Below, one piece after another: positions 1 through 64,000 of a stretch of DNA of 64,000 nucleotides. The position numbers and the translations under genes are program-made. The DNA lies in assembly GCA_035084275.1 (NCBI GenBank), contig CM068747.1, positions 2,976,001-3,040,000 on the forward strand. Direction: 5' to 3'. Position 1 is the first letter of the stretch; each line of letters starts with the position of its first letter. The notes under the pieces are model-generated. The model did no database searches. It was not told the origin of the DNA and saw only the letters and a program-made list of their open reading frames with translations. This stretch comes from Hydrolagus colliei. Lineage: Eukaryota.

Positions 1-2537
1 CTTTTATTAATTGGAATGATTGTGAGGTAGGTAATATCATACATGAATTGTTTAAAACAATGACAACTTTTTATAGTGACCTTATCAAAGGATAGCGTCT
101 CAGTCAGAGTACTTCACTGTGGTTGGGGTACTTATGTTCAAATAACAAATTATGCTCAGGTGCCCTAGATTATCATATACAGCCACTCACAGGCAATTCT
201 TCACTTCCCTTCATTCCAGGAGGAATCCATTAAACAAGTACATGAATAATTAAATTGAAAGTGGAACTCAATTATAATAAACGATTGTGATTTCCACGGT
301 ATTGTATTATGGTGACTGAATATCAATTCCTCGGTTTAGCAGGCGCACTAACTGACAAGGAATTGGATTCACAATATAAAATTTACGTTACAATTCGTGC
401 AAAATAATGAAGCCCTCCCTGTTTTCAGTGGCTTGAGTAACCATTTTCTTTCCTTCCTATGAATATTCTCCTCTTCTGTTTCAAACTTTTTTCTTCGACT
501 TGGGTAGGAGTGGACTCAGCGGGCAGCATCAGATGTATAGGATGAACAGTATATTGTGTGTTAGATTGTTTGTGGTGGTGGGTTGGGGAGGGGGGGAAAG
601 AGTTTTTCTGTACAATTTGATGGCTCCTTAAAACGTGCTGGGAATCTGAAATCAGTTTGTTGCACACGCACTAAAACAAACAGTTTGCAAATCACAAGCA
701 AAAATACTTTTGTGATTGGCCTTGATATCCTATATTACAGATGTCTCTATCAAATGGGCATTCTGTAAAAAGCTCTACCAAATGGATTCTCAGTAGAAAG
801 CTGAATATTAGCATCTGAATATGAACAGCTAATGGACTCATAACAATCTATGCCAAAACAAGCACTATTCCTTTAGACACACACAAAAACATATTTGTCC
901 CAATCAGTAGTACTATATCCACCAGATTTGTTTTGAAATATAATCAATTTGAGGTTAGAAATAGTTCACGATTCCAACTGATAGCAATTATTTGTACTTC
1001 ACAACCTTTTACAATACAATTTACAGCTGTATTGTGCCTGTCACATCATGAGGATGTCTCATAGCACTTCATGTAGCTGGAATGAGCACCTGAAGTGGGG
1101 TGAGGGGCTGAAAAGTATGGGTCGGGGAAGTGAAATGACCGAAAGCATAGTAACAGAGATAACAGATATAACAGATAAGCCTTGAGGTAACACCGAACAT
1201 GGCAGATAAGAGGGAAACAATCTTGTCTTGAAAACATCTCTAGTTTTCTTTGGTCTATTTTTTTTCCCCATTTCCAATCAGATTTTATAATCATTGAACA
1301 CTTAGCCTCTGGTAAAATACCCTGAATCATTATTTTAAGTAGCTTAAAAAAATAATTATAATTTGAGCATTTTTAATTATTGAAAACAGAGATAATTGCA
1401 GAAATTATTTCCAGAATTCTTTCACCACGAGGGACTATAGTAAAACAACGATATCTTAAACAAATCAGTCCGCTACTGTCTAAATGAATTACAAATTGAA
1501 TGAAAACTCAATGAGTAAGTTGGAGAGCTCTATCTAGTGGACAAGAACAGTGGGTGTATATTTCTTCTAATGGGGATGCAAAGCATAAAATCTTTCAATA
1601 TTAGCTTGGCTTTTGTTTTGCTAGAAATAGCCCTGAGGAATATATACCTGCCAAAGTAAAATTACAGAATATTAGCTGGACTTGGAGAAGTTTCTTTCTT
1701 CTTAGTGAAAAAGCAAATTCGTAAGAACACTGGATCAATTCAATTTCATGAAAAAGCACGTATCTTGTCAAATTATTTCAAATGCAATTCCCTCGCCTGG
1801 CTTTTCCCTGGCTAAAGCAAGAACTTTATGCTGCGATACGAATCCTGTGTCATTTTGTTTAGTTATATAGGTGACAAGCAGGCAGTTTGAGCACAATAGT
1901 CAATGTTTACATTACATGTGAATTACACCACTCCTATTCTCCCCATTACTTTTCACCAATATGATAGTTAAACCTGTTAAACAGCTAAACAGAGTTTCCA
2001 TGTTTTGGTTTTGTTCCTAATTTGCAACCCACCCCCACACATTTCTAGATATCCTTTTTTCATGATATATCCTGAAAAGTTATCCCTTTTTAAAAAATTA
2101 TTTCCATTTCAATCACGCCCCAAAGATTCAACAAGATCTTACTTAGGTTACCTTACTTCCTGTATTATCGAACAGAGAAGTATTTTCCTTAAATATAACC
2201 CTGTTAATGTCTAAAGGATGTCTCTAAGCACTTCACCAGTTTTAGTGTGGTGATGGTATTTTCTGGCAAATACAGTACCTTGCTTTTTAGGAGATCATGG
2301 AACCATAGAAGAAAACAGCTTTCATAGCAGTAGAAAAAAAATACAACAGGTGATTGGGGACTGCCATGTTTTTGATATCCAGACACCAATGATCATGTTT
2401 GAGAGTATCCAAATCAAACTGTCTCGACACAAACCTTTCACATAAGCGTGGCATCCGGGAAATCTCTGTGCCAGCAATTGATTGCAGGAAATTCATGAAT
2501 TAAGCAGTTCACTTAGAATTGTCTATATATTACTTCT

Positions 2538-3290
2538 ATCATAGAATCATAGAATCATAGAATTTTACGGCACAAAAGGAGGCCATTCGGCCCATCTAGT
2601 CTGTGCCGGCTCTTTGAAAAGAGCGATTCAATCCCACTACCCAGCCCGCTCCCCATAGCCTAATAGACCCGTTCTCCCTAAATAAAGATCTAATTCCCTT
2701 TTAAAAGTTGTTATCGAATCAGCCTCCACCACCTTTTCAGGCAATGCATTCCAGATTCGAACAACTCGCTGAGTGAAAAAAAATTCTCCTCAGCTCCCCT
2801 CTACTGCGCCTTGAAACTATTTTAAATCTGTGACCACGAGTCACAGATTCACCCACGAGTGGAAATAGTTTTTCTCTATTTGCCCTGTCGAAACCCCTCA
2901 TGATCTTATAAACCTCTATTAGGTCTCCCCTCAATCTTCTCTGCTCCAGAGAGAATAACCCTAGCCTATCTAGCCTCTCCTCATAGCTGAAGTCCTTCAA
3001 TCCTGGCACCATCCTAGTAAATCTTCGTTGTACCCTTTCCAATGCCTTCACATCCTTTCTGTAGTGTGGTGACCAGAATTGAACACAGTATTCCAGCTGA
3101 GGCCTCACCAAAGTCCTATAGAGGTTAGTCAGCACTTCCTGACTTTTGTACTCTATACCCCTATTTATAAAGCCTAGTATCCCATATGCCTTCTTAACAG
3201 CCTTGTCTACCTGTCCTGCCACCTTCAACGAGTCACTAACACAAATCCCCAGGTCTCTCTGTTCCTTTACACCTTACACCATTCTACTCA
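2538..3290 (-). mobile_element. 5'-truncated CR1 LINE (ORF2 C-terminus, 3'UTR and octamer tail)
   Basis: ORF 2737-3228 has CR1 motifs (LYRTLVRPQLEYCVQFWSP, LEQRRLRGDLIEVYKIM, TRGH); (ATTCTATG)n tail at 2538-2563. Confidence 0.92.
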
Positions 3291-3469
3291 GTAGTTTTTA
3301 GAATTTAAAAGCACATATATTTTGTTATGAACTATTGTTTTTAATATATGTATCTCTAACTTGATAAGACTTTCCCAGCAATGGGATGAATCAATTTATA
3401 ATAATCCTCACATTTTGTTATAGCCTCATCACATCATAAAAATGTCAGTTTCATATCCAATGTGTCATA

Positions 3470-3800
3470 TATCACACTCAAAGCCCTCCCCCCAACCTAC
3501 ATCCATGACCAACAACCCGCCCTCTGCTCAGCAGGCTCCGTCCTACTCCACGTGGCAGGTGAGCTGTCAGACGCTCTAACCCCAACCTCTGGAACTCCAT
3601 CCCGCAGTCCCTCTGCCTTGCACCCTCCCTGGCGTCCTTCAAGTCCCTCTTCTTCGACGGGCCCATCAGTCACCCAAATCCCCCTCCTTCCCTCCACCTT
3701 CCCCGTCTCCAGCTTGGGTCTGAAACATTGACTGTCCAGCACCTTGTGGCATCCTCCTGACGTAAAAGGTGGACAAGTGTAATTTTTTTGTTGTTGCGGT
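3470..3800 (+). mobile_element. L2-type LINE 3' fragment
   Basis: Same 3' sequence and (TTG)n tail as the copies at 10.6k, 13.4k, 47k, 51.7k and 57.9k. Confidence 0.7.
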
Positions 3801-4133
3801 GGTGTCAAATTTGTGAAAACAATAAATTGCTCAACAGACTGAAGCTTTGTGCTTAGCTTCATTTCTCACTCAACCTTTGAAGGTATCTTTATCTACTTAA
3901 GTGATGGGATTTACACACAAAATGCGGTCAATTAACTTTACAGTATATCATGTGATGTGCTTTGAGACATATTGACAACATGATAGAAAGTGCTGTCTCA
4001 AATCCAAGTATTATTATTAAGGTATTGCAACATTCCTTTAGATTTACCGGCTGAGAAATGCTTCATTTGTAAAAGTGGCACCAAAAGGCAAATCACTCGC
4101 TCAGAATCCAGAACACTAATGTGATTTTTACAT

Positions 4134-4139
4134 TTTATT
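4134..4139 (-). terminator. Likely polyadenylation signal of the RPL41-like gene
   Basis: AATAAA on the - strand about 190 nt after the stop codon. Confidence 0.6.
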
Positions 4140-4327
4140 CTTTACAACCACTGTAAAGGTCCAATACTAGAACAGTCCAAGTCTATCCAGATCTTCTGAT
4201 GACAAGTATCTGATACGCCTTCATGAAATGGTCCCAGCACTAGAATTGAAGTGAAGATTCCACAGTCCATGGCCATTCAACAAAGTCTGTGAAGTACACC
4301 TTCCGCAGTAGTAAATGAAACGTTAGA

Positions 4328-4370
4328 TCATCTGCACCTCTGCCTCATCTTTCGTCTCTTGCGCTTAAGC
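4328..4370 (-). CDS. RPL41: RPL41-like coding exon 3 ([14 protein letters not shown])
   Basis: CATTACAG|G CTT AAG CGC AAG AGA CGA AAG ATG AGG CAG AGG TGC AGA TGA. Confidence 0.93.
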
Positions 4371-7300
4371 CTGTAATGGGATTAAGATCATGTTAAAAAT
4401 CTCCACAATCTTCAGGACAATATGTAAATAAAAGCAGCCTAAAATAAGGTTGGTTAGCAGCAGAGCAGTTCAAATTCTTTACACACCAATAAAAAAAACG
4501 GAGAAGCCGCAATAATTTCTAATAAGCTTCAGTAAACATGCAATTTTAACTATTCGATCAATTTCTTGCTGAACTTTCCTCAAAATATTATGATTTTTGT
4601 GATGTTTGAATCATAGAATCAGAGCACAAAAGGAGGTTGTTCTGCCCATCGTGTCTATGCCGGATCTTTGAAAAGAGCTGTCCAAATCAATTCCACTCCC
4701 CCGCTCTTTTCCCATAGCCCTGCAAACTTGTCCTCCTCAAATATATATCTGCGCCTCTCTTAAAACTTGTTATCAATTCAGCTTCTATGTTTTCAGGCAA
4801 TGCATTTTTTGTACCTTAAGGCTGCACAGAGACATTATTTAAAAATAGTCGGAATAAAGAAGTTTTTATTACTATTAAAACATTTATAATCAGTTAAAAC
4901 AAAAACAGACAACAAAAACACAACTTCGATTTATACAGCGCCTTCCACGCCAGACGGCGTCTCAGAGCGCTTCACAATAACGGATCCCGGGACCGAGCCA
5001 AGGGCAGGGGAAGAAAGGTGACCAAAGTCACGGTCGAAGAGAAAGGTCTTCAGCAAAGCTATGCTGAGTTATGCTTAATATTTAACTACCCATGCAGCTT
5101 TGTCTGGACATTATAGAAGTAAAATAAAACTCTCCCTGATATAAATACAGAATTTAAAAAAAAATGCTTTTAATTTAACTAATGTAAAAAACAAAAGGCA
5201 AAATAAACATTTCACTGTTCAGTACAGTGCCTGAACACAATTTCTACGCATGCATGGGGGAGAAGAGAACATGTGATTATTGGGGAGAGAATCAGGAGCG
5301 TGGAGGCTCATATGGAATACAAACATTAACATAAGGCAATTTGGGCTCAATGTTTTTCATGCTTCTGTGTATGTGTAATTCTCTTTCAAATAATGCATTA
5401 TTGAGTAGAAGACAGTGCCTCTGTGAAATTAAAGACTGATGTCTTACAGTGTTCTCCACAACCTGAAATTAAATTAAAAGGTGCTCCAGCTGTGTTCAAC
5501 ATCAGCAGCATAATGTCAGAGCACTTTGTCGCCACGTCACACGCATGCACGTACGCACACAGGCACGGGGCAAACTCTCACTCCACACTCAATCATGTCA
5601 TGATCAGCAAATTCTAAAAACAAGACCTGTGAGTGTGACTAGTGTGAGGCACAATAAAACTTGACAGGGAGAGAGAAAACATCCATAAAAAGTCTTTGAA
5701 ATTTGTCATCATCAATCCTTAAGTTAGTGTTTTGGATATTATAATGTTTCTTTGAATCTCTGAAATAGTAAAACATAACCTGTGCTTTTAAAGTTAAGTG
5801 ATATCATGTTCAGTTGCATTGAAACCATTGTGACAACTTTGTGAATCCATTTTCAACAGTAGCAAGGGAATAAGGTTGGAATGAGATTTTAGAAAAATTG
5901 TGTCTTCAGCAAATAACACATCTTGCAAGATTGGGGGAAGCACATGTGATATTTATATTAAAAATAAAATTGACCTGATATTTAACAGTGTGGGGCACAC
6001 TCCATGATTGGTATAATATTAGAACTGAAGTTGTCCTTAAACATCTAGCTTCCTCCTCCTCATGCTTGCCCAGGTGTCTGCTGCCACGTCAAATGGAAAC
6101 TCCTGTAGTGGTGGGCCCTCCACAGACACCATTATATGGGCATTTAGGGTCTCCTGCTTCAGGTGGTTCCTCTCCTCGGTCTTAATCCTCTTCAGAGAAG
6201 AAAACCCTCTTTCACAATCTGCTGTGCTCATGGGGATGACCAGGGCGAGTTGTGCCAGCTTTGTTAGAGCTGGCATGGATTTGTCATGTAGCGTTGCAAG
6301 CTGACATAAAGTTGCCTCAAATGTCGACCCCATTTTTGGGTCCCGCTGAACGAGTAATCCCTTGAGTACTTGGTGTTCTCTCCTGGCAGCATCACTATCC
6401 ACAACCTCCGAGTAGTGCTCAATCAACAGTTCCAGCTCTTCAACAGCGAAGTATGCCATATCTTCCACAGAGAGGTTGTGGTGCTTGGCTGGGTCGAAGA
6501 CTGTGCCAAATGCTGCCAGGAGATCAGTCTCAGGAAATCTTGTCTGGAGTTGTTCAACGAGTGCCCTGAGGTATGGAGTGTACACTGTTGTTTTGAATGT
6601 CTTCAGATCCTCTTTTGTGCAGATTATTGGAAATCCTCCTGCACTCATTTCCTCCATTCTGTTCTCCAGAGACTGGAAGTGCCTTCCTGGGTTAGTGAGC
6701 AAAGCGCCTAGTGTGGTGATGGTGGTTTCAATGTCGGATTTTATCCCACACAGATTGAGTGAGTGGGTCTGGAATCGCTTAGAAAGCACTGACAGGAGAG
6801 GCAGGATGTCAGACATCATATGAAGATATGCAACAAATTTCCAGTTGTTCACCTTTCTCAGCAAGCCGGCTGCTTTGTCCTCGCCATTTTCTTCTGCTTC
6901 ATGCTCGAGTGCCATAATGACGAATAACATCAGCTAGAACCAAAACCATCTCCTGCATGGTCCTCAGACGTGTATCCTGTACTGCCGTCCACCTTAAGAG
7001 CGTTCAGGTAGGTGCATCCATTTGCAACTTGAAGCTGGAGAAGGTCTACAAAGGATGTGGTGTGTGATTTCTCCTTCATCAGCCAGTACATGGTACGTAT
7101 AGCTGCAACAAACGGTTGTCTCTCTAGCGTCAATCCCACTTCCAATGCTGCAGCTATGCCACCACGTCTGGCTGATTGCTCTTCATCGGCCTTCACTTTC
7201 ATGGCCACTTGGTGCACTGACATGGCCTCATGGCGCTTGATGCATTGTTCCCGGTATGAAGTACAGGGAGAAGCCATCCATACCCCTCGTTTTGACCTGT

Positions 7301-10275
7301 AGTCGTACTTCGTGCACCACTTGCGGAACATCCCGGTGCCATGTTCGTATTGCAGCCATGGATAGCGCCCCAGCCAACTGTCCCCAAAACCAGTTGTGCG
7401 CTGTTTCTTCGCGCCCTTGGTGTTTTCAGGTCGACTGGGACCACCTTGTCGGGCCTCGTCAGAATCATCGGCGTCGTGATCGACCACGTGAGTTTCATTG
7501 TTTTTAGAACGAAAAAGACTAGTTAATGAACGTTGTTGCTTCTTACTCATCGTGAATTTCGTGAGCGCACATCTAATATTTACTTCTTCTCGTGTCAGCA
7601 CGATGCTAGCCTGGGCGTTGCAGGAACCAAAATTTCTACTATTGTGTAATTCAAATCACACACACACATACACGCACGCACGGGGCAAACTCTCACTGCA
7701 TAGACCACACACTAGACCAGCTATACACATCAGCATGTCAGGTACGCAACACCAAGGAGGTAAGTACATCGGGGATACACACTCCACAACTTCATCCCTC
7801 CTCCCGCCTTACACACATAGTTGCCCCCCACTCCCCACATACACACAGCACAGACTCTCTCTCTGTCTCTTATCTTCCCCGTGCGCCGGCCACTCTCTGT
7901 TTACCATTCTCTCCGCTGAAATAATCCTTCTGACAAATATTTTCCAAACATGTTTAGAAAAATTATAACGTGTCTGGAAATTTAATTTGTGTCGGCCCTA
8001 AATTTAAACGTGTCGGCCCAACACGTCAAAAGCGGTCGTGGAGAACACTGGTCTTAATTAGCACTAAAGATAAACCCAAACCATCTACGACCATCGGCAA
8101 CAAAAAAAAATGCAGAAAGTAATTCCTGCCACCCTTCACAAAAATACATTGGCTTATTATGTAAAGCAGGAATTCTAGGAGACTTGACAAAACATTGTAC
8201 ATTACCTGCGCATACGCTTCTTTCTCCACTGGAAAACAAACAAAAACATCAATTAAAATTATCACATTATATATGCAATGTTCATGCAAAATTGACTTAT
8301 CCGGTATCCTTCCACCTGATCTAGCCGCGCACCTTATCAGGTCTTCGAGACGTCTCAAAGCCTTTCACAAAATAATAACACTGCAAATAAAGTGAATTGA
8401 CTTGTATTATTTTGTGGGTGAAATGAAACCAGGCAGCCATATTGTGTGTGTCTGCGTGAGATTTTCTGTGTGTGAGTCTCACTTCTGCACCCTAAAAAGA
8501 AAGAAAAATCTTCCAACAAGTTTCAGATGCCAAGGATTACAGCAAATTACATTTGCTCACACACAAGNNNNNNNNNNNNNNNNNNNNNNNNNNNNNNNNN
8601 NNNNNNNNNNNNNNNNNNNNNNNNNNNNNNNNNNNNNNNNNNNNNNNNNNNNNNNNNNNNNNNNNNNNNNNNNNNNNNNNNNNNNNNNNNNNNNNNNNNN
8701 NNNNNNNNNNNNNNNNNNNNNNNNNNNNNNNNNNNNNNNNNNNNNNNNNNNNNNNNNNNNNNNNNNNNNNNNNNNNNNNNNNNNNNNNNNNNNNNNNNNN
8801 NNNNNNNNNNNNNNNNNNNNNNNNNNNNNNNNNNNNNNNNNNNNNNNNNNNNNNNNNNNNNNNNNNNNNNNNNNNNNNNNNNNNNNNNNNNNNNNNNNNN
8901 NNNNNNNNNNNNNNNNNNNNNNNNNNNNNNNNNNNNNNNNNNNNNNNNNNNNNNNNNNNNNNNNNNNNNNNNNNNNNNNNNNNNNNNNNNNNNNNNNNNN
9001 NNNNNNNNNNNNNNNNNNNNNNNNNNNNNNNNNNNNNNNNNNNNNNNNNNNNNNNNNNNNNNNNNNNNNNNNNNNNNNNNNNNNNNNNNNNNNNNNNNNN
9101 NNNNNNNNNNNNNNNNNNNNNNNNNNNNNNNNNNNNNNNNNNNNNNNNNNNNNNNNNNNNNNNNNNNNNNNNNNNNNNNNNNNNNNNNNNNNNNNNNNNN
9201 NNNNNNNNNNNNNNNNNNNNNNNNNNNNNNNNNNNNNNNNNNNNNNNNNNNNNNNCAAAAAAAGGAAAACGCTTTGCAAATGCAACGAGGTCGACGGTTG
9301 GAACCAGTCGCTTAAACAACGTGTGTGTGTGTGTGTGAGTGTGTGCGGGGGGGGTGTGTGTGGGTGAGTGTGTGTGCGGGGGGGTGTGTGTNNNNNNNNN
9401 NNNNNNNNNNNNNNNNNNNNNNNNNNNNNNNNNNNNNNNNNNNNNNNNNNNNNNNNNNNNNNNNNNNNNNNNNNNNNNNNNNNNNNNNNNNNNNNNNNNN
9501 NNNNNNNNNNNNNNNNNNNNNNNNNNNNNNNNNNNNNNNNNNNNNNNNNNNNNNNNNNNNNNNNNNNNNNNNNNNNNNNNNNNNNNNNNNNNNNNNNNNN
9601 NNNNNNNNNNNNNNNNNNNNNNNNNNNNNNNNNNNNNNNNNNNNNNNNNNNNNNNNNNNNNNNNNNNNNNNNNNNNNNNNNNNNNNNNNNNNNNNNNNNN
9701 NNNNNNNNNNNNNNNNNNNNNNNNNNNNNNNNNNNNNNNNNNNNNNNNNNNNNNNNNNNNNNNNNNNNNNNNNNNNNNNNNNNNNNNNNNNNNNNNNNNN
9801 NNNNNNNNNNNNNNNNNNNNNNNNNNNNNNNNNNNNNNNNNNNNNNNNNNNNNNNNNNNNNNNNNNNNNNNNNNNNNNNNNNNNNNNNNNNNNNNNNNNN
9901 NNNNNNNNNNNNNNNNNNNNNNNNNNNNNNNNNNNNNNNNNNNNNNNNNNNNNNNNNNNNNNNNNNNNNNNNNNNNNNNNNNNNNNNNNNNNNNNNCTCC
10001 CTCTCCCCTCCCCAAGGCTTCGTCTCCTCACCTCCCCCCCCCCCCCAGTGTCAGTTGAGGATGAGAGAGAGAGAGAGAGAGGCCGCGGGGTGGTGTGTGG
10101 TGTGGTGTGGTGTGGGGGGGAGTGGCTGGTGATGATGAAGCCAGGCTTCCCTGCAGTCTAGGCCCTGAAGGCCAAACTCCGAAAAATTTTTTACAAGCGA
10201 CTTCAAAATCTTTAGGGTTTAAACAACCCCCCCACACACACACACACCGCCAGCGACACTCACCTTCGCTCTCAT
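4328..10275 (-). CDS. RPL41: RPL41/eL41-type ribosomal micro-protein gene, 3 coding exons: 10264-10275, 8206-8228, 4328-4370; [25 protein letters not shown]
   Basis: 12+23+43 = 78 nt joined by GT-AG introns. 23 of 25 residues match vertebrate eL41 ([25 protein letters not shown]). Exon split is the same as I recall for human RPL41. Confidence 0.93.
4608..4806 (-). mobile_element. CR1 3'UTR fragment
   Basis: Diverged copy of 2555-2750, including the ATCATAGAAT tail. Confidence 0.75.
5447..8050 (-). mobile_element. hAT-superfamily DNA transposon, internally deleted and non-autonomous, in RPL41 intron 2
   Basis: TIRs CAGTGTTCTCCAC(A/G)ACC at 5447-5463 and 8034-8050; GTCTTA on both flanks; transposase remnants inside. 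Confidence 0.92.
6037..7549 (-). pseudogene. Broken ZNF862-like hAT transposase: TTF-type zinc finger and hATC dimerization domain, catalytic core missing
   Basis: N-part WLGRYPWL..KWCTKY..IKRHEAMSVH; frameshift near 6961 (YTSE/TMQEMVLVLADVIR); jumps straight to the C-part ending PMSTADCERGFSSLKRIKTEERNHL. Confidence 0.85.
8206..8228 (-). CDS. RPL41: RPL41-like coding exon 2 (WRKKRMR, 23 nt)
   Basis: TTTGTTTTCCAG|TGG AGA AAG AAG CGT ATG CGC AG|GTAATG. Confidence 0.93.
8568..9255. other. Assembly gap (N run)
   Basis: Run of n. Confidence 1.
9392..9996. other. Assembly gap (N run) flanked by (GT)n/G-rich simple repeats
   Basis: Run of n. Confidence 1.
10264..10275 (-). CDS. RPL41: RPL41-like coding exon 1 (MRAK)
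   Basis: CTCGGC ATG AGA GCG AAG|GTGAGT, consensus donor. Confidence 0.9.
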
Positions 10276-10289
10276 GCCGAGACAGGCCT

Positions 10290-10470
10290 GTTAGAGGCAG
10301 GGGTGAGCTGGTGAGTGTGAGCGGTGGCCGGGTTGAGCGCTGACTGAGCTCAGGTTGATGTCGGCCTCTCCGCCGCCATGTTCCCTGACAACCTCCCGGA
10401 GCCCGGGAACAAGTGCGAAGTCGCGCATGCGCAACCCGTCACCAAAGCCAGGGCAGCTAAACTCCCCCTC
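10290..10470 (-). promoter_or_regulatory. CpG-rich promoter/5' region of the RPL41-like gene
   Basis: CpG-dense; NRF1-type palindrome GCGCATGCGC at 10423-10432; YY1-type AACATGGCGGC at about 10372-10382. Confidence 0.6.
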
Positions 10471-10589
10471 CCCCCCCCCTCCCCCACACAGTGAGTGTGA
10501 CCTGGACCACACTGATGCTGACACGTGTTAATCTGCTTGATGATGTGGCTGTATAAGCGCTCCTGGACGCCCATCTGGCTTAAAGGGCG

Positions 10590-10900
10590 CTGCGATCAAT
10601 GCAACTCCGGGTAACTCTCGCTCACTTTCATCCGGAACTCTGCGGCTCTTTAAGGCCGGTCTCAAGACCCTCCTCTTCAATAGTGCCTTCCCAACTCCCT
10701 CTCTCAGGTCCCGACCTGAATGTTCAGTGCCTTGGGACATCCTCCCACATGAAAAGCGCTCTAAAAATGTAATTTTGTTGGTGATGGCGGTGAGCATATT
10801 TGCAGTCAATCCGTTTTACAGTATATTTTTTCTGTGAAGCGCTTTGACACAGCTTCGATGACACAATGAGAAGTTGTATGAAACGTAAGGACTATTAACC
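10590..10900 (+). mobile_element. L2 3' fragment followed by a SINE tail fragment
   Basis: TTGGGACATCCTCC..GAAAAGCGC..TGTAATTTTGTTG, then TTTACAGTATATT..GAAGCGCTTTGA. Confidence 0.65.
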
Positions 10901-11339
10901 AGCAACGAGTCATGGTTTATGGATAAGGGGACTGTCAAACTTCATAATTCCTTGGGACATCCTCCTGTTGTGAAATGCTAATATAATTGTAAATATTATT
11001 GTTGTAAAGTGGAATATAAATAAAAGCCTGGTAGGTTTTTAGATGAAACTGGCATAATTATGGTTATCTGGTTAAAACATTTTTTTGAAGGTTTCTATAT
11101 TCATTTGTGGCATGGTTCCAATGTAACGGTGGCCACACAAGCACTACTATTGTTGCACATCTACTGTGCTTATACTTTGCAGATTTACTAACAAAAAATA
11201 GCTCTAATGATTAAAATGTAAAATCTCCATGAATATGCACATTTCATAGATACCATCACATAAAAGGAAACATCCAGATCAAATAACCAATGTAAACATT
11301 GCATTCTGAAAACTGTTTGGTATAATCTACCATAGTTTT

Positions 11340-12472
11340 CATTAATATTTATTGGAATTTCTATCAATACATAAATTTTCAAAAGTATCAATATGGTTTT
11401 GCTTTAAATAACTTACATTTGAGCATTATAAAACACCTTGTACAATTTATTGAATATTTATTACAAGTGCTCTTGATTCCTGGAAACAGATTATATATTT
11501 ACTTTAATTAAAATAATCTTTCCCACATAAATGAATTCAAATAGTGCATCAGATGAACATGTTCTCACCATTATATATTTGTTATGAAGCCTGATGAAAT
11601 GTTAAAATAGCTTTTCAAAATTTATCACTAGCAATTGCAAAACACTTCGGAATTAGATTTCTTTTAAGAAATTGGCTGGATAAATAATTGTTTGCATGAA
11701 TCTAGAAATGCAAAATGTGAAACATAATTTGACTTTGTTTTAGTAGTTTCTATTTACAAATCTTTTTCAGTGCAAGAAAACACATTTACAAGGGGCACCA
11801 ATGAGGAAAATACTGCAATAAATGTACTGCATTCTTTAATCCATGATCACAGATTGGAAAACATGTTTCCAGCTGTTAGTTTTTGAGCAACAAAGGGGAG
11901 TGTTATGCCATCAACTTTCAAAATATATACAGGAAAACCTTCACTATAAATACTGAAATACCATATTTTCTCTTATTAATAGAGAAAGCATACAAAATAT
12001 TCTATTTGACATTCTTCTCCTTTGACTTCCTTTGACTTTGTATAATAATGAAGACCACTGGGGAGACATCTTCTAAGAGTGGCACTTATTTTTGCTTTTA
12101 TGATATACTGTCATGAATAGCATTCTTCATCTTACAATGCTGATTTCAAGTATGTCACAGTGGAAACATAGTTTTACGTTTTGCAGGTCAATTAAGAATA
12201 TTTCCAATACTAAGTGCACTCACTGCATCTCTCTAAAACACAACAATTTTCTTCCACCAAAAATACACAGTTCCTAAATATGTTCAAAACAAAGGTTGAT
12301 TTTTTTCCCAGCACGGAAATGGCAGATCATTCTTTCAATATTCAAACATAATCCTGCAATACAACAGATGTGTATAGTTTGTTGAACCATTTTCTATTGG
12401 AAAGGACATTGCCAGAGCATGGACATGGTCACAGTCCTCAGTCGATAAGTCCGGAGTGGCAGGTTTGTCTTC
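11340..12472 (-). other. PIKFYVE: Probable PIKFYVE 3'UTR; AATAAA candidates at 11446-11451, 11457-11462 and 11348-11353
   Basis: AT-rich, repeat-free stretch after the stop codon with clustered AATAAA hexamers on the - strand. Confidence 0.55.
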
Positions 12473-12588
12473 TCAGCAGTTCAAACCTAGGTTTGTCCAG
12501 TGTTCTGGGACCATCAGGAAGTACTTGTCCATCGCTTCACAGAATCGCGTTCGGTAAAGTTCTGGAGAGACCACAGTGGGCATTTTTC
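12473..12588 (-). CDS. PIKFYVE: PIKFYVE coding exon 41 (last)
   Basis: [32 protein letters not shown]. Confidence 0.95.
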
Positions 12589-15500
12589 CTATTCAAAAAG
12601 CAGTAATATTCAGTTTAAAAAATGCAACATTGTTTTGTATTCACAATCATATGTTCACCTCCTAAAGTACTAACACCACCAACGGTTTCAAAGAAGTTAT
12701 TATTAAGTTATTGATTTTAAAATCTGCAGTTTGAAATAGTTTAAATCCTATAACATCAGTATTTTATTGGCTTGTTTTTTCCCATTCAGTTTCGTCCCTA
12801 AATTGACAGACAAGACCAGCTGTTAGTACAGGTTGCTTATAACAGGTTGGACCTGCATCAACCTGAAATGAAATACCTCTGGCTTTCAGCAATGACTAAT
12901 CAGCCTCCTGAGCTAAACTATGGTTGACTTTCAGGTTGTCTCCACCAATGTTATATCCTGTGCCTTGTGTGTAGAAAATAATCTGAGCAGCACTTACTAC
13001 ACACAGCTTGAATGTCAAAAAAAACTCCTCAATAAACTAATTTTTTTCCTGATGTCTGGCAAATCTCCCGAAGTTTGAAACAGCTGCTTGTAGCTCAGAG
13101 TTCCCACTCCGTCATCCGGCCCTATGGGTGGAGCTCGGCTGTGTCTGTGGTGGGGCTTCCCCAGCCATTTCTAGGTAGGCTCTAAATACCGGCAAACTCC
13201 AAAATCCGGGAGGTGTTGGGCCCACCTGGGCTGGATTATTCGAGGTTTTACTGTATTAGGTTTGCACTGTATAAGCACGGTACGCTAACCATGAAGAATG
13301 CCATATAACTGCAAGTTGTTGTTGTTCGTGACACATAATAATCCTTGCATCTACCGCCCTAACCGCCCAGCCATCGGTGGCCGGGCGTTCAGCCTCTCTG
13401 CTCCCACACTGTGGAACTCCATCCCGCAGCCCCTCTGCCTCGCTTCCTCTCTTTCCTCCTTCAAGGCCGGTCTCAAGACCTTCCTCTTCGACCGCGCCTT
13501 CGGCTGCCCCACTAACTTTTCCCCCTCTCCCACTCTCCTTCCCCTTCCCCCGCCCCTCCCCCACCTCCCATTCCCCCCGCTCGGGTCCCGACCAGACTGT
13601 TCAGTGCTTTGGGACATCCTCTCGCCGTGAAAAGCGCTATATAAGTGCAATTTTGTTGTTGTTGTTGCATTCGATATAGTACTTTTCACATCTTCTAGAA
13701 TTGTATATTTGAGGGCAAAACAGGACAGCCAATTGCGCACAGCAGTGTCCCACAAACAGTTGTGGATTGAAATGACCAATTTATTATTGTTTTTTTTCTC
13801 TCCAAGGGATTATTATCAGTCATGCCAAGTAAGGAAACTTGCCCAGATTTTGCCCTGCCTGGAATTGAACCCAGGTCTCTCGCTTGCAAGGTAAGTGCTC
13901 CAACCACTGAGCTACGGGACTCCACAAGTACAAACATGTACACACAAATAGATTAGCAATCATTTTGTTAACAGTGACACTTCGTGAAATTTACTGCTGT
14001 GTTTACCCAAGTACAAGATATTATTGTGCACCCCCACCCTCCAAATAGCCAACATTTCCCCAATTTTAGTTGTGGATTGTTGCGAGAAACTCATCTTTTC
14101 AAAAATTGCATGGGATCTTCAGCATCCATCTGCACTGGAACATGGGACGTTAGTTTAACATGTCATCCGTAGGACGCACATCCAACATTGCAACACCCAC
14201 CCCCACTTAAACGTTAGCCTAATTACATAAGTTCAAAGTCTCAAAGTAGGACTTGAACCCACGACTTTCTGACTTAAAGGCAAGAGTTCTATCAACTAAA
14301 TCCAAATGACACTAGTTTAACTGTGGTGGGTATTAATAAATTGAATGTAAACATGTAAACGCATAAATACAAGCATGGCATCTGCACACTTACCCTGTCC
14401 TCCCAAGATTCCTGTAGACTTCACAACCATCTCAAGTTTTTTATCCCACGTAAAAGTTCTGATGTAATCTAAATTGTACAAAACAAGGTGCTGAGAAAAC
14501 AATCTGAGAAAAATAATAATAACAATTTTTCTTACTGCAACAATATTTAAATGTCTGAATCTGATGTGAGTCAATGTGTTTTTAAACACATTTTGCTTTT
14601 CTTCACCAATATTAGTTTGGCTCTGACAGTGCAGGGAACGTTACACTGTGCGACTAAACAATTATTTCACTGTTCAGCAATGCTGATAGTGTGGAGGCAC
14701 ACACAGTGTTCCAACTTCATTTAAAAAAACACTTTCTTTGCAACAGAAATTCCTTTCTCCCTAGCATATTGCTAAAATGTAAAAAATATTGTTAACAATA
14801 ATCTCGAGTTAGGCAGCAAGAATAAAAAGCATTGAACTCGCTTACATTGAATGTACTATATTACTAGATATAAATTAAGAGATTCAATTTAATAATAGTT
14901 AGCATGTCTCACCAATAATTCCAACAACTAGCTCATCAGAAGTATCATCTCGACCCACAAGTAGGGAATAATCTATGATGAGGTGGCTTGAGAGAAAGTA
15001 TGCGTCACTGTGAATGGATGCTCGGAGTACAGCCTTGCAGTGCGAACGAATGTAAAGAGGATGATCACGAATCATTTTTAATAAGTTTTCGTCCAGTAAT
15101 ACCACGTCACATGTCTCCTTTCCAGTTTCTGTCTTAACGTTCCGATTTCGCAAGGAACCCTTTAAATCAAAAACCTGCAAAAAGGAGAAGATCAGTGAGC
15201 GAATAAATAAGTTTTCATAATAACTGTAGAAGTATACATTCAAGCTCCAAGCAGCAAGAATATTTTAACACTGAAACATAGTAGTTTCTTAAACATTGTA
15301 CTGAGATTAGAATGTGACATATAACTCAAGGTATAAGAACAGAATATAGCAACCATTCCATCTTTCAGTATTATAGCATTGCCGACTTAAGCTTGGCAAT
15401 GCTAAAATAGTGACTGGATTTTTGTCAAATTAAACAACTGATCAATCATTGCAATCTTTGTAGTAAATTGTAGGATTATTTCAACGACCCAAGATTTTAA

Positions 15501-18500
15501 CATTACAGATCCCATAACATACAAACATAAAATACATTTCAATTACAAATAGACTATTGCACAATGTGCCTGAAAAGACATGTACCTGAGACATTTTTCT
15601 CCCATAGAAGAGGTTCTCCATAACCAAAAGATCCAGTTTCTTCTCTGTATTGTTTTGAGAGTTTTTGTAGCCTATCCGATAAACCCCCAGAATTTTGGCT
15701 AATGCAGTAGGTCTCTATTATATTTCAGAGTGTGTGTGGGGGGGGGGGGGGGGAAACAGATTTGCAGTTTTAATGCATATTTAATTTGAAAATGTCAGTT
15801 GATTAAACAACATTTTAAGACTATATTTCAGATCATTTAACTCGTAAGTTGCAAACTTGTGAACATAAATAATAGTACACACAATTAATAAACTTCCCAG
15901 ATGCTACAATTCACAACCTTGCCTTAAGTTGAAAGACTGCAATGACCATGTACACAGATATGTTGTTATATCTACAAATACAGAAATTTCACTTTACATA
16001 AAACCTTGAAGCACAGGTTTTACTGTGAAATGCAGTGACTGTGTACATTAACATTCTGAGACATCTCGACAATATGATAACTATCAATTGAAAAGATTAT
16101 TTCTGTTAATGTAATCCGCCAAGTAGTAACTCGTAGAAAGGCAGACATAGAGGTCTCAAGGCCTCTGCTCTTTCGTTTGTCGAAACGCAAGTTTTAAGTA
16201 CATTTTTTGCAAGTTCCTTTATTCCTGGGTTACATACCAATCTAACTGTCAGGCTCCTGTAAATGCCATTGCTGAATTAACTGTGACTGCAGGATATACA
16301 CAACAGTTGGTCAGAGACAAGCCCTCCCAATTTTCTTTCTAGTCAGAAGTATTTGAACCTGCCTCGCTGCATTGCCATGGCTAACATTATGAACACTTAA
16401 TGTATGGAAAATTGTTTCAATGAATTCCATGAGTTTCTTTTTAAATCACCAGTTACACCTTAAACCTAAAAGCACTTTAACTGAAAAGCACTTCAAACAT
16501 TACTTTGTGTGAAACATTTAAATGCTGCCACAGGTTACTGGCTAAAAACAGTGTCATGAGATTATTTTTTAAAAAGCATGGAATCTAGAACAATAGTGAA
16601 TAAGCTCTAATTGCAATCTTTAGGCACACTTTTGCTGAAATAAATCCACAATTTCATATGGACAGTTACCTTTTGCTGAACAGCAGTAGTAATGTAGCTA
16701 AAATAATGGGGAGCAAAATCCAGGAAAGACTGGACTTCTAGACGAGGCATCTGCTTCAGAATAAACCGGTCGTCTGGAAAAGTTAAAGTGAAATAAATTC
16801 TAAACTTCGATGCTTTTGAAAATTATCTTTCATATTAAATCATATCATAACTGAGCTCAAAGTCTAGGCTGACGACATGATGACATTAAAAAAAAGGTGA
16901 TTATGTCCTGGTCAGCAAAGCTCCATTTCATAGGTTGTATGCCTTGTGCTGTTTGTGGGAACTTGTTAGCAAAAATGGCAAAACACTTAAATATAAATTG
17001 GCTAGTGCATTCAGATAACACATTAATCTTTATTAATGTCCTTGCCAACAATCCCTGAATTTCACATCATGACTGTTTGTGGGACATTACTGTGTGCAAA
17101 TTTGGAGTTGAGTTGCAGATCAACCCCAACCTAACAGAATGGTGGAATAAGCTTGAGGGGCTTATTGACCGTTCTTAAACAGTTTTTGCTGGTTTGCCCA
17201 TAAAATGCTCATTTAGTTTACGCCATTGTACATTACATGCTGGGCGGTAATTTGGATTGTGTGTAATTACCCAATTCCTTCTGTTCTCTAGCTTATATCT
17301 ACACTTTTACAATTTTCATTTTGTCCTGAACTTTTGGGAGTTAATAATACAAATGGTTCAATTTTCAACTTTTATCTGTAGTCATTGTTAAATAAGCTTA
17401 TTTCTGTCTCTTCATCACCAATCAAGTCATTTGTAAATAAAGTAATGGGTGAAAAGTAGAAATAAAAATTACTATGTAGATTGTTAGCTCCATTATTATG
17501 GAACCAGTTACAAATTTAACACAATTTAGTATAAAGTATTCAGAGTAATAGACCAGTATCTGGTTTAACAGAACTATACTATTTAATGGTAATGTCTTAT
17601 TAATTTTCTTCCATGACTTACCTTCTGTTGCATAAAAGGCTGCTCCCGATTTTCCTCCGCGAGCTTGCCACGGCACACAGTGAGACAGAGATCGAATGAA
17701 GTCATCTTCGTTGCTTCCCAAAACCACATCTCGCATTTTATGGAATTCTTCAGCATAATAAATCCGGCAATAAAATTTTGCATTTGCATCTGAAAATTCT
17801 GCGCAAAAGTGAAACAATGTGATAAATTGGGAGGAATTGTGATCAAATCTCACTTAATGTAAAGCTATCTCTCCCAACCAAAGTACTTTGCTATTTGACA
17901 TGCATGTAACATTGTATTACAAGAGCTGCACTAAAGTTTAACAAATGACAATACCTGGCAGAGGAAAACAGTAATGCAGTTTGGATAACATTTAGAAACA
18001 ATTCAAAGCTTTTGTTGGCAATCAGCATAAATTGGTTCCTTCCAATGGTTATTTTATAATAAACCTTTTAATTTAATGTTTGGTTTAGTATTTTTCCATC
18101 TTTATGCTCAAACGTCAAATGCCAATCAAAGAGTAATGAACATTTGGTGACAAATGACTTATACTTTTTATACTTTCTCCTCCCATATTACAGTACTTAA
18201 AGACACTGAATAATGCATATGTACACCTCACAAATACACTAGAATGAATGCACTATGCTCCAAGAAATATGTTTCAGAAGCAGTGAGCAATTTGATTTTG
18301 AATACATAATAACTTTGTCAATTGATGGATCAATCTGGTTTTCTTAAAAGTAAACCGTAGTGACAAAAAGGCTAAATGTCCGCCTGTACGAAGACAGAAC
18401 ATAGCAACACAAATGGGTCATTCAGCCTTTTGAGCAATATTACTTGATCTTCACGACCACAGCTTTTAATCCCATCTCCTCACCTTTTCTCTAAATCCCT

Positions 18501-21500
18501 GAATATACTTCCTTCCTTAAGTACCTCTCAACCTTTTAAGAGGTCAATTTCAAATAATTTAACAATCCTTGAATTTGATGCTGGAAAACAACTGATTTAA
18601 AGGCTATGGATAAAAACGTTGACACTGAAGGTGAAGGATTTATTCAAGTTACTGATTTTAAAGGTGATCTCAAGCGCTAAGTCACCTTTCCAAAATTCTA
18701 AATGTCTCTTATTTCCTGGTATCCTCTTGCACTGTTCTATAATTTAGCACCCAGTAAGTGTATTAAATGTAGAAGCATTTTAGTAAATGGGCCTAAATTG
18801 CAAGTTGCTGTACATTCGAAATGCTGCCCTGATCACTTTTATAAGTCAGTGTCAAACAGTAACTACTTCCTTTATTCATAAATCTAGCTGAAAAGACCAT
18901 TCACTACATGTATAAACTTGTAACTGCTCGCATCTGAAGTTTGTGATTGTAATAGTAGTGTAATATATACATGAGTAGTCAGTATCTAAGCCCAGTAACT
19001 TTTTCTCATGGCCACAATAATACTCTTCTCCTCCCCTTCCACAACCTGCCACAGACAAAGATTTAAGCGAGTTATCAGACAGCCCCAAATACTGTCTGCA
19101 ATACTTACGCAGCTCTACGTGTGGGTTTCCCAGCTGTTTCTTTTGTTTATCTCCACCATCACCATCACCTAAAACAATTCCAACACTGAACTAATTAAAA
19201 TACATGGAAAAGCATTACTGGAAAAACAATGCCAACTCATGTTTAGCCTACACAGTATCATTGTTCCTGGATGAATAACAACAATAAATCTTTTTTTTTA
19301 AGGGATACTAAGTGTTAAGAATCAACCAACCAAAAATGAATGTTTAGTCAATGTGAACTGTGATTTCATTTTCATCTGTAGTTATATCTCAAACCTGATG
19401 TGATTAGTATTGCAAACTGATATATGCTGCATGTAACTATAGCTTGAAAATATATTTAGAGAAAAAAAAAGGCAAAAAGAGTCCAGGGTTGTCAAAACAG
19501 TTAGTATTCACCAGACAAGTTGAATATTAAACTCATTCAAGTTAACAAATAGGTTAGCATTATTAGTAAGATAGCAAAGATCTGACAGGATTAAAGATGT
19601 TTTTTCAAGCATCAAGAAATGTTTCCTATATGAAACACCAGATCTATTTATTAATGAGTTTTATTTTTTCTCTCATTAATTTACTTCTGGCGATGATACT
19701 TGGAACTAAATGGAAGCCTCAGTGAGTGCTGGCAAAGCCATTCAGTTGTGTGTCTGTGTCTGCTTGTGGTCCTGTAGGTACAGTGGCAGAGAAAGGAGAT
19801 TATTGCAGTTGGGAACACTGTCGTGTGCAATTGGCTGCTGAATTTTGCCTACAAATATACAGTCAATTCACTTTACAGTATATTCTGTGAAGCGCTTTGA
19901 GACGTCGATAAGATGTGAAAAGCGCTATACCAAATGCAAAGATTATTATTATAAACCCTAAAACCTGATTTTCAGCTTTCATTACAACCTATAAGGCTGA
20001 AGAGCTGAGGTTTCTTTTGGAGGTGGGTCTTTCCAGCAATTCAATGTTCTACTTTTATGTGACATGACACAAGACATTTATTGGTTAATGAACCAGAAAA
20101 CAATGCACTGCAAAGGCTTTTGCCCCTGAAAAAAGTATTTACAAATGTTTTACTTCCATAAATATGCTTTTAAAAGCCTTTTACAATTATGTACCGTACT
20201 TATCCCTAATTTGATTGGCAGAATATTCACAATACATTCATCATGATCTGTAATCTCTGCATTGAATTCATGCTTTGCAGTTATTAGAGTTGATACACAT
20301 CTGCAGTAGTGTAAGAACTGTACAGGCCTTGATGATTGTACCAATTTATTATAGGGACCAATACTGATCTGCTGGAATAGATCACATCATAGTACATAGT
20401 CCTTGTGATGCAATGCAAAATAGTACAATTCTAGATGTTCACAATTCCGTCATATTCCTGCATTTTCAAAAATTGTCATCATGCAAAATATACATGTTGT
20501 ATTTCTTCACCTACACCTCCATTTGCATTGATGCTCAGACTATAAAAACAAACTCAAACTAAAACTTATGAAACTCCAGCTATGTTAAAACTTTCTACAG
20601 AAGTATCACCTTTGCTATATCAAGTAGTATAAATGAACACAATGTCTTCCCCTCCATATTTTTGTTTGTTTAACCTATGCTATTCCCAGCTAAGTCTCTG
20701 AAAGGTAATATGTTTCAAAATTATAGGTAGGAAGCCCTCTTATTTTGCATCTAGCCTCTTCCTCATCATCTAATTGCAAGGTTGAGATCAAGCTCTTGCC
20801 ACATGGAGAAGTGTAGGAGTGAAGCACATCCTACTTCTTCTGCATCTGGATCCTCAGAGCAACTACTCTTATGACAATTAGCATCAAAATGTTTTCTTAA
20901 GCAAATTGGTGGAGGTGGCTGTTCATGTTCAATTTTATTTTGGGATTAGGAGGGAAAAGAAGCAAGGTTACTTTATAAAATAGGCTTAATTACACTTGGA
21001 ATTTGCAAACTTTAATGAAACAAATGTCACCTCCTCCCCCTCCCCCAAAACACAATGACTCAAGCTGGAGAGCTGGCCCACAATCACTGAGCATGATCTG
21101 ATACCTTGCACAATAGGATATTCATATACAAGATGAATAGCAAGCGTCAGTAGACTAGTAATTAATACACCAAAGCCAAACTTCATCTGTCTAATCAAAC
21201 ATCCATAAACCTTTCAGCAGGGGAATTGGACGATCGCAATCCGGAGCAGAAACCCTGGTGTTTTTCCCAGCTGCACTGAGGCTAACAGAAGGATCTCCAC
21301 TACTCCCCCAGATAAAATCAGCAAATTCAGCACACACAAGGAATCAAACATGGGTCCTTCCAGGTCAAATTTCAAAACAGTATAGAAATGAAGTTTGATG
21401 AAAGATGGAAATTTGAGAATTGGAAGAATCTCAATTTAAATATTCTGGCAATCAGACCTAGAAAAGAAATACAAGGCATTTTAAAATTCACTAGAATTGG

Positions 21501-24500
21501 TGAGCGTTTCATTTCATTGCAAAATAATTGTCAATGCTCTTACAAAAAAAACAGAAAAATCCACAAGAAAGATGCAATAACAGCGCCAAAGAGAATGGAA
21601 GCTATTTGTGCCAATTTAAAACTAATGACACATCTGGACGACATAATGTCTGGAATTCATTCCGAGTGGCTGCTACAATTCACAGCAAGTAAATGACAGC
21701 ACTGCTGGGCGAACAAAGCAGGTTCTTTGCTAGAAGCTGCTTTGTTCGTCCAACAGTACTGTCCAAAATATCTTGAAAGAGTTCCAAAATATCTTGAAAT
21801 TTTTTGCAACAGAGAAAGGAAAAGTATAATTTGTCAGGAACAGAGACATCCAAGAGAAACATAAATTATAATTCTAAAAGGTTTAGTGCGTCACAGACTG
21901 GCAGTTAACTGTACCTTGCAACTCTGCAGCATGATTCTCTGCCCCTTCTTTCCCTGATTGTGTGACCTGGTAATAAGCACTATCTGCACCTCGTAAAGTC
22001 TCTTTTCTCTGTATGGACAGATCAGGGCTTCTACCCCCTGAACCTCGGAAAAATGACAAAACGCCAGATGTCTTTCTTGCTAGAAAAGAGCAAGAACATT
22101 TTTTTTATAATTTCTAAAATGAATCCTAATGATATTTGCATAGAAATAAAAGAAGTAAGCCAGCAGCACTCAAAAAATCAGTGGTGCTGCTGAACAAGAT
22201 CACTGGAAAGCTGGTACCTCTAATGTATATCTTAAACACTTTCAACCATGAACTTACATTGTTGGTCAGAGTCAGAGCTACGATTCCCTTGGTTACTGCT
22301 GCTCTCTAGCTGCCTCGCAGGGCTATTGGTCTTAGTCCTGTCCACACTATTGAAAAACAGGGAGCGAAGAAATTGAAACATCTTTATAATAAAGGGAACG
22401 GTAAATGCGCAACATACACAGAATTATTCAAAATCAATGCAAAAGCAATAAACAAAATGTACTATAATACCATGGAAGACACTGAAAATGGAACTAAATG
22501 TGGTGTGAACAGTGGAACGCAAATTAAGAGGGAAAACCCATAGTCCCAAACTAATTTGATGCTGACTCTGGACGATATTTATAAAGTTGACTTTAACGAA
22601 TGACAACAACAAAATTACATTTGCATAGCACCTTTCACATCGGGAGGATGTCCCAAGGCACTATACAGACAGTATTCCTGACCAATCAGCCTCAGAATGC
22701 AGTTGCAGATCATTAGACCAGTCTATGCAAATTGGTGACATTCATTAGATAACACCACAATCTGTCTTCAGAGCCTTCCAGTTCCACAAAGTATTCCCTT
22801 CTTTTACCCCCCCCAATTACTTTGCCTGTTGTGCTCCTTCGTCACTGCCATTCTTCACATATTCTCCTCCAAGGTCTTCTAAAGTATTCTTATATTCTTT
22901 GCAGCTATAGAAAATATTATTTAAAACAAAGAAATTAAATTTTTAAAAATTTACTGGTGTATGTGTTCAGGCAAAAGAGAAAACATGATTTAGAACCGGA
23001 GTACCTGAGTGCAAATGCTATGATGGAGCTTGGCTCCTTCTCACACACTGGAATTGGTACACGCTCATGTTCCCACATAAGATAGTGCTTATCTGGATCA
23101 CTGTTTAAAAATAAAAACAGGATTACATGACCATCATATTGGCAACATATCACAAGTTGTTGCAATTCATTTTTGCAGCCCACCAATTGGCAGTTTTCAA
23201 CACTCAATATAATAATTCTTAGCCATTCGTTACTTTTTTTGGTCAGCTGTGTCTGCCACATGTGGCACTGTGCTTAAGAATATCAAACTAAGCTGAAATT
23301 TCCATACAACCCACATATTCTTGGAAATCTCAGGAATAGATTGTTGGAATAGAATGCACACTCTCTCCCTGGAGAGACGCATCCTTCTTACCTAATTCCG
23401 AAAAGCAAAGGTTGGCAAGAGCCAAGCCTCTGGGATCTCAGAGGCAAAGAACCTTCCTCTTCAGAAGACATCTTAAAGCACTACACAGGATGTACTGTAA
23501 AGTGCAGTGACTGTATTTGTTGGCAAACAATGGCAACTCATCTGTGCAAAGCAATGATGCATAACAGTTCCAATATGAATGTCCAATTCTATTTGGGGAA
23601 TAATTGGCCAGGACACCAGAAGAAACCCATTTTCATTTTGAATAGTGTTATGGGTTCTTAAATTAGCATCTGAATAGGCCGATGAGAAAGGCTGACATAT
23701 GTTTTTAAATGGAAATTAAATTATGTGAAGAATATTACCAAACATAAAATGTAATAGTACATTTGAATATTCAACATATGAAGAATACAGGCCAAAAAAA
23801 AAGTCCTGAATGAGTGTCTCGACAGCCTTTATCTTTTGCTGTAAATATTATGGAAGCGTCAATGCTAAAGTAGGGGAAGGAGGAGGATGTAAATATAGCT
23901 AGTTTGCTCTTTGGAGTGGTATGATTTGTGGCTGTACTTTTGTGAGAAGTCTTTCACGGACAACCTTTGTGTAGATATCTTACATTCTGAAATAAAACAC
24001 CTCATTGTAAATGTCAGAATTTTACATTTTTTGGGCAGAAATTAGAATTAACATGTCTATATTTTGAAAAAAATAACTTGCATAATATTTAAGTATAAAT
24101 TTAAAAGAACTTACAAGGGAAATGGAATGGGATTATAGCTGTTTCCAGGAAGTAAGTTGGCAAAAATAGCCTTCATTGTTGACTTTTCTTTCACTTGACT
24201 GTCACAGGAACCCAGCAAGTGTCCATCATAGGTATCTGTAAAGATTCATCATAACATATTGCAATGAGAAACTCTAACAAACACGTAACAGGCTAAACAA
24301 CATTTAATTTTGAAAACAAAAACCATAGAAATACAGTACAATTCGCATAATGCCTATCTTTATAAATCATATAATTGTCTAAATCATACCAAGTCCCATT
24401 CAGTTTCCCATCAAAACCACTTTGATTTCTGTGTATTTGTTGTAGTTATCATCCTATAACTTGTAGCATTGCTCCGCTATTCTGTATTACTTCTGAACCT

Positions 24501-27500
24501 ACTGGCTGCATTGAATTGAGGGAAATGCTGTGGGCATCACATCTGCTGGTGAGAGTTTGAAACCCTGGGATGGATTTATTAATTGCTAATTTTTTTTCCC
24601 CATGGACACGGTCTGGTGAATTCCAATCTCTGGATACATGGGATTTGGAGAGTAGGGGATTTACTGTATTGTGTTTCAACAATTGGTCTTGGATTCCAGA
24701 AAGTTCCATTAAGGTACAATAATGTACCTAACCTTTGGCTAATAGCATTTTACCACTATAGTCTTTTTGGAAATCTTTCCACAAACAGAATTGGAAAATG
24801 TCTTGCCTTCAGTAGTGCTTGTAGTTTCTTGATCACTGGTAATGGATACAGTGGGTATGTTGGACCCAGTGGACACCTGGTCTGAGGATACATCTGAAGA
24901 GAGGAGCTGAGAATGGGGATTGTTGGTAGACACTGACGGCATATTGTTCAAGAAACGATCCTCTGCAACATAATTTATTTTCATGAACTACACCTTCAAC
25001 AATCGAACGCTGCTAAATTTCAGATACAGTGTCAGCTAGTTTACAATATGAATTTAAATGAGATTTTAAGTAAAATTCTAGTGACGGAAAGAGAGGTATC
25101 CACAGAATAGCTGTGTATTGTAAAACAATTCTGTAGATACACTGTATTCAGTTATTTGTTATATGGAGTGCTGAATTAATTCAATTTCCTACGCAAATAA
25201 TACACTGACTGTATTAAATTTCAAATTCTGAATTAATACAGTCAGTGTATTATTTGCGTAGGAAAGCTAATATGAACTGAATGTAACGTCTTGCTGTTGA
25301 TCCCTGTATTGCTGAGTTACCCCATCTTAGCTGGGGTGGAAGTGGCACAAATGAGTGTACACTTCCTTCTGAAAAAAGAAAATACTGTTGTTATTCCTGA
25401 TTAGTATCCAGTTATCTAGTGCTGAAAACACAAGTAGATGTCGATATTGGCCAAAGAGAAGAATTGTTGTCAACTGAGATGCCCTTCTCAGTTCTGCAGT
25501 TTGCCAAAAACAGATTCTAGATTCACAATACTTTGCTGCCTTCAGGAAAAGAGGGGAGAAGAAAGTCTACCAAAAGTTATCTCATAACTTTTACATTACA
25601 GACTAGAGGAAAATAAGTCAAATTTCCAATTTGTATTTAGATTGTCTTAAAAAATTAGCAGTGATGGTGGTAAGAGGTTACAACTTAATAGCTTGTTTGT
25701 AGACAACTGAAAGGTACCAGTGCTTTGTGACGTTCTCCCGACATGAAAGTTACTCTACAAATGTAATTTTGTTGTTGTTGTTCTACCTATTCTTTGCCAG
25801 AGGATTAAATGACGTATTACCATCACTTCATGTCTCTAAATGCTATGTGGATTCTTCAGTTTGTCTGCATGCTTGGTATTCAAATACAATGTCCATACAG
25901 CATTGAAAAAGTATTATTTAATCTGTTCTCTGCCCTGGGGAGATTCAGAGACGAGGCAAAATGCAGGAGAATGAGGTGAGAACAGGAGTGCAAAGCAGTC
26001 TCTCTCACATAATTCACCATGTGAGAGAAGCATCTGTATGCATCTGAAATCAAAGTTTGTTTCCTATCCTGGAATGGATTGAAGGAACAGGCAGTTTTGC
26101 TTCAAATTGATACGAGAAATAACTAAACCAAACCTTTATCTCCATTCTGTAATCCTGGGGAAGAATTCCGTGGAGATGTATCCTGTACATTGCTCTGTGG
26201 CAAGACAGAAAAAAAATACTTTATTAATACAGCTAATCTAGACCTAGGAGGATGTCTGCTCATGTCAATCACGATTTGTTCAAATACAATGTACATCTTA
26301 CTAAAAGGTAATAAAACATTTATTGCAATGACACAAAGCATATAGAAACTCTCTCAAACCCACATCAGGCTGCAAATGCACGAGAATAAAAGTGGCACAA
26401 AGCATCATCAAAAACAAATATACATACCAATCAATCTATATGTAATTTAGGGCAGTCTAACAAATGAGTAACATATTACAGGAGCAAGCTAGTAATATCT
26501 GAATCTGCTGGAAGAGGTTGGCTTGATCCCTCCTTCCCAAACACAACCACTATCTTATTTCTAATAACTAATTTCTAATAATCAGGCAAGAATTTAAATA
26601 CCTTGGTTTCTTCAGTTGATCTCAATCTACCAGGACTTGCTGGAACAGTTGGCCGTTTTCGTCCCTTTTCTTGTTGAAAAAGATCCTGTAGCCTAAAAGA
26701 AAAGTGGTCTTCTAAATGGCATGTAGTACTCAGTTAATGTACAGTTAATTCACTTTATAGTGTATTGTGAAGTACTGTAAGAAGTCTTAATGGCTTGATA
26801 AGCTGCTACGTCAAATGCAAGGATTTTTATTATAATGAACCTCAGCTGGTACATATCGATGCATGTAAACTATGCTATAATCTACATAAATTAGTTGTCG
26901 GTATGTGTCGCACAATAATTCTATCAAAGAAACTTTCATTACTCTGAAGAATTTGTCATGTCATCAAAGCAACCTGAACTGTTACCTGTTATTCCAAGCT
27001 TGTAATAACTCGCACAGGTTCTGTATTTTTGTAATTAAACAATCGTCCACAAGCTGTAGCTGAGGAAGGTTGTCATTTGGAAAAGAATGTAATCTTGCCT
27101 GTGTTTTCTCAAACCAACTCCTGAAATCTGTCTCTTCCATCTGCATTTAAGAATAAATACACTTCAGTTTCTGGAGAAAATCAGATCTAAATATAGCCAA
27201 AGTAAGCAATATACCAAACATTATTTTATCAGCTGTAACAAAAATTGGCAAGAAAAGGACCATACGTCTTTCTGTGCAAACAAATCTTCAATCTTTTCTT
27301 CTCTTGTTTTATTGAAGGTATCAGTTTTTAGAGACACGAGGCGATCATCCACTGCTAGATAGATCTGTGATACCCTAAATTATGACAAAGCGTTAGCAAA
27401 AGCATTTGGTAAAACTCTATACAAATGTAAAAAATTATGCTCATTTAGTGTTCCAACTAACTTTTGTGAAAATTCCTTCAAATCCTGGATTATCGCGAGT

Positions 27501-30500
27501 TTGGATGGCGTTGCATGTTTAATGCGGATGTCTAGTGGTGGAAGGCAGACTTCAAGCAATCTAATGGGGGCAAAGCTGGTAGATCAAAAATAAAAACAAA
27601 TTAGCACAAGTTGAGGTCAGCAACAACAGCAAATTCTACTGAAAAATTCAATATCTGAAAATTGATGCAATCATGCATATTTAAACTGCTAAAATAAAAT
27701 AACTATTCTTTTCCACAAACACAATGTCTAAACTATATACAGCGACATTTTATAACTAACCACAATGGTGGTTAGAAGTTAAACATTAAGATGCCAAATT
27801 GAAAGAATCAAAACAGAAAGAACATGGGAGGAGCATGTCAGGAGAAAGAGAAAAACTTGCCTTTTATTATAGTACATATCACATAAAAATCTATAGTGGT
27901 TAATTTTTTAAAAAAGGAATTTAAGAGATTAATGCACTACATTTCCTTTAAAAGCTATGGGAGCAGCGGTGGATGGAATTACTGGATACATTAAATTTGA
28001 AATAAAGAATACTACATTTACATAGCAGGCTAAGGATAGGCCTCCTTAGTATGTACCTGAAAGATGCAACCATCTGATTATAGGAAAAATACTGGTGGTA
28101 ATCATGGTGCATAGAGTGACCACATGGCTCTGCATTTGCTCTGCGTGTATACTGATGACCATAGAACCTCAATTCCAGATACTTGGCAAAGGACATGGAC
28201 CAAGAGTCCCTGGAAAGTGGAACCACCGGAGTTACCTAAAATCACACACACGTTAAATACACCACAAACAGGAACAAAAATACAAAACACAAGATAAATC
28301 ATTTTAAATCCAACAGCACTACTCAATTCTGTAGCATTTAGCAAGAGCACATTATCAGCGTTATCTAATAGCAGATAATGAATTGCCTCCTGACGTGAAA
28401 GGCGCTATACAAGTGTAATTTTGTTGTTGTTGTGGTTGTAGTACTCTGTCTGAACACTACTCTTTAGTAACTCATGATTGCTATCTACCTGTTTGCACAT
28501 TCTGCACCAGGAATAGGTGAGGATTGTGTGTTGGTAACCAGGTACAGGAGAGTCCAGCTCTTTTAATACAATTTGTACACATCCGTTACCATGGACAAAA
28601 CGGCGTATATGGTGCACCATAGGAGTTTCACAGAACATACTGGGGCACTGGTAGGAAGGTCTAAAAAAAAAGAGAAATAAAAATGCAAAAGTTGTCAGAT
28701 CAAAAGACATTTAAATTTGTCTAAGATTATATTGATCTACATAAATTGTGCTGATGTCAAGACAACGTACAAGTATAAGCATATCTGTGAAAACTTGAAT
28801 ATCACCTTTGTCATAAGTACCCAGCACAAGATAAGGTCATTCTTGTCAGCGTAATGTAAAAGAAATGTACTCACCTAAAACAATACCTCTCTAAAAACAC
28901 TCCCAAAGTGAGATCATTTTTCCCGTAAAATTCCATTGTGACAATCCTAAAAATAAAGAGAAAAAAACAGATAAGCAGGAAATTGAAGACATCTAGTGAA
29001 ATAAAACACAGACATTCAATTGCATTTACATACCATAAAATGCACAATTAAAAGGCAGATTAAACACATTTTGACCGCAATTTGAAAGTTTAATTTACAA
29101 TACAAGACAGAAGAGTTCATATCCTTCAACAGATCGTTGAGAGTCAGCTCCTAAAGCTGCCCATTACTCAAAACTCCAGCTTGTCCTTAGTCATGCAAGT
29201 CAAGACAGTGATGCTCTTATTTTAGGCATTTCACAGCAGTGACAAATATATTACAGTATATAAACAACAACGAATAAATATTATAATCCAACCAGACACT
29301 GGCATTGCAAATATATTTCAGTCTGTCCATACAATTAGTTTGGAATATTGGTATGTCAGAACTTGTCTTGCAGACACAAATAACGCATTTGTTGGAACAC
29401 TTTGTTTTTGTTTGTTGCTGAGGAAGAAATTCACTTATCAGACACAGGTAGAGAGAATGAGGTACAGTACCTACAAAAATCATCTGCATTTTTGAACACT
29501 TCAATACAAGGCACAATCTATATTTTACAGGTGACAGATCAGCTGGCGCTATCAACTATGAACCAATTTGGATGTTTGTGACAGTTATTAATTTAGAAAC
29601 ATACAGTATTCACATTTGAAAATATCAGACTTGTATAAAAGGATGTCATAGATTTCATTCATCTCCTTACACGCCAGACACCACAGTCCAGCAATAAATC
29701 TGCTCGGAAGCCTCCTCCAATACTGTCCGCAAATTAGGTAGTGGGAACTGCTGACGGACAAAATGCATTACTTTGGTTTCTTTCAGTCACCTGCACCTGC
29801 TTCACTCTTTCTACAGAAAAGATACTTCTCCACTGAATTTTCCGCGGATCATACAAACAAGAACAAGGATGAACTTTACTCCATGTTACACTGTGCTTCA
29901 GCATCATCCTACTATTCTCTTGTCAGGTAATTAATGAGACGTAATACACTGAATACGTTACTGATAACTGTGATAGAAATTCTTTCATTACAGTAGGATA
30001 CCAGAATACTGTAACAGCACTTATATATTACCAAATATTGTAGTTACATTTGAAGGGCAGCAATCCATCCATCATATTCAAAATAATCAAACAATGGCAA
30101 CAAAAATTGGGAGCAGGTTATAGATTTCTCAAACATATAATTATAACATGCACCTGTTACTAGAGTTTTAGTTTTTCTGTTACAGGTGATTTACCATATA
30201 CCATAAGCAAGTTCAATATGATTTTGAATAATACAGAATTTAGAAACATTGGGATTATGCAAAAATACCCATAAATTCACCCAAGACCAATCCTGAGAAA
30301 GAGTTGGTAGAGGCTCAGTGGAACTGAAAACCAGAAACAAACCCAAACCTCTTTGTTTTTACTCAAGTAGTGAAGTCATGCAAAATGTAATAGTAAAAGG
30401 TTACTTGCCATGGACTGACGCATGAATTTGGTGCATTGCTTGACTGAACAGAAGAACTACTGAAGAGAACACAAAGCTTCTGATGGTTTGCAGGGCTCAA

Positions 30501-33500
30501 GCAGTCGACCTTCAAAGCAAATACACTTAAGTTGATAAACAATCGCCTAAAACTCCACATACAATATGCCACACAAAGGTAACCTGCAAATACTTGATGT
30601 AAACTTATTTTTATTTGGGTTTCATAGGGCACCAAACAATGGTGAAATCAAATGACGTTTCTAAGGCATCAATGCAATATGAAAACATACACTATTCAGC
30701 AAGAATAAATTTGATGCAGCAGATAGCAATAGAATGAAAAAAATATTTGTGATGTCTTTACCTTTGATGACCACACAAACTCACTCGGAGTCTGAGCTCT
30801 CTGAATTTCCTCTTCCCCATCTTTTGTGGGTGCTGTATTGTTGTCTTCCTTGCACTGTACAAAGGGATCTATTTCTTGGTTCTTTAACCGACCACCTCTA
30901 GCCCTGTAGTCCGCTAGCACCTTTGACAAGCTTTGATTATTTCCTAAGGACTCGGTTATTCTGGTACTGAGCAGATCATGGGATGGCAGAATGTGAGTTG
31001 ACTTTGCCTGCACATTCCCATTCATTCCCTGAAGGCTTGTCAAGTCTTTCAGAAACTGTTTCTTTCTCCTGAACTCAATTTCCTTAATATCTTTGTGTAA
31101 AAGAGGAGACCAGTAGACTTGTTCTGGGAAATAATCTCTTGTCGGACACTTCATGCCCTTTTCGGTCAACAAAAAGGGTTCTTTAAAAATAATGAATGGA
31201 GATATGCAAAGGATGACGTCTTTTAATTCCTGTTTGAATGCTACAGAATGGGTCTTCAGCCTATCATCTGAAGAAGTGACATGCTCGGTGATGAACAGAT
31301 CCGTATCGTCTTGGAGTGGATCACGGAAAGGTTTGAGCGCACTACCTTGTGGCTGATCACTACCTCCTGTATCAGAATCGCTTAACTTTGGCTGCTCTTT
31401 TTGTGGGAATTCTGGACAGACATCTAAAGAAGTCTGTTCTCCTTTACTGTCCGATATCTCAGGTATTGCTGTATGCAGAATGGATATTGTATGCTGGTCA
31501 AGAAATGGGATCACAAAGTCCACAGGTGGTTTATCAAGTGGAGGGGCTTCAGGCTTTACAAACACACTTTCTTGAGAAGCACTTTTCCTCAGTGGTTTCT
31601 CCTCCTCTTCATAAAGTGCATTTGAACAGTCAAACGTAGGAGCCAGTGCAAATTCAGAGAGTATAGTAATGCCATCCATTGTACTATCAGAATCTTTAGA
31701 AAGGTTGCTCAGCTCTTCGTTAAACAAATCCTGCTTATCAGTGTCAGTCATTTCACTGTCAATGATGGAATGGATTGATCCACTTTTAGATAAACTAGGA
31801 GGCATTGCAAATTCATCCATAAGGAAAGAGATCTCCAGTTGAGAATGATAAGCTACACACACCATGAATATAAGGATTTCTTTCACTCTTGCTAATTCAT
31901 ATTCTGATGCACCTCTCAGCTTCACAGTGCAGCCCAAATGCTGAGCACATCCTTCAAAAAACATCAGTGTTTTTGCTTGACCTGAATGAGGAAAGAAAAT
32001 CTGAGGTTAAATGAAAGTGATTCCAAATTAGAATCCTTTACAATCTTTAAATACAAAACTCTCCCTCACCCTACCCCTATTTGTGAGAAGGGCAAATAAT
32101 TGTTTCAATATATCTTGAAGGTTTTTTGATGAGTGGGTAACAGTTTAATAATAATAATCCTTGCATTTGATATAGCACTTTTCACTTCTTATTGATGTCT
32201 CAAAGCACTTCACAGAATATACTGTAAAGTGAATTGACTGTATATTTGTGGGTGAAACAGCCAATTGCGCACAGCAGTGTCCCACAAACAGTCGTGGATT
32301 GAAATGACCAATTTTATTGGGTTTCAGTTTCTGGGTTTGAAGAGAAGAAAACGAAAAACATGCAGTATTTAGACTTTTGACTTTTATCCAGCAATATGCT
32401 AAGTTGGTGTAAATCAGGAAAGCACGTTTATGTTAGCTGTAGATTACATTGGGCTTGGCTGACATGCCCCCAATGCCAAAGTAGCTTGCCAAAAGCAATT
32501 TCCTAAATTTACATGCGAAGAATGACCACTGGATTCGCACCCCAGTATGACTGACAGTCTTCAGTGGAGGATAAGGAAGGTACAAAAGCATTCCAATTTA
32601 ACAGTTTCTCACCATTAGGTAGCTGGAATGGTTGAAGATAAAATTTATGGCAAGTTCCAAGACGTGGTTTTGTAAGAAGCTGATCCATTGACATAACCAA
32701 ATCCCCCTGTGTAACACGGCTCACTCGGTCCAGGACTTGCTATGGGAAAAATGCAGAAATATGTGTACAGTAAGAAGTTTCAACACAAACATAAATCTAA
32801 ACCTTGTTTATACTTTAATATCTGCATGAAGTGTTTTACTGTAGTCAGCCTATTGTAGCAGTATTATGAGCAGAGCCAAAACAAAAATATATATATATTT
32901 TTAATCGGGAATCAATATTCAAAAGGGAAAGGGTTTTTGGTTGTTACTTAATTCTTTATATTTCCTTCCTGTTGATAATGATCAAATTAGAACATGCATT
33001 TTGTAAAATTGCATAACTCACAGAAACAAAACCAGTTCAACTACCTGATCTGGCCAATTATAGGCAAACACCCATGAAGCTTTAGAAAGACCTTCGAAGA
33101 ACATTTTTTTCATTTATCCACTACCAAACAAAACTTGGAATGCAACAAACGTGCAAAAATATATTACATGCTACAAGACAGTTACACAGCATTTTTATTA
33201 TATTAATTATGTTAATGGTGTAAATGTTTGTGTTGATGAAAATTAGGCAATGAGGGTAAACAAAACTGGAATACTCACTGCCTTTACATTTATAACCAAG
33301 GTAATGCCATGTTCAAGAAGCATATCCTGAGCGATTCGAGAAACCGTCTTCTCCACAAGAACCAAATTTGGTCGAACATCTACTATTCGCTGGACATAGT
33401 TCTTTAGAAATTCTCTTTCCTAATAATATAAATATATTCATTGCTGATGAACATGTTGTACACTGAAATTAAAACACTGAAAAACAACAATGCTGAATTC

Positions 33501-36500
33501 AGCTATTGTGACACTTATTTTAAGTTGTTATATTGGGAGTTAATCAAATTTCAAATATCTTACATCCAGTACATGTAGGTTGGAATTTTAAAGCGCAAAT
33601 ATATATATATCTACATATCTAAATAAGTAAATATTCCTTGCATTTGATATAGGACCACATGCCTCATTATAGGGCATTAAGACATCTCAAAACACATCAG
33701 AGAATACATCGTACTCTGTACATTGTGAATTATATTTTGTGCGAAAAACGCGGCAGCCAATTGCGCACAGCAGTGTCCCACAAACAGACGTGGATTAAGT
33801 GTCCAAATTACGAAAATAAGTAAAATCATTTTGATTTTAAAAGCTAATGTATAGTATATATATTACATTTTTAAAAACAAACACACCTGTAGAACAATCG
33901 GATCTATGCAGGTGAACTTGGTCTCCTCTCTATAGAGATATTCGATGGAACATTTCAACAGCAAAATCTTAGGAGTTTTTATGTAAGAATTCATCTGGAT
34001 AATATCAAAACAACAGTTAAAGTAAGAACACAAAATAAAAATGATTGAATATAAGTAACTGTTCATATTAAAGACAGAAGTTAAGCAGAGTCAGAAGAAG
34101 CTGATCCTCACCTTCTTATGTGCAATGTTTTTTGTGCACACAAACCCATTCACAACAGCAGAATCAAACTTTTTCCCACCAGGTATCTAAAAATGATTAA
34201 AGAATAAAGTGTAATGCAAATGTAATATTTGAAAAGCAAAATCTTTTAGCTGATAAACCTTAGCTTCAAACAAGGTTAGGAAATGCAAAAATCAATTGGT
34301 TGCCCAACAGGTAATTAACTTTGAACAGAATGCTGAGCAATTCTGAGCTCTTCCAGAGAGCTGTGCTGCATTCAAGTGATTCAAAGAAAATCCTTGGATT
34401 GGATTATTTCATAATATGTCACACTGACGATCATTTATGTACAAGTGTATCTTCCAAGTTGGCATTACCTTTTTGATATGTACGAACTGGCGGATATCCA
34501 TGTCATCATCATTGTTCTTGACATCTGGTCGCACAGTCTGCACTACCTGGCGAACCACAGGAACAATTATGTCTCTCCAGGAAAGTGAGAGAGACTCACT
34601 GTACAAGAGCTGCTGTAGTAAGGCCATCATATGATTATGGTTTGCAGAACTGTATAGAAAGCAAAGGTATAAAATAGATTCAGGAAAATGCTGTGCATTT
34701 TAACAAAACCAAGGTATTAAATTGGAAACTAAATGAACAATGCCACACTCGTTAATGATGAAAAAAATCTTTGAATTTTCTGCACTTGATTTGTCCTGTA
34801 AAAGGGCTAATCTGAACCAAGGAAATGAGTGTGTCTACTACATAGAAAGTGAAAACATATAAAATATACAATTATTGCTTAATTTCCCATGTACACATAT
34901 CAAATGTTCATCACCTGCTTCAGCTTAACTATCAGTAAAAAACTGGCAATAAAATGAGAGCAAATTAATAAACACCACCTGCATACTTAAGGTTATATCC
35001 TGAATCAAATAGAAATTACGTTTTTTATTTGAAACCTATCATGCTTAAGAGTATCTAAACAGCGCAAAATATGTGTGTCACCTCCCCATATTTCTAGGCA
35101 AGAGAATGTACATTCTCTCCCTGGTTACCTTATTCCAGACAATATTAGGTGCATATTAGCAAGGCTTGAGGACCCCAGTGTGTGCGTTGGGATACTGCTG
35201 TAGTTTAACCAGCTAAAACTGCAACGCACACCACTGAAAGCACTGCCTAGCAAGCTTCCTATTACTCGTCCAGCTAGGATCCTATCCATTAGGCTTTGAG
35301 TAATAGGCTTTGGCATGCAGGGTCGACAGAAGATAAGAGGGAAGATTCCCTGCTCAGTGACTGGTCTGCAGTTGACGAGCCAGATTGGATGGTTTGTCAT
35401 CATTGGTGCCCTGGAATGCAGAGCAGTACCAGCTCAAGAACCAGCCTACGGAGACTACCATGGTGGGTTGACTCAATTCTGCCAGTTCACTGTAAAACAT
35501 TTCTTGCCAGCTCACCTGCTTACTTCCTCACCTCAAAGAGTGAATTATATACCGTATCACTTTGTTTTCAAGTTTACTTTCATATTTTTGTCTTAAAATG
35601 TTAAAACAGCACTTCACATGCAATTTAACAATCAAGCATTTGTATTTTTGTGCACAGAAGGTGCATTTATCTGAAAAGTTAAGACACATACATATGGGAT
35701 TTCATCAAACTTTCCCATCAAAAACATGGAAATAGAACTATGTTTACAAGCTTCCATCTCTACCATATACTGTACTCTTACAGTAATCTCTCCATTGCTT
35801 GCTTCTCGCCGTTTTCTTCCCTGAGCTGTTCTAGAGAGCTGTGATGCCATCCAAGTGGTGTAAAAAGAAGATCCTTCGATTTTTCTTCAACCCGACGATT
35901 AAACAAAGATTCTAAGGGAAAATACAGCTGTAATTTAGAATATCCATTTAAAATTTACACGGTATACATTTGAAAAAAACTACTGAAATACTACAAATAA
36001 ATATTTTATATATATATATATTAAGCCCATCCTGAATCGACTCAATTAATTAAAACAGCAAAGGACCATGTCAAACATTCTGCAATCTTGTCTGCAATGC
36101 AATCTTCACATAGAGTTGTGTTGTTTGTTTAAACTGATGAATACATGCAACCAATCAAAACTGCAACAATTATCTGACATATTCCTCAACCATGGGTATT
36201 TCAAACATTCAGGAAGGTTTACGATTCTGCATTCATAAGAAGTTCCATTAAAAAGGAGATAACTCAGTTTATACCTTTATGAAAATTCTGCCATATCTTT
36301 CACTTACCTTTGATAAAGGCATCACTTATGGCAATGATTTGTTGCACACCATCTTCAGATACCAGGAGCTCTGTCAAACAAATCAAGTAATTGGTTTAAA
36401 AAGCTCTGAATACATACTTAGCTTTATATCCTTTCTTCAGAGGGCAGTCTCCATATCTAAAAAATATTTCCAGAACAGAGATCAACAGTTTTAGAAACTT

Positions 36501-39500
36501 TTGAATGTAAAGTTGATCCAGTTTACCATCTGAGTGTACCCCATTTCTTAAAGGAACTGTAGAATTCAAACAGTACCATGGCAAGTTGGTTTAACAATGT
36601 TCCACAATGTCCTCTTCTGAATAATGGTTACTGTCAAGAGTTAAACACTTATAAGCATATCACAATAAAGTTTGATGCATGTTACAGAAAAGTCATTTGG
36701 TCAAGATCACACAGTGCAAATCAAAATCATAACTCATTTTACTCGCAAATTATAGTCTTTCAGCGATAATGAAACAAAGTTAGGAAGCTTGAGATGCAAT
36801 AAGGTGCCTGAACAGCAGCAGCATTGTGATGGCTGTTATAACTAGACTATAGTCCCAAATTAGAGGTCAATAAAGGTGAAAAATAAACAAAACAGGGACA
36901 TAGAGTTTCCACACATCCAGCATGGCAGAACAGATAGCAGCACAATACAGTATCTAGGAAGCAGTAAGTCAATAGCAGTGCACAAGCTGGTTACAGAGCA
37001 GGTTACCGTTTTATCATGCAGACGTCTGGGGAAAGCTATGGCAGTCATGACATGCCCTAAACCGGACATGCCCTAAACCGGAAACGCTAATTTATTTGGG
37101 GAGGAGAGAGATATGGGGAAGTGAGAGGGAAAAAGGGTCAGGATCCTTCAATTCCAGGAAGCCAGCATAAACAATGTGTAAAGAGAACCAGGTATTCAGA
37201 GGTGATAGGGCATTATACAATCAAAACTACAACTTTTATGAGGAAATTTGACTCAAAATCAAAACCTAGGCTGGGAAACTCTGCACTAACTATGGATTAT
37301 CAGCCATCATTTAATTTTTAGTGAAACTTTTGCTTTCCTGGGTGTTTTATTAATCCTAAACAATGGGCTAGACACTAGGCCTGTCACTGGGTGCTTCCCT
37401 TTCATACCTTTCTGATCTGCTGGATGTGGTGGGACATACGGATACTTGGAATGTTTCTTGATATGAAAGTTGACATTGTCCAGTTCCACATTTAGGCTGA
37501 TAGAGGCGGCAGAGTCACTGTCCACGACTGACTGAAAGCTGCTTACTGATGTACGCTTGCTAGGGCTGGAAGAGCCTGTAAAAAATGATTATGTCCGTGT
37601 TCGTGGAAATTCAGGCAAAACACTTTCAGCATAGGGCATGCAAGTTTTGTACCTCCAACTGCTTCTTTAGTAAGAACAAGCAACAATAAATAAGGTTAAT
37701 AAATAATCCAGTAAACTGTGGCCTGTATTGTACCGGGAAATTGTTAGACTCAAACACTCATCATAAGGAGTCCGGTAGCTCAGTCGTGAGAGCACTTGCC
37801 TTGCAAGCGAAAGACCTGGGTTCAATTCCAGGCAGGTCAGGAAGAAACCTTGGACAAGTTTCCTTACTCCACACACCTGATAATAATCTCTCAAATTTTT
37901 TTAAAAATTTAATTGGTCATTTCAATCCACGATATTGTTATGCGCAATTGGCTGCCGCGTTTCGCTACATATATACAGTCAATTCACTTTGCAGTATATT
38001 CTGTGAGCGCTTTGAGATGTTGAGAAGACGGGAAAAGTGCTATATCAAACGCAAGGATTATTATTATTAACCCCTGTATTTCTTTGTTGTGGAAAATTAG
38101 TCTACATCATACTATTTTTCAATATTTCTGTTAATATTAAACAATTTGGGCCTGGAATGAATACCATCATTTTTTCCATTCCACAACTCTTTTTGCTTCA
38201 AACTTTCTGTCCGGGCTTTTTTTTTTGAGTGTCATAATGTATTTGCATTTTAAATCATGCATGGCCACAGTATGCTTATGGTGAAATCTAAGTTAGCAAC
38301 ATGCAGGCGTTGCAGGTTATGCAGTTTAATTTATTCTACAGACATGTAAAAGTCTTTCTTGCCAAATAAACTAGTTCCCTAGGTACCCTACAACCTGAAT
38401 TTGCAGAATGTGTTTTATAAAATTGAAATTCTTGGAAGAGAGGAAGCTTATACATATGCAATAATGCATGAGGACCTGTTATTTATGGCCAACTTATGTA
38501 ATGCATTTGAGCTTTTTTGAATAAAATGGTAAAAAGGAACTGTTCAGATTTGTAAGAAAATTCAAAAGTACAACATATAAAGAGGGCATGGATTAGATGT
38601 TTGGCACAGAATCCTGGTTGATTTGTATTTTCCTTCAATTTCAACTTCAATTTTTGCTACACTTCATTAAGTAAACCTAGTTCTGGAATTCCCAATAAAG
38701 TTTGATTCCACTCTCTCCATGAATAAAATGATAAAAGGTAAACTGTGCAGATTTGAAAATAGTAAGAAAATGAAATAGTATAACATATACAGAAGGCATA
38801 GATTATATTTTTGGCACAGAATTCATCTACAGAAGATAAACTTGTTGTGAGGAACATATTAAACTGAAGTTCTAACTGGACAAAAACAAGCCCCACTTAA
38901 GGTCAAATCAAGGTGATTTTGTTTTAATGCCTGCGGCCACATTTTAGTGAAATGCACATTAACACACAGAGAAAAATTACCTCAAGGATTTTATAAATTT
39001 ACCAAAGTGGGGAAGGCAAAAAACACAACAAGGGAAAAAGAAATGCACCAGTCATCCAAGGTTGAGCTGAACAACAGAGAACAAACACAGGTATGAACAG
39101 TTTAAATTACAGAAGATACAAAAGGAAAACCAATGTAAAACCAATTGGACCATTTAAGAGATGAGAATACTGTGTAGAAAACCTATTTTCCTGAACCAAG
39201 TGATAATGCTTATCAAGGCACTGCGGACAAACAGGAAAAATTGCATCAGTTAAACAATCTGTATTGGCAAATTCTAAATGGGAAAATTAAATAATTCCTT
39301 GCCATTTCAAATAAAAGTTAGAAATACATGCCAACAGAAAAACTTTTAATTATTGTTTATGAAATGGGAGTGAATAACGTGTATATGCATCACATTATTA
39401 TAAGATTATCACAATAAATACAACTCTGTTGATTCTCAGAAAAATTATTCAAATAAATTCACATATTTACTGCAATGCAGACAGATATTTGGACAAAAGG

Positions 39501-42500
39501 CAGGTCTCGAAGCAATAACATCGCGACATGTTGATCTGGAGAGCAAATGTTCGCCAACTGCCCTTTTCAACAAAACAATAATAATTTGGTCACTCAATCC
39601 ACGACTTTGTGAGACGTTGCTGTCCGCAATTGGCTGCTGTGTTTTGCCCACAAGTATACAGTCAATTCACAGTACTGTATATTCTGTAAAGCACTGAGAC
39701 ATTTAGAAGATGTGAAATGCTATATCGAATGCAACAATTATTATCATTATCATGTTTTCCGGGAATCTCCATTTTCCGCAATTAAAAAGGTAGGTATGAA
39801 ACATACGCTCTTAGATAATTCTTCACCTATGAGAATGCACACGGTGACAGCATTCTCTCCCCTTCTTTTCTCCAAGTGTTCATTCCAGTTGTAAAGAAGC
39901 TCTCCATAACAGCATAACTAATACGGTGTTGGCAACTCAAGAATCATTACATTTGTGTCCTGCCTCTCCAAAGAATCACATGTTTGTATTCCAAACGTAT
40001 TGCACAACCTACCCACATTATAATTTTTTTTAAGACGCCATTGCTCACTCAGAATCAATACTGCCTTTTAGATTTGTAAGCAGACTGAGATACCTCCACT
40101 ATCTGTTCATTTGACTACAATTCCACAAATTTAGTTTCCTGCATCTTCCTTTAAACCTTCACAAAAAAAGCAAATTCAAAGCAAGTTTTAACTTTCTTAA
40201 AAAAAAGTCAGGCTGCCTTAACAATCCTGACCCATATCAGGATGAGATTACAGGTATGTCCAAACATGTTAAATCAATAAAGTTTCGGCAGGTTGCCTCA
40301 TTGCGATCACCTAATTTTCAATCCATTTCTGATTTACCTTTCTACTCTCAGCAAATTTTAAAGTAATCACTGTATTTAGAGCAAAATACTTTTACAATCC
40401 AGATTATTCCCTGATTGTGTAGAAGCGAAGATTGCTGGAGTGACCCTAAACTCTTTAGTGCAGACTCATCCTTGGGCTCGTCAGTGAGGTGGTGTGTTAA
40501 GTTTATGATAGGAATCTTTTTTTAGTTTAGCTCTGTTGTGATCCATTGATGAGTGAAACATAAAAAGTTGGTTGAGACATGTGTTCTGTTTCATCTTCCA
40601 TAAATCTTTCACAAACACAGAATACCATCAAAATTTGAACTGAATTCTAGTTCCATTCAAAGAGTTTCAATTGAAGGTGAAAGGATACCCAATAAAAGTT
40701 GATTCCACTCTCCCGGGAAAAAAAAGGGAAAACTCAGAACAATTTTGGTTTGAAAAAAAAACCAATGGACAAATACTGTACTTGTTGGTTCATGTGGTAT
40801 GGTCCTGTATACATGGACAGGTAATATATATCTGAATACTCTCAGTATTAAGATTTAATTTCCGTCGTATGTGGTGAGAAAGATTGGCAACTTACTTTGC
40901 AAAATCTCTTCTGCTTCATCCTGAATCTGTTCAGTGTCACTGTCGTCAAACTTGATATCTTTAAACCATGATGGTTCAGAATTTCCTTCCACTGAATTCA
41001 CAGAATCGCTGTCTGGTGAAGGAGTTTCAGAAAACTCTGTATTCTGCAATAGACAATTTAAAAAAAAATCACATTAATTATAAAAGATAATTGTCATGGA
41101 AAACATACAAATTTAAGGACTTGGGATGATAATAATAATAATCCTTGCATTTGATATGGCGCTTTTCACATCTTATCCATGTCTCAAAGCGCTTCACAGA
41201 ATATACTGTAAAGTGACTTGACTGTATATTTGTGAGCGAAACTCGGCAGCCAATTGCTCAAAGCAGTGTCCCACAAACAGTGGGTGGATTGAAATGACCA
41301 ATTTTTATTATTGTGTGGTTTCCTTTGGAGGGATTAATTATCATTAGGCTTATGTCCCCTCAATATGAATGGTGCTATATAAATGTATCTGTATTGTGTT
41401 GAGAACCCTATAATAATAATCCTTGCACCATTTGATATAGTGCCTTATTGTGTTGTAAGACATCAGTCTCTAAGTACTTCACAGGATATACTGAAAAGTG
41501 ATTTGATTGTATTTTGTGGGCGAAATGCCAGCTGTAATTCAGCAATGTAGATACTTTAGAATTAGAATGATCTTGAAAGACAGGTTACAAAATTTCACTG
41601 CAGGTAGCAACCTCCCCTCGTGCCTCTTCCCCCGTTCCCCCTTATAACCACAATTGAAAGATAGAGTAGAAAGTAACTCATAGTTGACAAATAAAATATG
41701 CATTTCTGTGTAGTTTGGCTTTAAAAATATGAATTGAGTTTTTCACTGCAAATTACAAATGTTCCTGTACAATAAAGTCTACAATAAATCTGAGATGTTT
41801 CAGCGATATGATCACATGCAAGGATTATTATTTATTACCTTTATAAAGGTGAATCAAAAGCTTGGTTGCAGAATCATTTGAATTTTGTTTGCCTTCAGCA
41901 AACCTCATCACAGTCTTGCAAAACAATACCTAGATTATACACAATCTGCTGCGTTAATACATGGCGACATGACTCAATGGGAGCACACTCTGCCACAGTA
42001 CTTTAGCCCAATCAGGCACTGGATAGAGTGAACTTTAATTCAACTGGCACGTCTCACATAATCAAAGATACAGAAAGCAACATATGAAAATGCTGATCGA
42101 CAAGTGAAATTCCCACCACTCTTTCCTGAAGCTGTGTACGTACGTCAGGCTTATATGATTCAAACACTCATAAATATATATATTTTTGAAACATGCTTGA
42201 TTTCTGAATTCTGATTTAATCCCTTATCATGTTTAATTGGACATATAATTTGGTTGTCTTAATGAAGTGGAGCAAAAGTTGACATTGAAGGGGAATAAAA
42301 ATCAACCAGGGTTTCCCTCTCCTGACTGCAAATCAGAAATCCTCTGCTGGAGATGTTGGGATTGGGTTTGACTGCAATAGCCCGAATGGATGAGTAACCT
42401 CATGTTGTCTCACTCGACTGAGATAACATTCAGTGTTTCCTGGCTGTTAACTGCGACCCTAGCATAGACCTTCAGCAGAGGAGTAGAAAAATAATAAATA

Positions 42501-45500
42501 AATTAAAATGTTAACAGTTTTTAATTGACCTTAGCTGCATTTGAGGGTTTCTCGCCCACAAAATACACAGTCAATGCACTTCACAGTATATTTTGTGAAA
42601 ACCCTTAAGACATTACAACAACATGATCAGTTGCTATATAAAATACCACCACAACTTGCACTTATAGAACCGTGTCTCAGTTCGTAACGGGCAGTGTAGT
42701 ATTTACCTGCAAAGGCCTATATAAGGCATACTCGTCTCTGAATAGCTGATCGTGATGGGTTCCACAGTCAAACCATCGTCCATCCACTAAGGCCTGTCCA
42801 ATGGCAATTGCCTGAGCTCTGAAAATAATGGTGGGATCACAGATTACTAAATATTTAGTATATTTAAAACACAATGAATAATTATGAAACTGCAGTGCAC
42901 ATCCTTGAGATACAGGTACATCATTGAGCCTCTCCTGTGCAAGAACCAAATTCTAGAAACATCTCTATGAATTGGCCAATTCAAACAAAGTAAGGATGTT
43001 GTACATTCCATTCCCCACAAACTGCTCTGGTCATGCTCATGAAATATGATAAACATACCGTAGGATTTTAGAATTGGGAGAAGTCTGATTATTTTTAATA
43101 TTTTAATTCCAAATCATTATTGTTTAATCATATACGAAAGGCTATAGATTTGTTAAAGTGGAAGACAATATCACACATATGCTAACAAACCGCTAAAATT
43201 ACCACAGTTGGCACTGGGTAGATGCCTTGCAACACATTGTTTCTTAAATTCCAGTGGCACAAACCAAAGAAAATTTAATTAAATTAATGTGAACCAATTC
43301 ACCCCAAATAAAGGTGGTGGTGGGGGGGGGGGGGGGGGAGGGAAGGATAGAAAAGAAAAAAGGAAGTCCTTCTTTGCGCTGTTCTAGAGCCTTACAACAC
43401 AATTATAGGCAGGAGAATAAAATCTAGAAACAGAACTTCGGAATGGAGAAACCTGCCTGAATGATAAAGCTATTAATATTCAAGATGATTTGGCAGAGCA
43501 ACAATAAGCTACAACAAAGAAAACTGCAACCATTAACTAAATTTATGACGTGGCATGTCTGGAAGAGGTTCTTGATGAGATTACATCACAGGAATATCAT
43601 AAATATCCTGGAAAAATAAAACTAAAATCATAAACACACTTATGTTGCCTTTGTGGCTATTTGACTATGTATTGCCACTGATGTTACAAAAGTGCCCTTC
43701 AAATACATTTTGCTCCCTCCCTCTCTAAACATTTTTGTTAGTTACCGTGTAGATACATGTCCATTTCGTATCAGCCAGTTTACAAGTTCCTTTCCCACTA
43801 TGCAATTTGGATATGTTCGCAGCCAGTACCGGTGATCCTGAAACTCCATGCCAGTACTATGGTGACAGATTTTCTTCCATAGGTCTTTCAATTGCACTGA
43901 ATCCTAAAATACATTTTAGAAATATAAGATCTACTTTGTATAGCAAACACATCTCAGAAAAGCAAACATTAAGTACACAGATGGGGTAGTGCACTAATGC
44001 ACTATGCCCCTGAGTAAGTTAACACCTGCAAAGTAAATGAAAATAACCACATAGGAGTACAAATGAATTCCTCACCATAGCTAGGTTTTCGGAAGACCAG
44101 CAGAGCAGACATTAAGTTAAAAAGTGGTGCTGAATACATGTATCTCAGGAACTGAAGTAAATGAAAATAACCCCAGAAAGGTACAAATGAATTCCTCTTC
44201 TGTATTCCTTTCCCTTATCACATAATAATATAAAAATCCCTTGCCTTTAAAACAGCGCTTTGTCACGTTGTCAAGTCACAAAGAATTTCACAGAATATAC
44301 CGTTAAATGTTTTTTTGTGGGTGAAACGGGGTAGCAAGTTGCGCACAGTAATGTCCCACAAATAGCCATGGAGTGAGTGACCAATTTTAGTTGGGGATTG
44401 TTGGCCAAGACACTGGGAGAAAATCCTTTCTCCTTTCAAACAGTGCAGTGGGAATGTTAACATTCACCTGAGCAAGCAGATGGGACCTTGGTTTAACATC
44501 TTTGCTGAAAGACTGCACCTCTACCATGCAGCACACCCACATCGCTGGAATGTCATATCAGACTGTGTGATTTCAAGTCCTGACGTGGAACTTGAACCCA
44601 CAATCTTGTGACTCAGAGGCACTAGGCCAAGCTGACAATTGAAGAATATTTCAGAAAATACAAAATTGAGGTTGTAGCAATACCAGAAGAATTTTTCTTT
44701 CATCTTCATTTGGGTCTGTCTTCACATATGCCCGAGAAGCCTGAGGACTGATGGAGGTGTCATATGAAGGAACCATGGGTGAAGCAGATCGGTCTAGAGA
44801 TAGATTGGTAATGCTTGCGGATCTGTCAAAAATCAATGAAAATGTAAAAGTCAACAAAACAAAAAGTATTAACAAGGTAATAGAAGGTTAGCTACATAGC
44901 AAAATCCTTTATATATGAATCAGATCAAGCCTAACTAACTGATAGAGCACTGCAAGAGCATCATCCTCTTAAAAGCAGTCACCTCTTTCCCCAAGAGGAA
45001 CAAAAGAAAACCTGATTTAAAGCACAAGGCTGCTTATCAACCGCAATTGGCATATATCAATCAGCACCAGTTAAGCAAGCTAAAGAGTGAAATCAGGTGA
45101 TATTGTTTATGGACAAAGTTGCCATGTAAGGACTCTGTAAGGTAGATTATGTTATTTTCTCTTTTGCTGCACATATCACCAGGATACTGAGTGGGTGGGG
45201 GTTTTTTTTCCAGTCAAAACGCTGTCCAAAAATCAAATTAACTTTACCAGTGAAATCAAGATGTGTATTACAAAATAAAGTAAATTAATTGTCCAGATGA
45301 ATTTCTCCAAGGTAAGGCTAATATAGTTATGTAAAGAGCTGAAAAATGTTATTTCAAATTCCCAAATGGTTTTCTCAACTGAAGGTATGCACAAAGTCCA
45401 GAAATAGCACAAGGATCCTTTAGTAGGTAGATAGTGCATTTACAGAAAATAAATGGCAAATGACTGGCAGTCCAGTTTACACTGAAAGAATGTCCCATAA

Positions 45501-48500
45501 ACTCCCCCTCTTTCTTTAATATATGTAAAGCAGCAACAGAACAGATACTATAATCCAATTCCAAGAAAAATATTCACAATGAGAACAATGATCCTATCAT
45601 AGCTTTCCCAGCTCAGGGTAATTTCCAAACATATTTAATATGGACAGCTATCAAATTCTATGGACCTACCAAATTCCACCTTGTCTGAGCCTGTAAGACC
45701 ATTTTGTGCAGAATTGTGGAAAAAAGAATAGTTTCTGGCTACAGCTAGATGGAATTTCAGATCTCAGAATTTCTTTTGACAGAAAATGTGAGAGTCTTTG
45801 TCTTTGAGGCTCAAACCAATTTTTACACAATGTTCCTTTGATTTTTTTTAAATAAAAACGTAAATTTTGTTTTAAAGCCCAATTGACATGGAAAAGCCAA
45901 AACAAAGTTTAGCAAAGTAGAATAAGGACTTCATTAAAACATTTCAAAAATACCTTTTGCGTGCTGGTGACTTTCCTGGATCCTCCTGTACAGAGGTGAG
46001 ACGTTTGGTCAAAGTATTGTTCTGTGAATCCTGGTGACCTAAGCTAATTGAGGAAAAAAGATTACATAATCAATTCTCAAATATTGACCTTAACTACAAT
46101 GTTTAAAATTGAACGATTGGGTTACCCACTAAAAAGCATATCTACTTTGCAACTATTTGGTAAAAATTAAAAAGGTTCAGCAAAATCTAAGGTGAATTTC
46201 ATTCCTCAAAATAAAACATTCTTTCCATTTCAAAATGCAATTATTATTAATATTATCTGACCTATCATCAGTCAAGATTGATCAAGTTACTTGAATTGTT
46301 GAATGTTAAAAGTCTTTATATAGTCTCTTACTTCTGATAAGAAACAATGATTGTTAAGGAGTAGCAACAAATGATCTAGCAACTTATTTACTTTATCCAT
46401 CATGAGAAGGTTGATGAACTAATTCAGTCCTCTGTAACTTCACCATAAACACAATTTTGGATATTAATAGTAAAATTAAAGCATAATTGACATCAATATG
46501 TTATCGCTTTTAACACAAGACTACCTGTTGCTTTCCGTAGCCGTGTTCACTTCATAAAAAGTAAATGGTTTTACTTATTGTCCCTTGGGTGGTATGTTGG
46601 ATTGTTACTAACGCAATGCCTTTTATTTTAATTGGTATTAAAGCTTGTTATAACTCCACCAGCTGATTTGATATGATGAAACATAGTGAACAAAAGTCAA
46701 CTGAAACCATTTTAGCTTTGTACAAACTTAATTTGGCCTATTTTTACCTCTAATCCTTCAGCGTGTTTTTTTATGGAATATAAATGTTAGAACATGCTAA
46801 TAAAATTTAATGTGCATCATTTGTAATCCCAGAAGAGTAACTCCAGCTGCAATAACAACTTTTTTTTGTAACTTTAACAAAAATATCCCTAAGGTTTAAA
46901 ACGGCAACAATAAAATCACATTTTTGGAGCGCCTTTAACATCGGGAGGATGTCCCAAAGCTCTGAACAGTCAAGTCGGGACCCAAGCAAGGGAGAGGAGC
47001 AGGGTGGGGGGAATGTGGGAGTTAGGAAGGGAAAGAGTTGAGAGGGCAGCAGAAGTCACTGTCAAAGAGGAAGGTCTTTAAGCAGGCGAGGGAGGGAGAG
47101 AGGCGAAAGGACTGTGGAATGGTTCCAGAGTATGGGGGCAGAGGCTGAAAGCCCGTCTGCCAATGATGGGGCGGGTACGGCGGGGGACATGGAGTAGGCC
47201 GGAACCCTCTGAACAGAGAGGGCGGGGAGGTTCGTAGGGGGACAGCATGTCAGAGAGGTGGGGAGGGGGCAATACCGTGAATGGCCTTGAAAGTGAGGAC
47301 AAGGAGGATCTTGAATTCGAGCAAGGTCATCAACCGATTCCTAATTTGTGGGTTAGTTAGTGCTGTGGACAAGGTTGCTGCAGTCTAAATTCATAGATAA
47401 CCCAGATTATCAGCAGAGTTAAAAAGATCAACCATCAATCTTCTGGAATCCGAACTCAGTGAAAACAAAGATCTCTCAAATTGTGTTTTTCATACCTCTG
47501 CCATGCAAGATTTTCTTCCAAAAATATATTTCTACTGGCTTTCCTTCCACCCACAGGAGTTCTAGGTTCACTAGGTTCCAATAAGGATACAGAACATGTA
47601 GAGTCCGTCAGAACATTCAGATCTTCACCAATAGAGCTACTGTCTGTAGAGTGTGCATAGTTCAGAGCTATTTTACGACAATAAGTGCAGGCTCGTAGAT
47701 CCCCTGGAGAGACAGAACAGAGACCTACCATTACAACTTATAGCACAACATAAACAGCTCAGGGCATTTGTGGGAATTTAGCTTCTTAATAAGCAGTTCT
47801 AAGCCTTAAATAATTATACTGTTGTTTAAATAGTATGCTTCAAGATATTATTACATTTGATGTTAAGCCACAACATTGAAACATGTTATATACACAGGAT
47901 TAATTACCCTGAAAAATAGCTCACATACGATTTTACATAAGCATTGTTTTTCTCACAAGATATTTGTAAATAATTTAATGAACTACAGTGACAATATTAT
48001 TTTTATAATATAAAATATATTATATACAATACATAGAGTAATACATAAAGAGATTACTAAAAGTTGTACTTCCTTCATCTATACACTAGAAAATGTTGTG
48101 TTAAAATACAGTAAGAACAATAGCATCCAGAGGAGCATCATTGACACCATTAAAAGTGCTAAACCAAATGACACTTCCTTATATTTTTAGTACAATACAT
48201 CATTATGCACTGCACCATCCGTCATATAAACACTGCAAATTAGATTACAGTATATCCAAATGTTTTCCCAAACCATTTCAATGATATGTACTGAGTGAAG
48301 TCCTGTAGCTCAGTGGTTAGAACACTCGCCTCACAAGTGAGAAACCTGGGTTCAATTCCAGGCAGGGTGAAACTTTGGGCAAGTTTCCTTACTTTACACA
48401 CCTAATACAGTAAAAGCCCATTTATCCGGTACCCTCAGGACCTGGCCAATGCAGGTTAAAGCATGTGCCCGATATTCGGCCGAAAACACACACATAAAAA

Positions 48501-51500
48501 ATGCATTTTTCCGGATAAATTCTGGTTAATTGAATGCGGATCTTTTTTTTGAGGCCAGTTATACGGAAGTTACTGTTGTTCGGATCACGGATAAATGGGC
48601 TTTTACTGTAGTAATACCTCAAAGACAATAACAAAATTGGTCATTTTCAATCCATGACTGTTTGTGGGATACTGCTGTGCGCAATTGGCTGCCGCGTTTT
48701 ACCCACAAATATACAGTCAATTCACTTTACAGTATATTGTGAAGCGCTTTAAGAAATCTAGAAGACGTGAAAAGCGCTATATCAAATGCAAGGATTATTA
48801 TTATCATTGTATTATCTGTATTATTCAGCTAGCATGACTTGCTCAATCAGTAAATCCTTGACATAGATGTAAATAACATCATGTTTACGTTTGCTTTATT
48901 ATCTACGTACCAGCATAACCCATGAATTTTCCAGGAATTTCTTGATTGCAACATCGGCTGCAGAATATCTGTCCGCACAATCGACAGTGGTGCCGGCGTC
49001 TGAATGTAGTAAATTTCTCATTGCAGTCGTAACACTCTTTACACTGGCTGTCTGGCATCCAGTACTGTTTCAAGTCAGTATCCTGAATTATAAAACACGA
49101 GTCAATAACACTTTAGGATTCAGCAGCTCTTAACTATTTTACTGGAAATCCAACATTTAATCCCAATAATTAGGTTCTCTATTTGTAAGAAAAAATATTT
49201 TAGAGGTTCTGTATTCTACACACATTCCTTCTGGAAGGTAATACAGTTGCAATATACAGTAAAAGTCTGTTTATCCGTGACCCGATCAACCATAACTTAC
49301 GTATAACCGGCACCGCAAAAAAAGGTCTGCATTCGATTAACCTGAATTCTTTCAGAAAAATGCATTTTTTTTTAAAACAAAATTTTGTGTGTTTTCGTCC
49401 GAATATCCGGCATGCGCTTTAAGCGGCATCGGCCAGATCCCAAGGGTGATGAATAAACAAGCTTTTACTGTACCCCAGAAGTTATATTGGAAAACAAATT
49501 CCCGTATGTCCCTTATGTCACTGTAATGACAAAAAACTGATGTGTAACATGACTATGCATTTACCATTAGGAAGTGTTAAAATTGCACCACTGACAAGAT
49601 ACGATTTGCACGCTTTCAATTAGCATTACTTGACCTATTTTTCCTTGGTATTTAACAAACTGTACAAGAATTTTTTTTTAAATGGCTGAATTATCTTTTC
49701 TATTTAAACATTTGCTAGGTATAATAACTGTGTCATCGACTAAAGTAAACCATAAACCTAATAACCAAATATTATATATTCTCTTTTTAAATAAATAGTA
49801 ACACTGTCATAGTTAAACTGACAAATAATACAGATTCTAACTTATCGAAGGTCTTTATGAACGTTTAATTTTGGACATCAGTTAGCATTGCATCAATAGC
49901 AAGGAAAAGCAACACCGAATTGAAGAGACAGATTCAGCATTTTAAGCTTTTGAACAAAGGCTAAAAAATGTATTTAACAAAGGCCAGTTTTCATAAATAA
50001 CGTGAACTGTGTGAGAGGGTTTTATAAAATTAACTTGGTGTTTGCGTATATATACTATACCTGGCTTCTTCCCTCCATTATTTCTTTCAGTCGTTTTAGA
50101 ACTGTGGTAAGGCTTCTCAGTTGCACTGCTGTTCGAGGGTCATGACCCCCCATAGACACATCTGGTTTACGATGAACGTCTTATTAAAAAATAGATACCA
50201 ATGGAAGAAATTATTTTTCATTAAACTTAAAATTGTACCACCTTTCATTTTGTAAGATATTACAACACATTTAGGTACCAAAATGTATATGTTATTACTT
50301 TAGAAGGTCCTGCACTGAGTGAGTAAACATGCTTAAAAATGATGCATTTCACAGTCTCCCTCTGTGCCGCATTTACTATTCCCTGGACAAGAGGGTAGAC
50401 TGGCCGCATGGTCATGACGTACATGACAATGTCAGGTAAGAATATTTTCTGTATAGCTGATGATTAATGCAAGTATTGTTTTTGAAAGACAATATTGGAA
50501 ACAATTCTGATGCAGAAATTGTTGCAGTGCAAAAGACATAACAGGAGAAAAATAAAATACATCATTCTTATTGGGCTTTTAAATAGTCTTATACCAGGAC
50601 ATTTAAACATTGTGCAGTGGTTATTATGTAACAAATATTAAAATAATGAAATTCCCAAGTACTTTTATTGTTATCTGTACCTTGAGATTTGGCTATTGAT
50701 GCACTGGATGCTCTCCGTAGATTTTCCCCGATGTGCTGTTTTTTGTAGGTTGGAGATGTTCTTAAGGAATATGTTCTGCTATCCTGTTGAGAGCTGGACC
50801 AGTTTACTCCTGTAATCTGCTGATTGTTCTGTGGGGACTCTGATCTATAAAGGTTGGATCTACCTTCATCTGGGTGTGGAGAAAGGGATAGGGTGGGAAA
50901 GAAGAAAGTGAAACGCATATATACTTTAGCCTTAATACTAAAAGAGCTTACATTTCATAACAGATTCAAATCTATTTCTATCATGTAAGCATTCTGCACT
51001 CCTGATTCTAGCTTCAAGAACCCATATAATTATACCTAACCATTAAGGCTGAATGAAGCATCTTTAAGGTACACCCATCAGTGCCGATCCTGTTTCAGTC
51101 ACTGGAAAGTCTTGAGTAATTCAGCTTCCCAGATTTTTGTTCTTGAACAGTCCTCTGCTTTATTCGGTGCTGTAACAAGGTGGCTGAAATTCATGGCTCA
51201 TCATTTCAGAGGAAGGGGTAAAACTCATCGGTTTAATTTGCGTTTTCTCAGTCGCTGATTCAGCACATTAACTTACTGGCACTGTCATTCTGCGCTGATC
51301 ATACTAGTTAAATTCGCATGTACAGTACAGCATAATCTGAGACGTCCTCTCAACATGATGTTATATCAAATGTAAGGATTATAACTAATAATGCAAAATT
51401 GATGCAAAATCTCTCAGGATATTTCAGAAAAATATGCATTTCTTACCTTTGCTGAAACGGAAAAGGCTTACAAAGGAGCTGTATGCTGACTTGAAGGGAG

Positions 51501-51618
51501 GTTCATCCTGGTCCGGAGTTAAAGGTTTAAAATGTGTGAGATGGGAAGGGCTAGAAGGAGAGCGAGGTTGTTCATTCCCAGGTTCCAGGGCAGAGGAAGT
51601 CTTCTCTTCTGCTGCCAT
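12473..51618 (-). CDS. PIKFYVE: PIKfyve 1-phosphatidylinositol 3-phosphate 5-kinase, complete CDS, 41 coding exons, about 2135 aa
   Basis: Continuous frame across all exons (6408 nt): FYVE ([13 protein letters not shown]), DEP, CCT/Cpn60-like, CCR and PIPK domains ([36 protein letters not shown]); ends LGLNC*; adjacent to IDH1 as in tetrapods. Confidence 0.97.
13340..13668 (+). mobile_element. L2-type LINE 3' end
   Basis: Translates as [29 protein letters not shown] (L2 ORF2 end); (TTG)n tail. Confidence 0.8.
13665..13922 (-). mobile_element. tRNA-derived SINE
   Basis: Head GAGTCCCGTAGCTCAGTGG..TTGCAAG..GGTTCAATTCC with A/B boxes plus the shared body. Confidence 0.8.
14394..14468 (-). CDS. 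PIKFYVE: PIKFYVE coding exon 40
   Basis: [25 protein letters not shown]. Confidence 0.95.
14913..15174 (-). CDS. PIKFYVE: PIKFYVE coding exon 39
   Basis: [27 protein letters not shown]. Confidence 0.95.
15586..15714 (-). CDS. PIKFYVE: PIKFYVE coding exon 38
   Basis: [28 protein letters not shown]. Confidence 0.94.
16670..16773 (-). CDS. PIKFYVE: PIKFYVE coding exon 37
   Basis: [24 protein letters not shown]. Confidence 0.94.
17622..17798 (-). CDS. PIKFYVE: PIKFYVE coding exon 36 (kinase)
   Basis: [31 protein letters not shown]. Confidence 0.95.
19109..19168 (-). CDS. PIKFYVE: PIKFYVE coding exon 35
   Basis: [17 protein letters not shown]. Confidence 0.9.
19800..19952 (+). mobile_element. 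SINE 3' half
   Basis: AATTGGCTGC..CAGTCAATTCACTTTACAGTATATTCTGTGAAGCGCTTTGAGA..(ATT)n. Confidence 0.75.
21915..22079 (-). CDS. PIKFYVE: PIKFYVE coding exon 34
   Basis: [23 protein letters not shown]. Confidence 0.9.
22258..22346 (-). CDS. PIKFYVE: PIKFYVE coding exon 33
   Basis: [14 protein letters not shown]..; frame-preserving. Confidence 0.8.
22821..22904 (-). CDS. PIKFYVE: PIKFYVE coding exon 32
   Basis: [11 protein letters not shown]..; AG/GT, phase 2-2. Confidence 0.85.
23005..23100 (-). CDS. PIKFYVE: PIKFYVE coding exon 31
   Basis: [31 protein letters not shown]. Confidence 0.93.
24115..24235 (-). CDS. PIKFYVE: PIKFYVE coding exon 30
   Basis: [33 protein letters not shown]. Confidence 0.93.
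24807..24962 (-). CDS. PIKFYVE: PIKFYVE coding exon 29 (probable GC donor)
   Basis: [16 protein letters not shown]; donor AAG|GCAAGA keeps the frame. Confidence 0.78.
25185..25265. repeat. Perfect 33-bp inverted repeat with a 15-nt loop
   Basis: Arms 25185-25217 and 25233-25265 are exact reverse complements. Confidence 0.9.
26134..26194 (-). CDS. PIKFYVE: PIKFYVE coding exon 28
   Basis: [20 protein letters not shown]. Confidence 0.85.
26602..26692 (-). CDS. PIKFYVE: PIKFYVE coding exon 27
   Basis: [24 protein letters not shown]. Confidence 0.92.
26986..27140 (-). CDS. PIKFYVE: PIKFYVE coding exon 26
   Basis: [19 protein letters not shown]. Confidence 0.9.
27266..27374 (-). CDS. PIKFYVE: PIKFYVE coding exon 25
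   Basis: [25 protein letters not shown]. Confidence 0.9.
27462..27575 (-). CDS. PIKFYVE: PIKFYVE coding exon 24
   Basis: [21 protein letters not shown]. Confidence 0.9.
28057..28235 (-). CDS. PIKFYVE: PIKFYVE coding exon 23
   Basis: [26 protein letters not shown]. Confidence 0.94.
28489..28660 (-). CDS. PIKFYVE: PIKFYVE coding exon 22
   Basis: [32 protein letters not shown]. Confidence 0.94.
28875..28946 (-). CDS. PIKFYVE: PIKFYVE coding exon 21
   Basis: [23 protein letters not shown]. Confidence 0.93.
30409..30509 (-). CDS. PIKFYVE: PIKFYVE coding exon 20 (GC donor)
   Basis: [23 protein letters not shown]; donor TG|GCAAGT. Confidence 0.9.
30762..31981 (-). CDS. PIKFYVE: PIKFYVE coding exon 19 (1220-nt large exon)
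   Basis: [35 protein letters not shown]. Confidence 0.95.
32148..32320 (-). mobile_element. SINE 3' half
   Basis: Same family as 37768-38068. Confidence 0.75.
32613..32739 (-). CDS. PIKFYVE: PIKFYVE coding exon 18
   Basis: [25 protein letters not shown]. Confidence 0.93.
33279..33419 (-). CDS. PIKFYVE: PIKFYVE coding exon 17
   Basis: [27 protein letters not shown]. Confidence 0.93.
33887..33994 (-). CDS. PIKFYVE: PIKFYVE coding exon 16
   Basis: [27 protein letters not shown]. Confidence 0.93.
34112..34186 (-). CDS. PIKFYVE: PIKFYVE coding exon 15
   Basis: [25 protein letters not shown]. Confidence 0.93.
34469..34649 (-). CDS. PIKFYVE: PIKFYVE coding exon 14
   Basis: [26 protein letters not shown]. 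Confidence 0.93.
35782..35911 (-). CDS. PIKFYVE: PIKFYVE coding exon 13
   Basis: [25 protein letters not shown]. Confidence 0.92.
36308..36370 (-). CDS. PIKFYVE: PIKFYVE coding exon 12
   Basis: [21 protein letters not shown]. Confidence 0.88.
37408..37575 (-). CDS. PIKFYVE: PIKFYVE coding exon 11
   Basis: [26 protein letters not shown]. Confidence 0.92.
37768..38068 (+). mobile_element. Full-length tRNA(Ala-like)-head SINE
   Basis: GAGTCCGGTAGCTCAGT..CTTGCAAG..GGTTCAATTCC head, shared body, (ATT)n tail. Confidence 0.85.
40896..41043 (-). CDS. PIKFYVE: PIKFYVE coding exon 10
   Basis: [28 protein letters not shown]. Confidence 0.92.
41130..41340 (-). mobile_element. SINE 3' half
   Basis: Same family as 37768-38068. 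Confidence 0.75.
42707..42818 (-). CDS. PIKFYVE: PIKFYVE coding exon 9 (DEP)
   Basis: [28 protein letters not shown]. Confidence 0.93.
43746..43903 (-). CDS. PIKFYVE: PIKFYVE coding exon 8 (DEP)
   Basis: [30 protein letters not shown]. Confidence 0.93.
44225..44635 (-). mobile_element. Older Deu-domain-like SINE
   Basis: Diverged reverse copy of the 54430-54815 type. Confidence 0.6.
44684..44822 (-). CDS. PIKFYVE: PIKFYVE coding exon 7
   Basis: [20 protein letters not shown]. Confidence 0.93.
45954..46043 (-). CDS. PIKFYVE: PIKFYVE coding exon 6
   Basis: [19 protein letters not shown]. Confidence 0.88.
46905..47310 (-). mobile_element. L2-type LINE 3' end
   Basis: [26 protein letters not shown]; CATCGGGAGGATGTCCC tail motif. 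Confidence 0.75.
47496..47703 (-). CDS. PIKFYVE: PIKFYVE coding exon 5
   Basis: [29 protein letters not shown]. Confidence 0.93.
48298..48805 (+). mobile_element. tRNA-head SINE interrupted by a MITE
   Basis: Head at 48298-48405; body resumes at about 48611. Confidence 0.85.
48408..48608 (+). mobile_element. Tc1/mariner(pogo)-type MITE, copy 1
   Basis: 21-bp TIR CAGTAAAAGCCCATTTATCCG with TA on both sides. Confidence 0.88.
48911..49082 (-). CDS. PIKFYVE: PIKFYVE coding exon 4 (FYVE)
   Basis: [41 protein letters not shown]. Confidence 0.95.
49257..49470 (-). mobile_element. Same MITE family, copy 2 (inverted relative to copy 1)
   Basis: TA-CAGTAAAAG..CTTTTACTG-TA; interior is the reverse complement of copy 1. 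Confidence 0.85.
50061..50179 (-). CDS. PIKFYVE: PIKFYVE coding exon 3
   Basis: [29 protein letters not shown]. Confidence 0.92.
50681..50869 (-). CDS. PIKFYVE: PIKFYVE coding exon 2
   Basis: [21 protein letters not shown]; AG/GT, phase 1-1. Confidence 0.82.
51447..51618 (-). CDS. PIKFYVE: PIKFYVE coding exon 1
   Basis: [39 protein letters not shown]; acceptor at 51627. Confidence 0.93.
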
Positions 51619-51634
51619 CTCATCCACCTTAATA

Positions 51635-51812
51635 GAACAACAACAAAGTTACATTTGTATAGCGCCTTTCACGTCAGGAGGACATCCCAAGACGCTGGAT
51701 ATCCAATGTTTCAGACGCGAGCTGGGCTGGGGGACAGGGAGGATGGAGGGAAAGGGGGGATTTGGGGTGACCATCGAAGAAAAGGGTCTTGAGGTGGGAC
51801 TTGAAGAAGGCT
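51635..51812 (-). mobile_element. L2-type 3' fragment abutting the PIKFYVE acceptor
   Basis: (CAA)n-ACATTTGTATAGCGCCTTTCACGTCAGGAGGACATCCC. Confidence 0.75.
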
Positions 51813-52969
51813 AGGGAGGGGGAGGGACTGTTATTGATATAACAACGACAACAAAATTACATTTGTATAGTGGCTTTCTTGTTAATAATAGCATCATAAA
51901 CTGAATAGATCCTCTGCTGAATAACATTACACCTATAGCAACTGTGGGATGGTACTTTCTTGTTCTTGAAAAGCCCTTTTTGTTAAGTAAAATGAATAAT
52001 AGCATGCCGCTAAGCCTAATGAAATATTCTGAATTCCTGGGTTCAAGCAATAATACAATTCAATAATTTTAAAAAATGGAAGGTGGCAGACCAACAACTG
52101 CTTAAATACCAGATTTCTACCATTGGGTTTTACAATTAGGAGAGAGAGATGTGGAATGGATGCAAAGTATTGAATCAAAATGAACATGGTCATAATAGAA
52201 CAGATGCAGTTGCCTTGATCCCCTCTAGTCCCTCTGAAAGATATAATAGTTTGGAACCAGAGACTGATTGAATCCAGAAGTAGATGTTTTAAAATATTTC
52301 TGGTCTGTATAAAATACATGTTCACTGACATGCATCCTGCTTTCATGCTCCCTTTTAAGAATAAGCTGATCTGAGAAGTAAGGAAAAGCCTTTTGAATGT
52401 TATACAGTATTCAATTTGTTAAATTCATGGTGATGTTTGGCCTCATGAACCTTTCCCCTTCAGCAAGTATTCTCAATAAAAAATACTCTTCCCTGTGTTC
52501 CTGATAATATTTTTTTCCCTGCACTATGCTGCATCATCCACATAACACCCTTCAGAAAAAGATGTGAAAGTCAGATTGTAATTTTATCTCCAGCCTGCAA
52601 AATTGTTGTACAATGCTACAATTAAGCAGGAGACACCATAACTTAATGACACAAATCAGACTCTATCTGCTTCTCCAGCCCCTGAGGAAGATTAGATTTG
52701 CTTCAGCTCCCTAGAGCGTGATTCATTCACTGAGCTCCATTACAAACGATCCATCTACAGTCAAAGCACGCGCCAAAAGGTGAATCACAGAAATTAATGC
52801 AAAAGTCAAAAGTTTTTTTTTCAACCTATGGTTGAATCTTTAGCTCCCACCAGATCAATGATTAGCAGCTGCACTCTCCTAACCAAGCCTGGAGGAAGAA
52901 TACATTGACATTATTTTACATGTATTTTATACTGGCCAGAAATATTTCCAAACATGTTAATAAATGGAA

Positions 52970-53185
52970 AAAACACACAAAATACTGCAAATGCTGGAAA
53001 TCTGAAACAAAAGCAGCAATTGCTGGTAACACTCAGCAGGTCAGGCAGCATCTGTGGAGAAAGGAAAAGTGAGCCAATGTTTTGGATTCATGACCTTTCG
53101 TCGTGCACCCGAAACGTTGACTCACTTTTCCTTTCTCCATAGATGCTGCCTGACCTGCTGAGTGTTCCCAGCGATTGCTGTTTAT
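52970..53185. mobile_element. Palindromic Penelope-like element remnant
   Basis: About 80-bp inverted arms ACACTCAGCAGGTCAGGCAGCATCT..AGATGCTGCCTGACCTGCTGAGTGT; CGAAACG next to the loop; family assignment from memory of shark repeats. Confidence 0.6.
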
Positions 53186-53192
53186 GTGAATA

Positions 53193-53408
53193 CAATGAAA
53201 GCCTGTTTATCCGGCACCCTCGGGACCTGGCCAATGCCGGTTAAAGCTCCTGCTGGATATTTGGCCGAAAACACAAAAAATAAAAAGAAATGCAATTTCA
53301 GTGCATTTTTCCAGATAAATTCCGGTTAATTAAATGCGGACTTCTTTTGCGATGCCGGTTATATGGAAGTTTCTGTTGATCGGGTGCTGGATAAACAGGT
53401 TTTTACTG
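53193..53408 (+). mobile_element. Same MITE family, copy 3
   Basis: TA-CAATGAAAGCCTGTTTATCC..GGATAAACAGGTTTTACTG-TA. Confidence 0.85.
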
Positions 53409-54429
53409 TAAATGGAGCTACCTGATCTAATCACTATCCTGTTTCAAACTAGTATGCCCCATAAAAAGGATAGGAATCACTTCTTTTGGGAAGAAAAAGG
53501 ATAGGTTTGTTTAAGGGAGAGCACAGGATAATGGAACTGGGAGAAGGACAGAATTTTTTCTTGCCCCTAGAACAGGAACACGAAATCAAAAAACAGTTTG
53601 TGTTTTGAGGTGTCTCAAACTAGCTTTGTTGCCAAAAGGTGAGAAGAAGCAATAAAAGCTTCATATCAGTAATAACACATGATCCATCTACCTGCCAAAA
53701 ATCCAGGCAATGATTTTTATTTCCATGACAAAATGGAGACACTATACTTGTTCTTCACCAAACTGACCAGCAATTCAGGAGATAGCAGATACTGTAATTA
53801 GTTTCAAGCTAAAGTTTACAATAATATATTTATATAATAGAATAGCAGCCAGTTTCAAAGCACATCAAATTCACTATTCAAACAAACAAAATTACATTTA
53901 TGGAGCGCCTTTCAGGTTGGGAGGACGTCCCAAGGCACTACACGATAGCTGAAAGTGGAGATCTGAAGGTATAGATTATTAATAATTTTCACAAAGTTCA
54001 TAAATCAACACAGCATCCTAACTTGCAATTGTCTTGATTTTCTGTTACAAGTGGAATTCAACTTTCGCAATATTGCACCACTTGCTCAGTTATTTTCTTT
54101 TCAGAATATTTGTAGCTAACTACTGTCTAAAACTAATCATTGACCTACTTCAAGATGGTTGTTTAAAGGGTGTCTAAATCTCTTGGGATACCGTCTCCTT
54201 CTCTGTAAGAACACACCAGATTTCCATTCTTACTTATACTCCAAAACAGCTAGAGCCAAGTCAGTGTAGATGAATACAGGTCACATGCTACTGCACAAGA
54301 ACATGACACTAACAACATTTCTACTTTAACAACCATTCATTTTGTTCAGATACAGAACATTAGCTCATCCACACACGTGACTAAAATCTCTTCCTGATTG
54401 TATTTGTCAAATTTGTGAAACAAATGTGT

Positions 54430-54815
54430 GTTTGTATGGCTCAGTGGCAGGTTTGGATTCACACCCCATGTCAGGACGCAATCATATAGACCAAGCTACA
54501 CTCCAATGCAGCGCTAGAGGTGCATTGCATTGTGAGGTGCCATCCTTTGGAAGAGACATGAAACCAAGCTCCTGGAGGTTAAAGATCCCGTGGCACTTTT
54601 CAAAAAGACTAGGGAGTTTCTCCTGCTGTCCTGGCCAACAATCCTCCCAAATAAAATTGGTCACTCACTCCATGGTCGTTTGTGGGACATTGTTGTGCGC
54701 AAACTGGCGGCCGTATTTCACTCACAAAATACAATCGATTCAGTTTTGAGTATATCATGTGAAGTGCTTTGAGATGTCTTGATGAAGCGATATGGTGATA
54801 TCAAATGTTATTATT
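54430..54815 (+). mobile_element. Deu-domain-like SINE
   Basis: Degenerate tRNA head, TAAAGATCCCGTGGCAC..GTCCTGGCCAA core and the shared tail. Confidence 0.65.
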
Positions 54816-55427
54816 AAATTGTGCATTGCAGTTACTCAGAAAGGTAATTTAAGTGTTGTTTTATACTCCACTACTGCAGTAAAAATTAACTCTTACTGTA
54901 TATACCAGGTATTCAATCTGACAAAAAATATTAAATAAATCAGTCACTTAAAGGTCATCCATTCATTACACGAACAAATACGTTTAAGTTTCTAAACAGC
55001 AGGAAATTATCCATTTTACTTCAAGAATTTCAATGTAGCCTCTGTCTTATCATAATTTCAGAGGTCATTGGTTGATTTTACCCAAATATGTCAAATATCT
55101 TTACTCAAAGAAAGCTTCATTCAGTTAAGTTACTTAGCAAACGTTCATGACAATGGGACATTATTTTAGCAACAATTTCTCCCTTTATTCTGTAGAATAC
55201 AGTAACTTCTGTTCCTTTAAATATAATTTCATAGCTGTTGGCAACGCTTTAATGCTTTGTCCAACTGTCCAGTCTGTATACATACAAACATTCAAGGACT
55301 GTTCATAAGTGGATTTGCATCACCGGCATCCTTGAACCTGATTCTGTCCTTACTTGATTTCCACACACCTTGTACTGGAATCCTGGCTGATTGTTTTCCC
55401 TCACTGATGTTTCAGCATCTCAATCTA

Positions 55428-55765
55428 TAATAATAATAATCCTTGCATTTGATATAGCGCTTTCCACATCTTATCAAGTCCCAAAGCGCTTCACAGAATA
55501 TACTGTAAAGTGAATTGACTGTATATATTTGTGGGCGAATCGTGGCAGCCAATTGCGCACAGCAGTGTCCCCCACACACAGTCGTGGATTGAAATGACCA
55601 ATTTTATTATTGTGGTTTTTTTTTGGAGGGATTATTATTAGGCGTGTGGAGTAAGGAAACTTGCCCAAGGTTTCGCCCTGACCTGCCTGGATTCAAACAC
55701 AGATCTCCCCAACTTGGTCTCGCCAGCTTGCAAGACAAGTGCTCTAACCACTGAGCCACAGGAGC
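55428..55765 (-). mobile_element. Near full-length tRNA-head SINE
   Basis: Reverse copy of 37768-38068 with an insertion in the head. Confidence 0.8.
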
Positions 55766-57419
55766 TCCACAATCTATAGTTAAGATGTGGCACCATCAAG
55801 AAAATCAGTCCCAGTTCCCTGCACCTTCACAACTTTCATTCTACAGTAAATTTTCCCATTTCATCTTTTACTTCACTCACATATTTACAGTCAATTCACT
55901 TTACAGTATATTCTGTGCAGCGCTTTGAGATGTCTAGACGACGTGAAAAGTGCTAAGCAAATGCGAGTATATTACTGTTCAAATGAATAAATCAAACGAA
56001 TGTTCCTCTACTTTAACTATGCCATCCATAAATGAACAAATTACATACCAAAAACTATCAGCTGATGAAGACACGGAACAATATCTGGAAAAATGTTACT
56101 TGCCAAAATATTACCTGAAATATATCATAAGAGTAATCACCCCTTCATTTGTTGTCATGCATCAGCATCATTTCAAATGTCTCCAAATGTTTCACTGGAT
56201 TTAGCAGTAAAGTGTAACAACTGAGTACAGTATTTGTAAGGAAATGTTGCAGGCCATTTGTGCACAGCAATGTCCCTCAAAAGCTATGCATTTTAATCAC
56301 AGATAAGGCTGTGAATAATGAAGATACTGGTATCTTCACATCAGGAGGACGTCCCACCGCCATGGGACGTCCTTCCGACGTGAAAGGCACTATACAAATG
56401 TAATTTTGTATTTTGTCTTGTACTATCAGCCACTGTTTCTGGAAATCTTGTGCCTGGTGAGGATGCTATATGAATAAGGTTTATTACATACACCCATCTA
56501 TAATAAACTTAGACCTGCATATTTCCAAAATACAACATAAAATTGTCTATTTTGTTTGTAATAAAATGTGTTAAGTGATAACAACCAACAAACCAACCAA
56601 CCAGAAATAGTATTCTCATATTTCAGTGGGTATGTACACACATCACTGATGACAGCTATACACAATTTGTCTTATTGCGAGCTTTCTATTAAAAAAGTAC
56701 ACATTTACACATCACCATGAACACTTATATAATAATAATAATAATCCTTGCATTTGATATAGCACTTTTCACATCTTATCAATATCTCAAAGCGCTTCAC
56801 AGAATATACTGTAAAGTGAATTGACTGTATATTTGTTCGCTTAATAGTGGCATATTGTATCATCACGACATCTCAAAGGGCTGCTCAGAACTTATGAAGT
56901 GCACTGACTGTATTTGTAGACAAATATGGCAGACAATGTGCAAGCGGCATATCGATCACATCAGCAGATAATGGAAAGCTGTTTGGTAAACACGATTTTA
57001 AAAAAAAAAAAAACATGTTTGAGGAGCCAGGCACATTGACAAAAACATAAAAGGAACATCATCAGCTGATCACAAGATCAGTTTGCAGTCACATCATCTT
57101 CCTTCAAAGGCAGACAGACCACAACCACAGCTCCACCCAGGTCAGGGTGAATGAAGCTGGATCAGTCATCACCGGATGGCGATGTTCTCTCTCCAGGTGA
57201 AGTGCAGCAACTTCAGCCAAAGCTCAAACCACAAGTGCAGCTTCCCCAGCCCCCCCTCCCCCCCCCCCCCCCTCCTCCTCCCCCTCACGCCCCGCACCAG
57301 CACCCAGGGAAACTGCGGGCCTGGCGGAGGAACGAAGAGGCTGTCAAAGGGCAGAGAGCCACAACAAACCGGAACAACAAACAGCCACCGCACACCATGG
57401 TGGGGCCTAACACACGGAG

Positions 57420-57780
57420 ACAGCCCCACAGCCAGCCACAGTCTGCTCCCCGCGGCTCCTACCTCTCAAAGTGTCCACATTCGGCGGCCGCTGTCACTTT
57501 CACTTAAACATCACGGTCAGTGTTTCCTGGTCCCGGGGTGGGTGTGTGTGGACATCTCTCTCTCTCTCTCTCTCTCGCTCTCGCACCATCACCGGTTCCC
57601 ACCAATGTGAAGAGCCGGTAGCTCCGCCAATCCACTAGTCGCTCCCACACCGGGGAACTCACGTGCGCGTCGCTGACGCTCCTGCCGTTCAGCGTGCGCG
57701 CCTCCGCCACCTCTGCCGTTCAGCGTGCGCGCCGCCACCGTCACTGCCATTTCGCCTGCAATTCTTCCTCAGCTTTTCTC
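57420..57780 (-). promoter_or_regulatory. PIKFYVE: PIKFYVE CpG-island promoter and non-coding first exon(s); candidate donors after 57663 (CAC|GTGAGT) and 57463 (GAG|GTAGGA)
   Basis: Only CpG-dense island upstream of coding exon 1 before the IDH1 island; contains a tandem GGCGCGCACGCTGAACGGCAG duplication. Confidence 0.7.
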
Positions 57781-57819
57781 AGCCACAACAGAATGCTTCA
57801 GGCGCAAAGGCTCTAAACT

Positions 57820-58110
57820 CAACAACAACAACAACACTACACTTGTGCACAGAGTCTTTCACATCAGGAGGATGTCCCAAGGCACTGGACAGTCATTGTT
57901 TCAGACCCGAGCTGGGGACGGGGAGGGGTGGAGGGAAAGGGGGGGGGGGGGGCGGGGGCATTTGGGGTGACCGATGGGACCGTCAAAGAGGAGGGTCTTG
58001 AGGTAGGACTTGAAGGAGGCCAGGGAGGGGGCGAGGTGGAGGGACAGGAGGATGGCTTCCAGAGGTTGAGGGCTGAGTGACTGAATGCTTGCCCGCCAAT
58101 GGTGGGGTGG
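57820..58110 (-). mobile_element. L2-type 3' fragment
   Basis: (CAA)n tail and CATCAGGAGGATGTCCCAAGGCACTG. Confidence 0.75.
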
Positions 58111-58214
58111 GTGGGTGGGTCAGGGGAGACGGATCTGTTAAGTAAAACTGATTACTTTTCATCTATTCCAGCTCTGCTCTTATTTTTTTTGTATAACTTG
58201 ACAATTTGGCTTCA

Positions 58215-58810
58215 AGCATCGACTAGATTTAAGACGGGTGGAGAAGGAGCGAAGCTGGGAAGCAGCGACTCATTCCAGGGCTTTAGAGAGGAATGGGAGG
58301 TTGGAGATGGGGCAGTAGCTGCAGTGTAGGGATGGGTCCAGTGAAGGGTTTTTTTTCAGGATGGAGGTGATGACAGCTGTTTTTAGATGGATTGGAACGA
58401 TGTCGATGGATAGGGAGACGTTGATAATGTCAACTAAAGGGGCTAGGAGGTGGAGCTGGGAGATGAGAGAGGTATCAATGTGGTTGAGAGAGAAGGTGGT
58501 GGGTTTCATTTTTCAGATGAGTGGAGAGAGGGCGTGGGGAGAGAGCGTGGGGAGAGATAAGGTCAAAGGTGTGTAGTGGGGGGTTGAAGGGGAGTGGATC
58601 CCGGGGGAGAGGTAATGGGGAGGTAGTGGTGGATGAGGTAGAGGTGGACGAGGTAGAGGTGGCTGAACAGATCCCCTCATTTTTTGATTCGAGTAAGTCC
58701 AGCATCTCCTCACAGTTGGAGTTGTAAGATAGGACGGGTGAGGCATGGGAGGGTGAACGGAGGAGACAATTTGTGGTGGAGAAGAGGAGCCTGGGGTTGT
58801 CAATGATGGA
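58215..58810 (-). mobile_element. Degenerate L2 ORF2 fragment (just before the RT core)
   Basis: KTAVITSILKK..LDPS..YCPISNLPFLSKALE matches the L2 LDP..NYRPISNLPFLSK.LE motif; frameshifted. Confidence 0.8.
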
Positions 58811-61319
58811 TTAGTACTGTGTATTCATTTAGTACAGTCTGGAAGGAAAAACAGACTAAAAAGTTGATTATAAATTATAACCAAGTCATACATCATAAAA
58901 AGTAATATTTAATTTTCACGTGTTCATTCAAAAATGTAAGTTGTCATGCATTTTTAAATGGATAATAATGCGACAAATATTATTAGGTCTTAATATAAAA
59001 CTATGTTGCATAACACGATAGGCCACAGTGGTGAGTATTCACTTCATATTTATAGTTCTCCAAATGGGTATTTCCTGATGTCAGTTAAACCACTGAGGAG
59101 GTAATCTTCTAGAGGAGTTACCAGCAGTTTAAAAAAATGGGTAATGCAAAAGGAAGTTGATCTGAACTGTTCTCATGCATCTTGCCAGGGGTCTGATAAC
59201 AAGCTGCCTGCCTCCTGATAAAGGAACATTGCAAATCTAAACAGGGAAAGAAAAAGAGTTAGGGAAAAGAAAATCCTTAACCACAGTGACAGGTCCAGGC
59301 CACATATCATAAATCACACTTGAGAAATCTCACAGTTTTGGGGCCAAATATTCTAGCTGTTAAAGTGCACTGTGTCTGTTCTTCAGATACATATGAATGT
59401 GCAGGCTGGGAATTATCATTACAAATGTTCTTGTTGGTCTTATAATGATGTGGGAAAAATAATCTTTTGTCATTTCTTTGTCACAATGGCAACAGGCAGA
59501 CATAAATGATGCAATGCTTACTTTCAGCATATTGTATATCCATGGACAACATTAAATAGAGATTCATGAAAAAGTATTTCTCTAAATCCAAAAGTTCAAT
59601 TACTATCATTCTCTTGATTAACCCTTTTAAAATACTAACAGACTCTTCAACTTAAAGCAGTGACAAATATATACTTTACTTTTTGTCCAGTCAAACATTT
59701 ACCACTGGATGTTTTCCTGTCTGGGTGTATAAATAGTCTTGTTTTTGAATAACAGTAGGCTGAATAGCTTGCTTATCGCATCCAAAAGAGTTGTTTGGTA
59801 GCCATTGTTGGGTAAACTTTCACCGACCATCCATGTAATCATGGAGAAATTATTTAATCAGGTCACAAGCTTCATTGGTTTAAAGCGGAACTAGTTGCTA
59901 TAGAATGGCAAAACATACAGGGTAGCTCTCAGGAGTCAGTATTTTGGAAATGCTGAAGTATTTAAATGAATCTGCAGCATAATTGTGCAATATGACAATC
60001 TGGAGGAAGGCTGCGATTATTGTTTCCTGTCATAGTAGAGTTCAATATAGCAAATATCCAAAGGACTGTTTAGATTTGGATAATTATCTGAAGAGTAATT
60101 ATCTTAACTAGGAGCTGCTGTACTGTACAGGGCTTGCTGAGGACCGACAATCGTTTGGATGTCTAGTTAAGAGATACGAAATGCAAACTCGTAGACATGA
60201 CTGGTTAAACTTATCAGGGGGGAGGAAAACAGATGGAAGAGTGTGAATGTATCAGATGCAAGATATCAATATTAGGAACGGAACACCTTTTCCACCTTCA
60301 TTATTCAGCGTTGTCATTAAGTTTTCTCAGATAAAGCATTTTACTTTTCCTAGCAACAGGAAAGCACTTTTCATGTCAGAAGGACGGCCACAACGCTTCA
60401 CAAAATATACTGTAAAGTAATAAAATATTACAATAAATTGAAAATATTTCCCTGAACGGTCATTTTGGGCTCAATAGTTGCTCAATCGGTAACGAAAGGG
60501 GCTTAAAACTCAGGACTGGCCCTAACTAAAAGGGTGAAAGATCGCAAACATTTTCACGTGGATCACTTTGTCGCGAGTGGCTTGTGAGCTGAAAGCTTTT
60601 ATGTGTTTTAAATTGGGTGGAACTGTGACTCCAGTTTAGGAGCCAGCACCCGATAGTGATCAATGGGCTCCTGGTGTGATTTCTGACTCACTGGTTTCTC
60701 AATTAAAGAGTAAACGGGGGGGGGGGCAATTGTTAGCTTTGCTGGTTTGCTGACTCTGCAAACTGTTAATACAACCCAAGTCGCCGTAAAACAGTAATCC
60801 CTGTGTTTGATACAGTGCCTTGTCACGTCCTCAAAAGACATCTCGAAATGTGAGTTCACTGTATTTTCCTGTTAAAAGGGTGGTCGCCCCTGTGCGTTTT
60901 GCTGCAGACATCCAAACGAGTGTCGGTCCTCAGCAAGCCCTGTACAGTACAGCAGCTCCTAGTTAAGAAGGTGACGCGCTCTGTGAGACTCCCTTGCCTG
61001 AGGGCTGCAAATTATGATTGTTTTTGCAGTCAGCCCAGGGCTTGTCTCCCTAACTGCCAGCCTTCCCACTAGCGCGTGATCAGCAATTCAAATACGCTTG
61101 TCGCCCGAAGGCCACCCGATAGTAGCCCAAAGTAGCCCAATCTTATGCGTTGACTCCTGTGAGCATCGGAAAGGCCAATTTGGGCGAGTGCCTTCGGAAC
61201 TGTGTCAGAAAAAGGTTCCTCAAAGGTTGTTGTGGTGGTTGCGGGATTAAAAACCACATTTTGTTTTACAAAAAAAATTTAAGCCACTCTCGCTCAAAAC
61301 CATTGGGTTCGCACGCAGC

Positions 61320-61545
61320 CCGAGAGGAAAAAACCCGCCCAAACTGGGCGTGAACCCGCCCAAACTGATCACGTGACTTACAATGTGGTGAGCCACGATT
61401 GGATGGGCTCACAGCGCGCGGTGGGCGGGCTGGAGGGGCGGGGCGATGACGTTACCGGAGGGGCGGGGCGATGACGTTGCCGGACCAGCAGCTCGAGCCG
61501 TTACCACGGAAGCGGCTCGAGGCAGATTTGCGGCAACGGTCGGAG
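61320..61545 (+). promoter_or_regulatory. IDH1: IDH1 CpG-island promoter and probable non-coding exon 1 (donor GAG|GTGAAG at 61545)
   Basis: Duplicated CCCGCCCAAACTG, TCACGTGA E-box, inverted CCAAT, duplicated GGGCGGGGCGATGACGT. Confidence 0.7.
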
Positions 61546-62795
61546 GTGAAGTGTCGGGTTCCCGGTCAATGGTTGAGTGGCAGTTCTCTGTGCGATTAGC
61601 TATATTCTCGGAACGGACAAGGTAAAGGCACTTTATTCCTTCCCTCCCTCCTTCCTCCCTTCCTTTCTCCCTTCCCTCCCCTCTCTCCCTCTCTCCTCCA
61701 GGCAGCCCCGAAAGCGTTTGTCGCCGGTGTCGCCCACAGAGAATTCACTGCAAAAGTGGACTTCAAACCCGTGTGTGGGCGACGCGGCTCCTCTCGAAAT
61801 AAAGCCGCCGTGTTTTGTGTTGTCAGTCCGGCGGCCGAGGGCTCTGTCACTGTCAGCTATGAGGGAAATAAAATAAATACCCTATTTATCTATCCACCCC
61901 CACCTCCCTCTCTCTCCCGTTTGTTATACATCGACTTTGAGCCGGAGGTGAATAATTTTCCACATTCTGTTGCAATGAAGTTTTCCTTTAAAGTCTGCGA
62001 TAAGCAAGAGACCTACACCGTGGTGGGGGGGGGGGGGGGGGGGTGAAGGGAGGCCATTAGGCAATACAGTACCTGTCAGTCGTGGTGTTGCGGGCAATGC
62101 TGTCAGTCACCCGGCGTGTATATTGATCGAGGATTACTTGTGTCGTGTGAACTTGGCACCAACAGATGTTTCGCTGGCATTTCTCCCCGCAGTGTGGTTA
62201 GTGCATTAAAGTTAGAAGACGCCGCAATAAAGAAATCACATTGTTCGACCTCCAAAAGGGGTGGGTGGGGGTGGGGTTGAGGGATTTAAAATAACGTGAA
62301 CGCGACAAGTTGGTTTGATGTTGCAAACCTCGCAACATGATCATACAAGATCGCCTTAATGCGCTCTTCGTGCATATCCTGTTCTGTGCCGCGTTGAAAT
62401 CTGGCGAAATGATTTGCCCTCCCCCACCCTTTCTCATTCTACCGTAATCCCATTAATTTTGGTTGGCGAAACCTGAGAATGCAGTTTTGCCAGCCAGGGA
62501 TCACCTTGCAAAATGTACACGACTCCCTGGGGAGGAGGTGAGTGAATGTTGGATCTTTACGATAGCAGAACTTGCAAATCCGGATTTGCTAAATACTGTG
62601 TCATCTTAACAAATTTGGGAGGTCTCGTCTCCCGAGAAGGAAGTGTGAAGATTTAGCAGCTGACCTGCAGTAGTTAGCACAATAAAATGTTTCCAGATAA
62701 CATTATTAGTGTTTATTCTTACAGACGCGAAGGCTCCCCACAAATGTAATTTTGTTGTCATTCTATTCCCGACAGAGGCAAAACAGGAAAAAAAA

Positions 62796-62920
62796 ATGTC
62801 ACAGAAGAAAATCCGGGTTGGTTCTGTGGTTGAGATGAAAGGAGATGAGATGACCAGAGTTATATGGGAACTGATCAAAGACAAACTCATCTTCCCTTAT
62901 TTGGAACTAGACTTACACAG
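62796..62920 (+). CDS. IDH1: Cytosolic NADP-isocitrate dehydrogenase, first coding exon (gene runs out of the window)
   Basis: [41 protein letters not shown]; phase-2 donor AG|GTTGTA; no mitochondrial leader; head-to-head with PIKFYVE. Confidence 0.94.
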
Positions 62921-64000
62921 GTTGTAATTTTTTAACACTTGTAAATGTTTTAACCTTTTTTCTTAACAAATTGGTTAAAAACACAAACTTTGGAATTAAG
63001 CCATACACATTTTCTTGATTCCATTCTAGTGGTATGTTGGACTTGGCTACATACTTTATTTTTGTTATTTAATGTATTAATACAATTTCTGATATTTAAA
63101 ATTCAATATTTCTATTCAAATTATGAAATCTAGGTAACTTGTTTGATGACATTAGTTGTTTTATACAGTAATGATAAAAAAAGAATTATCTTGGTGCAGT
63201 TTCATCATGATTCAGCTCTTTTGTGCAGGCCATCTTAGTAATAACTGCAAACAAAAATAAAATGGGGCATTTAAGAACCTGAAGCCTCTGGAGTTTTTAT
63301 GTTTATTTAATCACATTGCTGGAGGTTTCCACAAAGTATTTTATTCAAAGACATTTTTAAAGCAACCTCCTTTCACACAGTCCTAACAGTCTTTTAGTAA
63401 AAAAAATCAAGTCGAAACATTCATGCTTAGCACAAAAAATCGATGTGCATTTGAATTCACTATATCTAGTGTTTAAAAAGTAGATGCATGCTGCCGGGTG
63501 AGTACCATCTCGTACATTACTCCAAATCTTTCCATGAATGCACGATTTTGGGCGCCACTGGAACAATGCAAGAATCCATCATAGGCCATCCGTTTGAAAC
63601 TGAATCTTCTTCAGAATAAGTTTTGCATTTCATAAATTCTAGATGTGGAAAGTACCTTTTGTGATATTTGTGATTAAAAAAAAGTGACGTGTTTTTGTAG
63701 AGTAAGTCATGATAAGATATAAGCAGACATCAGCTGTCTTGCTCAAGCCTGTGATATGTCAAATGTGAGTCCAGTCAGGGAATGTTGGCTGCCCTTTAAC
63801 CCTCAGGGTAACACAGCTGAGCATAAAGCTGCTGCCCCTGACATCTACAAATGCACTTCTAGTAGCAATCATCAGATAGTAATTATATTGATCTCACTTC
63901 GAAGCTTGTGACCCTTGAAGCCATTTTCTGGTACTGATAGATGTTCTGGCTGAGATTGGCTAACTCAAAAATGAGTTTGCAGTGCTGGAGTGACCCTGCC

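What the first reader, a model, noticed from the sequence alone, without database searches (positions are those of the whole stretch)
4328..10275. Hidden intron-containing 25-aa RPL41/eL41-type gene next to PIKFYVE: candidate retained paralogue (ohnologue)
Seen: three micro-exons (12, 23 and 43 nt) spread over 6 kb splice by GT-AG into an intact eL41 ORF, with an upstream CpG island and a downstream AATAAA. The introns rule out a processed pseudogene. Known: human RPL41 is on 12q13 near ERBB3/IKZF4, while IDH1-PIKFYVE is on 2q34 near ERBB4/IKZF2, and the two regions are paralogous from the vertebrate genome duplications. Inference: this may be a second, duplication-derived eL41 gene lost in mammals and easily missed by annotation pipelines because of its size.
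Basis: partly seen in the sequence, partly recalled or inferred. Interest (0 to 1): 0.85.

Follow-up and report, generated by a model that had tools for sequence, protein, structure and literature searches.

The report
Intron-containing eL41 gene beside PIKFYVE
A complete three-exon gene for the smallest ribosomal protein (eL41, 25 residues) lies just downstream of PIKFYVE in this chimaera-like fish, and whether it is the animal's only copy or an extra ancient duplicate could not be tested here.

Summary
Three minus-strand micro-exons (10275-10264, 8228-8206, 4370-4328; 12, 23 and 43 nt) have consensus GT-AG borders. Exon by exon they read MRAK / WRKKRMR+split Arg / [13 protein letters not shown]-stop. 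By eye that is 23 of 25 residues identical to the human RPL41 peptide printed in PMC12727911. Only the last two residues differ.

Each exon pattern is unique in the 64 kb window. One of only three CpG-island-like blocks in the window sits just upstream of the ATG. An AATAAA lies about 190 nt after the stop. Both N runs fall inside intron 1, so the frame is unaffected, but nothing verifies that exon 1 joins exon 2.

The neighbours are PIKFYVE and IDH1. Unchecked scan notes place ERBB4 about 0.7 Mb away. This mirrors RPL41-ERBB3 on human 12q13, which favours an origin in the vertebrate genome duplications.

It is a real eL41 gene, and its status as a second paralogue is undecided at about 45%.

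The parts
10264..10275 (-). Coding exon A (12 nt): ATG AGA GCG AAG = MRAK. The donor is AAG|GTGAGT. The -3 base before the ATG is G.
   Evidence: unique in the window, 0.03 expected
8229..10263 (-). Intron 1, phase 0. It is 2035 nt as written, of which 1293 are N (two runs), so the length is only an estimate. The 136-nt island between the runs and the 9997-10130 flank are CA/C/G-rich simple sequence.
   Evidence: no contig bridges it
8206..8228 (-). Coding exon B (23 nt): WRKKRMR plus AG of a split Arg codon. The acceptor is tgtttttgtttgttttccAG and the donor is CAG|GTAATG.
   Evidence: An X1 DNA contig covers 8023-8358 with 1 other letter, at intronic position 8250.
4371..8205 (-). Intron 2, phase 2, 3835 nt.
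   Evidence: (Dimer_Tnp_hAT 4.1e-11 in ORF 6040-6933)
4328..4370 (-). Coding exon C, coding part (43 nt): G completing the Arg codon, then [13 protein letters not shown] and TGA. The acceptor is tcttaatcccattacAG.
   Evidence: An X1 DNA contig covers 4301-4687 with 1 other letter, at intronic position 4638.
4110..4327 (-). Inferred 3' UTR (about 190-220 nt) ending shortly after the AATAAA at 4139-4134. The exact 3' end is not known.
   Evidence: no RNA data
10276..10700 (-). 5' UTR and promoter-like CpG-rich block (GC 0.60, CpG o/e 0.63). GCGCATGCGC at 10423-10432 and ATGGCGGC at 10372-10379 each occur only once in the window. Calling them NRF1-like and YY1-like is from recall. An acceptor-like ctctaacAG ends about 15 nt before the ATG, so an upstream non-coding exon is possible. 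The TSS is not determined.
12474..57500 (-). Upstream neighbour PIKFYVE on the same strand. The FYVE exon is at 48906-49112, the large exon at 30699-32006, the PIP5K exon at 14902-15264, and the last coding exon ends with TGA near 12474. About 2 kb separates its stop from the eL41 ATG.
62664..62924 (+). ORF holding the first coding exon of IDH1, head-to-head with PIKFYVE.
   Evidence: best PDB matches are cytoplasmic IDH at 8.9e-16; mitochondrial IDH is weaker at 3.6e-09

Best explanation
This is a functional, intron-containing gene for ribosomal protein eL41 (rpl41 type). It is transcribed from its own CpG-rich promoter about 2 kb downstream of the PIKFYVE stop codon, spliced from three coding micro-exons, and polyadenylated after the AATAAA at 4139-4134.

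The product is a 25-residue, 17-basic-residue helix. Like eL41 elsewhere, it should sit between 18S rRNA helices 44 and 45 and form the intersubunit bridge eB14. It differs from the human peptide only at the last two residues (C-R in place of S-K).

Its position in the ERBB4 / IDH1 / PIKFYVE block, which is the duplicate of the ERBB3 block that carries RPL41 in human, is best explained if it descends from the ERBB4-side copy made by the early vertebrate genome duplications.

Shown: the exon anatomy, the uniqueness of each exon in the window, the neighbours and the CpG block. Inferred: expression, splicing, ribosome incorporation and duplication origin. Open, at roughly even odds: whether a canonical ERBB3-side copy co-exists in this genome.
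For: - The exons and GT-AG borders were read directly and translated exon by exon.
- 23 of 25 residues match the human RPL41 peptide printed in PMC12727911 section 2.3.
- The model has 25 residues and 17 basic ones, as PMC13485352 states for eL41.
- Each exon pattern occurs once in 64 kb, against 0.03, 0.00 and 0.00 expected.
- Only 4 of 247 500-bp windows are CpG-island-like. One abuts the ATG and the other three mark the PIKFYVE and IDH1 5' ends.
- Neighbour identity: the large exon matches a 2085-aa protein (E 1.1e-92) that NCBI names 1-phosphatidylinositol 3-phosphate 5-kinase-like. FYVE and PIP5K domains are present, and the plus-strand exon matches IDH1.
- Paralogy of 2q33-34 with 12q13 (ERBB4/ERBB3, MYL1/MYL6, ZNFN1A2/ZNFN1A4) is given in PMC2235844 Table 1.
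- Scan notes place ERBB4 about 0.70 Mb before the window, and PDE1A and titin 19-20 Mb beyond it, on the same piece. These notes are unchecked.
- An open 78-nt frame plus four intact splice sites would not be expected to survive hundreds of millions of years without selection (inference).
- The DNA run X1 shows 23 single-letter differences and 3 one-letter deletions across the stretch, and none lies in a coding exon.
Against: - There is no transcript evidence. The single run found is DNA-like, since its contigs cover the introns at depth 35-50. None of its 10 listed joints is a predicted exon junction.
- The link between exon A and exon B spans two N runs that nothing bridges. Coverage of exon A itself by X1 is not shown in the pieces listed.
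- No profile test against the eL41 family could be run. The exon peptides are below every tool's minimum length and the joined step was left out.
- The TSS was not determined, and no clean terminal oligopyrimidine tract was identified.
- The gene is long for a ribosomal protein gene (about 6.2 kb with a transposon in intron 2), and its C-terminus departs from one that I recall as nearly invariant. Both would also fit a low-expressed or decaying copy.
- X1 may be the same individual as the assembly, so it is not independent.
- The ERBB4 distance rests on unchecked AI notes.
- That IDH1-PIKFYVE lies at 2q33.3-q34 in human is recalled, not taken from a call.
Confidence: 0.65

Rival explanations
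1. Second copy. The genome also has a canonical ..SK rpl41 in the ERBB3/PA2G4/ESYT1 block. The gene here is an extra, diverging duplicate retained in chimaeras and lost in bony vertebrates, possibly with restricted expression.
For: - The position mirrors RPL41-ERBB3.
- The only two substitutions fall at a C-terminus that I recall as S-K from yeast to human, which fits relaxed or altered constraint on a duplicate.
- The gene is long and carries a transposon.
- Hidden second eL41 genes have a precedent: mouse Gm10076 (bioRxiv 10.1101/2025.03.17.643322).
Against: - No second copy was seen, and none could be looked for. No tool here searches this genome, and the scan's notes hold no rpl41, ERBB3, PA2G4, ESYT1 or IKZF4 entry. 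Those notes cover only 847 windows.
- Retained ribosomal protein duplicates from the vertebrate duplications are few (recalled).
- The protein is still 23/25 identical and has its own CpG block, as a main copy would.
Confidence: 0.45
2. Only copy. This is the species' sole, housekeeping rpl41. Either the ERBB3-side duplicate was lost in this lineage while bony vertebrates lost the ERBB4-side one (reciprocal loss), or the single gene moved.
For: - The ORF is intact, the splice sites are consensus, and the 5' block is CpG-rich with housekeeping-type motifs.
- In the 4301-4500 bin the summed depth equals that of one contig (49.8), so X1 holds no other copy at 95% identity or more over exon C and its flanks.
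- A scan note reports a possibly decaying HoxC cluster on another piece (unchecked). That hints the 12q13-like region may be eroding.
Against: - A sole copy under full constraint would be expected to keep the S-K end.
- The depth argument says nothing about an old paralogue with different UTRs and synonymous sites.
- A random relocation landing within 1 Mb of ERBB4 would be a coincidence.
Confidence: 0.4
3. Silent or decaying relic, or a recent lineage-specific segmental copy, that contributes little or nothing to ribosomes.
For: - No RNA evidence exists.
- The C-terminus is altered.
- Intron 2 carries a transposon, and intron 1 contains assembly gaps.
Against: - All 25 codons, the stop, four splice sites, the poly(A) signal and the CpG block are intact.
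- No stop codon or frameshift is present.
- Both substitutions are conservative (Ser>Cys, Lys>Arg).
Confidence: 0.1

Closest known systems
Canonical vertebrate RPL41/eL41 gene (human 12q13.2, beside PA2G4 and ERBB3)
   Same: - 25 residues, 17 of them basic (PMC13485352).
- 23 of 25 residues identical to the printed human peptide.
- The coding sequence is split by introns. I recall the same two intron positions in the human gene, but I did not check this with a tool.
- Expected role as bridge eB14 between 18S helices 44 and 45.
   Different: - The last two residues are C-R instead of S-K.
- It lies beside PIKFYVE/IDH1 and near ERBB4 rather than ERBB3.
- The gene spans about 6.2 kb and has a hAT element in intron 2.
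Mouse Gm10076, a second Rpl41 gene on a lncRNA (bioRxiv 10.1101/2025.03.17.643322; passages read)
   Same: An eL41-coding locus outside the canonical gene that annotation overlooked or misclassified. It shows that extra eL41 genes can matter for eL41 dosage.
   Different: - Gm10076 was classed as a pseudogene and encodes a protein identical to RPL41.
- The gene here has two introns in the coding sequence and its own CpG block.
- It also differs at the C-terminus and lies in a paralogous chromosome block, which points to a DNA-level, ancient origin.
Vertebrate ribosomal protein paralogue pairs (RPL3/RPL3L, RPL22/RPL22L1, RPS27/RPS27L, RPL7/RPL7L1), as listed in PMC7671327 and PMC13485352 (passages)
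   Same: If a canonical copy co-exists, this would be another ribosomal protein duplicate with slight sequence divergence and possibly tissue-biased use.
   Different: No eL41 pair appears in the passages I read. The 11-species survey (PMC7671327) has no cartilaginous fish (0 occurrences of 'shark' or 'Callorhinchus').
Yeast RPL41A/RPL41B duplicates from the yeast genome duplication (recalled). Two yeast papers hold 'rpl41' and 'ohnolog' in the listing; I did not read them.
   Same: eL41 genes retained in duplicate after a whole-genome duplication.
   Different: It is an independent duplication event in fungi, and I recall the two yeast proteins as identical.

Membership tests
eL41 (RPL41) ribosomal protein | 25-residue peptide, about two thirds Arg/Lys (17 basic) | tested here: met
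   The exon translations plus the split AG|G codon read give 4+7+1+13 = 25 residues. Counted by eye, 17 are R or K. The definition comes from PMC13485352.
eL41 (RPL41) ribosomal protein | Near-identity to a reference eL41 sequence | tested here: met
   23 of 25 positions are identical to the peptide printed in PMC12727911 section 2.3. The two mismatches are the last two residues.
eL41 (RPL41) ribosomal protein | Match to the family profile (Pfam Ribosomal_L41; name recalled) | not testable with these tools
eL41 (RPL41) ribosomal protein | Transcribed, spliced and incorporated at bridge eB14 | not testable with these tools
Processed pseudogene / retrocopy of RPL41 | Intronless copy of the mRNA, often with a poly(A) tract and target-site duplications | tested here: not met
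   Two GT-AG introns (2035 nt as written, and 3835 nt) interrupt the coding sequence.
Duplicate from the vertebrate genome duplications (ohnologue of the ERBB3-linked RPL41) | Lies in the chromosome block paralogous to the one carrying the canonical gene | tested here: met
   PIKFYVE and IDH1 flank it. ERBB4 is about 0.7 Mb away by unchecked scan notes. ERBB4/ERBB3, MYL1/MYL6 and ZNFN1A2/4 are paralogous between 2q33-34 and 12q13 (PMC2235844). The RPL41-ERBB3-PA2G4 co-location on 12q13.2 rests on recall and on the listing only.
Duplicate from the vertebrate genome duplications (ohnologue of the ERBB3-linked RPL41) | A partner copy exists in the paralogous block of the same genome (needed for 'second gene') | not testable with these tools
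   No tool searches this genome. The scan notes have no entry for rpl41, ERBB3, PA2G4, ESYT1, IKZF4 or 12q13.
Duplicate from the vertebrate genome duplications (ohnologue of the ERBB3-linked RPL41) | Same position in other lineages, and duplication dated to before the split of jawed vertebrates | not testable with these tools
The other locus collections hold viruses, metagenomes and prokaryotes. 25 residues carry too little signal for a tree.

The most novel reading that the evidence does not exclude
Chimaeras keep two eL41 genes dating from the early vertebrate genome duplications. One is a canonical ERBB3-side copy. The other is this ERBB4/PIKFYVE-side copy, whose product ends in C-R instead of the otherwise fixed S-K. 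It would be the first ancient paralogue pair described for the smallest ribosomal protein. It would have been lost in bony vertebrates and missed by annotation, and it could give ribosomes with a variant eB14 bridge next to the decoding centre.
Probability: 0.4. Interest if true: 0.6.

Novelty: new member of a known kind. Interest (0 to 1): 0.4.

Why it matters
eL41 sits at the pivot of subunit rotation beside the decoding centre. Recent work links it to translation fidelity and to the supply of long proteins (PMC13485352). A 2025 preprint shows that mice hide a second functional Rpl41 locus.

An intron-bearing eL41 gene in the ERBB4 block would add a data point on how ribosomal protein duplicates survive genome duplications. 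It would matter in either of two ways:
- If it is an extra copy, it would be a natural variant of bridge eB14 to test.
- If it is the only copy, it would be hidden paralogy: the shark and human 'RPL41' genes would not be strict orthologues.

It also shows concretely that a 25-codon gene split into 12-, 23- and 43-nt exons is easy for pipelines to miss. On present evidence it is a solid small gene call with an open but modest evolutionary question.

Tried and rejected
- RNA evidence. The look-up of sequencing runs (kind rna) on exon C plus the 3' UTR returned 1 run with no RNA on record. Laying it on 4301-10300 showed DNA contigs over the introns and none of the predicted junctions among 10 joints. 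It therefore tests nothing about splicing. It only confirms the letters of exons B and C.
- Protein search with exon C's 17-aa stop-free reading.
- Other species' PIKFYVE-downstream DNA.
- Literature, 10 of 10 searches used:
  - RPL41+PIKFYVE: 2 irrelevant papers.
  - RPL41+ohnolog: 2 yeast papers.
  - rpl41+'elephant shark': 0 papers.
  - rpl41+shark: 4 irrelevant papers.
  - L41+erbB3+Fugu: 0 papers.
  - The exon-C end motif as a string: 0 papers.
  - The Fugu-human synteny paper PMC2447035 is listed as holding rpl41 x3 and erbb3 x4, but only its abstract and references are readable. Gellner & Brenner 1999 (PMC310722) is not held. Fugu ERBB3-RPL41 linkage therefore remains my recollection.
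- Xenopus lead. PMC7671327 took an 'RPL41-like' sequence from translated genomic DNA of NC_030685.1. I recall that accession as chromosome 9, the 2q-like chromosome. The hit may just as well be a retrocopy, so I rejected it as evidence. Its Supplementary Table S1 may bear on this, but supplements were closed and I did not ask for them.
- snoRNA host idea. Rfam gave 3 hits in the window, all tRNA-like and none inside this gene.
- The bacterial promoter/terminator scan on 10200-10700 gave 0 sites and is irrelevant for a eukaryote.
- Upstream non-coding exon. An acceptor-like ctctaacAG precedes the ATG, but I found only weak donors upstream. This is left open.
Full report
**What is there**

On the minus strand I read three micro-exons with textbook splice signals.
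- Exon A, 10275-10264: ATGAGAGCGAAG followed by GTGAGT.
- Exon B, 8228-8206: preceded by a long pyrimidine tract ending in ttccAG and followed by GTAATG.
- Exon C, from 4370: preceded by cattacAG and running to TGA at 4330-4328.

Translated one exon at a time they give MRAK, WRKKRMR and [13 protein letters not shown]-stop. The two bases left over at the end of exon B (AG) and the first base of exon C (G) make an Arg codon. Intron 1 is therefore phase 0 and intron 2 is phase 2.

The total of 25 residues, the count of 17 basic residues and the comparison below were made by eye.

**Is it more than chance?**

I scanned the whole 64 kb window, both strands, with degenerate patterns built from each single exon and its splice dinucleotides. 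Each pattern occurs exactly once.
- Exon A: 0.03 expected, with 3 of 100 shuffles giving at least one hit.
- Exon B: 0.00 expected, with 0 of 100 shuffles.
- Exon C core, even allowing 3 mismatches: 0.00 expected, with 0 of 100 shuffles.

The three hits lie in the right order on one strand. Chance is excluded.

**The N runs**

The two N runs (8568-9255 and 9392-9996) both lie inside intron 1, between the donor at 10263 and the acceptor at 8229. Their unknown length therefore cannot affect the reading frame.

What stays unverified is that exon A and exon B lie on one molecule. The only sequencing run available left 7 of 30 bins (8701-10100) without depth and bridged nothing. The sequence beside the gaps is CA-, C- and G-rich simple sequence, which is a usual cause of assembly gaps. 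I did not try to fill them.

**Family**

PMC12727911 (section 2.3, passage read) prints the human RPL41 peptide. The window's model is identical at 23 of 25 positions. It differs only at the last two, with Cys-Arg in place of Ser-Lys.

PMC13485352 (passages) describes eL41 as follows:
- It has 25 residues, 17 of them basic.
- It forms a single helix between 18S rRNA helices 44 and 45.
- It contacts helix 27 and 28S rRNA.
- Its loss leaves cells and mice viable, with lower fidelity and fewer long proteins.

The model here meets the length, charge and identity criteria.

**Signs of an independent gene**

- Positions 10276-10700 have GC 0.60 and CpG o/e 0.63, against 0.385 and 0.42 for the window.
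- Only 4 of 247 500-bp windows reach GC>=0.55 with o/e>=0.6. One abuts the eL41 ATG, two lie at 57.2-58.0 kb (the PIKFYVE 5' end) and one lies at 61.25 kb (the IDH1 5' end).
- GCGCATGCGC (10423-10432) and ATGGCGGC (10372-10379) each occur once in the window, both within 160 nt of the ATG. Reading them as NRF1-like and YY1-like housekeeping motifs is from recall.
- The only minus-strand AATAAA within 800 nt after the stop is at 4139-4134.
- The TSS is unknown. An acceptor-like ctctaacAG about 15 nt before the ATG leaves room for a non-coding first exon.
- Rfam found no snoRNA in the introns. It gave 3 hits in the window, all tRNA-like SINE heads elsewhere.

**Neighbours**

The same strand upstream carries PIKFYVE.
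- The large exon at 30699-32006 matches 627 proteins at E<=0.001. The best full-length match has 2085 aa, 47% identity and E 1.1e-92. NCBI names it 1-phosphatidylinositol 3-phosphate 5-kinase-like, from a salmon.
- Of 8 ORFs scanned against Pfam, 4 had hits: FYVE at 48906-49112, PIP5K at 14902-15264, a hAT dimerisation domain at 6040-6933, and a sub-threshold zinc finger at 6933-7655.
- PIKFYVE's last coding exon ends near 12474, about 2 kb before the eL41 ATG.
- The plus-strand ORF at 62664-62924 matches cytoplasmic IDH (IDH1) best, at 8.9e-16. Mitochondrial IDH scores 3.6e-09. There were 46 PDB sequences at E<=0.001.

Unchecked notes of this scan place ERBB4 about 0.70 Mb before the window, and PDE1A and titin 19-20 Mb beyond it, on the same piece. 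That is a human-2q-like chromosome.

**Expression**

Expression could not be tested. The one run found (X1, kind unknown) holds 85% of the sampled words of 4100-4400. When laid on 4301-10300 it proved to be DNA:
- Its contigs cover the introns at depth 35-50.
- None of its 10 listed joints is an exon junction.
- Its 23 single-letter differences and 3 one-letter deletions all lie outside the coding exons.

It confirms the letters of exon B (piece 8023-8358) and exon C (piece 4301-4687). The listed pieces do not show exon A. The run may come from the same animal as the assembly. In the bin 4301-4500 the summed depth equals that of a single contig, so the run holds no second copy at 95% identity or more over exon C and its flanks. 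This says nothing about an old paralogue.

**Orthologue or paralogue**

PMC2235844 (Table 1) lists ERBB4 (2q33.3-q34)/ERBB3 (12q13), MYL1/MYL6 and ZNFN1A2/ZNFN1A4 among families shared by the Hox-linked blocks. That human RPL41 lies beside PA2G4 and ERBB3 at 12q13.2 rests on recall, supported only by co-occurrence in the listing.

A random relocation would be very unlikely to land in exactly the paralogous neighbourhood. I therefore take descent from the ERBB4-side duplicate as the best explanation of the position (inference).

This holds whether or not a canonical copy survives in this genome. If this is the only copy, it is a reciprocally retained duplicate, not a moved orthologue.

The evidence on 'second copy' against 'sole copy' points both ways:
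- The Cys-Arg end, at a terminus I recall as Ser-Lys from yeast to human, leans towards a duplicate under altered constraint. So does the long, transposon-bearing gene.
- The intact housekeeping-type 5' block and the 23/25 identity lean towards a main copy.

I put the second-copy reading at about 0.45, the sole-copy reading at about 0.40 and a silent relic at about 0.10.

**What is in print**

In the 10 full-text searches I ran, no paper links RPL41 with PIKFYVE in a relevant way, none prints the Cys-Arg-ending motif, and none treats rpl41 in sharks.

Two papers show that eL41 genes are overlooked:
- The mouse Gm10076 preprint.
- The 11-species ribosomal protein survey, in which X. tropicalis RPL41 had to be taken from translated genomic DNA. 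That survey's supplementary table, which I could not see, may say more.

**Verdict**

This is a genuine, probably functional eL41 gene in an unexpected but explicable place, so I class it as a new member of a known kind. The attractive claim, an ancient second eL41 gene, is neither supported nor refuted by what could be run. One exon-aware genome search plus any RNA-seq data set of this species would settle it.

Noticed in passing
window 5441-8056 (ORFs 6040-6933 and 6933-7655, minus strand): A hAT-family transposon sits in intron 2 of the eL41 gene, with long open transposase pieces. Pfam gives Dimer_Tnp_hAT at 4.1e-11 and a sub-threshold C17orf113-type zinc finger. X1 contigs show joints 5638>7753 and 5649>7753, which suggests internally deleted copies of the element elsewhere in the genome.
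   Followed up: partly
window 13850-13921 (-), 37769-37840 (+), 48299-48370 (+): Three tRNA-like Rfam hits (37-43 bits) lie inside repeated sequence in and around PIKFYVE. They are most likely heads of tRNA-derived SINEs rather than tRNA genes.
   Followed up: no
window 57251-58000 and 61251-61750: PIKFYVE (minus strand) and IDH1 (plus strand) are head-to-head, with two separate CpG-island-like blocks about 3-4 kb apart.
   Followed up: no
window 4501-5100 and 8301-8500: X1 contig depth is extremely high in these bins (up to about 600,000, against about 40 nearby). These are very high-copy short repeats inside the eL41 introns.
   Followed up: no
window 2740-3273 (-): A 178-aa open piece resembles the C-terminal part of a LINE reverse transcriptase by eye. 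Pfam found no family at E<=0.01.
   Followed up: partly
window 10372-10344 (-), upstream of the eL41 ATG: The ATG inside the ATGGCGGC motif opens a 9-codon upstream ORF ending in TGA. If the TSS lies upstream of it, the mRNA would carry a uORF, or this stretch is removed as a 5' intron (read by eye).
   Followed up: no
literature: PMC7671327, NC_030685.1 (Xenopus tropicalis): A survey took an 'RPL41-like' sequence from translated genomic DNA of this frog chromosome record because RefSeq had no RPL41 protein. I recall the accession as chromosome 9, the 2q-like chromosome. It is worth checking whether it lies near pikfyve.
   Followed up: no
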